Shown one piece after another: positions 1-64,000 of a DNA stretch of 64,000 nt. Under the pieces are notes generated by a model. It ran no database searches, was not told the DNA's origin, and worked only from the letters and a program-made list of their open reading frames with translations. The position numbers were made by a program, and so were the translations under genes. Position 1 is the first letter of the stretch; each line of letters begins with the position of its first letter. Source of the stretch: an uncultured Spirochaetota bacterium (GTDB taxonomy: Bacteria; Spirochaetota; Brevinematia; Brevinematales; JAOACQ01); the NCBI GenBank assembly GCA_963783575.1, contig CAWAOD010000014.1, positions 96,001-160,000 of the forward strand. The letters are read 5' to 3'.

Positions 1-28
1 TTAAATATAATTAGTTAGGAAATTTTCT

Positions 29-1846
29 ATGAAGTTAAAAATAAAACTTTTCACTTATGTCATATTATCAGGAGTAGTTTTATTAACAGGGTTAAGCTGT
101 ATGGCTTCGCCCGGCGGTTCCAGCAACAGCAGCAGTAGTACTTCCAGTACAAGCAATTCATCGTCTTCGACAAATGGTTTGACAGTCACATATAATCCTA
201 ACTTAGGCGGTTATGGTATAGTGCCATCAGACACAAATTTCTATTTACCCGGGCAAACGGTTAATGTTAAATATCCGGAAGACCTTATGACGGCCTTTAG
301 CAACGTCAACAACGAAGCCTACTCAGGAAGTGCCCCTAACATGTCCGGAGCTTTTTCAGTGTGGAATACCATGCCAGACGGCAGCGGAACCTCATATAAT
401 CCGGGTTCGTCATTCAGGATTGGTAGCTCGAATGTAACTCTTTTCGCCATTTGGTCTACAATGCCTGGAAATACAGTAAGTTCATATAATGTAGGCAGTG
501 TCAGGAATATGGATACACGTGGTGTACTTTCGTCCGTCCCGGGTTCTGTTTAGAGCGGACTTTCAACCGATCCCGCGGACTATCTGCCCCTGCTTGTAAA
601 TTCGTTAGTTTTGTCAGCTTCCGATCCGCTGATAAAAATGAAGTATATTCATGACTGGATAGCATACAATATATTCTATGACGATGATGCATTAAATTCC
701 AACTGGTCAAACTATGATCCTTCACCATTCGTGACCCTTTCCAGGATGAAGACAGCCTGTAACGGTTATTCGGCTCTTTTCGCCTCTATGTGCCTCCTTG
801 CCGGGATAAATGTAGGTTTCGTAGAAGGAGTACCTCTAAATCGGCCAAATCAAACAACGTGCCATACCTGGAACATAGTCCAGATAAACGGGAACTATAT
901 GTTCGTAGATGTTACTTTTGACTCAAGAAATTATTTCTCGAATAATACTTATTTTACAATCGTTCACGATTCCAGTTATCTTTTCGTTCCTCCGCAGTAT
1001 TTAATACTTGATCATTATCCCTTTTCCCAGTGTTATCAGTGCCTTACTACACCAGAAAGTTATGCTGCATTTAATGCTGCTCCTGCAACTTGTCATGGCT
1101 TATCCAGTCTGAAAAGCACTTTCTATTCGAAAGGTTATACTTTTTCCGGGACCGTTTCAGGAGTTTACCAATCCGGTTCAAGTGGTGCTTCTTTGCAGGT
1201 TTATATACCGGCAGGAACTGTCCCATATGTGGGTGCTGTAACTACATGGACTAACTTTTATGAAAATTGGACTTTTATTTCAAGACAAGGTTTACTAGCG
1301 ACCATACAAATGCTACCGGCTGTTCCGGGTTATGCTACTGTTCAATTGTTTGACAGTTATATAAGCCCTACAAATGTGCTGGCAAATTTCCTTGTTTATG
1401 CAAGCAGTTATTCGGCTACATCTGATCCTTTTCCCTATGAATACGAACCATGTTTTTCAGAAGATTTTTCCCTCACATCTCCGCTTCAGGGAGATCTGAC
1501 GATTGGGTCCTCATACAATTTCGTATATTCAGCCCCGAATGAATATGCTTCCCTGCTTTTTTACTGGAATACAAATAATAGCACCAGTTCAAACAATGGT
1601 GGGATGGAAACGTCCTTAAATGGAACTTATAATTATATCGAAACAGTCATGGCAACACCTTCAGGTTTCGATAGTATATTATATGACTGGCTGTCTGTAA
1701 GTCCTACAAACAGCAGCGGCTCATATATCGGGTACAATATAGTTTCACCGGGGATTGGTTCTGGTTCCGGCCATAGGATAATAAACCCCCACGGTCTCGG
1801 CATTCCAAAGATGCGGGCACAAAGACAGTTTGTGAAAATACCATGA
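29..1846 (+). CDS. Lipoprotein with InlB-B-type repeat and transglutaminase-like domain, interrupted by one in-frame TAG (551-553)
   Basis: Lipobox-like GLSC and Ser-rich linker; WNT..DGSG.SY repeat motif; Cys-His-Asp motifs TACNGYS, HTWN, FVDVTF. ORFs 29..553 and 611..1846 are in the same frame and 554-610 is open. Confidence 0.7.
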
Positions 1847-2359
1847 ATTCACAATTACGGGAGTATAGGGAAATGTGAAAAAAGATGTAGAATGTCAAAA
1901 CGCGTTGACTGATTGAGGTTATAGCAATGAGACTGATGAATGAAAATATCAAGGATTAAAATATTAAATAATTAAAGTACCTAGAATGTTTATTATTAAG
2001 AATAATATATAATAATTATTATAATATAAAGAGGTATCTTAGGAGGATTTTAATAAGAAGAATAATTCAAAGTATTAAAGAAAATATGTGTCTTAATATA
2101 TTTGGTTTAATAATGATAGAATTTTCTGTTTTATGCTCATAGTCGTAAAATATTATAATCCGACAAATACTAATAATAGTATGAACATGTACTATGATTG
2201 GTCATTAGATTTGATGCCAACTGGCGCTACATTAATAAGATATAATATTAATTCATGTACAGCTAAATTAGGTAAAAATACTTTTTGATCTCAAGAAATA
2301 ATGCTGGAATAATGAATTACAATGTAAAGACAATAGAAATTAATTCTAATGCGGCTTAT

Positions 2360-2545
2360 TGTCCACAGATAATAAAGTAGTAGAATGAAAAATAATGTTA
2401 TAGATGGCTTTGATTTTACTGGTTTTCATAATTACAGCCGATTATAATAATAATCTATTACAATACTTTGTTTTACATGAAAATAATAACTATTATGGCA
2501 AAAGCTTTATCATCAGTTGGCCATTACACAATATTTTTATATATC
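2360..2545 (+). mobile_element. Tn7-like transposon end remnant (copy 1 of a three-copy repeat)
   Basis: TGTCCACA followed by GATAATAAAGT, with a second similar site 20 bp on; same layout as the Tn7 end TGTGGGCG-GACAATAAAGT. Confidence 0.55.
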
Positions 2546-2650
2546 AACACTATACTCCCATTGGGCCTTCATCTGAGTGTGAATCTGTCAATACCTTAAC
2601 ATGCCCTTACATTACCGATTACGGGGTCCACTATTGCTATAATTAAATCT

Positions 2651-2747
2651 GAGTGATTACAAATCGTACACAGTGAATCCCATGATTTTCCTAACTATTT
2701 GATATGATATGAATTAGATGAAGAAAGGTATCGGAGAGAGGGGGATT
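2651..2747 (-). repeat. att-like site: tRNA-Ser 3'-end fragment (2732-2747) within a ~100-bp direct repeat of 58082-58189
   Basis: CGGAGAGAGGGGGATT is the reverse complement of AATCCCCCTCTCTCCG; the flank is near-identical to 58082-58173. Confidence 0.8.
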
Positions 2748-3004
2748 CTGAAAAAATTTGTATTTCTTCTAAGTCCTTAATTATCAAATAGATAGAAACT
2801 TGAACTATAAAAATTTCTTAAAAATACTATACTCAAATCGTACACAATCTGTACACACAAATATATTATAATATATGATAAGAACTTAGGCAAAAAATTT
2901 CGATTTGATAGAAAAAGTGCGATAGCTAAAATATAAATCAATAATTCTTCCAATAAAAGGTAAAAAAAAGGGGAAATAAAATAAATTAACATCTACAGGG
3001 CACT

Positions 3005-3183
3005 ACAGATAATAAAGTAGTAGAATGAAAAATAAAGTTCTATATGGAGTTGATTTACAAGGTTTTCATAATTACAGCCGATTATAATAATGATCTATTA
3101 CACAACTATGTTTTACATGAAAATAACAACTATTACGGCAAACGCTTTATCATCAATTGTCCATTACACAATATTTTTATATC
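3005..3183 (+). repeat. Diverged copy 2 of the 2365-2545 repeat (terminal TGT lost)
   Basis: Colinear similarity over ~180 bp, starting acagataataaagtagtagaatgaaaa. Confidence 0.85.
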
Positions 3184-3333
3184 TTCAACAAATGAAAGCA
3201 CTTTGTAAATTAGAAAATAATAATAAAAGAGTTTATAGCTTAACCTCATTTAAATGGATTATTAGTTTCCTATAGATAACTACTTGGTATTATTTACAAG
3301 AAAGTAGTTTCTTGGGGATTTTTGTCGTCTCTA

Positions 3334-5171
3334 TTAAGTGTCTAATAGATTATCATTTTTTAAAGGAAAGCGAATAACAAATTTTGTTTCCTTTTCTGGG
3401 GTGCTAACGAAAAACATAATACCATTATGTTCTTTTACTATTTGTTGGCAAATTGAAAGTCCTAGACCTGTATTTTTTTTATTAATTTTAGTACTAAAGA
3501 ATGGTTTAAATATTTTTTCCTTTATATCATCCGGTATTCCATAACCATTATCAATAACAAAAATCTCGAAAAACTCTAATTGAGAGTTCTGAGAGATGAT
3601 TATTTTTATCAAACCACCATCTAAAACAGCTTCTATACTATTCGTGATTAAATTTAAAAAAAGCTGTTTAATCCTGTTTTCATCCCCAATAATTTCTGCG
3701 GTTTTAATTTGAAAGTTCTTTTTTAGATTTATTTTCTTTAATGTAAAATTATGATTTAACAGAATAATCACTTCTTCCATTATTTTCACAAGATCAATTT
3801 TGTTTTCAGGAATTTCTTTCATCCGTGAAAATGATAAAAGATTTCCGATGATCTCAACGATCCTGCCTAGTTCTTTTTCAATCTTTAACAATTTTTCCTC
3901 TTCCTTTTTACCAGTAATCTTGCTTTTAAGCAGGATAATGTAATTTTGTATAATGAATAGCGGATTATTGATTTCATGAGCAACACCTACAGCCACCTCC
4001 GCAATAGAAGCCATTTTTTCAGACTGTAAAATATAATTATTAAGGTATCTTGAGATTGAAATATCTTGTATTATCATCACAGAACCTGAGAAGGCATTAT
4101 CATTATCACTTAGTGGAAACACTTCTATTTTCAATATTTTATTTTCACCAAAATGGATATCATCCCAACAATATTTTTCACGTTCCATTATTTTATTTTT
4201 TATTGTTTCCTTAAAACTGATATTAAATTCATCTATAATTTCATTGACGGTTTTATTATTCAAATTGCTTTGTTTTAATTCAAGAATCTCATGTGTCGCA
4301 TAATTTGCTAATTGGATTATATTTTGAGTATCGAAAATAATTACTCCCATTGGAAGATGTTGAATTATATTCTCTATGGACTTTATTATTAGATAAAACT
4401 GGGTGTTCCTTTGCTTTATTTCTTCCTGATTCAATATATATGAATATGTCAATTCAATAAGTCTGTAGTTGTCAAGATCCTTTACATATTCAGTTCCGCG
4501 CCGATAACCGTCTTTTAAAATTGTAACCCTGTCTCCAAGATCCCGTATTTCATCCATATTATGAGTGATATAGATAATACTTTTTCCTGTTTTTTTATAG
4601 TCAAATATAATCTGATAAATTCGTTTCATCTCATCGGGAGTCAGCTTGCTGGAAATCTCATCCAGTATTAGAATACTGGGATTCATAAATAAGACACGAA
4701 CGACTTCTATTATATATTGCTGACGTCCTGGTAATTTATAAAGAGGGATCTTTAGATTAATATTCAGATTAAACTGCTCAATATATTCTTTGCATTTTTT
4801 TAACATTTGATTTCTATGTAAAAAACCAAGAGGATTATTGATTAATTGACCGATAAAAATGTTTTCAACAGAATTTAACTCGGGAATGATGTTTAAATCC
4901 TGATACATCATTCCAATTCCATGTTTTTGAGATGATTTGGGTGTAAAATAATTTATTTGTTTTCCATTTAAAATTATTTCACCCTCTTTTTTTTTATAGC
5001 TCCGCTTAATAATTTTACTAAAGTGGTCTTACCGGCTCTATGCTCGCCGACAAGAGCATGGATTTCTCCCTGATATAAATCAAAATCGACACCTTTCAAA
5101 GCTTTTATATCATTATAAGACACATGTATATTTTTCATATGTAAAATGGGGTTTTGATTTTCGTAGTTCAT
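3334..5171 (-). CDS. ABC-ATPase (sugar-type NBD)-PAS-histidine kinase fusion, ~612 aa, frameshifted in an A9 run (4987-4995)
   Basis: Walker A GEHRAGKT, Q-loop MYQDL, Walker B ILILDE, switch YITH; PAS-like LPMGVIIFD; H-box AHEINNPL; N/G/F boxes NLITNS, DNGYGI, FKPFFSTK, GLGLSI. One extra A joins ORFs 4974..5171 and 3334..4911. Confidence 0.85.
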
Positions 5172-6481
5172 TTTATTTGTAATTTCCTCATTTTGTTATA
5201 AAGGGTTTTTCTATTTATATTAAGAAGTTTTGCTGCTTCATTTTTTATACCGTCAGTTTTTTTCAATGCATCCAGAATAATTTCCTTAGTGAAATTTTCA
5301 TAAGATTCAGATAGGTTTTTTTGCTTTGTATTTGTGATTACAGTTTTATATTGATCCGGTAAATTCTCAAAATCGATTATGTCACTAGAACAGAAAATAA
5401 CAGCCCTCTCCTCAAAATTCTGAAGTTCTCTAATATTTCCAGGCCAGCTGTAACTAAGAAGCAACAACTCAACTTTTTCCGATATCTTTTTTACACTTTT
5501 TGAATATACTTTATTGAAATGATTGATGAAATAATTAGTTAGAGGAATAATATCATCACTTCTGTCTCTTAAAGGAGGCAAATTAAGGGTAATAACAGAA
5601 AGCCTGTAATAAAGGTCCTCTCTAAATAAACCCTTTGCAACAATATCCTGGAGGTTTTTGTTAGTTGCCGAAATAATCCTGAAGTCAGCTTTTATTATTT
5701 CCGAACCTCCAAGCCGGGTAAACTGCTTTTCTTGTAAAATACGCAGCATTTTTGCCTGAGTACTTACACTCATATCGCCTATTTCATCTAGAAAAATTGT
5801 CCCATTTCCGGCAAGCTCAAATTTCCCTTTTTTTTGTGTTTTTGCGTCAGTAAATGCTCCTTTTTCATATCCAAATATCTCGCTTTCAAGCAAATTGTCC
5901 GGAATAGCCGCACAGTTGATCTTAATATATGGTAAGTTCTTTCTATTACTGTAATTATGAAGGATATCCGAAATCAATTCTTTGCCTGTCCCGCTTTCAC
6001 CGCTAATAATAACGGAAGCATTTGTTGGGGCAGCCTTTTTTGAAAGTTCCAGAAGAGATATCATATTGGTATTTTGTGTAATCAATTCGTTGTTGTTTAT
6101 TACATCGTGTTTTAAACTCAAAGAAATCGATAAATTCTTTATTTCTTCCAGAAGCTTTGGAATTTTAATAGGTTTTGTGTAAAGATTTAAAGCGCCATAT
6201 TTAATCGATACTACAGCTTCTTCAACCGTGGCATAACCGGAAATTACAATGATTGGTATTGATTTGATCTCACCCTTTATTATTTTTAAAAGTTCGATCC
6301 CGCTAATGTTCGGCATTTTGATATCGATGATGACCAAATCGATCTTATTATTTTTTATGATATCTATAGCATTAAGAGGATTTGTATCATAAAGTGTTGT
6401 AAAACCTTCTGAATTTAATATTTCAGACAATGACAAGCAAACTTCTAATTCGTCATCTAATATTAATATTGTAAATTCCAT
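5168..6481 (-). CDS. NtrC/AtoC-family sigma-54-dependent response regulator
   Basis: Receiver DD..DIKMP, AAA+ [22 protein letters not shown]-terminal Fis-type HTH; its stop overlaps the kinase start (ATGA). Confidence 0.95.
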
Positions 6482-6548
6482 GATTTATATTCTAATAAAT
6501 AAATTTCTGGATGTCAAGGGAACCAAATTTTATAGATCCTTTGTTAAT

Positions 6549-6601
6549 TTGGGTAATATTAACCCCAAAATTTAATTTACAATGGGGCGAAAGTTGCACA
6601 A
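6549..6601. promoter_or_regulatory. Putative upstream activator sites for the sigma-54 regulator
   Basis: Imperfect palindrome TGGGTAATATTAACCCCA and related TGGGGCGAAAGTTGCACA ~110-160 bp upstream of the -24/-12 element. Confidence 0.4.
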
Positions 6602-6707
6602 ATATCAATATTATAAAAATTATTATTGGCATTGTTTTATTTATTTAAATTAATATTTTCTTAATTGATAATGAATTGTAAGTTAAAGTAAAAATTATTT
6701 TTAAATA

Positions 6708-6723
6708 TGGTATAAACTTTGCA
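6708..6723 (+). promoter_or_regulatory. sigma-54 -24/-12 promoter of the ABC operon
   Basis: TGGTATAAACTTTGCA, exact GG-N10-GC spacing. Confidence 0.75.
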
Positions 6724-6847
6724 AACTACTATAGTTATGTTTTTAATTAGAATTATTTACAAATAAATTATAAAATTTATTTTTGATGATAATAAAATAA
6801 CTTTTTAGTTTGTTTTGTTAGCGACTATAAAAATAGGAGGATTTTAA

Positions 6848-7879
6848 ATGACGCGGGATAATGAAACACCAATTATAAGAAAAAGTGGATTTAGTTTATT
6901 AAGTGGAATAATTGCAAGCCCATGGGGAGCAGCATTATTTGCTCTTGTTTTGGTTTTAGCATTAGGTATGGTTTTTAATGCTGATGGTGCTTTTTTCAAA
7001 ATTGGCACACATAGGGATAGTTTAAGACAAGCTTCAGTCTATGGTATTCTTGCTATTGGAATGACGATGGTTATCATTAGCGGTGGTATTGACCTATCGG
7101 TTGGGAGTGTCCTGGGCGCAACCGCTGTTTTGTTTTCTTTGATGAGTATACATTGGGGATGGAATCCAGTAATTTCAATTATACTTTGTTTATTATTTGG
7201 ATCAGCTATCGGTGCAATATCAGGTTCTTTAGTCGCTTTTTTTAAAGTTCAGCCGTTTATTGCCACACTTGCAATGATGTCTTTTGCGCGGGGAATTGCA
7301 AAAATAATCAGCGGAGGAATAAAAGTTTCTACAGTTGTTCCATTGAGTGATGGAACTTTTCGTCAGGCTGATGTTCCTCAGATTTTTAGAATGATTGATT
7401 CAAGAGTATTTGGTGGCAATTTAACAGTCGTGAGTCTTATATTTTTATTCTGTTTAATAATATTTTTTGTGATTTTAAGTTATCACCGCTGGGGAAGACA
7501 GCTTTTTGCTATTGGAGGAAATGAAGAGGCGGCAAGGCTCTCGGGTGTACCTGTTAGATTTACAAAATTAATTGCTTATGTTTCTGGGGGGCTTTTAAGC
7601 GCTGTAGCGGGATTATGCCAGGCAGCTCAGGAACAGCAAGGTGATCCGGAGGCTGGAACGACTTATGAATTGATGGCAATAGCAATGGTAGTTATTGGCG
7701 GTACAAGCTTAATGGGGGGACGGGGGGGGTTAGTTTTAACATTGATAGGGGTCCTGGTAATGGGTTATCTTGACAAAATATTAAGTATAAATGCAGTACC
7801 CGAAGCATGGAGATTTATGCTGACAGGAGTTGTAATTATTTTAGCGGTATTAATTCAAGGTAGAAAGCAAAAATATTGA
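6848..7879 (+). CDS. Monosaccharide ABC transporter permease (RbsC family)
   Basis: GGIDLSVGS, GGNEEAARLSG, IAMVVIGGTSLMGG; AGGAGG RBS. Confidence 0.95.
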   Translation: MTRDNETPIIRKSGFSLLSGIIASPWGAALFALVLVLALGMVFNADGAFFKIGTHRDSLRQASVYGILAIGMTMVIISGGIDLSVGSVLGATAVLFSLMSIHWGWNPVISIILCLLFGSAIGAISGSLVAFFKVQPFIATLAMMSFARGIAKIISGGIKVSTVVPLSDGTFRQADVPQIFRMIDSRVFGGNLTVVSLIFLFCLIIFFVILSYHRWGRQLFAIGGNEEAARLSGVPVRFTKLIAYVSGGLLSAVAGLCQAAQEQQGDPEAGTTYELMAIAMVVIGGTSLMGGRGGLVLTLIGVLVMGYLDKILSINAVPEAWRFMLTGVVIILAVLIQGRKQKY

Positions 7880-8025
7880 TTAGATATAAAAAATATAAAT
7901 ATTTTGTTAGGGTTAAATATTAAAAATAGAAAAATAATGTAAGGTTTAATAGTTTAATGGGTTGATATTAAGATCGAAGGAGGGTGTTAATATCAAAGAT
8001 AGGAGAATATATATTAGGAGGAAGC

Positions 8026-8976
8026 ATGAAAAGAGTTTTAAGTATGATTAGGTTGATTGTTGTTGTTAGCTTTGCATTGTTGTTTTCAGCGAGTTTATTT
8101 GGGGCTACAGCTGCTAAAAAGAGTACTTATATTATCGGAATGAGTCAGTGCAATTTAGGTGAACCGTGGCGTGTTCAAATGAATGCAGATGTTAGAAATG
8201 AAGCAGCTAAGTATAAAAACATTAAGGTAATTTATAAGGATGCGCAAAATGATTCATTAAAACAAAGAGCGCATGTTGAAGAATTTATCAGCTCAAAAGT
8301 TGATTTGCTTATTATCAGTCCTAAAGAAGCACAGCCTCTTACTGATCCTGTTGCTAAATGTATCGATGCTGGTATTCCAGTTATCGTTCTTGACCGGGCG
8401 GTTATAGGTGATAAATATACCCAGTTTATTGGCGCTGATAATGTTAAGATCGGTACAGCTCTTGGAAAATGGGTTGTATCAAAATTAGGCGGAAAGAAAG
8501 CGAAAGTTGTGGAATTAGAGGGATTGATGACTTCTACTCCCGGACAGGACAGGCATACCGGGTTTATGAATGCGATCCAAGGTTCTGATATTAACATTAT
8601 TTTTGCCGCGGATTGTGCATGGCTAGAGCCAAATGCGACAAAAGAAATGGAATCAGCTCTTTCCCGCTTTAATCATATTGACCTCGTATACGGTCATAAT
8701 GATCCGTCTGCTCATGGCGCTTATTTAGCGGCTAAAGCTGCCGGCCGTGAAAAAGAGATGATGTTTGTTGGTATTGATTCTCTTCCGCAAGAAGGTGTTG
8801 CATATGTAAAGAGTGGGATTCTTGATGCGACATTCCAATATCCTACAGGTGGTAATATTGCGATTCAGCAGGCATTGAAGATTTTTAATGGCGAACAGGT
8901 AGAAAAGAAAATTGTATTAGGTTCTAGAATGTTTACAAAAGAAAATGTTGCAAGCGGCGGCGAAGCTATAGAATAA
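8026..8976 (+). CDS. Monosaccharide ABC substrate-binding protein (RbsB-like)
   Basis: Signal peptide, GIPVIVLDR, IGADN, GHND, VGID; ATG 8026 follows AGGAGG. Confidence 0.92.
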   Translation: MKRVLSMIRLIVVVSFALLFSASLFGATAAKKSTYIIGMSQCNLGEPWRVQMNADVRNEAAKYKNIKVIYKDAQNDSLKQRAHVEEFISSKVDLLIISPKEAQPLTDPVAKCIDAGIPVIVLDRAVIGDKYTQFIGADNVKIGTALGKWVVSKLGGKKAKVVELEGLMTSTPGQDRHTGFMNAIQGSDINIIFAADCAWLEPNATKEMESALSRFNHIDLVYGHNDPSAHGAYLAAKAAGREKEMMFVGIDSLPQEGVAYVKSGILDATFQYPTGGNIAIQQALKIFNGEQVEKKIVLGSRMFTKENVASGGEAIE

Positions 8977-9025
8977 AGACGTTTGCTCATAAATATCCTT
9001 TAAGATTCCTCCTTCGATTAACAAT

Positions 9026-9053
9026 AACACCCCGGATTGCCCCCGGGGTGTTT
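9026..9053 (+). terminator. GC-rich hairpin after the binding-protein gene (terminator or mRNA stabiliser)
   Basis: AACACCCCGG-loop-CCGGGGTGTT followed by a short T tail. Confidence 0.65.
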
Positions 9054-9339
9054 AAAATAAAGAATATACATTAGATGCTAATATATTATAATAAATGAAA
9101 TAGTAAGTTTTTTCAAGTTTTAAAGAAGTATTAAAGTATATAAGGTTAAAATGTATTTTTTATGAGGCAAGTTTATATTAAGTTATATAATAATTTTTCT
9201 AATGATGAGCATAATAAGCATATTTTCATGTTTTTATAATGGAATTAAGAAATAATTGAGGAATGTTGAAAGTGTATAGAATAAAAATGATTATAAAAAG
9301 AAATTATACTTTATAAGATTCAACATAAGGAGGTTGAAA

Positions 9340-10858
9340 ATGGAGACAGATAAAATTAAAAGTAAAATATTTGAAATTAAGGGATTAAGTAAAAGTTATC
9401 CGGGTGTTTTAGCATTGGACGATGTAAATATATCTTTATATGCCAATGAAATAGTTGCTTTGGTTGGGGAGAACGGGGCTGGGAAATCGACTATGGTTAA
9501 GGTTATTTCCGGAGCCATAAAACAGGATAAGGGAAAAATGTTTATTGAGGATGATATATATGAAATAAATAATCCTATTGATGCAATTAATAAGGGTATT
9601 AGCGTGATTTATCAAGAATTTAACCTGGTGCCCAATTTATCTGTTTCAGAAAATATATTTCTTGGCAGGGAACTGCAAAATTATTTGGGTTTTGTTGATT
9701 ATAAAAAAATGAGAAAAAAAGCTGAAGAACTAATAAAAATTATGGATGTAGCTATTGATGTTAAAAGTTTAGTTGGGTATTTAAGCGTTGCCCAGCAGCA
9801 AATTGTTGAAATAGCTAAAGCATTATCTGTAGACAGTAAAATAATCATTATGGATGAGCCGTCGGCAACCCTCACTCTGGAAGAAATTAGTAATCTTTTT
9901 AGAATTGTAAAGGATTTAAAAAAAGCTGGAAAGACTATTGTCTATATTACTCATCGATTGGAAGAGATATTTGAAATTGCGGACAGAGTAATTGTTTTAA
10001 GGGATGGCAAATTAATTGGTATAAATAAAGCGTCTGACGTTACAAAGCGGAGTTTGATAAAAGATATGGTCGGTAAAGAAATAGAACAGGAATTCCCAAG
10101 AGAATATTTTAATAAAGGAGATACGGTCTTGAGAGTGGAGGATTTTGCATTAGCCGGACTATTTGAGGGCATTAATTTTGAATTAAAGAAGGGAGAAATC
10201 TTCGGTATTTCAGGACTTGTTGGGGCCGGGAAAACAGAATTTGCAAAAGCTATATTCGGTGCTTTTGGTTCTAAGGTAAAAGGTAAAGTGTTATTAAACG
10301 GTAAAGCATTTAGAATAAAAAGTCCATATACTTCTATTAGACAGGGTCTTGGATTGGTTGTTGAAGACAGGAAAAATGAAGGTTTGGTGATGACAATGAG
10401 CATAAAAAATAATATAACTCTAACCAATTTAAAAAAAATATCTAACGGGTTCTTTATTAGTAATAAAAAAGAAGATGCTGAAGTTAATAAATTTGTTAAA
10501 AGTGTTAGAATAAAGGTGTATGATATTAATAGAGGAGTAAAAGAATTAAGTGGAGGCAACCAGCAGAAGGTATGTTTAAGTAAATGGTTATATTCAGATG
10601 TAAAAATTATGATATTTGATGAACCCACAAGGGGCATTGATGTTGGGGCTAAACATTGAGATTTATCTGTTATTAAATGAACTGGTTAAAAACGGTATTG
10701 GAGTTATTATCATAAGTTCAGAATTAGAAGAAATAATAGGTTTATGTGATAGAGTTATGGTATTATATGAAAGAAAAATGAATAAGATAATTGATAGAAA
10801 TGATAAAAATAGTTTTATCAAAGAAGAGATTATGAGATTGGCGACTGGTGGGCATTAG
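9340..10858 (+). CDS. Sugar ABC ATP-binding protein (RbsA family, two NBDs), frameshifted at ~10656
   Basis: GENGAGKST, MDEPS, GLVGAGKTE, LSGGNQQKV, DEPTRGIDVGAK; removing one T at 10656/7 joins the 10616..10858 frame (ISSELEE). Confidence 0.93.
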
Positions 10859-10868
10859 GAGTTTGAAA

Positions 10869-11087
10869 ATGTTTTAAAACAGATAAGCTTTGCTTCTATA
10901 AAAATATGGATGAGTTTATTGAGGAAATTTCACATAAGATTATACCGGCATTAACGGCAGAGGGGAAGAAATCCCTATAGGTGAGTCCGGAATCGCGGTA
11001 TTGGACTGGCTGAATGGAAGAAGGATCCCCGACGACAACCAAGCTTTGAAACGCGCAATAACCGGTTTGAATCTCGGAAGTGAGTGA
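10869..11087 (+). pseudogene. araB: Ribulokinase (AraB/FGGY family) remnant
   Basis: Manual translation IPIGESGIAVLDWLNGRRIPDDNQALKRAITGLNLGS resembles the AraB motif LDWFNGRRTPDANQ; frameshifted and truncated. Confidence 0.7.
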
Positions 11088-11150
11088 TAGCATTGAAAAA
11101 GACTATAGAATATAAGCATTTTACAGTTAAAGGTATAGACAGTAATATTT

Positions 11151-13061
11151 ATGTTGAAAATTTTTAAAAAACTTCCCATTCTTTTAGTACCAATAATCTT
11201 ATTATCGGTTGCTCTTAATTTTATCTTTTTATCCCGGGAAGGATTGGGTAATCTGTATTACGCTGCGGCAATTAAGAGTATGCTGACAAGTTTTAAGAAT
11301 TTTTTCTTTGTTTCCTTTGATCCGGCGGGATTTGTCTCTGTAGATAAACCTCCTTTGGGGCTTTGGATTCAGGCATTATTTGCTTTATTGTTCAGATTGA
11401 GAGGCATTTCTCTCATATTGCCCCAGGCTATTGCGGGAGTTTTATCTGTATTTTTCCTGTATGTTTTAATAAATGATATTTTTGATGAAAGAGCAGGTTT
11501 AATTTCAGCTTTTGTTTTAGCAATAACACCGATTTTTGTCGCATTAAGCAGGAATAACACAATGGATATGCAGGTAGTCCTCATTATTATTCTTGCAACG
11601 CTCGCCTTTTTTCAGGCGATTCAAAAAAAATCGTTTAAATATCTTCTATTCACTTTTATTTTAATCGGTTTAGGATTTAATATAAAAATGCTTTTGGCTT
11701 TTATAATCCTGCCGGCTGTCGGTATAGTATGGTTATTAAACCGGCATATTCCCATAAAAAAAAGATTAATGCAAATTACCACTGCAGGATTAGTTCTCCT
11801 GGTTGTTTCTTTAAGCTGGATTTCAATTGTGGAGCTTTACCCCAAAGAAAACAGGCCGTATATCGGTTCCACAGAAAATAACTCCGCATTTGAGCTTGCT
11901 TTCTCCTACAACGGACTCTTAAGAATAGCATCACCCTTTTATAATTATAAAAAACAGTTTCCTTCATCTTCTTTTTATTCTTTTGCACCCGGCGGAGTTC
12001 CTTTAGAATTGGGTGAAACCGGTGCACCCGGTATTCTAAGGCTTTTTAATAAAGAGTTAGCTGGGCAGATAAGCTGGTTTTTCCCGATTATTTTTATAGG
12101 ATTATTTCTTTTATTCATGGATATTAATAACAAATCCGGTGCTGATATAAAAAAACTTTCAATTCTATATTGGTTTTTATGGCTGATTCCCTATTCTTTT
12201 TATCTTAGCTTTACAACAGGAATTTTTCATCGCTATTATGTAGCAGCTTTAGCTCCTCCAATAGCAGCTCTTTGTGGTGTAATTTCAACGTGGCTTTGGG
12301 ATTTATACTCCAGTAATGAGGAATCCGGATTTTTATTTCCGGCCGCTATTTTTCTTACCGGACTTCTTCAATTTTATATTATTAACAATGAAAATTATGG
12401 CATCCCAAAATATTCCGGATTTATAATTTTGATAATTGTTTCCGTAATTTCGACTCTTTTGATTTTAAAAAAATTATCGGTCAGACTTATAAATAAATTA
12501 CCGGATAGGTTTTTATATATACCTGTTATACTTGTTCTTTGTGCTGCGCCTTTTTACTGGGCCTGTACCCCTCTGGTTTACGGCGGAAATTTTGTCCTGC
12601 CCTATGCCTCCCCGGAATTATCAAATGATATAGCAAAAGGCGCCAATTTTATAAAAAATGATCAAATCCGGGCATATTGGATTAAGCCGTTGTATGATTT
12701 TCTTGCAAAAAATAGAAATAACGAAAAGTATCTCGCTGCGGTTCCCAGTGTTTACGCTTATGCAGTGCTATTGATTTTATTCAATGAAAATAAAAATATT
12801 CCTGTAATGGCAGTTGGCGGTTTTGCGGGCAAAGACCCGGTAATAAATCTGGAAGAGTTAAAAAAATACATCAAGGATGGAGATATACGCTTTTTCCTGG
12901 TTCCCTCTTTTCTCGAACACTCGAAGGAAAAAGGAAACATGCAATTATACCAATGGGTAATTGAGCATGGAAAATTAGTGGATAAGAAGTTGTGGAATGA
13001 TTACTATATACCCAATCTCTTTATTCCTGATTCATTGGACCTATATGATTTAAAAATATAA
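11151..13061 (+). CDS. ArnT/PMT_2-family membrane glycosyltransferase (YkcB-like)
   Basis: YYAAA, VDKPPLGLWIQA, SRNNTMD, GFNIKML, RPYIGST, FHRYY; many TM segments. Confidence 0.9.
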   Translation: MLKIFKKLPILLVPIILLSVALNFIFLSREGLGNLYYAAAIKSMLTSFKNFFFVSFDPAGFVSVDKPPLGLWIQALFALLFRLRGISLILPQAIAGVLSVFFLYVLINDIFDERAGLISAFVLAITPIFVALSRNNTMDMQVVLIIILATLAFFQAIQKKSFKYLLFTFILIGLGFNIKMLLAFIILPAVGIVWLLNRHIPIKKRLMQITTAGLVLLVVSLSWISIVELYPKENRPYIGSTENNSAFELAFSYNGLLRIASPFYNYKKQFPSSSFYSFAPGGVPLELGETGAPGILRLFNKELAGQISWFFPIIFIGLFLLFMDINNKSGADIKKLSILYWFLWLIPYSFYLSFTTGIFHRYYVAALAPPIAALCGVISTWLWDLYSSNEESGFLFPAAIFLTGLLQFYIINNENYGIPKYSGFIILIIVSVISTLLILKKLSVRLINKLPDRFLYIPVILVLCAAPFYWACTPLVYGGNFVLPYASPELSNDIAKGANFIKNDQIRAYWIKPLYDFLAKNRNNEKYLAAVPSVYAYAVLLILFNENKNIPVMAVGGFAGKDPVINLEELKKYIKDGDIRFFLVPSFLEHSKEKGNMQLYQWVIEHGKLVDKKLWNDYYIPNLFIPDSLDLYDLKI

Positions 13062-13146
13062 CCTGCTATTTTTTTACATTGAATAAGCCGTTATGTGAGA
13101 AGCTATTCGGAAGGCAGGATTTGAGCAGATCGAAAAATGTTGAAAA

Positions 13147-13160
13147 TGTAATCGATTACA
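13147..13160. promoter_or_regulatory. LacI-family operator-like perfect palindrome
   Basis: TGTAATCGATTACA. Confidence 0.4.
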
Positions 13161-13300
13161 CTAGAAACATATCGCCCGCATAGGAATCTGATCCAAACAT
13201 TATATGGAACCCGAAACTGTTGCTCTGTTTTAAAGAAGCATGCAAAGGAGAATCAAACAATACCAATGTTCTATGTTAATAATTTTGTAAGGGTAAAAAA

Positions 13301-13370
13301 ATGGAAGTTATTTACAGGAACTATTGCGGACTTGATTTACATAAGGGAAATATATCAGCCTGTCATAGAG
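13301..13370 (+). pseudogene. IS110-family transposase N-terminal remnant
   Basis: Manual translation MEVIYRNYCGLDLHKGNISAC matches the GLDxHK first catalytic motif; similarity stops there. Confidence 0.6.
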
Positions 13371-13502
13371 AAATTGACGCTAAGTGCTGGAGGAATCGAT
13401 ATATTTACCGAAAAAAACGGTTTGATATGTTAATAGTTGTCATATATTAAAGTCTAAAAAATGATTTTAATAATAATGTATAGGTAATCTGGAGGCAATA
13501 TA

Positions 13503-15050
13503 ATGTTAAGGTTATTGAGTATGTATTGGATAATTTTAATTATATTTTTTTACTTTACGGTTCCTGTTTTTGCAGATGAAAACACAGATTATTACCCCGG
13601 CGATACATGGCGTACATCAACACCGGAAGCGCAGGGTATTGATTCGAAGTACCTGGCCGAGATGATGGATAACATACAGTCGAATAATTTAAATTTCCAC
13701 AGTATCATAATTATCCGTCATGGATATATTGTTATGGAAGCTTACGCGGAACCTTTCGATAAGGATGTTATCCATGTCCTTAAATCATGCACTAAAAGCG
13801 TCGTGTCAGCTTTGACCGGTATCGCTTTAAGAGAAGGCTATATTAAAAGCCTGGATCAAAAAGTCATGGATATATTTTCCGGTCAGAATATAAAAAATAT
13901 GGATGATAATAAACGGCTGATAACAATTAAACACCTGCTGACAATGAGTTCGGGAATCACCCAGCAAGATGTAAATTCGAGTAGTTATTTAGGATCAACC
14001 AACTGGAGCCAATATTATCTCGACCAGCCGATGGTGGCAAAACCTGGAGAATTATTTGCTTATGATAACGCAGGGGTTAATCTGTTTATGTCAATTTTAC
14101 ATAAAACAAGCGGCATGAAAAATTCGGATTTTGCCGATAAATTTCTCTTCAAACCGCTTGGAATTACCAATTACTTCTGGTCGGCTGATCCGCAGGGAGA
14201 TTATATCGGAGCAGGGGGATTGGCTATGACACCTATAGATATGGCCAGGTTCGGCTATCTCTATTTGAAGAAAGGAAATTGGAAAGGGAAGCAGATAATA
14301 CCGGCCGATTGGGTTGAAACATCCATGTCAAGCCATATCAAACCATCGAAGTGGATATCATCCATAGAGCCGAATTGGATATCGGATAAAGGATACGGTT
14401 TCCTATGGTGGGAGCTGCAGTTTGGCGGTTTTACGGCAGTCGGCTATGGAGGGCAGTATATAATGGTCATTCCTGAAAAGGACATGGTAGTTGTAGTTAC
14501 CTCAGGTTTTTCCCTTCAAGATGCAGGAACGCCATTAATTTTTTTAGCTGAAAAATTCACAAACGAATCCTACGTTTCCAGAAGCAGTCTTCCGGAAAAC
14601 CCGGCAAAACAAGCTAAGCTTGCAGCAGCCATCTGGAATTTTGATAATCCAACAAATGATACAAATATTACTATTCCTGAAATGGCGAAAAATATTTCCG
14701 GTAAAAAATATATCATATATCAGAATCCACAGAATCTAAAATCCGTTATCTTAAGCTTTAATGGAAACAGTGAAAGCATTTGCGAAATCAATTGGCCCGA
14801 TAATTTAAAAATATCGGTAGGATTAGATGGGAAATATCGGGAAAATAATCCTTACAATGATTTACATAAACGGTTATTTACACGTGGAAAATGGATAAAT
14901 AAAAACACTTTTGTTTTAGAAAATTATACTCCATGGGTTGACAGTAGTAAAATTCAATATATACTTCAATATAAAGATGATAAACTTAAAATAACAGCAG
15001 AATCAACTATTGGAGAATGGGTATGGGAATTTACAGGTAAGATAGAATAA
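13503..15050 (+). CDS. Secreted serine hydrolase, beta-lactamase class C/NylB-like
   Basis: Signal peptide, SCTK (SxxK), YDN, HLLTMSSG, AVGYGGQ. Confidence 0.9.
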   Translation: MLRLLSMYWIILIIFFYFTVPVFADENTDYYPGDTWRTSTPEAQGIDSKYLAEMMDNIQSNNLNFHSIIIIRHGYIVMEAYAEPFDKDVIHVLKSCTKSVVSALTGIALREGYIKSLDQKVMDIFSGQNIKNMDDNKRLITIKHLLTMSSGITQQDVNSSSYLGSTNWSQYYLDQPMVAKPGELFAYDNAGVNLFMSILHKTSGMKNSDFADKFLFKPLGITNYFWSADPQGDYIGAGGLAMTPIDMARFGYLYLKKGNWKGKQIIPADWVETSMSSHIKPSKWISSIEPNWISDKGYGFLWWELQFGGFTAVGYGGQYIMVIPEKDMVVVVTSGFSLQDAGTPLIFLAEKFTNESYVSRSSLPENPAKQAKLAAAIWNFDNPTNDTNITIPEMAKNISGKKYIIYQNPQNLKSVILSFNGNSESICEINWPDNLKISVGLDGKYRENNPYNDLHKRLFTRGKWINKNTFVLENYTPWVDSSKIQYILQYKDDKLKITAESTIGEWVWEFTGKIE

Positions 15051-15105
15051 TAACTGTCAAATGTGAATTCAAAACAGCCTTAAATATTTCAAATAGGAGG
15101 ATTAT

Positions 15106-16923
15106 ATGTCTAAAGCCATTGGTTTCGGTAAGGTTCAACCGGTAAACAGGTTGAATGGTTCAATGCCCAGGATAGGAATCAGACCGGTTATTGACGGGCG
15201 CAGAAAAGGTGTGAGAGAATCACTGGAAAAACAAACTCTTTATATGGCTAAAAGAGTAGCAAAAGTACTGGAAGAGGAATTAAGACATTCAAACGGTCTA
15301 CCTGTGGAATGTGTGATTACGGATATTATAGGCGGGGGAGCAGAAGCAGCTAGGGCAGCGGAACTATTCGCAAGAGAGAGAGTTGGTGTATCTATTTCAG
15401 TTACTCCCTGCTGGTGTTATGGAACTGAAACGATCGACATGGATCCTTTCCTGCCGAAAGCAATATGGGGCTTTAACGGTACTGAAAGACCCGGCGCAGT
15501 TTATCTGGCTGCGGCTTTAGCCGGCCATGACCAGAAAGGGCTTCCGGCTTTCGGAATATATGGGAGAGATGTACAGGATGCCGGAGACAATAAAATACCG
15601 GACGATGTAAAAGAAAAATTGCTGAAATTCACTAAAGCGGCGCTGGCTGTTGCTACAATCCGGGGCAAATCCTATCTTTCCATGGGAAGCGTGTCCATGG
15701 GGATTACCGGTTCGACGGTGAACCCGGATTTTTTCCAGGATTATCTTGGAATGCGTAACGAATATATCGATATGTCGGAATTCATCCGCAGGATTGATGA
15801 AGGAATTTTTGATAAAGAGGAATTTGAAAAAGCAATACAATGGGTCAAAAAATACTGCAAGGAAGGCAAAGATTTAAATCCAAAAGAAATCCAAACATCA
15901 AGAAAGAAAAAGGACCAGGATTGGGAAACGGTTGTAAAAATGAGTATGATCGCCAGGGACTTGATGACAGGGAATAAAAAATTAGCTGAACTCGGGTTCG
16001 GTGAAGAAGCTGAAGGGCATAATGCCATAATTTCCGGTTTCCAGGGTCAGCGTCAATGGACAGACCATTTTCCGAATGGCGATTTTATGGAGGCTATTCT
16101 CAATTCGTCATTCGATTGGAACGGAATAAGGGAGCCTTATCTTATTGCGACTGAAAATGATAGTCTTAATGGAATCGCAATGCTGTTCGGACACTTAATC
16201 TCAAAGTCTGCATCGATTTTTGCAGATGTAAGGACTTTCTGGAGCCCTGAATCGGTAAAAAGGGTCACCGGTAAGGCTTTAACCGGAAAAGCTGCAAATG
16301 GATTAATCCATTTGATTAATTCCGGCTCCGCGGCACTCGATGGAACGGGTGAACAGAAAGAAAACGGGAAATCCGTGATGAAGCCATTCTGGCATATCTC
16401 TCCCGATGAGGCAGAAAAATGCCTGAATGCTACAACCTGGATGCCTGCAGATGTCGGTTACTTCAGAGGTGGTGGTTTTTCATCCTGCTTTATCACAAAA
16501 TCAGAAATGCCCGTCACTATGATTCGAGTAAATTTAATCAAAGGTCTTGGCCCTGTATTTCAGATCGCTGAAGGCTATACAATTAATTTACCCAATGATA
16601 TTCATAGTATTTTGGATAAAAGAACCAATCCAACCTGGCCTACAACTTGGTTTGCACCAAATTTAACCGGAACGGGAGCTTTTAAAGACGTTTATTCCGT
16701 TATGAATTCCTGGGGAGCGAACCATGGAGCCATTAATTTTGGACATGTCGGCGGGGAATTGATAGCACTTGCTTCAATGCTTCGAATCCCTGTTTCCATG
16801 CATAATGTTCCCGAAGAAAATATTTTCCGTCCAAAAGCCTGGATGGCATTTGGAACAGCAGATCTGGAAAGCGCCGATTTCAGGTCCTGTAAGAATTTTG
16901 GGCCTCTGTACGGCCTTAAATAA
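15106..16923 (+). CDS. fucI: L-fucose/D-arabinose isomerase
   Basis: [52 protein letters not shown]; 605 aa. Confidence 0.97.
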
Positions 16924-17264
16924 ATGATAGTGTATTAATATGACAAATATGCTTGCATGATTTTGGGTGGCCAGCGGAAGAGCGATTTTAAGGAGTCTTG
17001 AGAAGGAAAAGCTAAAATTCAGGAAGTACACAGTTTCCCACACAATATTTTTATATATCAACGCAAGTAACATTATTTTCAATATATATTTTCATGATTA
17101 TTGATATTGGGCAAATGTTAATCTTATTAATACCAGTATTGCCATTTATAAATTTGAAGTTTCTTCACCAATATAGTCTGAAAACGATTTAAACTTTACT
17201 TCAAATTATCACAATTTATCTGACAAAGAATAATATTTCAAGAATTATTAGTTATTTTAATAAA

Positions 17265-17306
17265 ATCCACCAATTGGTGGATATGAAAATCCACCACATA
17301 GTAGAT
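17265..17306. promoter_or_regulatory. Tandem 18-bp operator boxes upstream of the barrel operon
   Basis: Perfect palindrome ATCCACCAATTGGTGGAT (17265-17282) and ATCCACCACATAGTAGAT 24 bp downstream. Confidence 0.6.
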
Positions 17307-17362
17307 GAAAAAGTAAATCATACTCAATAAACTTTATGTGAAAAGAAAAAGGAAAATTATTT

Positions 17363-18669
17363 ATGAAACAACAGCTTAATGTATTTTGTATTTTGTTCTT
17401 TTTTTTATAATCTCTCCAGGTTATTCATAGGAAGATAAAATTTCAATAAAACGGGTAAAAATCCAGATTGATGATATCAGTTATTCCTGGGAAAATGAAA
17501 TCCCTGAAAAAGATCCGCAGGGATTAACAGAACCCGCAACTGTCGTTTCATATTTATCCTTTAAACCGGGTAGTGTATTTTCTCTATCGGAATTGTCAAA
17601 TGAAGTCCGTTTATCTCAGAAAAGACTCATAGATTCGGATTTTTTCTATGATGCAAAGGTTTTGATAATTCCGCCAAAATCGGTGAGTAATACAAGAACA
17701 ATTTCTGTGATAATACAGGAAGGATTTCGTTACCGTTTCGGCGGAGATAAAGCTTATGGTTCTTTCGGGATGGATAATCTTTACGGGCAGAAAAAATCAT
17801 ACAGGATTCAAGCCGGTATTAATCTTTTTTCTGTTTCATACCTTGACGACCTAGCAAGATATCCTGTTTCATTAACATGGCTTCCGTCATTTTGGGGTTT
17901 AAATGCGGCATATATGAATTCAACTATGGACGAGGATAAGATAGCCGATTATAATACATTTTCCTTGAAATTTGACGCTGGTTATGCAATAAATCCTGAT
18001 CAGCAGGCAGGTATAACTGCAGAAGGAAGACTATCGTTTATCAGCGGATTAACACAGGCGGATAATGGAATAGTACCGTCATCCATTAATAAAGATCTTG
18101 TCATTTCTGCTTTTTATAATTCAATATTTAATTATTACCCGGCACCGGCCGATGTTACTCTCTTCTTCAAACCGTCAGCAGGTATGCTCTTTGAAATTGG
18201 AGGAAATTCAAATATTCCACTTTTAACCTGCAATTCCGGAATAAAAACGGATTTTTTCAGACAATCGATCGATTTTCAGGCTTCTGCAGGTTATGCGTTT
18301 AATGAATTACCGATTTTATCAAGATTTGACCTTTTTCAAACCCCGGACCTCTCGGTACGCGCAGGGTATAGGCATTTCGACCTTCTTGCTGACCGGTTTG
18401 TTCTTTTCAATCTGGAATACCGCTTTCCCGTTACAGAGTTTTTCCTCCCTCCGTTCCTTAATATTAAACTGAAAGGTTTCCTTTATTCAGATCAGGCCTT
18501 TTTGGGGAATTATCATGAAGCGTCGGTATTTCCTCACTTTTTTGACGGTTATGGAGCAGGATTGAGATTGATTTTCGATAATCCCATTTTTGCCTATTTT
18601 TCATTTTCTTATGGAATAAGTCATTAGGGGTTTACCCGGTTTGTATTTACCGGTACTGCCGGTTATTAA
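17363..18669 (+). CDS. Omp85/TamA-like outer-membrane beta-barrel with POTRA-like N-terminus; T8 frameshift (17399-17406) and in-frame TAGs (17428, 18625)
   Basis: Signal peptide recoverable across the T run; POTRA-like FKPGSVFS..RLIDSDFF; VRAGY, NLEYRFP, GYGAGLRL; C-terminal strand FTRFVFTGTAGY after the second TAG. Confidence 0.65.
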
Positions 18670-18696
18670 ATAATTAAATTTAAGTGGAGGAAAATT

Positions 18697-19422
18697 ATGA
18701 AACGGTTGATGGTTCTTTTTATTTTTTTGTTTATTGGTTCAGGTACTGTTTATTCAGAGAATACACTTTTAAGAAAGGCTGAAGCTATAAATACTGAGGT
18801 TACAGCTAAGGCGCTGATAATTGAAATAAAGACTAATGGAGGAAAAGATAAGGAATTACTTCTCGGAATAATATACCACAATCTTGCACAGGCAAATCCG
18901 GGGAAATATCTTACCCTGGCTTTGACAAACCTTTTATCCGGCTACAATAAGACAACAAACGCACTAGCTTACGGATATTACGGCAGCGCATTGACACTTG
19001 AAGCCTCATTATACACCAAAAAAGGTAAAAAGAATGATTTCATAAAGGCATCTTCAGAGGTAATGGCAGGAAGCGATATTATTGACCAGATGGTAAAAAA
19101 AGAACCGGATAATATTGATCTCCGTTTTCTAAGGATCGGTAATATTATAGCTGTAGCGAAAGGTTCCCCTTTCAAGCGTTATGAAACCGCCAGGAAAGAT
19201 CTGGATTATCTTACAAATTTGATGACAAATACTGACAACTATACAAAATCCTGCCTCTATTTATGGTCGGGAGAGATATACATGGGTATGAATCAGGGAA
19301 AAAATGCAGCAGAAAACCTGACTGAAAAAGCAATCGGGGATTTTGAAAAGGCGGTGGATGCGGCCCCCGATTCTATGTCAGCAGCCAGAGCAAAAACTCA
19401 TCTGAAAGAACTGGAAGAATAG
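18697..19422 (+). CDS. Secreted TPR-like protein
   Basis: Signal peptide; helical repeats (AYGYYGSA, EPDNIDLRFLR, AIGDFEKAVDAAPDS). Confidence 0.7.
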   Translation: MKRLMVLFIFLFIGSGTVYSENTLLRKAEAINTEVTAKALIIEIKTNGGKDKELLLGIIYHNLAQANPGKYLTLALTNLLSGYNKTTNALAYGYYGSALTLEASLYTKKGKKNDFIKASSEVMAGSDIIDQMVKKEPDNIDLRFLRIGNIIAVAKGSPFKRYETARKDLDYLTNLMTNTDNYTKSCLYLWSGEIYMGMNQGKNAAENLTEKAIGDFEKAVDAAPDSMSAARAKTHLKELEE

Positions 19423-19430
19423 GGGTATAT

Positions 19431-20063
19431 ATGATTTTAGAAGCGTTATTTCTGGGTTTATCCACTGGCACTTACTGTGTTATGTATTGCGCACCTGTGG
19501 CCCTTCCATTCTTTGTTTCCGAAGAAATGAACCGGCAAAAGAATGCTGTTTATGTACTTCTCTTTATGGGGGGAAGGCTGGCCGGTTATATATTGACCGG
19601 AGCGATCCTGGGACTTGCCGGAGCATACGCATTGAAGTATATAGATCCTGAGCTTCAGCGGACACTTACTGCTTCCGGATTTTTTGTTGTCGGAATCCTC
19701 ATGCTTTTGTCAGGTCTAATCCATAACTTTCCCGGACTGAAAATCTGTTCGACTCTCCGGAAGATAAGCCGGCCGGGTAGAAACGCCATATTTCTAGGAT
19801 TCTTTACGGCGCTTAACCTCTGTCCGCCATTTTTTGCCGCAGCTTCCAGGGTTTTTGGCGCAAACAACGGAGTTTTACAGGGTATGGAATATTTTTTATT
19901 TTTTTATACGGGCACTTCAATATTTCTACTCCCGCTTTTCGGCGTCCATCTGTTCCAAAAAAAAATAGAGGCCGTGCGGACAGTTTCAAGAATGATACTC
20001 CTCCTTCTGGGGGGATATTTTACATTGATCCTGGGACTGTTTGAGATTTTGAGAATAAAATAA
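19431..20063 (+). CDS. DsbD_2 / TauE-SafE-like membrane protein
   Basis: GTYCVMYC, GRLAGY..GAILG, LNLCPP; about 6 TM segments. Confidence 0.75.
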   Translation: MILEALFLGLSTGTYCVMYCAPVALPFFVSEEMNRQKNAVYVLLFMGGRLAGYILTGAILGLAGAYALKYIDPELQRTLTASGFFVVGILMLLSGLIHNFPGLKICSTLRKISRPGRNAIFLGFFTALNLCPPFFAAASRVFGANNGVLQGMEYFLFFYTGTSIFLLPLFGVHLFQKKIEAVRTVSRMILLLLGGYFTLILGLFEILRIK

Positions 20064-20076
20064 ACAGGAAGTATTT

Positions 20077-21357
20077 ATGATAGAAATAGTAAAACGATTC
20101 GGATTTAAGGTTTCATTGACTGTGACGGCGATTCTCTGCCTGATTATGGCGAATTTTCTTCATTTTTTAGTAGTATCCACAGCAACGGGTTTAAAGGAAA
20201 CGGCCTCCTGGATATTCTTTATTTATTTTCTCCTAATTTATTTTATGATGCTTTATACCGGAAGGACCGCTTTTTTCAGACAGGTCATGTTTGTTTCTAC
20301 AGCGATGCTTTTGGTACCGTCATTCGTAGCAATTTTATATGAAACACGCGGAAGTATGGCTGTCAATTATCAGGCGGTTTTAACAAATAGTAACCCGCTT
20401 TGCCATATTGTTATCCCATTTTTAATCCTACCGTATATTCTTATTAAATCCGTGATATATTCAGCCAGACCGGTCGGCGGATATGTATCAATTTACTCTA
20501 TGCTTTTGATCTGGCTTCTTTCCACATTGTTCCTGGGTAGAGGATGGTGCAGCTGGGCATGCTTTTACGGGGGCTGGGACGATCTGTTTTCAAGGCTGAA
20601 TAAAAAAGCCTTATTAAAGATCAACTGGGAAATTCCTAAAATTAAATATTTCAGCTTTGCCATGCTTGGTTTTACAGTGCTGGCTTCACTAATAACATTA
20701 ACGAGTGTATACTGTACTTGGCTATGCCCCTTCAAGCTTGTTACCGAATATGCGGCAATTGACGGGCTGAAAACATATTTAGCGGCGATAATGTTCATAT
20801 TAATTTTCTTTACTGTTGTAGCAGTGTTACCACTTCTAACACGTAAACGGGTTCAATGTACTGTATATTGTCCATTTGGAGCTTTTCAAAGCCTCTTGAA
20901 TTCCATCAGTCCTTACCGGATTAGTATAGATACCGAAAAATGCAGCCGTTGTATGCGCTGTGCTGAGATATGTCCCACATCATCCATAGCCAGAATAAAT
21001 ATTGAGGAAAAAACCGGTAAACCAGGCCTTACCTGTACAAAATGCGGCGAATGCGTGGACGCTTGCCCCAGTCAAGCAATATCATACAATTTTGGCGGCC
21101 GTTCCTGCTCTGAAAAAACAATATTTAAGATATGGATAGACAGGCTTTCTTCAAAACCAGAATGGGCAGGACATCTCAGCATTTTTGTACTGAAAACACT
21201 TGATGAGATTCTGTCGCCCAAAGTTTTATTCACTTTCACTGCTTTTCTTCTGGGAACAGTTCTTGGCTTCCGGTTTTGGTGTCGGGACAATAGAACGTTT
21301 ATTGAATCTTGTTCTGCATGGTTCATTTTTATTAAAATAAAAAGGAGAACTCTGTGA
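20077..21357 (+). CDS. Membrane polyferredoxin (NapH/MauN/RdxA-like 4Fe-4S binding); probable late frameshift with natural end ~21340
   Basis: GRGWCSWAC, YCTWLCP, CTVYCPFG and two CxxCxxCxxxCP motifs. Confidence 0.85.
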   Translation: MIEIVKRFGFKVSLTVTAILCLIMANFLHFLVVSTATGLKETASWIFFIYFLLIYFMMLYTGRTAFFRQVMFVSTAMLLVPSFVAILYETRGSMAVNYQAVLTNSNPLCHIVIPFLILPYILIKSVIYSARPVGGYVSIYSMLLIWLLSTLFLGRGWCSWACFYGGWDDLFSRLNKKALLKINWEIPKIKYFSFAMLGFTVLASLITLTSVYCTWLCPFKLVTEYAAIDGLKTYLAAIMFILIFFTVVAVLPLLTRKRVQCTVYCPFGAFQSLLNSISPYRISIDTEKCSRCMRCAEICPTSSIARINIEEKTGKPGLTCTKCGECVDACPSQAISYNFGGRSCSEKTIFKIWIDRLSSKPEWAGHLSIFVLKTLDEILSPKVLFTFTAFLLGTVLGFRFWCRDNRTFIESCSAWFIFIKIKRRTL

Positions 21358-22889
21358 AAAGTTTTATATATATTATCCGTCTGTTTTTTTTGATACTTTT
21401 AACTTTAAGTATCCCTTTTTTTTTTGCTAATTTCCAGATCATTATAAACTTTGCCGATAGAATTTTTCATTTAAAACCTAACCCGGCTTTCAGCGGCGGC
21501 GAAGTTATGGCGGTATTTATGGACGATTTTAATGATGATAACGGAGCCGGTAAATTAAGTTATCCTGCAAATCCCGCTTACCGGCCTGAAGGAACACTGG
21601 ACCTTGTAAAATATGAAGTTTACCGTCCGCAGATAAACGCTCCATGGAACCCTGAAGGTGAGAAGGATTATTGGCAGATTGGGCTTACATTTCAGAATAT
21701 GACCAACACAACGGGCAGTATTCATCCATTTTCACAGGCTGTTATAGAAGTCTATATCTGTTTCGGAGGAATTAATGAGGGTTCCACTAAAACATATTTT
21801 CACGACTCAGCACTTGTGAGCTTTGATAGTAAGCATTCATGGGATATAATGATTCATATTGACGCATATCATAAAACCGGTACGCTCTATTCTTACGATC
21901 ATTCCCTGGAATTGCCCGTACCGGTTTATGTGATTCCCGATAAAAACAAAGTCCTTGCTAGAATACCATTGAACAATAAATTAACAGATAAGATTCTGGA
22001 CGGCAGAAAGACCTGGCATTATGTTCTGATCGGCGCTTATGATGGGCTTGAGAATGGAAATTTCATGAGGGTTGGTCTAAAACCGGTCCGTAATTCAGGC
22101 GGCGGGGCATTATCAAAATACACACCAAGGGTTTATGATATTTTAGTTCCTGAAGGAAAAAATCAAAGTGAAATACTTGCTAATTTTAATGAGAAAAAAA
22201 GCAGCTATGCAGTTCTCTATCCGATTGAAGTAGATCAGAATGAGAAGCCTGCTGAAAAGATGATTATAAATGAAAAATCAGCAATATTACGAAAAGCAAT
22301 AGAAAATAAAAAAGCAGTTGATGCTCAGGCGGCAATTGATAAACTATTAAATCTTGAAAAAGAAGGAGCCGGATATGCAGAACTTTCAGCGGCAGCTTTC
22401 TTTGCAGGGGATGAGGGTAAAGCCTGGGAATTCTGTGTTAAGGCTTTGAAAGAAAATCCTGATAACCCGATGGTTCTTGCCTTCAGAGGAGCATTGACCG
22501 CAAAGAAAGCCGGAATTGAAAAATCGCCAGGGAAAGCGATAAAAATTGTTTATATAGCCTATCGTGACCTTAATAAATCCGTTGAAACTTCCAGGGACGA
22601 TGCTTCATTAATAACCGCATTGATATGCAGGGGCGAAGTATCAATGGCAGTCCCTGAAATGGTATTCCAGAAGAACTTTCAGGGGAGTCTGGATTTTAAG
22701 AAAGCCGCTTTGCTCTGGAAATCTTACGGCGCTTCTTCCACAGAACTTGCCGACCTTTTTATAAAAGCTGCTGTCTGTTATGAAAATTCAGGATTCCGGG
22801 AAGAATCTGGACTGGAATTTTACCGTGCTAAAAGTTTTACCAATCTATCTGCTTATGCTCAATATGAACTTTATAGACATGGTTTTTGA
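21354..22889 (+). CDS. Membrane-anchored glucodextranase-type DOMON-like domain + TPR protein
   Basis: DDFNDDNGAGKLSYP, FSQAVIEVY, SGGG..PRVYDILVP; C-terminal TPR-like helices. Confidence 0.7.
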   Translation: MKSFIYIIRLFFLILLTLSIPFFFANFQIIINFADRIFHLKPNPAFSGGEVMAVFMDDFNDDNGAGKLSYPANPAYRPEGTLDLVKYEVYRPQINAPWNPEGEKDYWQIGLTFQNMTNTTGSIHPFSQAVIEVYICFGGINEGSTKTYFHDSALVSFDSKHSWDIMIHIDAYHKTGTLYSYDHSLELPVPVYVIPDKNKVLARIPLNNKLTDKILDGRKTWHYVLIGAYDGLENGNFMRVGLKPVRNSGGGALSKYTPRVYDILVPEGKNQSEILANFNEKKSSYAVLYPIEVDQNEKPAEKMIINEKSAILRKAIENKKAVDAQAAIDKLLNLEKEGAGYAELSAAAFFAGDEGKAWEFCVKALKENPDNPMVLAFRGALTAKKAGIEKSPGKAIKIVYIAYRDLNKSVETSRDDASLITALICRGEVSMAVPEMVFQKNFQGSLDFKKAALLWKSYGASSTELADLFIKAAVCYENSGFREESGLEFYRAKSFTNLSAYAQYELYRHGF

Positions 22890-22961
22890 GGGGAAACCTT
22901 TTTTCTTGCCAAATGTGTCCCGTCTTCTTACAATAAAATATCTTGTAATGAAGAGGGCGGG

Positions 22962-23867
22962 ATGCTGCATATCGGGATTTTCTATTGGTTTATTTCTTTT
23001 ACTATGGGATTCGGTTCAATACTATTAGCATTTGTTGTTTATTTAAAAGAAAAAACCATAATCTTACGGTATTATTTAGAAATGATGTTTTGCTTTACAC
23101 TGCTGGTAGTTTCCCAGACCCTGGTATTTTATTTCCGGAATATGAACCTGTTTCCCGGGATGATCATCTGGCTGTTCAGCCTGACTTATATCGGATGCTG
23201 CGGTTTAACAGCAGCTTTTCCGCGGATGGCGCATTCGCTTTTAAATATTAAGGGAAGAAAATGGCTGGAAAAAACTGCCGCTATCTTGGCATTTGTCATG
23301 ATTATACTTTATTTTGCGACACTCCGGACAAGATTCAACAACTGGATTATTAACACTAATTTTATATTGATGACTTTTTCGATCCTTTACATTATTCTTT
23401 CCAATATCATCCGTATGGGCATTCAGAAAAAGGGGAAAGTGGAAAACACAGTTTTTACGTTATCCATATCAATAATTACCCTCATTTTAATGCCGGCTTT
23501 TATAATGCTGGATTTTTTTTATGATTATATTCCGTTTATCCATCCTTATATTCTCAAAGGCTTTTATACACTTCCGGGATTTTATTTTATCTGGAACCTG
23601 CTTTTTCTAATCCAAATGATGAAACAACAGCTTCAAATAAAAACTAAAGTGTTAGCTTTTGAAATAAATGAAACAAATTTAAGCAGATTCGATTTATCCG
23701 TCCGGGAAATTGAAATTTTAAAGCTTCTTATACAGGGTTTCAGCTATAAGGATATTGGAAAAAAAGTTTTTATAGCTCCATCAACAGTAAAAACACATGC
23801 AATTCATATTTATCAAAAAACCGGGGCTAAAAACAAGATAGGGCTGATTCATCTGTTAAATAAATAA
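22962..23867 (+). CDS. Membrane-bound (~7TM) LuxR-family transcriptional regulator
   Basis: Hydrophobic N-terminal helices; LSVREIEIL..G.SYKDI...TVKTHAIHIYQK. Confidence 0.88.
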   Translation: MLHIGIFYWFISFTMGFGSILLAFVVYLKEKTIILRYYLEMMFCFTLLVVSQTLVFYFRNMNLFPGMIIWLFSLTYIGCCGLTAAFPRMAHSLLNIKGRKWLEKTAAILAFVMIILYFATLRTRFNNWIINTNFILMTFSILYIILSNIIRMGIQKKGKVENTVFTLSISIITLILMPAFIMLDFFYDYIPFIHPYILKGFYTLPGFYFIWNLLFLIQMMKQQLQIKTKVLAFEINETNLSRFDLSVREIEILKLLIQGFSYKDIGKKVFIAPSTVKTHAIHIYQKTGAKNKIGLIHLLNK

Positions 23868-23964
23868 CATATTTATTTATTTGACTGGATTGACAATTAA
23901 CCGCAAGCCCCTGAATTAATTTATGGGGTAAGGGCGTAATACCCCGTTGCGTCAAAAAAAAAGG

Positions 23965-24712
23965 TACTCAAAATTGTATCGTTGCTTCATAAATAAAACC
24001 TACTCCAAATTTATTATCTGAATCATACTTTTTTTTACGGATATTCCATAATTTTCTTTGATATTGCGATATCCTTTTTCTAAGATCATATTAATCCAAT
24101 CCTTCATGAACTTTTTTCAACTTACCCTTTCTTTTAGCAGAGATAGCCGGATGTTCCATTAATCTCTGGCAAGGCGTTTTTATATCATTTGTTTCTTTCT
24201 GACTTTACTACCAATCCTTTCTTTTTCAGTCAACTTCATCACTGGTAGAAAATGGTTAGTATAAAGACGAAGAGACGTGTAGAGTTCATTCAAAATAATA
24301 ACTTCTTTTTCCGTATCATATCGTAAATAACCCACAGTTTTCCGGACTACAGAATAGTTTTTTGTTCTATATAACAGTTGTCATTGGACCTTGTGCTTCG
24401 CCCTCTGGTAAACTTGATGCTGTGTTCCTCACAAAATTTTTTCAAATGATGATTGATGAATTCAGCTCCTGTATCTGAATCCAACCCTAAAATCTGAAAC
24501 GGAAGCTGACCAATAACATTTTCAATGCCCTCTTTCGTCCAGATAGCGGCTTTGTTCTTTATGGCAAAAGTTTCTGTCCAGCCGCTGCATACATCTACCA
24601 TATCCAACGTCTGGGCAAAATCACCCTGACTATTACCGCCTTCATGGCCGACAAGGTCTATCTCCATAAAGCCAGGCATATTTGCATCCCAATCCGGGGG
24701 AAAGTTTACCAT
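23965..24712 (-). pseudogene. IS integrase-core (rve) transposase fragment
   Basis: EIDLVGH, DSDTGAEF, NDNCYIEQK(N); frameshifts and 5' truncation. Confidence 0.8.
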
Positions 24713-24810
24713 TTTTTACAAACAAAAACAAACCTCAAGAAATTATAAATTAAACGGCATGTTTCATCCAGAATTCTTATTATAAACTTTTCGCACCCCT
24801 TGAGGCGTGC

Positions 24811-25208
24811 CTATTTCATCGCTCCATTGGAAATAAGAAGTTCCGATATATCCTTATAACCTTTTTCAATTGCCAATCGGAGCGGGGTGTAGCCATACAA
24901 ATCTTTAAAATTGATGTCAGCGCCTTTGGAAATTAGCAGTTTCACAATATTTATGCGGTGATATTCTGTTGCTTTATTCAATGGAGTCCTGCCATAATCT
25001 TGTTTACTTTAGCGCCGCCTGAAACAAGCTTTTCCACAATATCTTCCTTTCCACTTTCCACCACACATATCAACGGAGTGTAAAGACGTCTATTTATGTA
25101 CCCAGCCGGGGGTGCCCAACTACTATTTAAGGATATATTTACATCGGCTCCTCTAGAAATAAGCATTTCATCGAGGCTCATAAAGGTTGACTCAATCAAA
25201 TTTCTCAT
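24811..25208 (-). pseudogene. Ankyrin-repeat gene fragment (frameshifted)
   Basis: GADVN, TPL and GAKVN repeats; continues in another frame as GRTPLNKA...GADIN..GYTPL. Confidence 0.75.
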
Positions 25209-25506
25209 AATTGTTTCCTATAAGAGACTTTACTTTATGAGATAAATTACTTCTGGTATCATAGGTTGTCAAATAAAACTTAGACAAGATCAGGAGGTGT
25301 GGATCCTTGGCAATTTTAACAAAATAAATTCCTCTCAACAGATGATAACCATAACAATTATATATGGTTTGTCTCGAAGATCGATTGTTTTTATATTTAA
25401 TTATATTATAGAGATGATAAATGATTAAGGAATTACCTCTTATCTTTTTCCCCGATCGATCCGCATTTCATAACTGGCTGATTGTTAATTACGATTCCGA
25501 AGGTAT

Positions 25507-25626
25507 ATGGGGTTACCTTGGAATTTCCGATGTCAATCCAAATATTTTATTTGATCGGATTCTGTAATTATTTATCAGATAAGACTTAACGTACTAAATT
25601 ATCCGAATTCCAAGGTCAACCCTTAT
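25507..25626. mobile_element. Small inverted-repeat element (MITE or internally deleted IS)
   Basis: GGGTTACCTTGGAATT ... AATTCCAAGGTCAACCC inverted repeats around a ~70-bp AT-rich core. Confidence 0.4.
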
Positions 25627-25832
25627 GGAACTTTCACTGTTACTCTTGATATTACAAAATATACAAAGGTGAAGATTTTTTCTGAAATTGGGAAAAAGAC
25701 CAATTTGTTTGTCAGATTTTCTACTGTCACCGGGGAAAGAAGCACAGCCGATCCACACCCAATCCATAAATGGTGATTATTTCCCGTATCTACCTTACCT
25801 GTTAATAGTTTTAAACTATAAGTTCATTTTTT

Positions 25833-26102
25833 TCAATTCCTGCATGGGTCTGCATCAGCTTTATGGACCGCTATCTTTAATCCGTATTGTTTCTGAAGGT
25901 AGGCACAGTTTCCGATGTGATCGAGGTCGCCGTGAGTAATTATAACCAGTTTGATATCACCGGGCGCAATGCCTTCCTAATCCAGCATTTTTAAAAGCCT
26001 GATCCGGCTCATTGATAATCTGGTGTCTATGAGGAACGGCCCGTTATCGGTTTTTACCAGTTATGCGTTTACCATCCCAAGGGCGAGATGTTTAATTTCC
26101 AT
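25833..26102 (-). pseudogene. MBL-fold metallo-hydrolase pseudogene
   Basis: Manual translation GMVNA*LVKT..FLIDT..D*EGI..IITHGDLDHIGN; internal TAA and TAG, ends at TGA. Confidence 0.75.
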
Positions 26103-26164
26103 TTTCCACTTCCAGATTTAAATTTTACTTTAAGAATAATTCTTTTTCAACAAGCGTGCCCCTT

Positions 26165-26338
26165 TGGTTCGTCAAGCTCACCAACCGTCCCCGCAGTTTA
26201 CGGAGTTTATCCCGAGCAAGCCGCGGGGCTGCCTATCAATTTGGCTTCCCGCTATTCTGCATTTATAATACCTCGCAGTGCTTGCACTGTGGTTTGGCAG
26301 GCTCACCAACCAAGCTTGTCGAATGAGGGCTGCGGGGA
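26165..26338. repeat. REP-like palindromic repeat cluster
   Basis: Two TGGTT....A.GCTCACCAACC units (26165, 26290); TCCCCGCAG/CTGCGGGGA inverted repeat. Confidence 0.55.
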
Positions 26339-26463
26339 TAGTTTATTCTCGAAATCCAGAAAATCCAGCAAACCCTCCGGTAAAATTTTAACGCATTATT
26401 TACTATAAAATAAACCCGCTGAAAAATCAATCGGTTTTTTATAATTTTAACATTTATTTATGT

Positions 26464-28171
26464 CCCAAACTGAGCGATTTTTTAATAAATACCAAAAACA
26501 GGTTTATAAAAGCCAAAATTTATAAAAATTTGGATATATTTTTTTGTCACCGGTTAATTTGCCGAATTTATGCGTTTGAAAGCACTAAAATCATCAATCT
26601 CTGAGATATTTTCAATTTTTGGCGCAATACCCCCTTATTAATCCATGAAAACAGAGCGCATCTTTAAATCGGGGTAACCGTTCCGCATTTCTCCCACAAA
26701 TCTAACAATTTAAACCTGTCAACTACTTCTTCCCTGAATTTTAAAATAGCCCGCCCGCCTGTTTTAACAATCTTTCCCGCAATATCAATAAATATTCGCC
26801 TGACCGTATCCGGATAACTTTCCACTGGTATTTCCGGTATATCCATATCCGCCTGATAAGCCGACAGCAGATTATACGCTATTATCGATAAAAAATAATA
26901 TACACCGTTTGATACAAAACTCTTAAACGGCAGTGTTTCATCCACGAATTCTTTTATTCCACGGTTCACCAGTTCATCTTTTGCCCTCAGATGATAGAGC
27001 CTCACTATTTCCTCTGCCGTCATATATTTCACAAGCCCCTTTTCTTTCAATACTTCCGCTTCTTCAAGATTTGTATAAATAATATTTTCAGGCCTGTCGA
27101 ACGCTAATCTGAAAACCCCGTCTTCACATTCATATTTGGTATAAATGGCACGGTATCCCTTTTCCCAGCTATCCCGTCTGTCCCGAAAGTCCAGGTATTC
27201 AATTACATCTCCTTTTTTCTCAAACCTTCTCCATTCTTCCGGCAATCGCTTCATCAAATCGAGTTTGATTGAATCCAGTATTCTCCCGCCGCATATAAAG
27301 AACAGTTTCAGGTCTTCCAGCTTCTTAAAATACTTTTGGTCAAAAAACCCGCTATCAGACACAACGATAATCGGCACCTCTTTGTCATAGCATTTCCGGA
27401 TTTCCTTCACTGTTTCTTCCAGCATTGTAAACAGATCGTCACCGTGATTCGGGGATTCGCTTCCTTCGTGGAACGCCAGGTTCACGATAAAACCATTCCA
27501 ATACATATGCAGCGGATGATACCCGTTAACCTTTTTGTAGGTATAAGTCACGCCGTTTCGCTTTTTAGCGTCATCATTATTCAGTACCATCGTATCAAGT
27601 CCGAGAATAATAACTTTCGGGTTCTTTATCTTGAGACGCCAGACAAAAAGCTTAATTAGAATCTTTTGAAGCTCTTTAAACATTGTCTTTTTTACCACTG
27701 AAAAAATCTCTTTATCACATGGGATGAGCACATATTGTCTTTGCTGCATTCAATGGCCTTTCTGTGCCCGATATCATTTGCCAATTCATCAAACCGGGTC
27801 ATGGTAAATTTGCTTCCATCTATGAAAAACAGCATCAATTGAGAAATAATTTTTTCTATATCTTTACCTTTGCGGCTCTTGCGAATTCCCTGAAATACTT
27901 CGCTGATCAGGGGAATAACTTTAATATTCTTGAGATATCTCAGGACAAACGTAAGCCCGCCGCGGCTGGTAAGACAATCTTTCGTTATGCCGATTTTTTG
28001 AATCTCATTTCCCTGAATTTTGCGATTTTTATTTTTTTCAGTCATAATTTACCTGCTTTTGCACCCAATGGGTGTTATTCCGGGGTAAGGATGGCTGTAA
28101 CCATTTCCTTACCCCATTTTATTTTGGCATGGTTTTATTTTTATGGATAGTTAAGAATCGCTCAGTTTAGG
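26464..28171 (-). mobile_element. IS1380-family insertion sequence (1708 bp)
   Basis: Inverted repeats CC(C/T)AAACTGAGCGATT; 5-bp target duplication TATGT (26459-26463, 28172-28176). Confidence 0.88.
26664..28045 (-). CDS. IS1380-family DDE transposase, frameshifted in a T6 run (27701-27706)
   Basis: LTSRGGL, GLDT, GYHPL, SDSGFF, YHLRAKDE; adding one T joins the two ORFs. Confidence 0.85.
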
Positions 28172-28470
28172 TATGTTTATTAGCCGGTGAATTATAATTT
28201 TCATAATTTTATTGACATGGATTCATACAGTAATATATTTTTCACAAATTTGAAAGGATAAGTCAGGATGATTTATAAATAATTGCAAAATTATCCATTT
28301 TATCATTCTGAACTAAAACCTAATTTTGAATTATCTTTTAATCTGCAAAAAATACAAAAATACCACGGCTTTTTTTTGCAATTTAAATAATTTCCCGGTA
28401 CACACTACCATTAGCTCAAGACAAATACCCTGTCAATAATTGAAAATCAAATTTTTAAAGGTTTCATAAT

Positions 28471-29736
28471 ATGGAAAATCTAAAAACAAAATATACCTTT
28501 CAATACGGCATTTTATTTCCAGTGGTTTTCATTCTCGGATACATCTTCAGTTTTATTCAATACCAGTCAATCAGGAACAGCCTTATCGACCCGTATAATT
28601 CTATCATTGATTACAGAGTCCTGATGGGCATTTCCATAGTAAATATCTTTTTTCTGATTCTGTTTTACAAAAAGACCATAAATGTCCTCTTCCTTACAAT
28701 ACAATTGATTTTACTTCTGTTTATAATTACACTGTCAAACAACAATCTGGCAATAACGGTCATACTTTCCTCTGTCTTTCTTTTTTCATCCGGATATTAT
28801 CTTAAAAAACCAGGTAATTTATTTTTTACTGTTTTCGCAAGTTTTTCCATACTTTGTTTCCAGCAGTCCATTAACATTGATAATATTCAGACTCCGACAA
28901 TCAATGCCCGGGAATTTATCATGCTGTTATTTCTGTTTATTTTAATTCTTATCCTCAATTATATTATTTCTTCAATAATAGAATCATATGAGTCGCTCAC
29001 TGAAGTAATAGAAAAACAGAAAAATACAATAATTAATTTAATAGAAACCAATGTCGGCATCCAGAAATACGCTCTGAATAAAAAGGAAGAATTTGAAAAT
29101 GCGGAAAGGTTGAGGATAACACGCGATATTCATGATACCATCGGCTATGTTCTCACGAATAATATTATGCTTATCAGAGCCTGTTCTTATTATGTTCCCA
29201 GGAGATTAAAAAAAGCCCAGACTTTTTTAAGCGACGCTCTGACAAACGCTCAGAACGGACTCAATGAGACAAGAAGCATATTAAGAAAACTCCATAGTTT
29301 CAACAGGATAAAGGGAATCGAGGAGATCGTTAAAATAATCAAGCTCTTTAAGGAATCAACAGGCATTGAAGTTAATTATAATTTCGGTAATACAAAAGGA
29401 ACCTGGGGAAGTCAGTTGGATTATGTTTTTTTCCGGATAATACAGGAAGGGCTGGTGAATTCGGTCAAACATGGCAGGGCCACCAGAATATCCGTTTCGT
29501 TCTGGCAGACTGATAAGGAAATTTTATTAAGCATTTCCGATAACGGCAGAGAGCTCCAGGATGGCGAAATTAAAAAGGGAATCGGATTACAGGGTATGGA
29601 AGAAAGGCTTTCCCGTTTTAACGGAAAACTTGATGCTCAAAGTTACCCTCTCGGTTTTACTTTAAATATTTCGGTGCCTTTGGAATCTATAGAAAAAGAG
29701 GAGATAAATGAAATTAATCAAGCTGATGTTTGTTGA
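28471..29736 (+). CDS. Membrane sensor histidine kinase (HisKA_3)
   Basis: ERLRITRDIHDTIG, QEGLVNSVKHG, GIGLQGMEER. Confidence 0.93.
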   Translation: MENLKTKYTFQYGILFPVVFILGYIFSFIQYQSIRNSLIDPYNSIIDYRVLMGISIVNIFFLILFYKKTINVLFLTIQLILLLFIITLSNNNLAITVILSSVFLFSSGYYLKKPGNLFFTVFASFSILCFQQSINIDNIQTPTINAREFIMLLFLFILILILNYIISSIIESYESLTEVIEKQKNTIINLIETNVGIQKYALNKKEEFENAERLRITRDIHDTIGYVLTNNIMLIRACSYYVPRRLKKAQTFLSDALTNAQNGLNETRSILRKLHSFNRIKGIEEIVKIIKLFKESTGIEVNYNFGNTKGTWGSQLDYVFFRIIQEGLVNSVKHGRATRISVSFWQTDKEILLSISDNGRELQDGEIKKGIGLQGMEERLSRFNGKLDAQSYPLGFTLNISVPLESIEKEEINEINQADVC

Positions 29737-30361
29737 TGATCAGAAAATATTCATCGAAAGCCTAACCCAGATCTTGAAAAAAATCGCGAAGTTCATCAGG
29801 GTCACATCGTTTGCCTTCAACGGCAAAGAAGCGGTTGAAGCTGTGGAAAAAGATATTCCAGATATGATAATTATGGACATCCGCATGCCAGTAATGAATG
29901 GAGTGGATGCTGTAAAATTGATCCATCAGAAACATCCGGACATCAAAATTATCATGCTGACCACCTATGATGATGATGAATATGTAAAAGATGCGTTAAA
30001 ATATGGGGCCAGCGGCTACTTATTGAAGGATATACCAATAGAAGACCTGGTAACACAGATAAAAATTGTCTGTACCGGTAAGGTCGCGCCTATTTCCCGG
30101 AGCGTTCTGGAAAAACTGACGCATAATATCTCAGAAACAGATACCGCAGAAGCCCCTTCCTGGCTTGATGAACTGAATAAAACCGAAAAGAAAATATTAA
30201 AACTCATAGCTGAAGGAATGGATAATAATGAAATTACGGAAAGGATTTTTCTGGCCGAACAAACTGTCAGAAACTATATCCATAAAATATATGAAAAAAC
30301 CGGTGTCCAGAACCGGACCCAGGCTCTCAAAACAGGCCGGAAATATATCAGTTTCCTTTAA
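29708..30361 (+). CDS. NarL/LuxR-family response regulator
   Basis: VDDQ, MDIRMP, GYLLKD, LuxR HTH. Confidence 0.95.
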   Translation: MKLIKLMFVDDQKIFIESLTQILKKIAKFIRVTSFAFNGKEAVEAVEKDIPDMIIMDIRMPVMNGVDAVKLIHQKHPDIKIIMLTTYDDDEYVKDALKYGASGYLLKDIPIEDLVTQIKIVCTGKVAPISRSVLEKLTHNISETDTAEAPSWLDELNKTEKKILKLIAEGMDNNEITERIFLAEQTVRNYIHKIYEKTGVQNRTQALKTGRKYISFL

Positions 30362-30363
30362 AC

Positions 30364-30385
30364 AGGGGGCTTAAGCCCTTTTTTC
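30364..30385 (+). terminator. Intrinsic terminator
   Basis: GGGCTTAAGCCC hairpin followed by a T tract. Confidence 0.6.
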
Positions 30386-30401
30386 TATGAGATGTTTTCA
30401 T

Positions 30402-30420
30402 GGTACAAATTCGGTACAAA
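30402..30420 (+). promoter_or_regulatory. Direct repeats, putative response-regulator sites
   Basis: GGTACAAA twice at 11-bp period upstream of the ABC operon. Confidence 0.45.
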
Positions 30421-30565
30421 ATAAGTATTTTTAATCCTATTCAAAACCGGAAATAAAAACTACAATTTATCTGACTTTTTCAAATGCTTAATGAACTAAT
30501 TCATCAAATGGGAAAAGATTCGGAATAAAATTGTAGACTGAAATTTCTCAATAAAGGAGGAAAAC

Positions 30566-31909
30566 ATGAAGAGATTTTTGTTGGTTCTGGTTTCGGCTTT
30601 CCTGGTTTTTTTTACCGCTTCAGTTCTTACTGCTGATAATGTAAAGCTGACTTTTGTTTACTGGGGAAGCCCTAACGAGGATATTGCTATGAAAGACGCT
30701 TTCAAGGCGTTTGAAGCTGCAAATCCTGGGATTACGGTCGAACCGATGTATATCCAGGGCGATATTTCCGGTACCGAATACGCGGCTAAACTAAGGGCTA
30801 TGGCTCAGGCTGGGACCCTGCCCGATCTCGGGTATTTCAGGCCGGATCAGTTCGGCGAGTTTGCCGCGGCTGGTTATATGATGGATCTGACATCAATGGT
30901 TGAAACTGAAAACCTTAAAAAGGATTATCTCCCTCAGGTATGGCTGAAAGTGAATAATAAGATTTATGGTGCTTATACCGCTGCGGAATGCCAGGTAATG
31001 TTTTACAATAAGGATGTCCTGAAAAAAGCCGACGTTCCTATACCACCGGCTGATTATGCAAAGGGATGGAAATGGGACCAGTTTGTTAAATATCTTAGAA
31101 TGGTCACAACCGATGCTAACGGCAAACATCCAGATGACAAGGGATTTGACTCAAAGAGGATTTCAACATACGGCGTCAGCTACCAGCTCTGGCATGCAAT
31201 GCTTACGCCGCCTTTGTGGAGCGGCGGTGGCGCAATCGTTTCAGCCGACGGGAAGCATTTCCTGATGGATTCCCCGGAATCGGTAGATGTAATACAGAAA
31301 ATCGCAGACCTGATTAACAAAGAAAAAGTAATGCCTTATACAAGCCCTTCTTCGACATCGCAGGCAGGGCTTCCCGCACCCCCGGTAATGCTGGCAAATG
31401 GTCAGCTGGGTTTTTATATTACCGGACAGTGGGAACTTCTTGATATCGCGAAAATGAATTTTCCGATGGGTATCGGAGCACTGCCGATAATTAAGAAACC
31501 TGCTCAGATGTATATCAGCGGAGCTTCAGTTATTTTTAAAGCTACAAAACATCCTAAGGAAGCCTGGCTTTTGCATAAATGGATGATGACCCCGGATAAG
31601 ACTTTAAACCTATACACAAGCGGTTTATGGATGCCTACAAAAGCTTCCTGGTATAAAGATCCTGCCGATCTTAAAAAATGGACAGACAATAATGTTCATC
31701 CCGCGGAATTCAAGACGGCAGTCCTGGATTCCATGAATGTCGCCGATCCGATTCCCGAAGTTGTTGTTAAAAATTATCCCCAGATAATTAACGAATGTGT
31801 AAGCCCGCAGCTTGATAAAGTATGGCTGGGCGAAATTTCCGCTAAAGAAGCGCTGAAAACAGCAGGCGACCTGGTCAGAAAGCAGAATTTAATGCAGGGT
31901 ACCTGGTAA
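30566..31909 (+). CDS. Carbohydrate ABC substrate-binding protein (CUT1)
   Basis: Signal peptide, FEAANPGITV, MFYNKDVL, WKWDQF, TKHPKEAW. Confidence 0.92.
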   Translation: MKRFLLVLVSAFLVFFTASVLTADNVKLTFVYWGSPNEDIAMKDAFKAFEAANPGITVEPMYIQGDISGTEYAAKLRAMAQAGTLPDLGYFRPDQFGEFAAAGYMMDLTSMVETENLKKDYLPQVWLKVNNKIYGAYTAAECQVMFYNKDVLKKADVPIPPADYAKGWKWDQFVKYLRMVTTDANGKHPDDKGFDSKRISTYGVSYQLWHAMLTPPLWSGGGAIVSADGKHFLMDSPESVDVIQKIADLINKEKVMPYTSPSSTSQAGLPAPPVMLANGQLGFYITGQWELLDIAKMNFPMGIGALPIIKKPAQMYISGASVIFKATKHPKEAWLLHKWMMTPDKTLNLYTSGLWMPTKASWYKDPADLKKWTDNNVHPAEFKTAVLDSMNVADPIPEVVVKNYPQIINECVSPQLDKVWLGEISAKEALKTAGDLVRKQNLMQGTW

Positions 31910-31933
31910 AAATACAAAATAATTAATATTAAA

Positions 31934-31965
31934 ATACTGAAACGTGTTAAAACACGTTTCAGTAT
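31934..31965 (+). terminator. Intercistronic perfect hairpin
   Basis: ATACTGAAACGTGTT-AA-AACACGTTTCAGTAT. Confidence 0.6.
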
Positions 31966-31987
31966 CGAATTTATTCAGGAGTTTTTA

Positions 31988-32929
31988 ATGAATGAAAACG
32001 GTTCTAAACAGAAAAATATAATTATTATAAAAAAAAATAGCGGATTTTTGTCCCGTTACAACAATTTTTGGGGGTGGCTTTTCCTGACGCCTGTTGTGCT
32101 GGGTCTTTCGCTATGGGTGGCTTTCCCGCTGGGATTAAGCTTATTTACAAGTTTTACAAAGTGGGACCTGATTACCAAACCGGTTTTTATCGGGTTCAGA
32201 AATTATGTCGATATGTTTACCAGCGATCCGCTTTTCGGACAGTCGGTTTTCGTAACGCTGTATTTTACCATTGCAGGCGTCTCGTTACAGATTATACTGG
32301 CTTTTGCCGCCGCGCTGCTGCTGAATACAAAAGTTAAGGGCATGAATTATTTCCGGACGATGTTTTATATGCCATCACTTGTCCCGGTAATCGTTTCTTC
32401 CGCTCTCTGGATGTGGCTGTATAATCCTCAGTTCGGACTCTTCAATATTTTGTTAACTTCTCTTGGTTTTTCTCCGCTTAAATGGGTTTACGGTATAGGT
32501 TCTGTAATACCCAGTCTGATCTTGATGAGTGTCTGGGGAATTGGAAATATCATTATCATTTTTCTTGCGGGTCTGCAGGACATATCGAAAGAGTTGATTG
32601 AGGCCGTGGAAATTGACGGTGGAAACCTATGGCACAGGTTCAGGCACATTATTCTGCCCTTGATGACGCCGACAATCCTTTACAATATAGTGATCGGTAT
32701 CATCAATGGCTTCCAGACATTCACACAGCCCTATATAATGACGAATGGAGGTCCCGCGAACGCCTCTCTTTTTTATGTTCTGCATCTTTACAAGCAGGCG
32801 TTCCTTTATTCAAAAATGGGCTATGCCAGCGCGATGGCCTGGTTTGTATTTATTATGACAGGTATAATTTCGATCATTATCTTTAAAACATCCTCGGGAT
32901 GGGTATTTTATCAAGGAGACGGCAAATAA
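31988..32929 (+). CDS. Carbohydrate ABC permease (MalF/UgpA-like)
   Basis: FIGFRNY, EAA loop ELIEAVEIDGG, TNGGP, MGYASA. Confidence 0.94.
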   Translation: MNENGSKQKNIIIIKKNSGFLSRYNNFWGWLFLTPVVLGLSLWVAFPLGLSLFTSFTKWDLITKPVFIGFRNYVDMFTSDPLFGQSVFVTLYFTIAGVSLQIILAFAAALLLNTKVKGMNYFRTMFYMPSLVPVIVSSALWMWLYNPQFGLFNILLTSLGFSPLKWVYGIGSVIPSLILMSVWGIGNIIIIFLAGLQDISKELIEAVEIDGGNLWHRFRHIILPLMTPTILYNIVIGIINGFQTFTQPYIMTNGGPANASLFYVLHLYKQAFLYSKMGYASAMAWFVFIMTGIISIIIFKTSSGWVFYQGDGK

Positions 32930-33774
32930 TGAAAAGGAAAAATAAAAACAAATCCTATTTTACCATTATGGTTTATTTTTTTCTGGTCATTTTTTCCCTT
33001 TTCTGCGTTTTTCCTTTAATCTGGCTGATCAGGAGCTCATTAATGAATTCGCGGGAAATTTTTACCCTTCCTCCGTTATTATTTCCCGCGGTTCCGAGCT
33101 GGAACAACTATCTCGATTTGTTTAAAGTTGTTCCATTTGTACGGTATTTTTTCAATACAGTTCTTATTGTTTTAATTAATGTAGCGGGCGCTCTGATGAG
33201 CAACACCATTATAGCTTACGCGTTCGCCAGAATCAGGTTCAAAGGCAGAACTATTATGTACGGGTTATGTATCGCAACACTGATGCTACCGCAAACAGTT
33301 ACCATGATCCCACTTTATATTGAATGGACAATATTCCATGGGATAAACACATACGCGCCGTTAACTGTTATGTCATTTTTCGGAAACGCCTTTTACATAT
33401 TCATGCTTCATCAGTTTTTCAAAACCATCTCGATCGAATACGATGAAGCGGCTTTTGTGGACGGCGCAAACCACTTCCAGGTACTCACAAGCGTAATAGT
33501 CCCGATGTCAAAACCGGCTTTAGCTGTAGTAGTGATCTTTACTTTTATGTCTTCATGGAACGATTTTATGGGGCCTTTCCTTTATATAAGCGACCAGAGT
33601 AAATACACCCTTTCTCTCGGCTTGAAATACTTGATATCGGGCTACTCGGTAATCGGACAATGGCAGGTTTTGATGGCGGCCTCTGTCCTGATTGTATTGC
33701 CGGTAGCGCTTTTGTTCTTCTTTATGCAGCGTTATTTTATAGAAGGTCTGACAATGGGCGGTTTGAAGGGATAA
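32929..33774 (+). CDS. Carbohydrate ABC permease (MalG/UgpE-like)
   Basis: EAAFVDGA, SWNDFMGP, QRYFIEGL..GGLKG; ATG overlaps the upstream TAA. Confidence 0.94.
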   Translation: MKRKNKNKSYFTIMVYFFLVIFSLFCVFPLIWLIRSSLMNSREIFTLPPLLFPAVPSWNNYLDLFKVVPFVRYFFNTVLIVLINVAGALMSNTIIAYAFARIRFKGRTIMYGLCIATLMLPQTVTMIPLYIEWTIFHGINTYAPLTVMSFFGNAFYIFMLHQFFKTISIEYDEAAFVDGANHFQVLTSVIVPMSKPALAVVVIFTFMSSWNDFMGPFLYISDQSKYTLSLGLKYLISGYSVIGQWQVLMAASVLIVLPVALLFFFMQRYFIEGLTMGGLKG

Positions 33775-33796
33775 TTAAAATAAATTGGAGATTCTT

Positions 33797-35743
33797 ATGG
33801 GTCAAGATACACAGGAAATAAACCTTAAAGATATTAAAATTAAGGATGATTTCTGGACAAAATACCAGGTTCTGGTTTATAAAAATGTAATCCCTTATCA
33901 GTGGGATGTTATCAACGATAGAATTCCCAATATTGAACCAAGCCATGCGGTTAAAAACTTCAAAATCGCGGCTAAACTTGAAAAGGGAGAATTCTACGGC
34001 TTTGTTTTTCAGGATTCAGACCTTGCAAAATGGCTTGAAACATTTAGTTACAGTCTGATGATACATCCGGATCCTCTGATGGAAAATAATGCCGATGAGG
34101 TAATTGACATAATCGAAAAAGCCCAGCAGCCAGACGGTTATCTCAACACATATTTCACCATCAGGGAGCCGGGTAAACGGTTTACCAATATGCATGAAGC
34201 ACATGAGCTATACTGCGCCGGCCATTTTATTGAAGCGGCAGTCGCTTATTATAATGCGACAGGCAAGAGAAAACTGCTGGAAATAATGTGCCGTTATGCT
34301 GATTTAATTGATCGGACGTTCGGTCCTGAACCTGGAAAATTGAAAGCATATTGCGGCCATCCGGAAATAGAGCTTGCGCTGGTTAAACTATACCAGACTA
34401 CCGGCGAGGAAAAGTATTTGAAACTCAGTAAATATTTTATCGATGAAAGAGGCAGGGAGCCTTATTATTTCGATCTGGAATTTAAAAAGAGGGGAGGAAC
34501 CTATATACTTCCTGAATTCCGCGGTTTCGACCGGAAATATCTCCAGGCACATCTTCCGGTAAGAAAGCAGACTACTGCTGAAGGCCATGCCGTCCGCGTA
34601 ACATATCTGTTTTCCGCTGCCACAGACATCGCCCGCCTCACATGGGACCTGGAACTTAAGGAAGTATGCGGAAAAATCTGGAATAATATAACTTTAAGAA
34701 GGATGTATATTACCGGAGGTATTGGTTCAGCATCTTACGGAGAAGCATTTACCTGTGATTATGACCTTCCCAATGATACTATGTATACCGAAACCTGCGC
34801 GTCTGTCGGGATGGTCTTATTTGCTTACCGGATGCTTAAGCTGGAAGCAGACAGGCATTATTCGGATATAATGGAACTACAGCTTTATAATAATGTATTA
34901 AGCGGAATTTCATTAGACGGTACACGATATTTTTATGTAAATCCACTGGAAATATGGCCAGAAAGGTGTGAAAAAAACCCCGGCTTAAAACATGTCAAGC
35001 CTGTCAGGCAGCCCTGGTATGCCTGCTCCTGTTGTCCTCCCAATGTATCAAGACTTATTGCTTCCCTCGGAATGTATATTTATACAATTATGGAAAATCA
35101 AGTTAATATTCATCTTTATATCGGAAGTGAAGCCGGGCTGAATATCGGTGGAAATTCTGTAAAAATCACACAGAAAACCTCGTATCCGAATGAAGGGATT
35201 GTTCAGATTAAGATCGGTACGGAAAAAACTCAGTCTTTCTCAATAAATTTAAGGATTCCGGGATGGTGCAAAGAATTTTCCTGTATAATAAACGGTGAAA
35301 GTCAAACAGACCGGAAACAGGAAAAAGGTTACCTGAAAATTGACAGAGTTTGGTCTGACGGTGATATGGTGGAGCTAAACCTGAAAATGCCTGTAACTTT
35401 AATCTATTCTCATCCAAAAGTCAGAAGTACCGCTGGAAAAGCAGTAATTCAGCGGGGGCCTGTTATTTATTGTCTGGAAGAAGCGGACAATGGCCCGGAC
35501 CTTCAAAATATCAGCCTTGCAGATAATCCTGACTGGAAAACTGAATTTAAACCTGACCTACTGGGAGGAATTGTAATTGTCAAAGGCAGTGCTTTCCGCT
35601 CCGAGGAAAGCCAGTGGGACAACTCAACTCTTTATGGACCTATAGAAATTGATAAAAAATCGGTCGAAATAACGGCTATTCCTTACAGCCTTTGGTGCAA
35701 CCGTAAGCCGGGAGAAATGATAGTCTGGATTAAGAAATGTTAA
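33797..35743 (+). CDS. GH127 beta-L-arabinofuranosidase-like glycoside hydrolase
   Basis: FQDSDLAKWLE, HELYCAGH, GHAVR, GEAF, YTETCAS, CSCCPPN. Confidence 0.95.
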   Translation: MGQDTQEINLKDIKIKDDFWTKYQVLVYKNVIPYQWDVINDRIPNIEPSHAVKNFKIAAKLEKGEFYGFVFQDSDLAKWLETFSYSLMIHPDPLMENNADEVIDIIEKAQQPDGYLNTYFTIREPGKRFTNMHEAHELYCAGHFIEAAVAYYNATGKRKLLEIMCRYADLIDRTFGPEPGKLKAYCGHPEIELALVKLYQTTGEEKYLKLSKYFIDERGREPYYFDLEFKKRGGTYILPEFRGFDRKYLQAHLPVRKQTTAEGHAVRVTYLFSAATDIARLTWDLELKEVCGKIWNNITLRRMYITGGIGSASYGEAFTCDYDLPNDTMYTETCASVGMVLFAYRMLKLEADRHYSDIMELQLYNNVLSGISLDGTRYFYVNPLEIWPERCEKNPGLKHVKPVRQPWYACSCCPPNVSRLIASLGMYIYTIMENQVNIHLYIGSEAGLNIGGNSVKITQKTSYPNEGIVQIKIGTEKTQSFSINLRIPGWCKEFSCIINGESQTDRKQEKGYLKIDRVWSDGDMVELNLKMPVTLIYSHPKVRSTAGKAVIQRGPVIYCLEEADNGPDLQNISLADNPDWKTEFKPDLLGGIVIVKGSAFRSEESQWDNSTLYGPIEIDKKSVEITAIPYSLWCNRKPGEMIVWIKKC

Positions 35744-35913
35744 TCCCAATAACGTGATTGAAAATTCATGAATTACATTTTTTCCATAAATAATGTTTAA
35801 TATACAGGCTAATCTCTAGGAAAATTTATAATTCCTACTTTCCGGCAGGTCATATGGCAGCAGGCTTTTTTTTCGAGACTTGTGCTGAGCTTATCGAATG
35901 TATACCGAGCCCC

Positions 35914-36747
35914 CTATATATTTGAAATGCTTTCCAGGACCATTGTTACCCCGGGCCTATGCGCCTTTATAACAAGAGCTCGCGGAGAATCCTCCACCCA
36001 GAAAGCGCCTTCCCTGGCATACGCATCCAAAAGCTTACCGAGAAACGGATCGGCGCAGGTAAAACCAATTTTGATAGTATTAAATTTTCCGGCCGGCGTT
36101 TCGATCGTTTCCTTTCCAATATAACGTACATAACACGGGATTGCTTCTTTCAGGGCAAAGGGCTCGACCAGTAGCAGAATCCCGCCGCCCATAATGTCCA
36201 GAAAGCGCATTCCTACCCATATGAAGGCCATAGAATTATAAACCGGATACTCCTTTTTAATTCTGACCTTGCTGAATGTCCTCTTCAATTCATAGCCGTC
36301 CCAGAGCTGTTGTTCATAATTCACCTTCTCATTGTCCGGGTCAACTTTCAGATCAAAGGCCATTATCCCGGTCTTATTATACTTTTTTATAGATTTCAGC
36401 TGATTATCATAATCTTCAATCATGGAGCCTGTTTCCAGTGAAACGGAGATAAAACCGTTATATTTACTGTAATCGGAGGGTAACTGGTCCGAAGTACCTG
36501 CATTAATAGTCTGGTAAAATATTTTCACATATTTTTCGGCTTTATTGACCTTTGACACGGTATAAAAGTATTCGGAAATTTCCCCGTTTACGTAACTCCT
36601 GTATTTTAAATATTCCCCATCCGCAATAATGATTTTTGCCGGCTTCATAGCGGGGATATCATCTCTGGAACCCATCGCGGATATTTCTCCGGCCGTCAGC
36701 ATCATCCATATGGAAATTATCAGAATCCCTATTTGTTTCTCTTTCAT
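35914..36747 (-). CDS. Secreted protein, DUF3108-like
   Basis: Signal peptide; GKETIETPAGKFNTIKI motif. Confidence 0.6.
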   Translation of the reverse strand: MKEKQIGILIISIWMMLTAGEISAMGSRDDIPAMKPAKIIIADGEYLKYRSYVNGEISEYFYTVSKVNKAEKYVKIFYQTINAGTSDQLPSDYSKYNGFISVSLETGSMIEDYDNQLKSIKKYNKTGIMAFDLKVDPDNEKVNYEQQLWDGYELKRTFSKVRIKKEYPVYNSMAFIWVGMRFLDIMGGGILLLVEPFALKEAIPCYVRYIGKETIETPAGKFNTIKIGFTCADPFLGKLLDAYAREGAFWVEDSPRALVIKAHRPGVTMVLESISNI

Positions 36748-36844
36748 TTTTTTTCCTCCTGATTAGTTTCATCTCAAAAATAATAGCGCAAAATTTGCCG
36801 GAATACAATAGGAATCATGATTCATTTTCAATAGGAAAAACGGT

Positions 36845-37972
36845 CTATTTTTTCTCATACTGGATCTGCTGTATCAGAAAGGAAAGCTCCATCCTGCTGT
36901 TCACACCGGTTTTCTTATAAATACTGTGAACATGGTTTTTTACGGTTTTTGGGGAAATAAAGCATTTTTCGGCGATTTCCTGATTATTCAATCCCTGCAG
37001 AATAAGCCTGACAATCTCCTGCTCCCTGCCGGATATGGCGAATTTATTGAAAAATATTTCGTCCGGTTCCACAACGTGGGTTCTTACCGACAGAATATAG
37101 AAAAACCTTGCTGTAAAAACTAAAAAAAGGATGTTCCAGAAAAGATAGAACGCAAGATGCGTCCAGATATAGAGCCTGTCGTCGGATGGTATAAAAATAA
37201 ATGATTTCCTTGATACCAGAAAGTCAAAAAGGAGAAAGCTGTAGAAATATGCCAGTGTCAAAATGACGAGGCCTTTTGTCTCCACTTTCAGGCTGATATT
37301 TTTAACAAGCGTGACCTGTCTGCCGCCTATCTGCCGGAGATCCCCCGTAGGCAGGCCAAGCAGGCTGCTTGATCGGTGTAATTCCCCGCGATCTTGCCGT
37401 GATTCCCTTTCCCGATCCTGATTAATACTCCGCTGATTGCTGTGGAGTAGTTTAATGTTTATAACCAGCAGGACCGGCAGATAAAGTGCGATCAGAATGA
37501 TAATAATTCCCGGGATTATATTGATGAATTGAAACGGGGCATCGGGAAGCGACCAGGCACCAGCAAGAAGATAGGGAAGAATTTCTGCCGCAGCTGTCAG
37601 AGTTACCAGAACTAAAAGAACTGTATTACCGGCTTTTTCATACGAAACCGATAAAAAATGGTGCAGAAGAAAAGGTGCGATGAATAAAAACAGAAGTGAT
37701 ATATCGGAGCTTATCTGGTAGCTGATCAATAAATAATAATATAATACCGAATTATCCATTCTAATGGCGAATAAAATATTATTTAAAAGTACCCGGATGG
37801 TAAATATAGACAGAAAAATAATATAATACTTTACGCTCTTGTATTTGTATTTATAATATAGGATGATGGACACAACCAGAGATGCCAGCCCAAGGGAAAA
37901 TGAAAGGAATTGAAAAGAAATAAGAAGATATTTCATAATAATAGGTTCCTTTCCAGCTTTTGTGTGGATCAA
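36845..37972 (-). CDS. Membrane-bound LuxR-family regulator with an in-frame repeat insertion
   Basis: About 7 TM segments; ISGREQEIV..GLNNQEIA...TVKNHVHSIYKK; paralogous layout to 22962..23867. Confidence 0.87.
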   Translation of the reverse strand: MIHTKAGKEPIIMKYLLISFQFLSFSLGLASLVVSIILYYKYKYKSVKYYIIFLSIFTIRVLLNNILFAIRMDNSVLYYYLLISYQISSDISLLFLFIAPFLLHHFLSVSYEKAGNTVLLVLVTLTAAAEILPYLLAGAWSLPDAPFQFINIIPGIIIILIALYLPVLLVINIKLLHSNQRSINQDRERESRQDRGELHRSSSLLGLPTGDLRQIGGRQVTLVKNISLKVETKGLVILTLAYFYSFLLFDFLVSRKSFIFIPSDDRLYIWTHLAFYLFWNILFLVFTARFFYILSVRTHVVEPDEIFFNKFAISGREQEIVRLILQGLNNQEIAEKCFISPKTVKNHVHSIYKKTGVNSRMELSFLIQQIQYEKK

Positions 37973-39438
37973 TTTTCATGAATCCTCATCATACCGATAA
38001 CGATCTGCCTTTCCGCTGTGAAGGATTTATTGACTGATAGGAATTTTTATAATACAGCCAGAGGTAGTGTACTGGAAATATATAAATATTGCAAAAAAAC
38101 GCATTGATCGCTTGACCAACATGTGAATGGATGCGAAAACAAACTCCCGTTATTTTTTAAAACTGAATGGCCGAGGCGGTAAACCATGCCGGTTTTTGTT
38201 TCACCTTTCCTGATTACAGGGCATTTCCCGTTATTGGAAGATTTTTCGAGCTCTCTGATAACGTCGTTTTTAACAAAAAAAACAAGAACATAAATATTCC
38301 CGTTTCTGAGATAGCCTGCATTTCCGTTGGCTATGTTCTAAATGATAATGTGCCTGAATGCCTTGATGGCCCTCTCTATATAGCAGCTCGATCCCTATCT
38401 TAGAGGTTTTAGAGTGGTAAAACAACAATTTTTAAGGCATTCCCCCGAGAGTTTTCAACGTACGCGCTGGTTCACCCGACTTATTGGACATACTTCTGGT
38501 AGATTCTGTCCAACTCGCTAGAATCTTTGAGACTTTTTATAGCGAAATGGATACGATTCATTATTTAAAAGGCCATATTATATATAAAACATACTAAAAT
38601 ACATATTATCATAATTTTAAGGTTTTATATTGAGAAATTTCAACACATCCTTTTTTAGGATGTGAACTCAAATAATTAATTTCAGATCTTTATTGATCTA
38701 TTAATCAATTTCTTTGATTTTTAATGATATTCTAAAAATAGTTATAAATTTTCATATTTTATATTATTTTAAAATCTTTCTGTTAATCTGACTTTAATAA
38801 ATCAGGTCTCTGCCACGAGAGTGCTTTATTAAATATTTTCAATTCATTATTTCTTATCAATCATAAAATTTAATTTTCATATCACCCCACATGGGTGATA
38901 CGTTTTGATATTTTCTGTATTATAATAATATATGTGGGGATTTTGGGGGCTTATGAAATAATTAATAATGAAAATGGGGCTTCCATATGTACAAAGGTAA
39001 CTTGTTTATGGGTACACATTAAATTAGGTTAATAACTGGTATGGTACCCCACAATATCAGCTTACCTATTTAAGATACCCAATCAAACATTTACCGCAGA
39101 ATGCTACAAAAAGGAAGCCCTTTAATTTAATAAAGGGGTTTTTGGGGAAGGGGGCTTTAATAGGGGCTTCCAAATGAGCAATTGTAAATGTCAATGGATA
39201 CTCATTATACTTGGCTACCACATGGCAAATCCCCCCTCAAACCAGCCTGCCTGTTTATGATATCCAACCCTAAACATTTACAAAAGAATTTTACATAAAG
39301 GAAGCCCTTATCTTTTATTTTTAAAATATTACTCTGCGAGAATAAAATATATTGAGAAGGAATAGTCGATCTGGACATATATGTCACCTAATAGATTTTC
39401 ATGTCATATTTTTGAATACATGAATTTTGGAGGATACT

Positions 39439-40137
39439 ATGAAAATATTCTTTATGATTTCCGCCTTTATTCTGATTTTCTGGAGTTTGGTCTCAGCAAC
39501 TGACAATAATAATAATATTCTGACTACGAACATCGTTACATACGGAATTGAATTGACACCGGAAATGATTCCAAACATTCAAGAGTTGTTCCAAACATCT
39601 AACGATATCAAACGCATAGAGACTAATCTTACCATCAACAGAACACTATCTCAAGAGGATGAAGAATTGTTATTGAACTTTATGGTTAAATGGCAGAAAT
39701 GGCAAGAATATATTACTTTAATCATTCAATCCAATCAATCTCTTGATATAAAAGTTATAACCAATATTACTATTAATAAGAATGATAGCAACAATATAAA
39801 TAAAACACACATTATATCAGCAAAATTCTTGGGAACTAAAATGATGGAAGATACTGTCGGGCCACCAAATAGCACTGTCACAACACCAAATAAAATAGTA
39901 CATTTTTCTCGACAAATCTCACTCCTTACTCGAACTCCCAGTCAATTTACTTACGTTAATATGCCATTAATTATTCGTGGTATAAATAATACAAAAGCAG
40001 ACCCAATATTTGGAGGTTATGTTCATCTTAGTGGGATAGGAACAACGATACTTACAATAGATTGTGGTGTTAATGGTTGGTCTGGAGAGCCAATTAGACA
40101 ATTTACAACAACAATATCTTGCGACATTATGTATTAA
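39439..40137 (+). CDS. Hypothetical secreted protein
   Basis: GGAGG RBS, signal peptide MKIFFMISAFILIFWSLVSA; no recognised domain. Confidence 0.6.
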   Translation: MKIFFMISAFILIFWSLVSATDNNNNILTTNIVTYGIELTPEMIPNIQELFQTSNDIKRIETNLTINRTLSQEDEELLLNFMVKWQKWQEYITLIIQSNQSLDIKVITNITINKNDSNNINKTHIISAKFLGTKMMEDTVGPPNSTVTTPNKIVHFSRQISLLTRTPSQFTYVNMPLIIRGINNTKADPIFGGYVHLSGIGTTILTIDCGVNGWSGEPIRQFTTTISCDIMY

Positions 40138-40796
40138 TATATATTCACATGATAAAAACCGAAGATGGATAAAAAATCCCGAAATAGAAACTTAAGAATG
40201 ATCTACTGGTTCCGTACTCTACTGACTACTTCAAATGCTTGAAATATTTATTTTTGATTTTCTTGGAAGACAATAAATGGAACCTGGAAAACCCTTTGCT
40301 ACACAAACCTGGAAGACACCGAAAAACTTCAGAGAATATCTCAGTTTACGGCATCTTTATTTGATGAGATTATTCTGAAAGCAGTGGTAGATTAATAATC
40401 CCGTTGAGTCAAATATTTTTCTACTCAAATTTGATTATTTTAACGAGTGGGTTTAAGATTTAACAAAATCGGAAATAGTAAATCAGCGTTAACAGAGTTT
40501 TTCATGTTTAAACAATTGCAGTTCATGGTTATCCCTTCTTCTTCTGAATTGGACCTCAGCATCGGATATCGTTCTTTTAATGGTAATTATGAGAATTATT
40601 TTTTTAAGGAACTGATACCGTATATAGAATCAAACTATTCTACTGATACCTCGAACCGCCAAATCGGCGGTAATTCAATGGTGGAAATGATAAACTAATT
40701 TACCAGGGTAGCAATAAATGAAATTCCCATACCTGTCACAAACAGATTTCCCATAGAGAAGCTTGAAGATTACCTTTAATGAAAATTCATTAAAGG

Positions 40797-42094
40797 ATGG
40801 CAGGAATAGTGAAAAATATTATGTATCAGGACATAAAAAAACTGAAACTTTTGGGGAAAAGTAAAAATGGTGTATCCCGGGAACTGTCAATAGATATTAA
40901 GACAGTCCGAAAATATTGGGCTATGAACGATTCCGAATACCAGAAAAGCCTGATGGAATTCTCTTTCCGTGAAAAAGAATTCGAAGGAATAAAAACAGAC
41001 ATATTGAAAGTATATGAAAAGAATGATTACATCCGGCTAAATATGTCTGCTTTGTATGACTATTTATTGGAGGTAAAAGGCAAACTACCGGCGAATGAAA
41101 ATACGATGAGGAATTTCGTACATTACCTGATTGAAAGCGGGCAGCTTACCTTGAATGAAAAGCGACGGTATTACACAAAAGTGCCGGACATGCCATATGG
41201 AAAGCAGCTCCAGCTTGATTTCGGTCAATATACCGACAGATATGGCAGAAGGTATTACATATTTGCCGCGGTGTTATCCGCCAGTCGTTTTAAGTATGCG
41301 GCCCTCCAGGAGAGGCCATTCCGGACAGAAGACCTTATCAATCATCTATTGGACTGTTTCGCATATATGAGCGGGATACCGCAGGAACTTGTCATCGATC
41401 AGGACTGCACGATGGTTGTGAGTGAGAACTCCGGCGATATCATCTACACGAAAGACTTTCAGTATTTCAAAGATGAAAGATCGGTGCAAGGGAAGCTCGC
41501 AGTGTGAGTGACAAATGCCGGATCGCTGTGGACACAAGCCAGTATGATATACCTGAAAAATACAGGAACGGTTCGGTTGACATTTACAAAACTGACAGCC
41601 TGCTTTTTGTCTTTGACAGGATTACGGGTGAGCAAATCGCTGAATATCGGCTTTCGGTGATTCCGGGGCAGATTATAACCAACAGGGCAATGATCCGTGA
41701 AATGGGAAAGACAGTGAAGTTATTGAAAGAAGAAGTAAGCGGGTACTTTGATATTCCAGGCTGGAAGGATTTTCTTGAATGTAATTTCAGGAAGTTCAAT
41801 CGTTATGTAAGGGACCAGTGTCTTTCCGGAAGAAAATACTTCAGGGACAAGATAATTGATACAGATAAGCTGACACAAGCGATCTCAAACTGTCTGGATA
41901 ATGATAGTTACTCAATGAAGGATTTATGGGATAATTACCGGAACTGTCTGAAAATAGAACATTTAGAAATACCTATGAATGTAGAAAAGATAGTCAGGCC
42001 ACTTATGAATCCTGAACACTATCTGGAAGTAGCCAAATCAGACATCGGGAAATACCAGAGACTCTGTAGTTCCATTGGGGGCCGGCAATGTTGA
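40797..42094 (+). pseudogene. istA: IS21 transposase IstA with internal deletion/frameshift near 41480-41505
   Basis: HTH, QLQLDFG and ELVIDQ present; no KGKVE-type third catalytic segment; two ORFs. Confidence 0.8.
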
Positions 42095-42837
42095 AGATAA
42101 GAGAACAAATCATAACTGCGCTTACAACTCTCGGGTTGAAGGGGATGATAAAACGGATTGACGATGAAATCGGCGAGGCTGAAAAGGCGAAAGAGTCTTA
42201 TCTGAGTTTTTTGCAGAGGCTGCTTTCTCTGGAATTGAATTATAGAGTGGAAAAACGTTTTCAGCGGAATATGGCAGGAGCACATTTCCCAGTCCGTAAA
42301 GATGTGGAAGGTTTTAATTTTGAAAAAGTGAATGGAATATCTAAAATGGATGTTTCACAGCTATTGGATTTCCGCTGGATTGATAATCATCATAATCTTT
42401 TGTTCTTTGGGTCTCCGGGGCTTGGGAAAACGCATCTGGCAATTAGCATCGGAATCCGGGCAGTTGAAAAGGGATATATTGTTTGCTTTGAAAGGATGAC
42501 TACTCTCATTAAGTTTCTTAAAACGGCGGACATCCAGAGAAGTTCTGCTTTCAGGCTGAACCGGATGATGAAGTCACACTTATTAATCATTGATGAGATA
42601 GGCTACACGCCTATCGAAAAGAAGGAGGCAAATCTATTTTTTAGTCTTGTAAGTGAATTGTATGAAAAGACATCGATCGTGATAACATCGAATAAGGGAT
42701 TTCAGGATTGGGCTGAAATGATGGGAGACCCGATTATGACAACAGCTCTTCTGGATAGGCTTTTACATCATTCAAATATTTATAACTTGAGCGGAGAATC
42801 TTACAGAATACAAAATTTGAATAAGGAGGTTGAGTAA
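42088..42837 (+). CDS. istB: IS21 helper ATPase
   Basis: GSPGLGKTHLA, LLIIDEIGY, ITSN, ALLDRLLHH, GESYR. Confidence 0.96.
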   Translation: MLKIREQIITALTTLGLKGMIKRIDDEIGEAEKAKESYLSFLQRLLSLELNYRVEKRFQRNMAGAHFPVRKDVEGFNFEKVNGISKMDVSQLLDFRWIDNHHNLLFFGSPGLGKTHLAISIGIRAVEKGYIVCFERMTTLIKFLKTADIQRSSAFRLNRMMKSHLLIIDEIGYTPIEKKEANLFFSLVSELYEKTSIVITSNKGFQDWAEMMGDPIMTTALLDRLLHHSNIYNLSGESYRIQNLNKEVE

Positions 42838-42857
42838 CCATTCTTTGCCTCCTCACT

Positions 42858-42972
42858 ATGGGAAATACTCACGTGGAAGGTATGGGGAAAACTCTTGTGA
42901 AGCATATGGGAAATACTCTTGTGGAAGGGGTGGGAAATTACCCGAGCGCAGATATGGGAAAAACTCTTGACA
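42858..42972 (+). repeat. IS21 right-end tandem repeats (about five at ~24-bp period)
   Basis: Repeated TGGG(A/G)AA.ACTC-like units inside the right inverted repeat. Confidence 0.8.
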
Positions 42973-43527
42973 TTTCCAAATGGGGGGATTTATTGCGCTT
43001 CATTATGCTTTTTCACATCCGGATATGTTCGTTAAAGTTGGCGGTCATCAGCCGGCTCTTTACCTTGACGCCAGCCTTGTTACTTTTTTATATCAGAAAT
43101 GGGTTTACTCTGATGAAAGTATCCATAGCGTCCGTGATCCTTTATACCTTACCCGGATAATGAATCTGAAAGGGCTTAAAGTCTACATTGACTGTAGAAA
43201 GAACGACCACTTCCGGTTCTATGAAAACTGCAAAGTATTATTCGATACCCTGCAGTCGAGAGGCGTCGAATCTGAATATCATATGTTTCCAAGGGATCAC
43301 AACCAGGCTTATCTAGAGGAAAATATTGAGAAATACCTTTTATTTTATGCAGGAATTAAATGATTTCACAGTAATGCTGCATAGAAATGAGATTATGTAA
43401 ATATTAGGCTTTATACAGATAAGGAATCGAAGCAACTTAATACAGCATTATAATGTAAGGAATTAACCGTTGGTTTCGGTATATTGCGTCTAAAATTAGA
43501 TAGCATAATTTATTATTAGGAGAAACT

Positions 43528-44115
43528 ATGGATGAGTCACGATTTCAGAAACAACTAGATTTTATCTTTGAGGTAGATAAGGTAAAATCTATCTTTAGAA
43601 AAACAAAGTTATTCAATGGTTCACGCTTTGAAAATGATGCTGAACATTCTTGGACAATTTGTTTAATGGCTTTTCTTTTAAAAGAGTATTCTAATTTTCC
43701 AATTGATATTGAGAAAGTTGTTTTTATGCTTATTATCCATGATATTGTAGAAATTTATGCAAATGATACTTTTCTATATTCCGTAGAAAGGGATATGGCC
43801 CATAATAAAGAAGAATTAGCAGCAAAACGTATCTTTGGAATGCTTGATTTAGACCAAAGTAAGAAATTCTTAGATATTTGGTATGAGTTTGAAGAAAGAA
43901 AAACAAATGAAGCCAAGTTTGCATCAGTATTTGATAGAATAGAGCCAATACTACAAAACTATAAGACAGAAGGAATCACATGGAAAAAACATGGAATAAG
44001 AAAATCTCAAGTAATAGAAAAGAATAAACATATTGAAGAAGGGTCTAAAGAGATTTGGGGATTTGTTCTGAAACTAATCAATATGTGTGTTGAAAAAGGT
44101 TATCTTCTAGAATAA
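43528..44115 (+). CDS. HD-domain hydrolase (YfbR/HDDC2-like)
   Basis: ENDAEHSW, IIHDIVEI, WYEFEE..T.EAKF..FDR. Confidence 0.9.
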   Translation: MDESRFQKQLDFIFEVDKVKSIFRKTKLFNGSRFENDAEHSWTICLMAFLLKEYSNFPIDIEKVVFMLIIHDIVEIYANDTFLYSVERDMAHNKEELAAKRIFGMLDLDQSKKFLDIWYEFEERKTNEAKFASVFDRIEPILQNYKTEGITWKKHGIRKSQVIEKNKHIEEGSKEIWGFVLKLINMCVEKGYLLE

Positions 44116-44184
44116 TAAACAAAAGCGGAGACTGTTGCAAAGTAATAAATGAATCAGCCATAAATTGCCTATTGGAAGGTTATA

Positions 44185-44840
44185 ATGACGAAAAAGGAAT
44201 ATAAAAACATTAAAGGAGGTGTAAAATACTCATATAATATTGTTGCTGAAAAATATCATAAATTATTTTATGATGAATTGAAAGGTCATGATTGTGACCA
44301 ACAATTATTGGATAAATTTGCAAAAGAGTTGCCAAAAGGCTCGATAATATGTGATATTGGCTGTGGACCATCTGCCCAAATGGGAGGCTATTTATTTGAA
44401 AAGGTTACAATGTCGAAGGATTAGATTTCTCCGATAACTGCATTGAAAATGCTAAGACAGTATATCCAAATATGAGATTTCATAATTCAGATATGACAAA
44501 TACAAATTTACCAGATAATTACTATGATGGCATTATATCTTTTTATTCATTATTCCATATACCGAAAGAATATCAAAATGAAGTTTTCATAGAATTTTAC
44601 AGAATATTAAAACCAGGTGGAAAATTACTTTTAATGAATCACAAAGGTTCTGAACGAAAAACAATTGAACAAATATGGGGGTGTAAAGGGTTAAAATTAT
44701 TCATTAATTTTTCATCAGAAAATGAAATTGAAGAATTATTGATAAATAATAAATTTATTATCAACATTATAGAATCAAAAAAAGCATATTATGATTTTCC
44801 CGCAGAAAGAATTATTGCTCTTGCAACAAGTTATATATGA
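44185..44840 (+). CDS. Class I SAM-dependent methyltransferase, frameshifted in an A run at ~44400
   Basis: ICDIGCGP; GLDFS in the shifted frame; YSLFHI, RILKPGG. Confidence 0.85.
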
Positions 44841-45275
44841 CTATCAAGTGTTTTTATCAAAAAGCAAACCTTCTTGATAAAACAATTGTGACCATTTACA
44901 TCTTGTCATTTATTGGAGCCACTTATAATCATATAATCGATTTAATTAAAGGCGGGTTGTTTCCATATTAGAGCTGGTCTATGGTTCTATTTAGTAATAA
45001 TGATATCTGATGTGGCAATCAATTTATTTTCTAATACTTTCTATTGGAAAGTGCTGTTAATTCACCAGCCAGCTTTAATAATGCAGATAATATTCCTATT
45101 ATTTCTTATCTTTAATTTTAAGAGAATTTATAAGATTGCTAGATAAAATACTTCACTTTGTATAAATTTGCACAATGTCACTAACTCTAGTTAATTGTGA
45201 AGTGCCAATAATAAGTTATATATTTCAGGGTTTTTCTTTCCGCCATATTGGGGGTGGGATGGAAGGGGGGGGTTA

Positions 45276-46630
45276 CCCATAAGCGCTAACTTGTTAAGGA
45301 AAAATATTCCACAATTTGCATTTTTCTTCTTCTCTTTTTATTAATAAGTCCTCTGGAAATTCTTATCCAATTTATAAAAATACCGGTAAGCGAAAGGCAT
45401 GGAATAATTACTCTCTGCATTTCATGAAGCATAAATGCAAATTCACGCCAACGGCTTACTATCCCTGCCCTGATTAATAATATCATAACCCCAGGGGGAA
45501 AAAGTCTGGGCTTGCCAGATAAGTTTTTCGTTTAACAGGGCCACAAACAATTTGCCATACAGCCAAGCCTTGGAACTTTCATCTGTATATTTAGGCAAAT
45601 GCCCAAGTTCCGCAAGTTGCTTAAAACGTTTAAATACTAATTCAACCTGCCATCGTAATCTATACCATCGCAGTATTTCTGCCGGCGGAAAACTTGACTC
45701 TTCAAAAGTTGTGAATACAATCACAAACTCCGCATATATTAGTGTCTCCGGTTTTAACTTCTGACTCTTTTTTATAGCATGCTTTTTAATACGTTTGTGA
45801 GCCTTAAGAATAGCTTGTTCAGATTTTCTTATAACACAAACTCTACCGGAAACAGTGGTTTTATCAGGGCATTGTAAATGAACATTCCATGAACATGCTT
45901 GTCCCGATTTCGAAACTTCTGATAATCTATCCAGCCAATTAAATGGCTTACCGGATGAATCGCTAACTACAACATGATGAGGGCTGATGCGGACCAATAG
46001 AGAAGCTTTCTGCTCAACGGCAAACTTTATTCCCGGAGCCTGACCATAACCTCGATCACCTATAATATAATCACCCGGTTTCAAATCAAATTGTTTAAAC
46101 GACTCACCCGTCCCTATACCGTTCATTTGAGTTACGCGAAAGTACTCACACTTGAATGTAGGTAGTCTAAGACTGTAATGAACCTTCCATAAACTTCCCG
46201 TCCTTCCAGGTTCTTTAACTACAGTAGCATCAAGAAGGCGAACTTCAAATCCATCTTTATTTTCCAGTTTCACACCTCGCTCCTCAAATAAACCTTCACA
46301 TAATGACGCCAACCAATCCGAACTCTTTCTTAATCGCTTCAGCAAGGCAACATCAGATAAATCTGCTAAATTGGCTTCACGAGCCCTTACTACTGTTTCT
46401 CTTAGAGAAAACCCGCCAGCCAGATGAATCAAAAGGGTTCTGAGCAAGTCCTCCTCAGATTTGCACTTACGCAATCCCCTTAATGCACCCGTTTCCTTTG
46501 CCTTTTCACGCCAACCTATTGGAAACATTGAAACTAAAATATTCCAATCTTCATTAATCATAGCCACCTCCATATAAATATTATAGCTATGATTTGTAAA
46601 AATATCAAGAATCAAGTTAGCGCTTATGGG
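45276..46630 (-). mobile_element. IS4-family insertion sequence
   Basis: Perfect 18-bp inverted repeats CCCATAAGCGCTAACTTG (45276-45293 and 46613-46630). Confidence 0.88.
45443..46562 (-). CDS. IS4-family DDE transposase
   Basis: LLDAT, IGDRGY, YRLRWQVELVFKRFK (YREK); GGAGG RBS before ATG 46562. Confidence 0.93.
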
Positions 46631-46863
46631 GGCATGCCCCTTTGTCCATTTTATAGCCCGTTTCTGGAAGGGAATCAGAAAGCATAAAAATATCGGCTAA
46701 AATAAGATTAAGGCTACTGTTTGGCGTTGGTTAATACTAAAACACGATAGATTTTACAGGAGGTTACTGTCGGCTTTTTGTATAAAAGTTTTCAGAAAAT
46801 CGGCTGGAATCTGATTTTATATTAATATCGAAGGGATTTTGGAAAGAAAACCGGATTTTGACA

Positions 46864-46892
46864 TTGACAGGAATGTTTCCCGCTATTATAAT
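46864..46892 (+). promoter_or_regulatory. Consensus sigma-70 promoter P1
   Basis: TTGACA-N17-TATAAT. Confidence 0.8.
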
Positions 46893-47039
46893 AAAATAAT
46901 CTCTCAAATAGGGTAGTGTTCGGAGTTATTTGGGAAATATCGGTTTAAATCCCAATGTAAGCCGCCCGGATTCCTCCAAACGGCTTTTTAAAATCAAGTA
47001 AAAAGCTGTGCTTTATGAAGTAAAAGACAAAATTTACTT

Positions 47040-47068
47040 TTGACAAGGCTATTATTTCGGGTTATAAT
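47040..47068 (+). promoter_or_regulatory. Consensus sigma-70 promoter P2
   Basis: TTGACA-N17-TATAAT. Confidence 0.8.
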
Positions 47069-47178
47069 TGCTTTGGTGGCAGAGAGGTTCTCAATAATGG
47101 CAAAGATAACGAGTCATCTGGGAAATCTCGGTTTATTGTCAAATGATCTCACTGTAAAAATTAAAAAACGGGGGCAAC

Positions 47179-48579
47179 ATGAGAAATATCTTGTTATTTT
47201 CGTTTATTTTGATCGTTTCCGGATTCTTTATCACCTCTTGTTCTTCGTCACCAGTTTCTTCATCTTCGGGTTCATCATCATCAGTAATATCTGCTCTGAG
47301 GTATCCAGCATATCCGGTTACAAATTCCATTTCCATAACAATCCCTGCAAATGTCATTAGTTCACTTAGCCCGCTTTTCTTCGGAAATAATACACCCATT
47401 ATTGGAGATCCATCAGTGCCGGGGTCGGAATCGTTCATCAAACCTCTTAATATTAAATTTCTTCGCGCGGGTGGAGCAACAAGCGACTTGGAAATCCCAA
47501 ATCCAATCGACTCAAGCTATTTGGATTTCATTGCTAATTATTGTTCTGCTATAGGCGCAGAAATTTTGCTGCAGGTGCCCCTTGTCAGTTCATCAAATAT
47601 GGCGGCAAGGGTTGCCAGGGCGATAAATATACTTTCTTACTATATTGATACAAATCATTATCCTATTTCATGGGTCGAAATAGGAAATGAATCGGATCTT
47701 TACCCATTATTTGCAACTAACAGCGATTTGACTAATTGGAATATTTATATGAATAACTTAACAAATGTCGCCGCTGCGATAAAAAGCAGATACCCCTCTC
47801 TCAATATTGTTGCTCCTGATCTTTTTTGTAATTATCTTAATCCCGGCAGTGATGATCTGACATTATGTTTACAAAATTGTGGAAAGTACATAAATGCGGT
47901 CTCCGTTCATTACTATCCTATCCCGGGCTGTGCAACGTATGATTGGGTAACGAATCAATTTGATTGCATCACAAATATATATTCTATTCTTTCGAACACT
48001 CTTACAACCTATGGCCAGGGCCAATTTCTGATTAACGGCGAATGTAATATTTTCCCTGGCGATGAAACCATGATTGAGATGGGGGAAGCTTCTATGGGAA
48101 CATATGAAGGGGGGTTATGGATGGCTGATGTGCTTGGAATATCAAGTTTGCAACCTAACTTTCTATCAGTAATGCCGTTCGCTGCCTGTGCAGGTTGGGG
48201 ATCTACTGGAAATTTTATAGATTATACATCAGGTAATTCCCCCAGACCTATATATTACATATACGATTTATTTTCAAATCATGCCCTCTCGAATATGATT
48301 CTGTGTATAAAACCGACAAATGATATCCGAATTTACGCATATAAAGACGTGGCAGGTAATGTAAGTGTTTATTTTGTGAACTGGAATAGAACAGTCCCAT
48401 ACTTTGCGACTTTCAATTTTTCCGGAGGACTTCTCAATAATACTAATATTACATATACCTTTGTACCTTTGTCGCTGACATGCCTTTTTATTTCGGCGAA
48501 CTTATCCCATAACATCTCATATACTTATACTTCAGTTGATGCCTCGGTGGGTTATGGTATTGAAACAAACAATTTTTAA
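47179..48579 (+). CDS. Lipoprotein, clan GH-A-like glycoside hydrolase (GH39/44/51/79-like)
   Basis: ITSC lipobox, Ser linker, LRAGG, WVEIGNESD, VSVHYYP, INGECN. Confidence 0.75.
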   Translation: MRNILLFSFILIVSGFFITSCSSSPVSSSSGSSSSVISALRYPAYPVTNSISITIPANVISSLSPLFFGNNTPIIGDPSVPGSESFIKPLNIKFLRAGGATSDLEIPNPIDSSYLDFIANYCSAIGAEILLQVPLVSSSNMAARVARAINILSYYIDTNHYPISWVEIGNESDLYPLFATNSDLTNWNIYMNNLTNVAAAIKSRYPSLNIVAPDLFCNYLNPGSDDLTLCLQNCGKYINAVSVHYYPIPGCATYDWVTNQFDCITNIYSILSNTLTTYGQGQFLINGECNIFPGDETMIEMGEASMGTYEGGLWMADVLGISSLQPNFLSVMPFAACAGWGSTGNFIDYTSGNSPRPIYYIYDLFSNHALSNMILCIKPTNDIRIYAYKDVAGNVSVYFVNWNRTVPYFATFNFSGGLLNNTNITYTFVPLSLTCLFISANLSHNISYTYTSVDASVGYGIETNNF

Positions 48580-48642
48580 TGCTGTAAAGGATACGAAAAA
48601 AATCTGATCTACTCGAAAAAATGTCAGAAATGGAGACCGATC

Positions 48643-49637
48643 ATGAATATGCATGGCAGGAATTTAATATTATCGTTGATTTTATTTGCCGCAGTATCAG
48701 GCTGTTCCATCTCTCCCGGTAATACCGGGGCTCTTCAGGTGGCTCTGTATTGCCCGGCTTGCACTGGTCCATGATATCGCTTCCATGCTATGCCGGATGG
48801 ATCTCGGTTGTCTACGGTAACGGAAGATTCGTAACGGTTGCTAATGGGTCACAAATAGCGGCGGCTTCAACCGATGGCATAAACTGGACAGCCGGAACTC
48901 TTCCATACAATGGATTCTGGCAAAGTGTCGCTTACGGTAATAGCGAATTTGTTGCTGTTGCAGATTTTGATATAAGAACTGCTGAATCTTCTGATGGTAT
49001 AAACTGGACCACCTCTTTTCTTCCTGCCATCTCGAGCTGGTGTTCCGTTACTTATGGCGGCGGCGAATTTGTTGCTGTCAGTTACAGCACTAATATAGCC
49101 GCAGTATCGCATGACGGATCAAACTGGACCCTGGAAAGTCTTCCTGCAAATAACGGGAGCGCCTGGAATAACGGCTTCACCGGATGGAACACGATTACCT
49201 TCGGTAATGGTGTATTTGTTACGGCCTCAGATTACAGCTCATCTGTAGCGGCGTCGCATGACGGATCAAACTGGGTTCTTCAGAATGTTCCAGCTACTGA
49301 TTACTCGATAGACATGTACATTACTGTCATATACGGGAACGGGATGTTTGTATGGCTTGCCAGTGGAATTGAATCTTCAGTATCGCCTGATGGGGTAAAT
49401 TGGAACTCACAGTACAACCTTCCAGGCTATATGGGCTGGTGCAATCTCGCCTATGGTAAGGGAGTATTTATCGCAATCGCCAATGGTAGCAGTCAGGCTG
49501 CAGGGTCATTCGACGGGCTTACTTGGACGGTTCGGACCCTTCCGTTAAACGCGGATTGGACATCAATTGCATATGGAAACGGAACTTTTGTACTGGTCGG
49601 TGACGGCATGTCGACTGCAGCGGTATCGACAAATTAA
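48643..49637 (+). CDS. Beta-propeller repeat lipoprotein, frameshifted in a G4 run (~48727-48730)
   Basis: VSGC lipobox upstream in another frame; about 7 repeats of W.SV.YGNG.FVAV...S.DG.NWT. Confidence 0.75.
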
Positions 49638-49968
49638 ATAAAAGGTGACGGTTTTTACAAATACGTTTTATATTTAGGGCTTGCTGAAAAAGTCACAACT
49701 CATTCACAAATAATGAAATATAATAATAATCGAGCTATAATAATGCAAGCAAAAAGAGGGTTTTATTTAAAAAACCTTGCATTAGGTGATGTAAAATGTA
49801 TATTGAGAATAAATTATACAGATTGAGATATTATATTTAATCGGGTAATAATATGCAAGACTAAGAAGTTATTAATCAAGAAAATATTGAGCTTGTTAAA
49901 AAAACGTCGGACTGTTGACGAACACTCTATTTATCCTTAAAATAATAGATTAAAACAAGGATAAAACT

Positions 49969-50465
49969 ATGCTAAAAAAGAAGAACATGGAACAAAAAAT
50001 ATTCTATAATTATGATCTGGAATCTTTTATACCGGCAGATCATTTTCTTAGAAAAGTTAAGGAATACATATCTTTTGAATTTATCTGTGAGAAAGTGAAG
50101 CATCTTTATAGTCAGGGCAACCTACCATTGATCCGGTTGTATTGATAAAAATGCTCCTGATTGGATATTTTTACGACATTAAATCAGAACGAAAGCTTAA
50201 GAAAGAAATCCAGGTCAACCTGGCCTACAGATGGTTTATCGGATATGATATAGACGAAAAAATCCCTGATCATAGTGTCATATCTCAAACCCGAAGGCGA
50301 AAATTTAGCAATAGCGGGATATTCCAGGAAATATTTGATGAAATCGTAAGAAAACTCATAGATAAGGGACTTGTTGAAGGCGATACGATTTTAACAGACT
50401 CAACGCATATAAAAGCCAACGCTTCAAAAAGGAGTTTTGTGCCGACAAAAGAATACCTGGAAAAT
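49969..50465 (+). pseudogene. IS1182-family transposase, frameshifted and truncated
   Basis: IPADHFLRKV, IDPVVL, SERKL, NLAYRWFIG, PDHSVIS, DSTHIKANAS. Confidence 0.85.
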
Positions 50466-50825
50466 CTATGCCGCCTTCATAATTTTCTTCTTTTCAAGGA
50501 GGCGTGCCTTTCTTTCCAGCCTTCTTATATGTTCCTTGCAACAAAGGACAAACTGACATACCGCTTAAACCTAACTATTCCGTGATCAAGACATCTGTCC
50601 AGACCATGATTTTCCATGGCGCTGATTCCTGACTCCACGGCTCTGTGCGCTCGTCTTGCCGCACGGTACTCCTTTGTATTTTCATGCTCCTTTTCATCAA
50701 CCGTGAGCTTGCCTTTCCTTGTCATAATCAGTTTATCCACCATTTTTCCCAGTTTGCTCTTGTTTTCAGGACTATAAAATACTTTATCGTAGCTGGCCTG
50801 TCTGATATTATTAAATACTCACCCC
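50466..50825 (-). pseudogene. ISNCY/IS5-like transposase C-terminal fragment
   Basis: HRAVESGISAMENHGLDRCLDHG..FKRYV. Confidence 0.7.
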
Positions 50826-50827
50826 GT

Positions 50828-52042
50828 TTATTTTTCTTCTACCGCCTTTCTTTCGCCCTGATGGTTATTTTTACTTTTTACCGCCAGAACAAGAAATGGG
50901 ATAATAAAAATAAAAAATATGCAAATAAAAATTATACCATATTTAGCCGTAAAAAAATCATTCATTACCCCTGTTATAAACGAGAGTAAAGAAGATCCTG
51001 ATGCATTCACAATTAAAATAATACTTGTTGCAACTTCCAAATCCTTTTTAAAATCCGCAGTTACCAGATTTTGAATGGCCGGAAATATGATGGAAAAAAA
51101 GAATCCGGTAATAGAAATAAAAATGTCGATATTTGATAATCTGATCCTGAAAATCAAACCGGCTATTAAACATATCATTGATAAAAATAATACTACCATT
51201 AATAATTTCAATTTATCCATCCTGTGAATAATCAATACCCCGAAAAGCCGACCAACGCAATACAAAATAAAAAATACAAGCATGGTCATTGATGAGTAAG
51301 TAATGCTAAGATTGAAACCTCTTTCTAAAAATGTCGGTACCCAGCTGATCAGGCAAATTTCCAATCCCCCATAAAAAAAAACACATATTGAATAAAAGAT
51401 CATTTTTTTATTGAATATTAATGAAAAGAAAACGTTGGGATCCATATTATTTGCATCTGTTTTAAAATCCTTTACCGGGCGATAACTGGAAAAAAATAAA
51501 ATAAAAGGAATTATGGCAAATGCAATTCCTAAAAGAAAATAAATATGTCTCCACCCAAGATAATATTTAAATAAAGAACCGCTTAATAATACCAATGAAG
51601 ATCCCAATGAATAGATGAAATGGATCAAAACCACTGCATTGTCCTTATATTTCGGTTTTATAGAATCAAATGAGTCAATTATAGAAATGTTTGCTCCGGT
51701 TCCAAAAATAAATGAACCTAATCCCATAAATAAAGAAAAGATTAAAAATAATAAATATGAATTTGAACAGGGTATTAATAAGAAGGAAATAAAAACAACG
51801 GCACTTGAAAAAATTAATAGAAATTTTTTATTAACAGATGTAAAAATATATCCAGAAAATAAACTAACTATAAAACCGGGTAAAGCGGTTATCACAATCA
51901 TCAAACCGCTGGTTGTATAATTTATATTAAAATTATCTTTTATCTGAGGCAGTAAAAATCCTCTAATTGCATTAAAACAACCAAGAATCAAAAAATAATA
52001 GTACCCGGCGAAAATAAATAATAATAACTTTGGATTATTCAT
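50828..52042 (-). CDS. MFS transporter (FucP/TsgA-like)
   Basis: 12 hydrophobic segments, LLPQIKDNF, YGGLE..SWVPTFL, VGRLFG. Confidence 0.85.
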   Translation of the reverse strand: MNNPKLLLFIFAGYYYFLILGCFNAIRGFLLPQIKDNFNINYTTSGLMIVITALPGFIVSLFSGYIFTSVNKKFLLIFSSAVVFISFLLIPCSNSYLLFLIFSLFMGLGSFIFGTGANISIIDSFDSIKPKYKDNAVVLIHFIYSLGSSLVLLSGSLFKYYLGWRHIYFLLGIAFAIIPFILFFSSYRPVKDFKTDANNMDPNVFFSLIFNKKMIFYSICVFFYGGLEICLISWVPTFLERGFNLSITYSSMTMLVFFILYCVGRLFGVLIIHRMDKLKLLMVVLFLSMICLIAGLIFRIRLSNIDIFISITGFFFSIIFPAIQNLVTADFKKDLEVATSIILIVNASGSSLLSFITGVMNDFFTAKYGIIFICIFFIFIIPFLVLAVKSKNNHQGERKAVEEK

Positions 52043-52545
52043 AAAATAGTCACCTTTTAATAATTATTTGAAAGGGTGAATTATTATTAAATAATTAATA
52101 CGTTTTTACATACTAATCAATATATTTTTGCTATATGAGTGAGGGGCAAATCCTCCTGATAGGAAATTAATAGTTCCATTGAAGTATTGTACATAAGGGT
52201 AGAAAAAACCGCAAAATATCGCCGTGTTTTCCTTGATGATTATTCGAATCTGGATTAAAAACCTGAATGCGTAATCTGCATTTTCCATCCTTGTTACTGT
52301 TTACGTATTGTCAAAAGTTTTGATTTAATAATACTTTATCTATATCAAATCAAAGCAAATATAGTATTCATGCCGACCTCCCCCCATTTTTGGCATGCTT
52401 CAAGTATAATTTGTGTTTCTGAACAGTCCCTAATTTCAAGGACTGTGAGGAAATACAAATTTATATCTATAATTAGAAAATTTAGAATTCAATATTTTTT
52501 TCATAAGACTTTTGACATTACCACTGTTTACTCATTACTTAGATA

Positions 52546-53508
52546 TTATAATATCATCCGCCAGTAATCGATCATATCATGCAGAGTTTGAGTTAATGTG
52601 TATTTCTGCACCCAGCCCGTATCCCGAATTAATTTTGAAGAGTCTCCATAAATAATCGGCTCGTCTGTTTTTCTTAATAGTGCGGGATCAATTTTTATCT
52701 CGAAATTTATATTCATATAATTTTTAATAATTTCAATTATTTCAGAGATCTTATAAGTTTTCGCCCCACTTATATTATATACGTCTCCATACTTTCCTTT
52801 TTCCGATAATAAAATTAAAGCTTCGACTAAATCTCTAACATCAGTTAGAGCTCGGATAGTATTGAGATTCCCAACCCTTAAGATTTTATTTCCGTCATTA
52901 GCCATTTCGATTTCGACAGCACGCTTTGTAAAGTCTGAACACACATCATTTATCTTTCTGGTTCCTGTAGTATTGAAAATTCTTGCCCTGACCGTCTTTA
53001 ACCCGTCATTCTTATAATACTGAAATGATAAAAGATCTTGTGCGACTTTACTTACGCCATACGGATGAAGCGGGAGAAGCTGAACATCTTCAGATATTGG
53101 GGCATTAGTTTTAATTAAAGATTCCCCATATTCGGCACTGGAACATGCTACAACTATTACCGGATCATAATCCTTAAAACTTTTTTTTATCAATTTTACC
53201 GATTCGAAAACGTTAATTGTACCGTTCACATTGATATCGATTGTTTCATCCGGCCTTTCCCATGAAACGGTCGGGTAACTTTGTGCGGCTAAATGAAAGA
53301 TCACATCAGGTTTAATATCAAGTAAAATTCCGTAAATACCATGAAAATACCTTACATCGCATTCGATAAAATTAACTTTATCCACTATTTCAGAAATATT
53401 TGTAGTTGGTTTATAAAAAGTTCCTATCGGTTTAATTCCATTTTTATGATAATATTCGACCATATGGGATCCGACCATTCCGCAAGCACCGGTAATTAAG
53501 ACATTCAA
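52546..53508 (-). CDS. NAD-dependent sugar epimerase/dehydratase (Rmd/Gmd-like)
   Basis: ITGACGMVG, HLAAQS, SSAEYG, YGVSK, VGNL..RALTDVRD. Confidence 0.9.
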   Translation of the reverse strand: MNVLITGACGMVGSHMVEYYHKNGIKPIGTFYKPTTNISEIVDKVNFIECDVRYFHGIYGILLDIKPDVIFHLAAQSYPTVSWERPDETIDINVNGTINVFESVKLIKKSFKDYDPVIVVACSSAEYGESLIKTNAPISEDVQLLPLHPYGVSKVAQDLLSFQYYKNDGLKTVRARIFNTTGTRKINDVCSDFTKRAVEIEMANDGNKILRVGNLNTIRALTDVRDLVEALILLSEKGKYGDVYNISGAKTYKISEIIEIIKNYMNINFEIKIDPALLRKTDEPIIYGDSSKLIRDTGWVQKYTLTQTLHDMIDYWRMIL

Positions 53509-53835
53509 AATCTTTACTCCTCAAAATATCAACTATCTAAATATATTTAGGATAAAATTATCTGAAATAATAGTCAAATAACCAAGGCAATTTATGAGTT
53601 TATGAGATTCACAAGATATTCTGCAACTGTTATACGAAAAGCAATACGAATTTATGTGTTTTTTATAAAAACTTTTCTGTCATTTTTTTGAGATTATTCC
53701 AACCTCTCATTATAATTCTTCCTATCAGTTCATCGTCGTAATTATCATCACATTTTTGGAAAATAAATTTAAGAATGGCTGGCAAGAGCCAGGTAATAAG
53801 TCTTCCGCCGCCTTTAAAAAGGAGTGTGACGCATT

Positions 53836-54906
53836 ATGGACACCATCGTAGAACAAAACAATTTTTTAACAATTAGTGTCATTATACCCGTCGGTAACGG
53901 GTATCCCTACCTTACCGACGTTTTCCAGGCGCTTAATATCCAATCACGCCGTCCCGACGAACTTATTATCGTCAATGACAGGGTAAGAGATGGTTCCCTG
54001 GATTGCCTTGATCTCCTGGATATGGAATATCGAGTGATTGGGACAAATACCGAAAATGGAAGGTATGGGGTCTCTGCTGCCAGAAACATTGGCGCGGAAA
54101 ATTCAAGTTCCGCAATTCTTGTGTTTCTGGATTCGGATGTCATTCTGCCTGATCTGTATCTGGAGAGATTGTACGAACAATTCCGTTTGCCGCGTCATCC
54201 GGAAGAACATATCGACGGCATTGTAGGAATTTCCGGCGAGGAATGCATTTTCAGGAATTTTTTAAGCAATTATAAGAATCTTTGGATGCGATATACCTAC
54301 CTGAGGTTGAAAGGTTTTATTGGGACCGTGAATACCAGCTGCTTCGCCATGAGAAGAGAGGCTTTCTTGGGCTCGGGCGGTTTTGATGAATCATTCCGTA
54401 GACCGGGTATTAAATCATGGCGCTTACCGGGTATTGAAGATTTTATTTTCGGGGATCGGCTTCGGGATAAAGGATACAATAATATCGTTGTAAAAGAACT
54501 ATACTACATACACAAGAAAAAGTATAATTTACGCTCGGCGATTCGGGTTGATTATATTAGAAGCAAAGAATTAACGGAATATTATATTCGCTTAATCTTG
54601 AGAGGGGGGAAAAAACCAAAAAATTCTATTCCGGGAAATTATTATTTAGGGATTCCCCTTTTCTATTTAGCACTCGTGTTATTACCGTTAGGATATTTCA
54701 ATCGATATATTTTTTTTATTTCCCTTTTTCTCTTCATTATCTCATCCGTGTTGGGCATGAATTTTTTATTATATGTAAAGAAAATCAAGGGTCTTCGTTT
54801 CTCCTTTAAGGCCTTTTTTTACCAGTTTATCATGTATGCATCAAGTGGAATCGGTATAGCCTTAGGAATTCTTAGTGCAATATTTCCGGAAAGATCAGAA
54901 AAATAA
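53836..54906 (+). CDS. Glycosyltransferase family 2 with C-terminal TM helices
   Basis: SVIIP, AARNIG, FLDSD, GGFDE, IED. Confidence 0.9.
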   Translation: MDTIVEQNNFLTISVIIPVGNGYPYLTDVFQALNIQSRRPDELIIVNDRVRDGSLDCLDLLDMEYRVIGTNTENGRYGVSAARNIGAENSSSAILVFLDSDVILPDLYLERLYEQFRLPRHPEEHIDGIVGISGEECIFRNFLSNYKNLWMRYTYLRLKGFIGTVNTSCFAMRREAFLGSGGFDESFRRPGIKSWRLPGIEDFIFGDRLRDKGYNNIVVKELYYIHKKKYNLRSAIRVDYIRSKELTEYYIRLILRGGKKPKNSIPGNYYLGIPLFYLALVLLPLGYFNRYIFFISLFLFIISSVLGMNFLLYVKKIKGLRFSFKAFFYQFIMYASSGIGIALGILSAIFPERSEK

Positions 54907-54936
54907 ATAAAAAAAACTTAAATTAGGAAGGATCAT

Positions 54937-55626
54937 ATGTTTTTAAAAAAAATATGGAAAGAATTGCCATCACTGCTTTGTTTGTTCGTCGCATGCATAC
55001 TCTCACTGATCATTTTTAAAAGTCTGCATAATTCCTTGGAAATACCCAGCATCTGGGTTTTCCTGTTTAAATTACTTCCCTTTATCTTCGCGCTGGCGTT
55101 TATCTCGCTTTTCCCATTCGACAAGTTCAAAACTCCACTGAAATTGCTGCTGATACTATTCGCGTTCGCTGTTATCTTCAGCTATTGTATCGGTAAGCTC
55201 ATTTATTACTTTGTGGATAAACCGGTTTATGTGGAATTTTATCTTTTGTTGCAAATTATGACGCCTCTCATCATTTTATCCCTAGCCTTGGCCTTGCGCT
55301 GCGGTGGGATGGACACCAAGGATGTCGCCATTTTCGGCGTCACAGGTATAATTCTCATGGTATCAGGAATAGAAGACCTGGTGTCCCAAATTGTCAGGGT
55401 TATTATCGTGCCCGGGTATACCATACCTGAAACCTGGAATTGGGCCCGGCACATAACAGTATTTTTAGGCCATGTTACTACGAAGAATGAAGCATATGTT
55501 TTCATATCCATTCATTTCGTGATTATTTTCTTCATTTTATATTTCGCGTATACAAAAAACAATCCTTATACGTGGATCATAAAAAATATAGTCGGCCGGC
55601 GACAGGCGGGCAACGGAGATCAATAG
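54937..55626 (+). CDS. Hypothetical membrane protein
   Basis: About 6 TM segments, RBS, co-oriented between two GT2 genes. Confidence 0.7.
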   Translation: MFLKKIWKELPSLLCLFVACILSLIIFKSLHNSLEIPSIWVFLFKLLPFIFALAFISLFPFDKFKTPLKLLLILFAFAVIFSYCIGKLIYYFVDKPVYVEFYLLLQIMTPLIILSLALALRCGGMDTKDVAIFGVTGIILMVSGIEDLVSQIVRVIIVPGYTIPETWNWARHITVFLGHVTTKNEAYVFISIHFVIIFFILYFAYTKNNPYTWIIKNIVGRRQAGNGDQ

Positions 55627-55672
55627 AGAAGCTAAACCCGTTTATTCCGGTTATGAGCTCAGGAGGTGTCAT

Positions 55673-56428
55673 ATGAAGGACGATAACATATATCAGTATA
55701 GTATTGTAATAGCGGCGAAGAATGAGGAGTCGACTATCGGGTCTGTCCTCGCGCCGCTCTGCAAGATGACTGACGATCTCATCGTCGTGGACGGACATTC
55801 GAAGGACAAAACCGTTGAAATAGCTGGCAGTTACGGAGCAAGAATTTTTCAGGAGAACGGGCCAGGCAAGGGATATGCTCTCAGAGTCGGATTAAGCCAT
55901 GTTAAGCATGGGATCACTGTCTTTATTGACGCGGACGGCTCTCACGATCCCGACGACATCCCCAAACTGGTGGAACCGATCATCAAGGATGAGGCGGACC
56001 TTGTCATGGGATCTAGAATGCTGGGTGGCAGTGAGGAACTTTTTTCCTCCCTCTATGAAATGATCCGCTTAATAGGCAGCATGGTTTTCAACCTTTTCAT
56101 AAACAGTAAGTACGGATTACATCTCACAGATTATCATAATGGTTTTCGGGCCATCAAAACGGATTTGGCCAGGGAAATCAATCTGAAAAGTAAAATCTTC
56201 ACCATCGAGATGGAAATGAGCATAAGGTGTCTGCAGTACGGTTACCGGGTTACGGAGGTACCCACCCATGAATATCAAAGAAAAGGCGGAAAATCAAAGA
56301 TCCATCTCAGAAGAGTCTTGCTTAAATATTTATGGTTTCTGTTAACGGAATTTATAAAACCGAAAAGACTAAATAGAAAAAGGCGTGTGGGCGAAGATAT
56401 TAATCAGTTTGACGATCATGTCGTCTGA
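55673..56428 (+). CDS. GT2, DPM1-like polyprenol-phosphate glycosyltransferase
   Basis: AKNEE, VDGHSKD, GKG, IDADGSH, MGSR, TDYHNGFRA. Confidence 0.92.
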   Translation: MKDDNIYQYSIVIAAKNEESTIGSVLAPLCKMTDDLIVVDGHSKDKTVEIAGSYGARIFQENGPGKGYALRVGLSHVKHGITVFIDADGSHDPDDIPKLVEPIIKDEADLVMGSRMLGGSEELFSSLYEMIRLIGSMVFNLFINSKYGLHLTDYHNGFRAIKTDLAREINLKSKIFTIEMEMSIRCLQYGYRVTEVPTHEYQRKGGKSKIHLRRVLLKYLWFLLTEFIKPKRLNRKRRVGEDINQFDDHVV

Positions 56429-56585
56429 CAAAAGGCGGAGATTTGCCTCTCAATAATTATCTAAAGAAAATAATAAAAAATTTGAATTTCAAACAGGTGT
56501 GATTTTAGTCACACCATAAATTCCAAAATCTGCAGGATTTCATCTTTTCCCAAATCCTTCAATTCTTCAGCAGCTGCTGTTGAGT

Positions 56586-56691
56586 TATAAAAATATTGTG
56601 TAATGGGTAATCGATGATAAAGCATTTGCCGTAATAGTTGTTATTTTCATGTAAAACATAGTTGTATAATAGATCATTATTATAATCTGCT
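56586..56691 (-). repeat. Inverted partial copy 3 of the 2365/3005 repeat
   Basis: Near-identical to the reverse complement of ~3075-3181. Confidence 0.85.
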
Positions 56692-56798
56692 ATCAAATTT
56701 AAGGTAAAGTTGAACCTAATGAAATCACCAATATTGAAAATCTCATATTATCATTGTTGAAAGAATCGTAATAGTCATTAAAAAATTATGAGGTAAAA

Positions 56799-57613
56799 AT
56801 GAAACCAAAATTTTATCCCGTTACAAAAATATTTTATTTTTCAAGTACTGGGAACAGTTTAATGGCTTCAAGGAAGATAGCAGAATATTTGGGTAATACG
56901 CAAATATTTAATATACCAAAATGTATAAATACTGAGATTGATTTTTCCGCCAATAGAATTATTGTTGTTTTCCCAGTTTATATGTGGGGGCTACCAAATA
57001 TAATTTTCAGGTTTTTTGAAAAAATTCAATTATCTGAAAAAACCCAACTTATCGCGGTCGCTACTAATGCCGGGCTTGCTGGTGATCCATTCAAACAGGC
57101 GAAAAAAATTTTAATAAAGAACAATCAGAAATTAAATTATGGATTTCTTATCTGGATGCCGGAGAATTTCACTCCCAGATACCCTGTCTCGCCATTATGG
57201 CTTCAGAAACTATCTCTTAGATTATCTGATAGAAAAATCAATCGAATTTGTAAAATAATACAAAATAATAAATCGTCAGGAACTTATGAAAAAAGCCACT
57301 TTGGTATTAATTGGTTTTTGACTTATATGCATAATTATATGATAAATATGATATGGGGTTCAAAACCATTATTGGCAAAAGATTATTTCTGGACTACTGA
57401 AAAATGTAATGGATGTGGTATCTGCACTAAGTCTGCCCAGTTGAAAATATTAATATTAAAGATGGTAAACCAATATGGGGAGATCATTGTGAACTCTGCG
57501 TTGGCTGTCTTCAGTGGTGCCCAGAAAAAGCCGTTCAATTCCTAAAGTCCACAATTAAAAAGGGAAGGTATCATCATCCAGGAGTTTTATTAAAAGATAT
57601 GATAATTCGTTAA
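56799..57613 (+). CDS. EFR1-like flavodoxin + 2x[4Fe-4S] ferredoxin, frameshifted at ~57430
   Basis: YFSSTGNS, FPVY, MPEN, CNGCGIC.KVCP and CELCVGCLQWCP after the shift. Confidence 0.88.
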
Positions 57614-57689
57614 ACACAAAAGATCATACATAAATCCTTGAGAAAAGCCAAGTTTTCAACAACCGGATCCGGTTTTCTTATGGAGAACA

Positions 57690-58058
57690 TTAAAGTAAAA
57701 CATTTTTTGTTTTCGAGGGGTTTAGATGCTGGTAAACCTGCTTCTTAATTCCAAGCTGTGATTTGGATAAATTGTTTAAATTGTTTGTCTGGAAATATTC
57801 AACCCAAATCCTGTCATATGAATTTGACTCTTTCTTAAGCTGAATTACTTTCTCATGATTCAATTCAGTGGAGTTGTTATTAATATTTAAACTTAATTTA
57901 GAAGAGAAAAGCTCAGGTTGTATTTGATAGACCAGATAAGACTGGTATAATTCAGTAGCCAGAATTTTGTTTTTTGTTTTCAAGCTCAGTGTTTTAAGTT
58001 TTCCATTTCTGATAATCCTTACATAATAAAAACCATTGGATCTTTTAATTAAACCCAT
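57690..58058 (-). pseudogene. Tyrosine integrase N-terminal fragment
   Basis: Arm-domain-like KRSNGFYYVR...SLKTKNK..A; GGAGG RBS; next to an att-like site; no catalytic domain. Confidence 0.65.
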
Positions 58059-58173
58059 AGTAACCTCCCAAAATTAAAAATGAGTGGTTACAAATCGTAT
58101 ACAAATCGTACACACTTAATCCCATGATTTTTCTAACTATTTGATATGATAAGAATTAGAGTAAGAAAGGTAT

Positions 58174-58189
58174 CGGAGAGAGGGGGATT
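58174..58189 (-). repeat. att-like tRNA-Ser 3'-end fragment
   Basis: CGGAGAGAGGGGGATT. Confidence 0.8.
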
Positions 58190-58317
58190 TTAATACCACG
58201 TAATATCTTACCCCGTATAGAATAACAAGACTTCAATAATATTTTACTGGCACCTGGCTGACAGAAAAATTCATTAAAATATTTTTAAGTTATTGTTAAG
58301 GCAGATGAAATGTCAAT

Positions 58318-60807
58318 CTATCCATTTATCTCATAACCAATCGCTTTGTAACCTTTCAGTCTTTTTTCAAACATCCTCTTTAACACTGGTTCATTTATAT
58401 CTGCATAATCATAAACTATTAATTCTTTTTTTGCGTGATGATTCCTCTGGAGTCTTCCGACATATTGTTCCAGTGTACCTCGCCAGGATATCGGCATTGC
58501 AAGGAAAAGAGTATCAAGCCTTGCATTATCAAATCCCTCTCCTATGTATTTCCCTGTTGAAATAATTATTCTTGGTTCATTGTCTGATAAATTGGCAAGC
58601 ATATCCAGTATTTCCTCAAGCTTCTTTTTACCCATACCGGCGCGAAGTACAATTATATTTTTGACGGCTGGTCTTAATTCTTTTTCAAAGAAATCCACAT
58701 GTTCTTTTCTTTCGGTAAGAAGGAGGGGAATTCTCTTATTTTCTAATGCTATTAAAACATCTTTAAGAATAAATTGGTTTCTGTTATTATCCTGAATTAA
58801 CTCTGAATAAATATCCTGAATGCTTTTATCATTTTGATTAGTGAAAAATCCCGAATAGGAACAAAAATTAGTATATTTTGGAATAACTGTGTGTTTCAAA
58901 ACCTTCTGATCAGCAATTTCTTTATTCTGTATTTTGAAACGGATTGGTCCGCACTGCATGAACAGGATAGGGTGGTGTCCATCCTTACGGATAGGAGTTG
59001 CAGTAAGGCCAAGTATAAATTTTGCTTTAACTCTTTTCATCACCTGCTCAAAACTAAATGCAGAAATATGATGGCATTCATCCACAATCACAAGCCCGTA
59101 TTCACTGACAATATTTTTAATTTTTCCATTTCGGTTTAAAGTTTGCAGCATGGCAATATCTACTATTTTTGTCGATTTATCCTTACTACCGCCAATCTGT
59201 CCAATTGATTTATCATTCAGTTCCAGAAATAATTGTAATCTTTGTTTCCATTGTTCCATCAATTGTTTTCTATGAACCAATATCAGGGTACTTACTTTTC
59301 TTTCTGCTATAATCGCTGCTCCAACCACCGTTTTACCGAAAGCTGTTCCTGCCGATAAGATTCCTATATCATATTTAAGCATCGATTTTAAAGCATCTTC
59401 CTGAATCGGGCGGAGCACACCTTTAAAATTTACTTCAATCGGAAAACCGATATTCCTTTTATCCTCTAAATTTACTTCAATTCGATTTATTTTTGCAAAT
59501 TCTGTCAAATCATCCAGACAACCCCTGGGGATACCTATATGGTTCGGGTATTCTTCGGTCGAACAGATTATCCTGGGTTTGCCGAAGGTATTGATACGCA
59601 TTGCCTGTGCTCTGTAAAATTCAGGGTTTTGAAATGCTGCTAATTTCCGTAATCTATTAATAAGGATAGAAGGAAGATTCCGTATATCAATAAAAATCAT
59701 ATTAGACAATACGGCGCCCAATTTATCCGGTAGATTATAGCAAATTAATGGTTCGTCTAAAGCCGGAGTCGGGACAATATTCCATGGTTCCAATTCATCA
59801 TCATTTAAGTGTGTTTGAATGGCAAAATAAGAAACTTGCAGATATTTCTCAGAAACTATTTGATTGATATCCGATTGGGACATTTTTTTGACCTGAGCTA
59901 AAAATGCCCATTGATCTGGAAAAGGTAAAGTAGATTCATTAATGAAGACACTATTTCCTTCCATTCTTGGCTTATATTGGAGAGGCATTGCGATCAGATT
60001 TCCGAAACCGCCTTTCGGTATTGTATCCTGGTTTGGAAAAAATCGGTCATAAGATGATAAGCTGATCTGATGTCTGCTGTCTATTGTTTTAGTCAGTATA
60101 ATAAAACCAAGTTTTCTGGCCTGGAATACTGGAATTTTTGTCTCAAAAAATATCCAGATATGCCCGCCATTGCCTGAACGTGAACGCTCAAGATATGCGG
60201 GGATGTTCAATTCCCTGCACACTTTCAAAAAGGCATAAGCATCTTCCTGCCATTTGAGGCAAGCTTCTTTATCATCAAAATCACATACCAGAAAGAAACA
60301 TTTTTCATCCTGAAGCATCGGAAATACACCGGCAGTTAATTTCCCGGAGAGATGGTCTGAGATAACTTTATCTGTAAGAGGAGCATATTTCTTATTTTCA
60401 CATTCACTACATTTTAAAGCCGGTTTCCGACAGAATTTCTTATCCCATTCATTGACGCAAACAGGAGAATACCCTGATTTTCCCTTTTGATTTTCCCATC
60501 TTGAAGGATAAACGTCTTCCCTTCCTTTAAATAGACTCCTGAAAAGCATTATTTTCAATTTATTATCAGATTGTTGATCAATAATTAACTGAGTATTTAA
60601 TAAATCTTTAGAATTAATGGCGTTTATTAAAAAGCTTTTTTTCTTTTCATCCTGATTAATTGGTCCGGGATTGTTTTTATCGATTTTCTTAATCGATAGT
60701 AAATTTCTTAATCTATAATTTTCTTCTTTTAATGTTTGATTATCAAGACTAAGTGCAGATAATTGTTTTTTCAATTCATTTAATTCTTTGCATTCGGTTT
60801 CAGTCAT
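58318..60807 (-). CDS. AEP (TOTE-type primase) domain + SF2 helicase (ResIII-like)
   Basis: FKGREDVY, CDFD, ERSRSGNGGHIW; TAFGKT, IVDECHH, GLTATP, GEGFD, QYVGRLQR. Confidence 0.88.
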   Translation of the reverse strand: MTETECKELNELKKQLSALSLDNQTLKEENYRLRNLLSIKKIDKNNPGPINQDEKKKSFLINAINSKDLLNTQLIIDQQSDNKLKIMLFRSLFKGREDVYPSRWENQKGKSGYSPVCVNEWDKKFCRKPALKCSECENKKYAPLTDKVISDHLSGKLTAGVFPMLQDEKCFFLVCDFDDKEACLKWQEDAYAFLKVCRELNIPAYLERSRSGNGGHIWIFFETKIPVFQARKLGFIILTKTIDSRHQISLSSYDRFFPNQDTIPKGGFGNLIAMPLQYKPRMEGNSVFINESTLPFPDQWAFLAQVKKMSQSDINQIVSEKYLQVSYFAIQTHLNDDELEPWNIVPTPALDEPLICYNLPDKLGAVLSNMIFIDIRNLPSILINRLRKLAAFQNPEFYRAQAMRINTFGKPRIICSTEEYPNHIGIPRGCLDDLTEFAKINRIEVNLEDKRNIGFPIEVNFKGVLRPIQEDALKSMLKYDIGILSAGTAFGKTVVGAAIIAERKVSTLILVHRKQLMEQWKQRLQLFLELNDKSIGQIGGSKDKSTKIVDIAMLQTLNRNGKIKNIVSEYGLVIVDECHHISAFSFEQVMKRVKAKFILGLTATPIRKDGHHPILFMQCGPIRFKIQNKEIADQKVLKHTVIPKYTNFCSYSGFFTNQNDKSIQDIYSELIQDNNRNQFILKDVLIALENKRIPLLLTERKEHVDFFEKELRPAVKNIIVLRAGMGKKKLEEILDMLANLSDNEPRIIISTGKYIGEGFDNARLDTLFLAMPISWRGTLEQYVGRLQRNHHAKKELIVYDYADINEPVLKRMFEKRLKGYKAIGYEING

Positions 60808-60821
60808 GAAATACCTTGATT

Positions 60822-61207
60822 TTAAGCTTTTATCTTTTTTAAAATAAACTGTTTTACATTGTTGGCTAAGTCATAAGCTTTGATTGATTCTGCAAGGCTG
60901 GTGTGTAAAAATCGTCGGGATAACGGACGGAGATAGCATAATCTGTCAAATTACCGATATCCATTTTTCTAAAATCTTTATCTAAATCTATACAAATTGT
61001 TAACAAATACTCGAGATCGTGGGATTTTGGGATATTTACACTTTTTGTTAAAAGATAGGCTTTTATATATTTTTCAGCGGCTTGCTGTGAGTGAAAACAA
61101 ATAGCTCCGGTAGCTCTTTCTTCTTCCTCCTGGTTCATCTCATGCCTTACAACTTTTAAATCTTCATCGGCTTTTTTTATCCAATTATTTATTACTTCTT
61201 CATTCAC
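60822..61207 (-). CDS. HEPN-domain protein, late frameshift near 60900
   Basis: W..KA..DL, CFHSQQAAEKYIKA, SHDL, RYP. Confidence 0.88.
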
Positions 61208-61560
61208 AGCAAAACACCTTCCTTCAATGCCTGATAGGTTACTGTTCCCATTAAATTTTTATATTTTTCTATTTCTTGTTTAGAATGGATAATAATATCT
61301 GTCCCAATTGCCGGTATATGATTCTCAATATAAAACTGGGCCAACCGCTCTCTTATTTTCTTCATAACTTGAAGACTCAAATTTCTATCCTGATAGTTTT
61401 TTGTGATCAGTAATAAATCGTAATCAGTCTGTTTATCTGCATCTCCAGTTGCTTTTGAGCCAAAAAGATAAATTTTATAAACTGGAGAACCATAATCATT
61501 CATGGTTGAAATTACAATGTGCTTGAGTTGTTTTAAATTTTTATCCATAATCTTCTCCAA
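61204..61560 (-). CDS. Minimal nucleotidyltransferase (MNT)
   Basis: YLFGSKATG....TDYDLL; overlaps the HEPN start. Confidence 0.9.
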   Translation of the reverse strand: MEKIMDKNLKQLKHIVISTMNDYGSPVYKIYLFGSKATGDADKQTDYDLLLITKNYQDRNLSLQVMKKIRERLAQFYIENHIPAIGTDIIIHSKQEIEKYKNLMGTVTYQALKEGVLL

Positions 61561-61758
61561 TATTATTATAAACTATAACTTATTTATCTGACAAGAAAAA
61601 GAATGATAAAAATTTTGGAATGATATGATAAATTTCTACCAAAATGAACCAATCTAACCAAAAAATTTCATTGTAAAATAAGGAGTTATGAATTTTAAAG
61701 TTATTATGGGCGACAAAATGTTTGTGTAATTTATTGGCATGTATAGAGTTATATGATT

Positions 61759-61779
61759 CGGAGAGAGGGGGATTTGAAC
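61759..61779 (-). repeat. att-like tRNA-Ser 3'-end fragment (21 bp)
   Basis: Reverse complement GTTCAAATCCCCCTCTCTCCG = T-loop, T-stem, acceptor strand and G discriminator. Confidence 0.85.
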
Positions 61780-62034
61780 AGACTGTATATCTATGATATA
61801 TAAAGAGTAACAAAACTTCCAAAAAATTTCACTGACACCTGACTGACAGTACGAAACATGTGTTTTTTACCAAATCACGAAAAAAATTATAAAAATAATT
61901 TTTAGTGAAAATTAAATACAAAATAGTTTGCATGTTGCGCTTTGTGTTTGAATTTTCAGGTCGTGTCAAATAATTGAATTTATTTTAAAATTTAAAACAT
62001 TAAGTTTGAAATTATACATATTGTCAAAACCAGC

Positions 62035-62409
62035 TTAATTATCAGCAGTTAAATCTTTCAATTTTCTAGATTTCTTTTTATCAGATTGAAAGTGTTTATC
62101 CTTTAAAATCTTTTCCTTAATACCTTCGGGCTTATTATTGATCTTCTTTTTTCTTTTTTCTATTTCGAGATCCCTTTTTAATTTTTCATTTTTATCAGAA
62201 AGTTTTGTTATCAGTCTAGAAAGAGCGGTCTTTTTATTTTCAAACTGATCCCGTGAATCCTGCACACGAAAACGGATGCCTGACGAAGGGTGGTAAACCT
62301 GGATTGCAGATGATGTTTTATTTATATGCTGACCGCCCGGCCCGGAAGCAAGTACAGCCTTCATTTTCATTTCCTGTAAAACAATATTAGGATTTAAATC
62401 AAATAACAT
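62035..62409 (-). CDS. Peptide chain release factor-like protein (ArfB/YaeJ-like, GGQ)
   Basis: SGPGGQHINKTSSA, RDQFENK, basic C-terminal tail. Confidence 0.85.
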   Translation of the reverse strand: MLFDLNPNIVLQEMKMKAVLASGPGGQHINKTSSAIQVYHPSSGIRFRVQDSRDQFENKKTALSRLITKLSDKNEKLKRDLEIEKRKKKINNKPEGIKEKILKDKHFQSDKKKSRKLKDLTADN

Positions 62410-62415
62410 AAATGA

Positions 62416-62700
62416 TTAATAATGATGAAGTTCAAGTTCTTCTTCCATAAGAACAAATGGTTTTCCTGTTGCTTTTATATAAAGTGTTTCAGGTGCAATA
62501 TCTATTTCCCCATTTCCCCAAACAAGTGTTCCAAATTCAACCTTAAAATTTTTGAAGTATTCAGCATCTCTAAACTGATTGAAAACTTCTCCATTATTAA
62601 CATACCAGGTATGATCGGCAATTCCTGTTGAACCATCCTGGAATGTCAATTCAATTTGATAATCTTTTATATAATACGCTTTTATTACATTGAAATTCAT
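62416..62700 (-). CDS. DUF2442 protein
   Basis: Y.IELTF.DG, GEVF, GTLVW..EIDIAPETLY. Confidence 0.85.
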   Translation of the reverse strand: MNFNVIKAYYIKDYQIELTFQDGSTGIADHTWYVNNGEVFNQFRDAEYFKNFKVEFGTLVWGNGEIDIAPETLYIKATGKPFVLMEEELELHHY

Positions 62701-62723
62701 AAGTTTTATCTCCTATTTTAAGG

Positions 62724-62972
62724 TTAGATTACAAAAGTATACTTTAGAATTGCTGCTAACTCCCAGTTTTCTAACAATTCCTCTTTATGCAATTCAGCCC
62801 ATTCTATAATCAATCCCAATGCTTTGGCGGAAAATATCCTTTTTAAAATCCTGAAATTCTGTATGGATATCAAAACCTCAAATTCATTATAAAACTCATG
62901 AAAATGCGGAGGGTTCTAATCGTCAGAAAACATCCTGATAATTATACCATAAAACTAACTAATTTCAGGCAT
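62724..62972 (-). pseudogene. DUF4160 gene with two internal TAG codons
   Basis: Manual translation MPEIS*FYGIIIRMFSDD*NPPHFH...ALGLIIEWAELHKEELLENWE. Confidence 0.8.
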
Positions 62973-63569
62973 CCTTGCCCCATACTATATCTTTATATAT
63001 ATATATTCAATATCGCCGCAAATCTGATTTCATTATAATTCAAACATTAATTACAGGCAAATTTCTAGCAAAATGAGCAAAATCAGCGAAAAAAAACCAG
63101 CGAAAAAAAAATGCAGCAAACCAAATAAATATTAATATAAGCGTCTAAATCATGAGCTTCTTTTTATGTCTCTTATTCATTATTCTTTTTTTTCCCTTTT
63201 TCCAGCAGGTTTGATATGTTACCAAATAATTTATGGCCCTGATCCTTTATATTAAATTAAATGAATTCTAATAATAGTTAGGGTATTTTTATCAAAAAGA
63301 AGGAAATTTTACAAGTTAATAAGGGTATTCATAAAAAATTCATCAGAATATATTTTTTTATTAAGTGAATATTATGAGATCTTATAATAATTTAATTTGA
63401 CAATATACAATATATAAATTAATATTACTCTGAAATTAAAAGTACTCTTAATATATTATTAAAAAACAGAAAAAAATTATAATAGTTGAAAGAAATATAC
63501 TGGCGTTTTGGCAGTATTATGATATCTTGTAATTAATTATTTTGATAAACTAATTGAAAAGGAGATAAC

Positions 63570-64000
63570 ATGAAAAATAGGTTTTATGGTTTGACGGTAA
63601 TTATGATCCTCTCTTCTCTTTTTTTTAACCTTTTAATGGCGAATGTGAATGGCTCCGGCAATACTATTTCCGAAACAAGGAAGGTGGATTCATTTAAGAG
63701 GGTAGAAGTGGGTGACTTACTGAAATCTTTCATTTTAGCCGGAGACAACTTGAATCCTGATAATTATCAGGTTGAAGTTATTCAGGGTGAAAAGGAAGGC
63801 TTGGCTATAGAAGGTGAAGAAAATATCCTCAAGGTCCTGAATACGGATGTCCAGAACGGAACCATCTATATTTATTTTGAAGAACCGGTACACCTCTCAA
63901 AAATCCTGCGCATAACCATCTATATGAAAAATATTGATGCGCTGGTAAATAGCGGACCAGGTTATCTTTATGCGAAGGGTGTGATTAATGCATCAGACCT
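63570..64000 (+). CDS. DUF2807 (head GIN domain) secreted protein, runs off the window
   Basis: AGGAG RBS; signal peptide, NGSGNTISETR, IEGEENIL..L.T.V.NG.I.I. Confidence 0.8.
   Translation, partial: MKNRFYGLTVIMILSSLFFNLLMANVNGSGNTISETRKVDSFKRVEVGDLLKSFILAGDNLNPDNYQVEVIQGEKEGLAIEGEENILKVLNTDVQNGTIYIYFEEPVHLSKILRITIYMKNIDALVNSGPGYLYAKGVINASD

Follow-up and report, generated by a model that had tools for sequence, protein, structure and literature searches.

The window, a stretch of 64,000 nucleotides from an uncultured Spirochaetota bacterium, has on its minus strand (5171-3334) the gene for a histidine kinase whose chain opens with an ABC-type nucleotide-binding domain (NBD), continues with PAS, HisKA and HATPase_c domains and is without a membrane helix, since its highest 19-residue hydropathy is only 1.47. 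By Pfam and translation the main open frame (3334..5028, minus strand) holds the C-terminal two thirds of the NBD, with Q-loop MYQD, signature LPGRQQ, Walker B ILDE, D-loop ISSKLT and switch histidine ITHN, followed by a linker helix, PAS, HisKA with its H-box HEINNPL, and HATPase_c. From stop to stop (5028-3337) this frame is an uninterrupted 564 aa in which Pfam places ABC_tran at residues 5-125 (E 4.4e-11), PAS at 219-323, HisKA at 348-404 and HATPase_c at 448-557. The N-terminal 61 codons, from the ATG at 5171 and including Walker A GEHRAGKT, are in another frame (4989..5171, minus strand; ABC_tran E 7.5e-8). Because all four domains are represented in one uninterrupted frame, the fusion is independent of the frame break, and the soluble fusion described in the sequence-only reading, with no need of frameshift repair, is borne out by Pfam, translation and hydropathy. 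HisKA and HATPase_c, the class I histidine kinase domains, score above the Pfam cut-off, and the H, N, G1 and G2 box patterns are present in P0001 and in 115, 106, 109 and 101, respectively, of 134 family representatives. AlphaFold gives an intact relative, P0005, a mean pLDDT of 81.6 with NBD, helix, PAS, DHp and CA folds; a fold search with the kinase model matched kinase and NBD separately, the fusion being absent among solved structures.

The kinase ATG overlaps the stop codon of the gene before it (ATGA, 5171-5168), in keeping with the translational coupling that had been proposed. That gene encodes an NtrC/AtoC-type sigma-54 activator (5168..6481, minus strand) with receiver, AAA+ and Fis HTH parts (Pfam Response_reg, Sigma54_activat and HTH_8), and its loop of GAFTGA type reads GAFTDA, as it does in 57 of the 82 activators of such loci. 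The pair is like AtoS/AtoC, ZraS/ZraR and Thermotoga ThkA/TrrA in joining a PAS-HisKA-HATPase core to an NtrC-type partner; its best solved chain is 3a0r and its best NCBIfam models are AtoS and AtoC, both below cut-off (205 vs 646 and 410 vs 714), with AtoS matching only from model position ~262. Unlike in AtoS, the input domain of the fusion kinase is an NBD.

Just 5′ of the activator-kinase operon is a sigma-70-like site, TTGACA-17-TAGAAT (6489..6517, minus strand), which is a consensus match only (11/12), the best of 53 such hits. Facing the other way, towards the importer operon, is a sigma-54 -24/-12 site, TGGTATAAACTTTGCA (6708..6723, plus strand), scored against the consensus given as TGGCAC-N-TTGCT in PMC12316311. 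It fits at 8/8 scored positions, a score equalled by 0 of 1000 shuffles, so that the divergent arrangement proposed earlier, of a kinase-activator pair and a permease-binding protein-ATPase operon with a -24/-12 promoter, stands. Across the family, 39 of 41 divergent cases, near-duplicate loci included, have a sigma-54 site of at least 6/8 on the strand of the importer and 0 of 41 have one on the other strand; shuffles lead one to expect 3.4. rpoN is present in the genome. Control by the activator of the transporter's own operon is thus indicated by promoter consensus in 39 of 41 divergent cases, and that the importer operon of the same locus is its target is well supported by these sequence matches. 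An inverted-repeat search of 6482-6847 for the activator binding site gave only A+T-rich chance pairs.

The importer operon, assigned with Pfam and NCBIfam, is on the plus strand and begins with a CUT2 permease (RbsC-like, BPD_transp_2; 6848..7879) whose EAA loop is intact (GGNEEAARLSG); a sequence search of solved chains gave no CUT2 permease match. Next is a sugar-binding protein of RbsB fold (Peripla_BP_4; 8026..8976), then a gap of ~360 bases containing a G+C-rich hairpin of 11 pairs (9026..9052), and then a two-domain, RbsA-like CUT2 ATPase with two ABC_tran stretches (9334..10858). The closest solved chain to the binding protein, by far, is the ‘sensor protein’ 2x7x (E 4.5e-67), which we take to be BT1754. 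In BT1754 the domain that binds the ligand is part of a hybrid kinase in the membrane, whereas the window protein is a free transporter subunit. The periplasmic domain of BT1754, from Bacteroides, is described as binding fructose (PMC3404733), and the 2x7x match alone would make fructose only a first guess for the ligand of the window protein.

Frame breaks in the window and its genome

The kinase frame change falls within nine consecutive A (T on the plus strand) at 4987-4995, and the neighbouring ATPase, which had been taken to be complete, proves to be frame-shifted near 10650. Each thus has one break, where relatives are intact single frames of ~600 aa. In the assembly two of the three fusion kinases and two neighbouring ATPases are frame-shifted, as against 7 of 89 genes tested genome-wide, a test in which nine genes were flagged and two, being adjacent paralogues, were dropped. 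If its frame break is real, the window copy of the kinase may be non-functional. An assembly chimera is ruled out as the source of the fusion by hundreds of intact relatives.

The breaks in kinase and ATPase, together with the poor conservation of the NBD helical insert, would suit a scheme in which the NBD is a structural relic or localisation tag on an ordinary AtoS/AtoC-like pair with its input elsewhere, at a locus whose genes may be decaying. This is very unlikely, as the NBD is as conserved across the family as the kinase core (mean identity 54% vs 51%; PAS, the most variable part, 32%), its motifs are near-invariant within the family, length is constant across the 134 deep representatives, and the activator, permease, binding protein and promoter at the window locus are intact.

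Neighbourhood, spread and ancestry of the fusion kinases

Both the linkage to RbsC/RbsB-type genes and the occurrence of the fusion beyond this assembly, on which the sequence-only reading had staked itself, are found. A CUT2 gene is no more than 1.5 kb away in 24 of 24 metagenome loci with at least 1.5 kb on both flanks, all three importer parts are present in 12 of 12 loci with 3 kb, and 12 of 14 genome loci have a CUT2 gene nearby. L178 and L180, of a second subfamily, have sugar-catabolic genes and no CUT2 gene within ~8 kb, and their genomes have PF02653 permeases elsewhere. The activator is directly upstream of the kinase in 74 of the 79 metagenome and genome loci with the kinase frame. 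In the window genome, all three fusion kinases are within 8 kb of a CUT2 permease, compared with 2 of 35 other kinase cores. There is one kinase per importer, with three pairs in this genome and two pairs in tandem at each of L005 and L105, and sugar-specific input is therefore called for. A spare binding protein is present in only 3 of 41 complete loci. The importer's own ATPase is kept in all 41 (34 two-domain, 5 single-domain, 2 partial), which rules out the kinase NBD as the importer's sole motor; two loci without an ATPase end at a contig edge.

The NBD-PAS region is matched by 352 of 4365 candidates, nearly all of the 120 matches listed being ~600 aa with ABC_tran and HisKA, and 134 of the 150 listed 50%-identity representatives are full length. 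In a phylum sample at least 12 of 400 further genomes have the fusion kinase, the count being a minimum because three candidates were scored per genome, and a DNA pattern search had matches in 9 of 400 other genomes. The forty nearest relatives gave no match at E 1e-60, a scan of species genomes with overly general patterns found fusions at only 2 of 79 loci (L004 and L005), and among 1757 candidates no longer fused form, of 1067-3045 aa, was found at E 1e-30, which is weak evidence. A literature search found no printed description of the family, which is apparently unstudied.

The kinase NBD best matches the first ~240 positions of the NCBIfam models for CUT2 ATPases (RbsA, AraG, MglA, XylG and YtfR), with scores far below every cut-off. 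Homology to the CUT2 N-half extends to the Walker A lysine, Q-loop, Walker B DE and switch histidine; as in that half, Walker A is intact, the signature degenerate and a G-x-YQ...ENIF stretch present. Unlike the CUT2 ATPases, which have two NBDs, the second with LSGGNQ, the kinase has one, fused to a PAS-kinase. RbsA is described as having one degenerate site (PMC11466899). In a quick tree a branch with SH-aLRT 99 sets the 35 sampled kinase NBDs apart, on the CUT2 N-half side, which indicates that they have a single origin and are kin to the N-terminal half of these ATPases. Since the kinase NBDs make up one clade, fusion that took place repeatedly and locally with the adjacent ATPase is ruled out. 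For the same reason the odd signature is seen as inherited: LPGRQQ is indeed altered, as had been noted, but it is not peculiar to the kinase or an adaptation of it, since among 26 neighbouring CUT2 ATPases LSGGQ is present in 0 N-halves, and LSGGNQ in 25 C-halves.

The changes that are specific to the kinases are outside the signature, at Walker A position 3/4 (GEH[RG]xGKS, compared with GENGAGKS in CUT2 ATPases) and in the D-loop (xxxKL[TS], compared with PTxxL). Position 3 has gone from N to H in 95 of 134 representatives, while the D-loop P is lost in all five commonest residues and K/R is gained in 102 of 134. From general ABC structure, these positions map to the NBD-NBD interface. The residues for ATP are retained in most of the 134 (GK[ST] 129, Q-loop Q 106, DE 117, switch H 83).

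How the kinase may read the transporter

On balance, and by only a little, it appears probable that the two-component system is dedicated to one CUT2 importer, the kinase NBD docking on the permease and reporting transporter state. The support is indirect, and comes from a weak complex prediction, NBD-permease co-variation that has contrary rows, and an NBD-AraC regulator dead for ATP. The kinase, with neither an outside sensor nor a spare binding protein, would take its input through an NBD recruited from the CUT2 ATPase N-half. In this model the NBDs of the kinase dimer would sit on the permease's EAA coupling helices, and binding protein, permease and kinase would together be a receptor made of transporter parts. 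As the NBD keeps the cis ATP residues but lacks a canonical signature and has a remodelled D-loop/Walker A interface, it probably binds ATP and cycles between open and closed without driving transport. Its movement would pass through a conserved C-terminal helix (LTYSF) and a coiled coil to PAS and DHp, and sugar loading would either turn the kinase on or release it from inhibition. That the phosphorylated activator drives the importer operon from the sigma-54 promoter is well supported by the genomic evidence. A stronger version is tentative and a little short of an even chance: the two N-half NBDs of the kinase dimer would displace the transport ATPase on the permease dimer, sugar-loaded binding protein would close the NBDs and switch the kinase, and the NBD would be a portable permease-reading module, also present on AraC regulators in the same genome. 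The importer's own ATPase, being kept at all complete loci, should compete with the kinase NBD for the permease.

For the relative L135, prediction of a complex of two permeases with the kinase NBD scored 0.56 against 0.09 for the best control, which is weak support; the controls lacked a paralogous NBD, so any CUT2 NBD might pass. Runs agreed in at least 95% of contacts, and partner pLDDT was 78 or more. Of 157 solved pairs 116 reached the mark, as did 2 of 215 mismatched ones; scores up to 0.60 take in only 18 of those solved pairs and both mismatches. Mirror tests were confined to loci that have a single kinase, a single permease and an activator; thinning at 80% identity reduced them from 35 to 27. 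A set of 19, from which L004, the five loci of the second subfamily and two with an incomplete binding protein were dropped, gave an NBD-permease r of 0.37 (p 0.004, overstated, like the other p values here, since related loci are not independent), with 0.43 for a 24-residue Q-loop stretch. In the same set the permease values were 0.02 for PAS, 0.20 for kinase core and 0.03 for activator, the reference of true ATPase Q-loop and permease being 0.30. Wider sets gave 0.22 (p 0.066) with 22 loci and 0.09 (p 0.23) with 27 that include the second subfamily. Of 73 windows, tested with 21 loci, that of the Q-loop comes third, with partial r 0.41 and family-wise p 0.017, and is outranked by an H-box window (0.52), though no permease contact is expected of the H-box. 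The Q-loop of the window kinase is 54-58% identical to those of L100 and L128, the owners of the closest permeases (62-63%), and 79% identical to those of L135 and L088. The Q-loop/ENI stretch may persist for fold stability alone.

The window genome also encodes, upstream of a CUT2 operon, a fusion of such an NBD to an AraC regulator. GK[ST], DE and the switch H are gone from all five members of this type, while [ED]NIF and the helix that follows the signature persist; ATP chemistry is thus no requirement for the retention of a co-opted CUT2 NBD. This bears on a rather unlikely alternative, that PAS, or a pocket on the NBD, binds imported sugar or a metabolite in the cytoplasm and that the NBD, with no permease contact, is an ATP/ADP gauge or dimerisation scaffold. 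Ligand pockets are often variable and PAS is the most variable part, the ATP-binding residues are strongly kept, and L178 and L180 adjoin sugar-catabolic genes without a transporter. Yet an energy gauge needs no paralogue per importer, the ATP-dead NBD-AraC family shows that the domain has a use without nucleotide, and PAS similarity does not track the binding protein (r 0.12; partial -0.01) or the permease, as NBD similarity does; where binding proteins share 64-77% identity, PAS domains often share only 18-30%.

The ATPase kept at every complete locus, single-domain at five, gives some room to a further scheme, in which the kinase NBD pairs with it (or with the C-half of a two-domain form) on a working transporter and reads flux, much like BceS and PhoR, which use different contacts. 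Being of N-half type, with Walker A intact and signature degenerate, the kinase NBD would complement an LSGGQ partner, and its similarity also tracks the ATPase N-half (r 0.29). At 34 of 41 loci, however, the ATPase halves are already paired in one chain, and the Walker A and D-loop changes equally fit a new homodimer, so that pairing of this kind is distinctly unlikely.

Relation to known sensing systems

In MalK-MalT of Escherichia coli an ABC NBD also passes transporter state to a transcription regulator, the working ATPase sequestering a separate activator; unlike in the fusion kinase, there is no second NBD and no phosphorylation. Transporter-coupled kinases are already known, and in flux-sensing BceAB-BceS/BceR and in PstSCAB-PhoU-PhoR/PhoB, as described in PMC6978683, the kinase lacks an outside sensor, is signalled to by an ABC transporter and controls the genes of that transporter. 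These kinases are anchored in the membrane, are proteins of their own and touch an intact transporter (PhoR via PhoU and PstB), whereas the fusion kinase is soluble, carries its own NBD, has sigma-54 output and belongs with a CUT2 sugar substrate. How transporter state gets to the kinase is difficult to work out in the Bce and Pst systems, whose parts are separate; with docking, the coupling element would be a recognisable NBD in the kinase chain and therefore testable with Walker, Q-loop and EAA mutants. If docking is true, the NBD would be a new class of kinase input domain through which a soluble kinase could sense outside sugar; it would give CUT2 importers, which are structurally unsolved, a phosphorylation read-out and might serve as a modular biosensor part.

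XylFII-LytS/YesN and ChvE-VirA are described in PMC8050422 as systems in which a Peripla_BP_4 protein reports sugar to a kinase controlling a sugar ABC operon. Their kinases have membrane helices and an outside domain touched by the binding protein; the fusion kinase has neither, and the rarity of a spare binding protein at its loci is a further difference. The window genome has, in L181, a fourth sigma-54 system adjoining a CUT2 operon, and this one resembles the XylFII-LytS/ChvE-VirA design, with a kinase that by translation has membrane-type segments, and an extra binding protein.

The locus and its family

The fusion kinase gene (5171-3334, minus strand) shares an operon called at 6481-3334 on the minus strand with a sigma-54 activator, and is divergent from an operon for permease, binding protein and ATPase at 6848-10858. 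ABC_tran, PAS, HisKA and HATPase_c all lie in the stop-free frame 5028-3337, so that the fusion of the ABC nucleotide-binding domain (NBD) to the kinase is, as the sequence-only reading had it, independent of frameshift repair, and its further point, that the kinase is without a transmembrane helix, also stands, none being seen. Codons 1-61, which include the Walker A GEHRAGKT and start at 5171 on the activator stop codon, are in another frame, the change falling in a nine-base homopolymer at 4987-4995. The importer's ATPase had been taken as complete, but has a frame shift near 10650. Of 89 genes tested in the assembly as a whole, 7 have a frame change, a rate exceeded by the fusion kinases, 2 of 3 of which are shifted together with two adjacent ATPases; the breaks in the window kinase and ATPase are either sequencing error or gene decay.

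The NBD-PAS region is matched by 352 of 4365 candidates, and among 50%-identity representatives a profile search lists 150, 134 of them full length, so the fusion is not unique to one assembly. The 120 matches listed are mostly proteins of some 600 aa with this domain set, and the sources that are named are Spirochaetia, Vecturithrix granuli and KSB3. Distribution is patchy: a member is present in 0 of the 40 nearest relatives and, as a lower bound, in 12 of 400 genomes of the phylum. There are two subfamilies, GEHRAGKS with the window gene and GEHGxGKS with two paralogues in this genome (C2:14728-16518 and C3:33755-35161). The paralogous activator and NBD-kinase pairs at L001:8357-11549 and L002:9750-12528 are of the latter subfamily, and each is divergent from a CUT2 (RbsABC-type sugar importer) operon with a sigma-54-like site; L002 has two frame breaks in the kinase HATPase domain and one in its ATPase. 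An 851-aa relative, P0131, with ABC_tran, two HisKA stretches and HATPase_c, is a chimera or a longer variant. Some members already carry automatic database labels as kinase/ABC ATPase. No NCBIfam model covers the fusion kinase, no solved fusion is among the structure matches, and no description of such a fusion was found in the full text of openly accessible articles, though domain-architecture tables in supplements may list it. This is a real, conserved fusion family, and a new, apparently uncharacterised, type of input for transporter-linked two-component signalling.

Linkage to importers and their promoters

A Walker A pattern search gave 80 metagenome loci, and with L005 added the kinase frame is present in 79 of 81, the activator being directly upstream in 74 of those 79. 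The anticipated linkage of kinase homologues to RbsC/RbsB-type genes is borne out: a CUT2 gene lies within 1.5 kb in all 24 metagenome loci with 1.5 kb on both sides, permease, binding protein and ATPase are all found in 12 of 12 with 3 kb flanks, and 12 of 14 genome loci adjoin a CUT2 operon. No CUT2 gene was seen in six loci with one long and one cut flank. All 3 fusion kinases of this genome have a CUT2 permease within 8 kb, versus 2 of its 35 other kinase cores. Two tandem importer-kinase pairs occur at each of L005 and L105, and a spare binding protein in 3 of 41 complete loci, all of which retain an ATPase. The systems without an adjacent importer at L178:7722-14399 and L180:7662-16130 have only sugar-catabolic genes alongside (SIS, PIG-L and phosphofructokinase genes, or LacI-araBDA genes), and their genomes carry PF02653 permeases elsewhere. 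The fourth sigma-54 system that this genome has next to a CUT2 operon, at L181:4575-12146, comprises an activator and a long kinase containing membrane-type segments; an extra binding protein precedes them, and the operon has a single-domain ATPase. The system looks like the same regulatory slot filled conventionally, by a three-component design.

The proposed -24/-12 promoter of the importer is supported by a site at 6708 that scores 8/8, reached by 0 of 1000 shuffles. In 41 divergent activator-importer cases (only exact duplicates removed), scores of at least 6 occur on the importer strand in 39 and on the other strand in 0, with 3.4 expected from base shuffles. Because of these sites, the presence of rpoN in the genome, and a best sigma-70-like site of the region (by consensus match) just before the activator, the target of the activator is very probably the importer operon.

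Descent of the nucleotide-binding domain

In a quick tree (69 rows) a branch with SH-aLRT 99 separates the 35 kinase NBDs from all other rows, and they fall on the N-half side of the CUT2 ATPases; on their sequences they share a single origin. Identity to N-halves versus C-halves is 0.56 versus 0.30 for Walker A and 0.40 versus 0.21 for the Q-loop/ENI stretch. The signature noted as altered is not special to the kinase; since the NBD is of N-half descent and LSGGQ is in no CUT2 N-half compared, it is inherited. The absence of LSGGQ is in line with the one degenerate site of RbsA described in PMC11466899.

Among the 134 representatives GK[ST] is retained in 129, the Q-loop Q in 106, DE in 117 and the switch H in 83. 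Walker A position 3, N in 26 of 26 N-halves, has become H in 95 of 134 kinases, and the D-loop Pro of 26 of 26 N-halves is substituted in kinases, with K or R three places on in 102 of 134. These positions meet across the NBD-NBD interface of ABC proteins. We infer a nucleotide-binding, poorly hydrolysing pair with a rebuilt interface. An AlphaFold model of an intact relative, P0005 (pLDDT 81.6, pTM 0.44), has NBD, flexible linker and helix, PAS, DHp and CA, their relative placement being uncertain.

What the domain may read

Architecture, conservation, single origin, linkage and promoter are established. In the proposed mechanism the kinase would phosphorylate the activator, its NBD would bind the EAA loop of the permease, and the C-terminal NBD helix would relay transporter state to PAS-DHp. 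Docking on the permease is somewhat favoured; small-molecule sensing by the kinase in its stead is unlikely, pairing of the kinase NBD with the transport ATPase quite unlikely, and a domain that is just a relic very unlikely. Three indirect tests bear on docking: co-variation, complex prediction and an NBD-AraC fusion. Across 19 loci NBD distance tracks permease distance with r 0.37 (p 0.004), and that of the Q-loop stretch does so with 0.43, against 0.02 for PAS, 0.03 for the activator and 0.20 for the kinase core; the reference values, from the true ATPase, are 0.73 (N-half) and 0.30 (Q-loop). The NBD value falls to 0.22 and 0.09 in larger locus sets, among 73 windows one on the H-box ranks above the Q-loop, and the window kinase Q-loop is not closest to those of loci with the closest permeases. 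Co-variation lends docking mild support. For the permease dimer and kinase NBD of L135, an intact relative, complex prediction gives 0.56 versus 0.09 for the best control, where the runs share at least 95% of contacts and partner pLDDT is 78 or more. Of 157 solved pairs 116 reach the mark, as do 2 of the 215 mismatched ones; at 0.60 or below it is reached only by 18 solved pairs and both mismatches. No CUT2 permease is among the solved chains by sequence search; general NBD-permease likeness could be the source of the pass, and the prediction speaks weakly for docking.

Directly upstream of a CUT2 operon (binding protein, ATPase, permease) is a gene for an ABC_tran and AraC HTH protein, at G000:C2:29365-30429 (L182:5365-6429; -). 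In it and in four relatives (51-58% identity), GK[ST], DE and the switch His are missing, whereas [ED]NIF and the helix that follows the signature persist; a CUT2 N-half has thus been retained by a regulator as its input, with the ATP chemistry gone. Such retention points to a protein-contact role for this kind of NBD, though the protein is a different one. Like BceS or PhoR, which are cued by an ABC transporter (PMC6978683), the fusion kinase would take its cue from such a transporter, but it lacks their defining features, as it does those of XylFII-LytS, which has the same purpose (PMC8050422).

The binding protein at 8026-8976 has as its best solved match 2x7x ('sensor protein', E 4.5e-67), to which it is far nearer than to any transport binding protein, and binding proteins 68-69% identical to it are beside their own fusion kinases at L100 and L128. 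We take 2x7x to be the sensor domain of BT1754. The BT1754 sensor binds fructose, as reported in PMC3404733. A long A+T-rich gap before the ATPase (8977-9333), with a G+C-rich hairpin at 9026-9052, might keep the ATPase expressed at a lower level than the permease and the binding protein, so that permease remains available to the kinase. Transposase-like frames seen in translations at 26664-27749, 40797-42837 and 45443-46615 are presumably two IS4-like, and a split IS21-like istA with istB. The surroundings are a sugar-rich region, with an L-fucose isomerase-family gene at 15106-16923 and, in translations read by eye, a membrane kinase/regulator pair followed by a CUT1-type sugar ABC operon and a glycosidase-like gene at 28471-35743.
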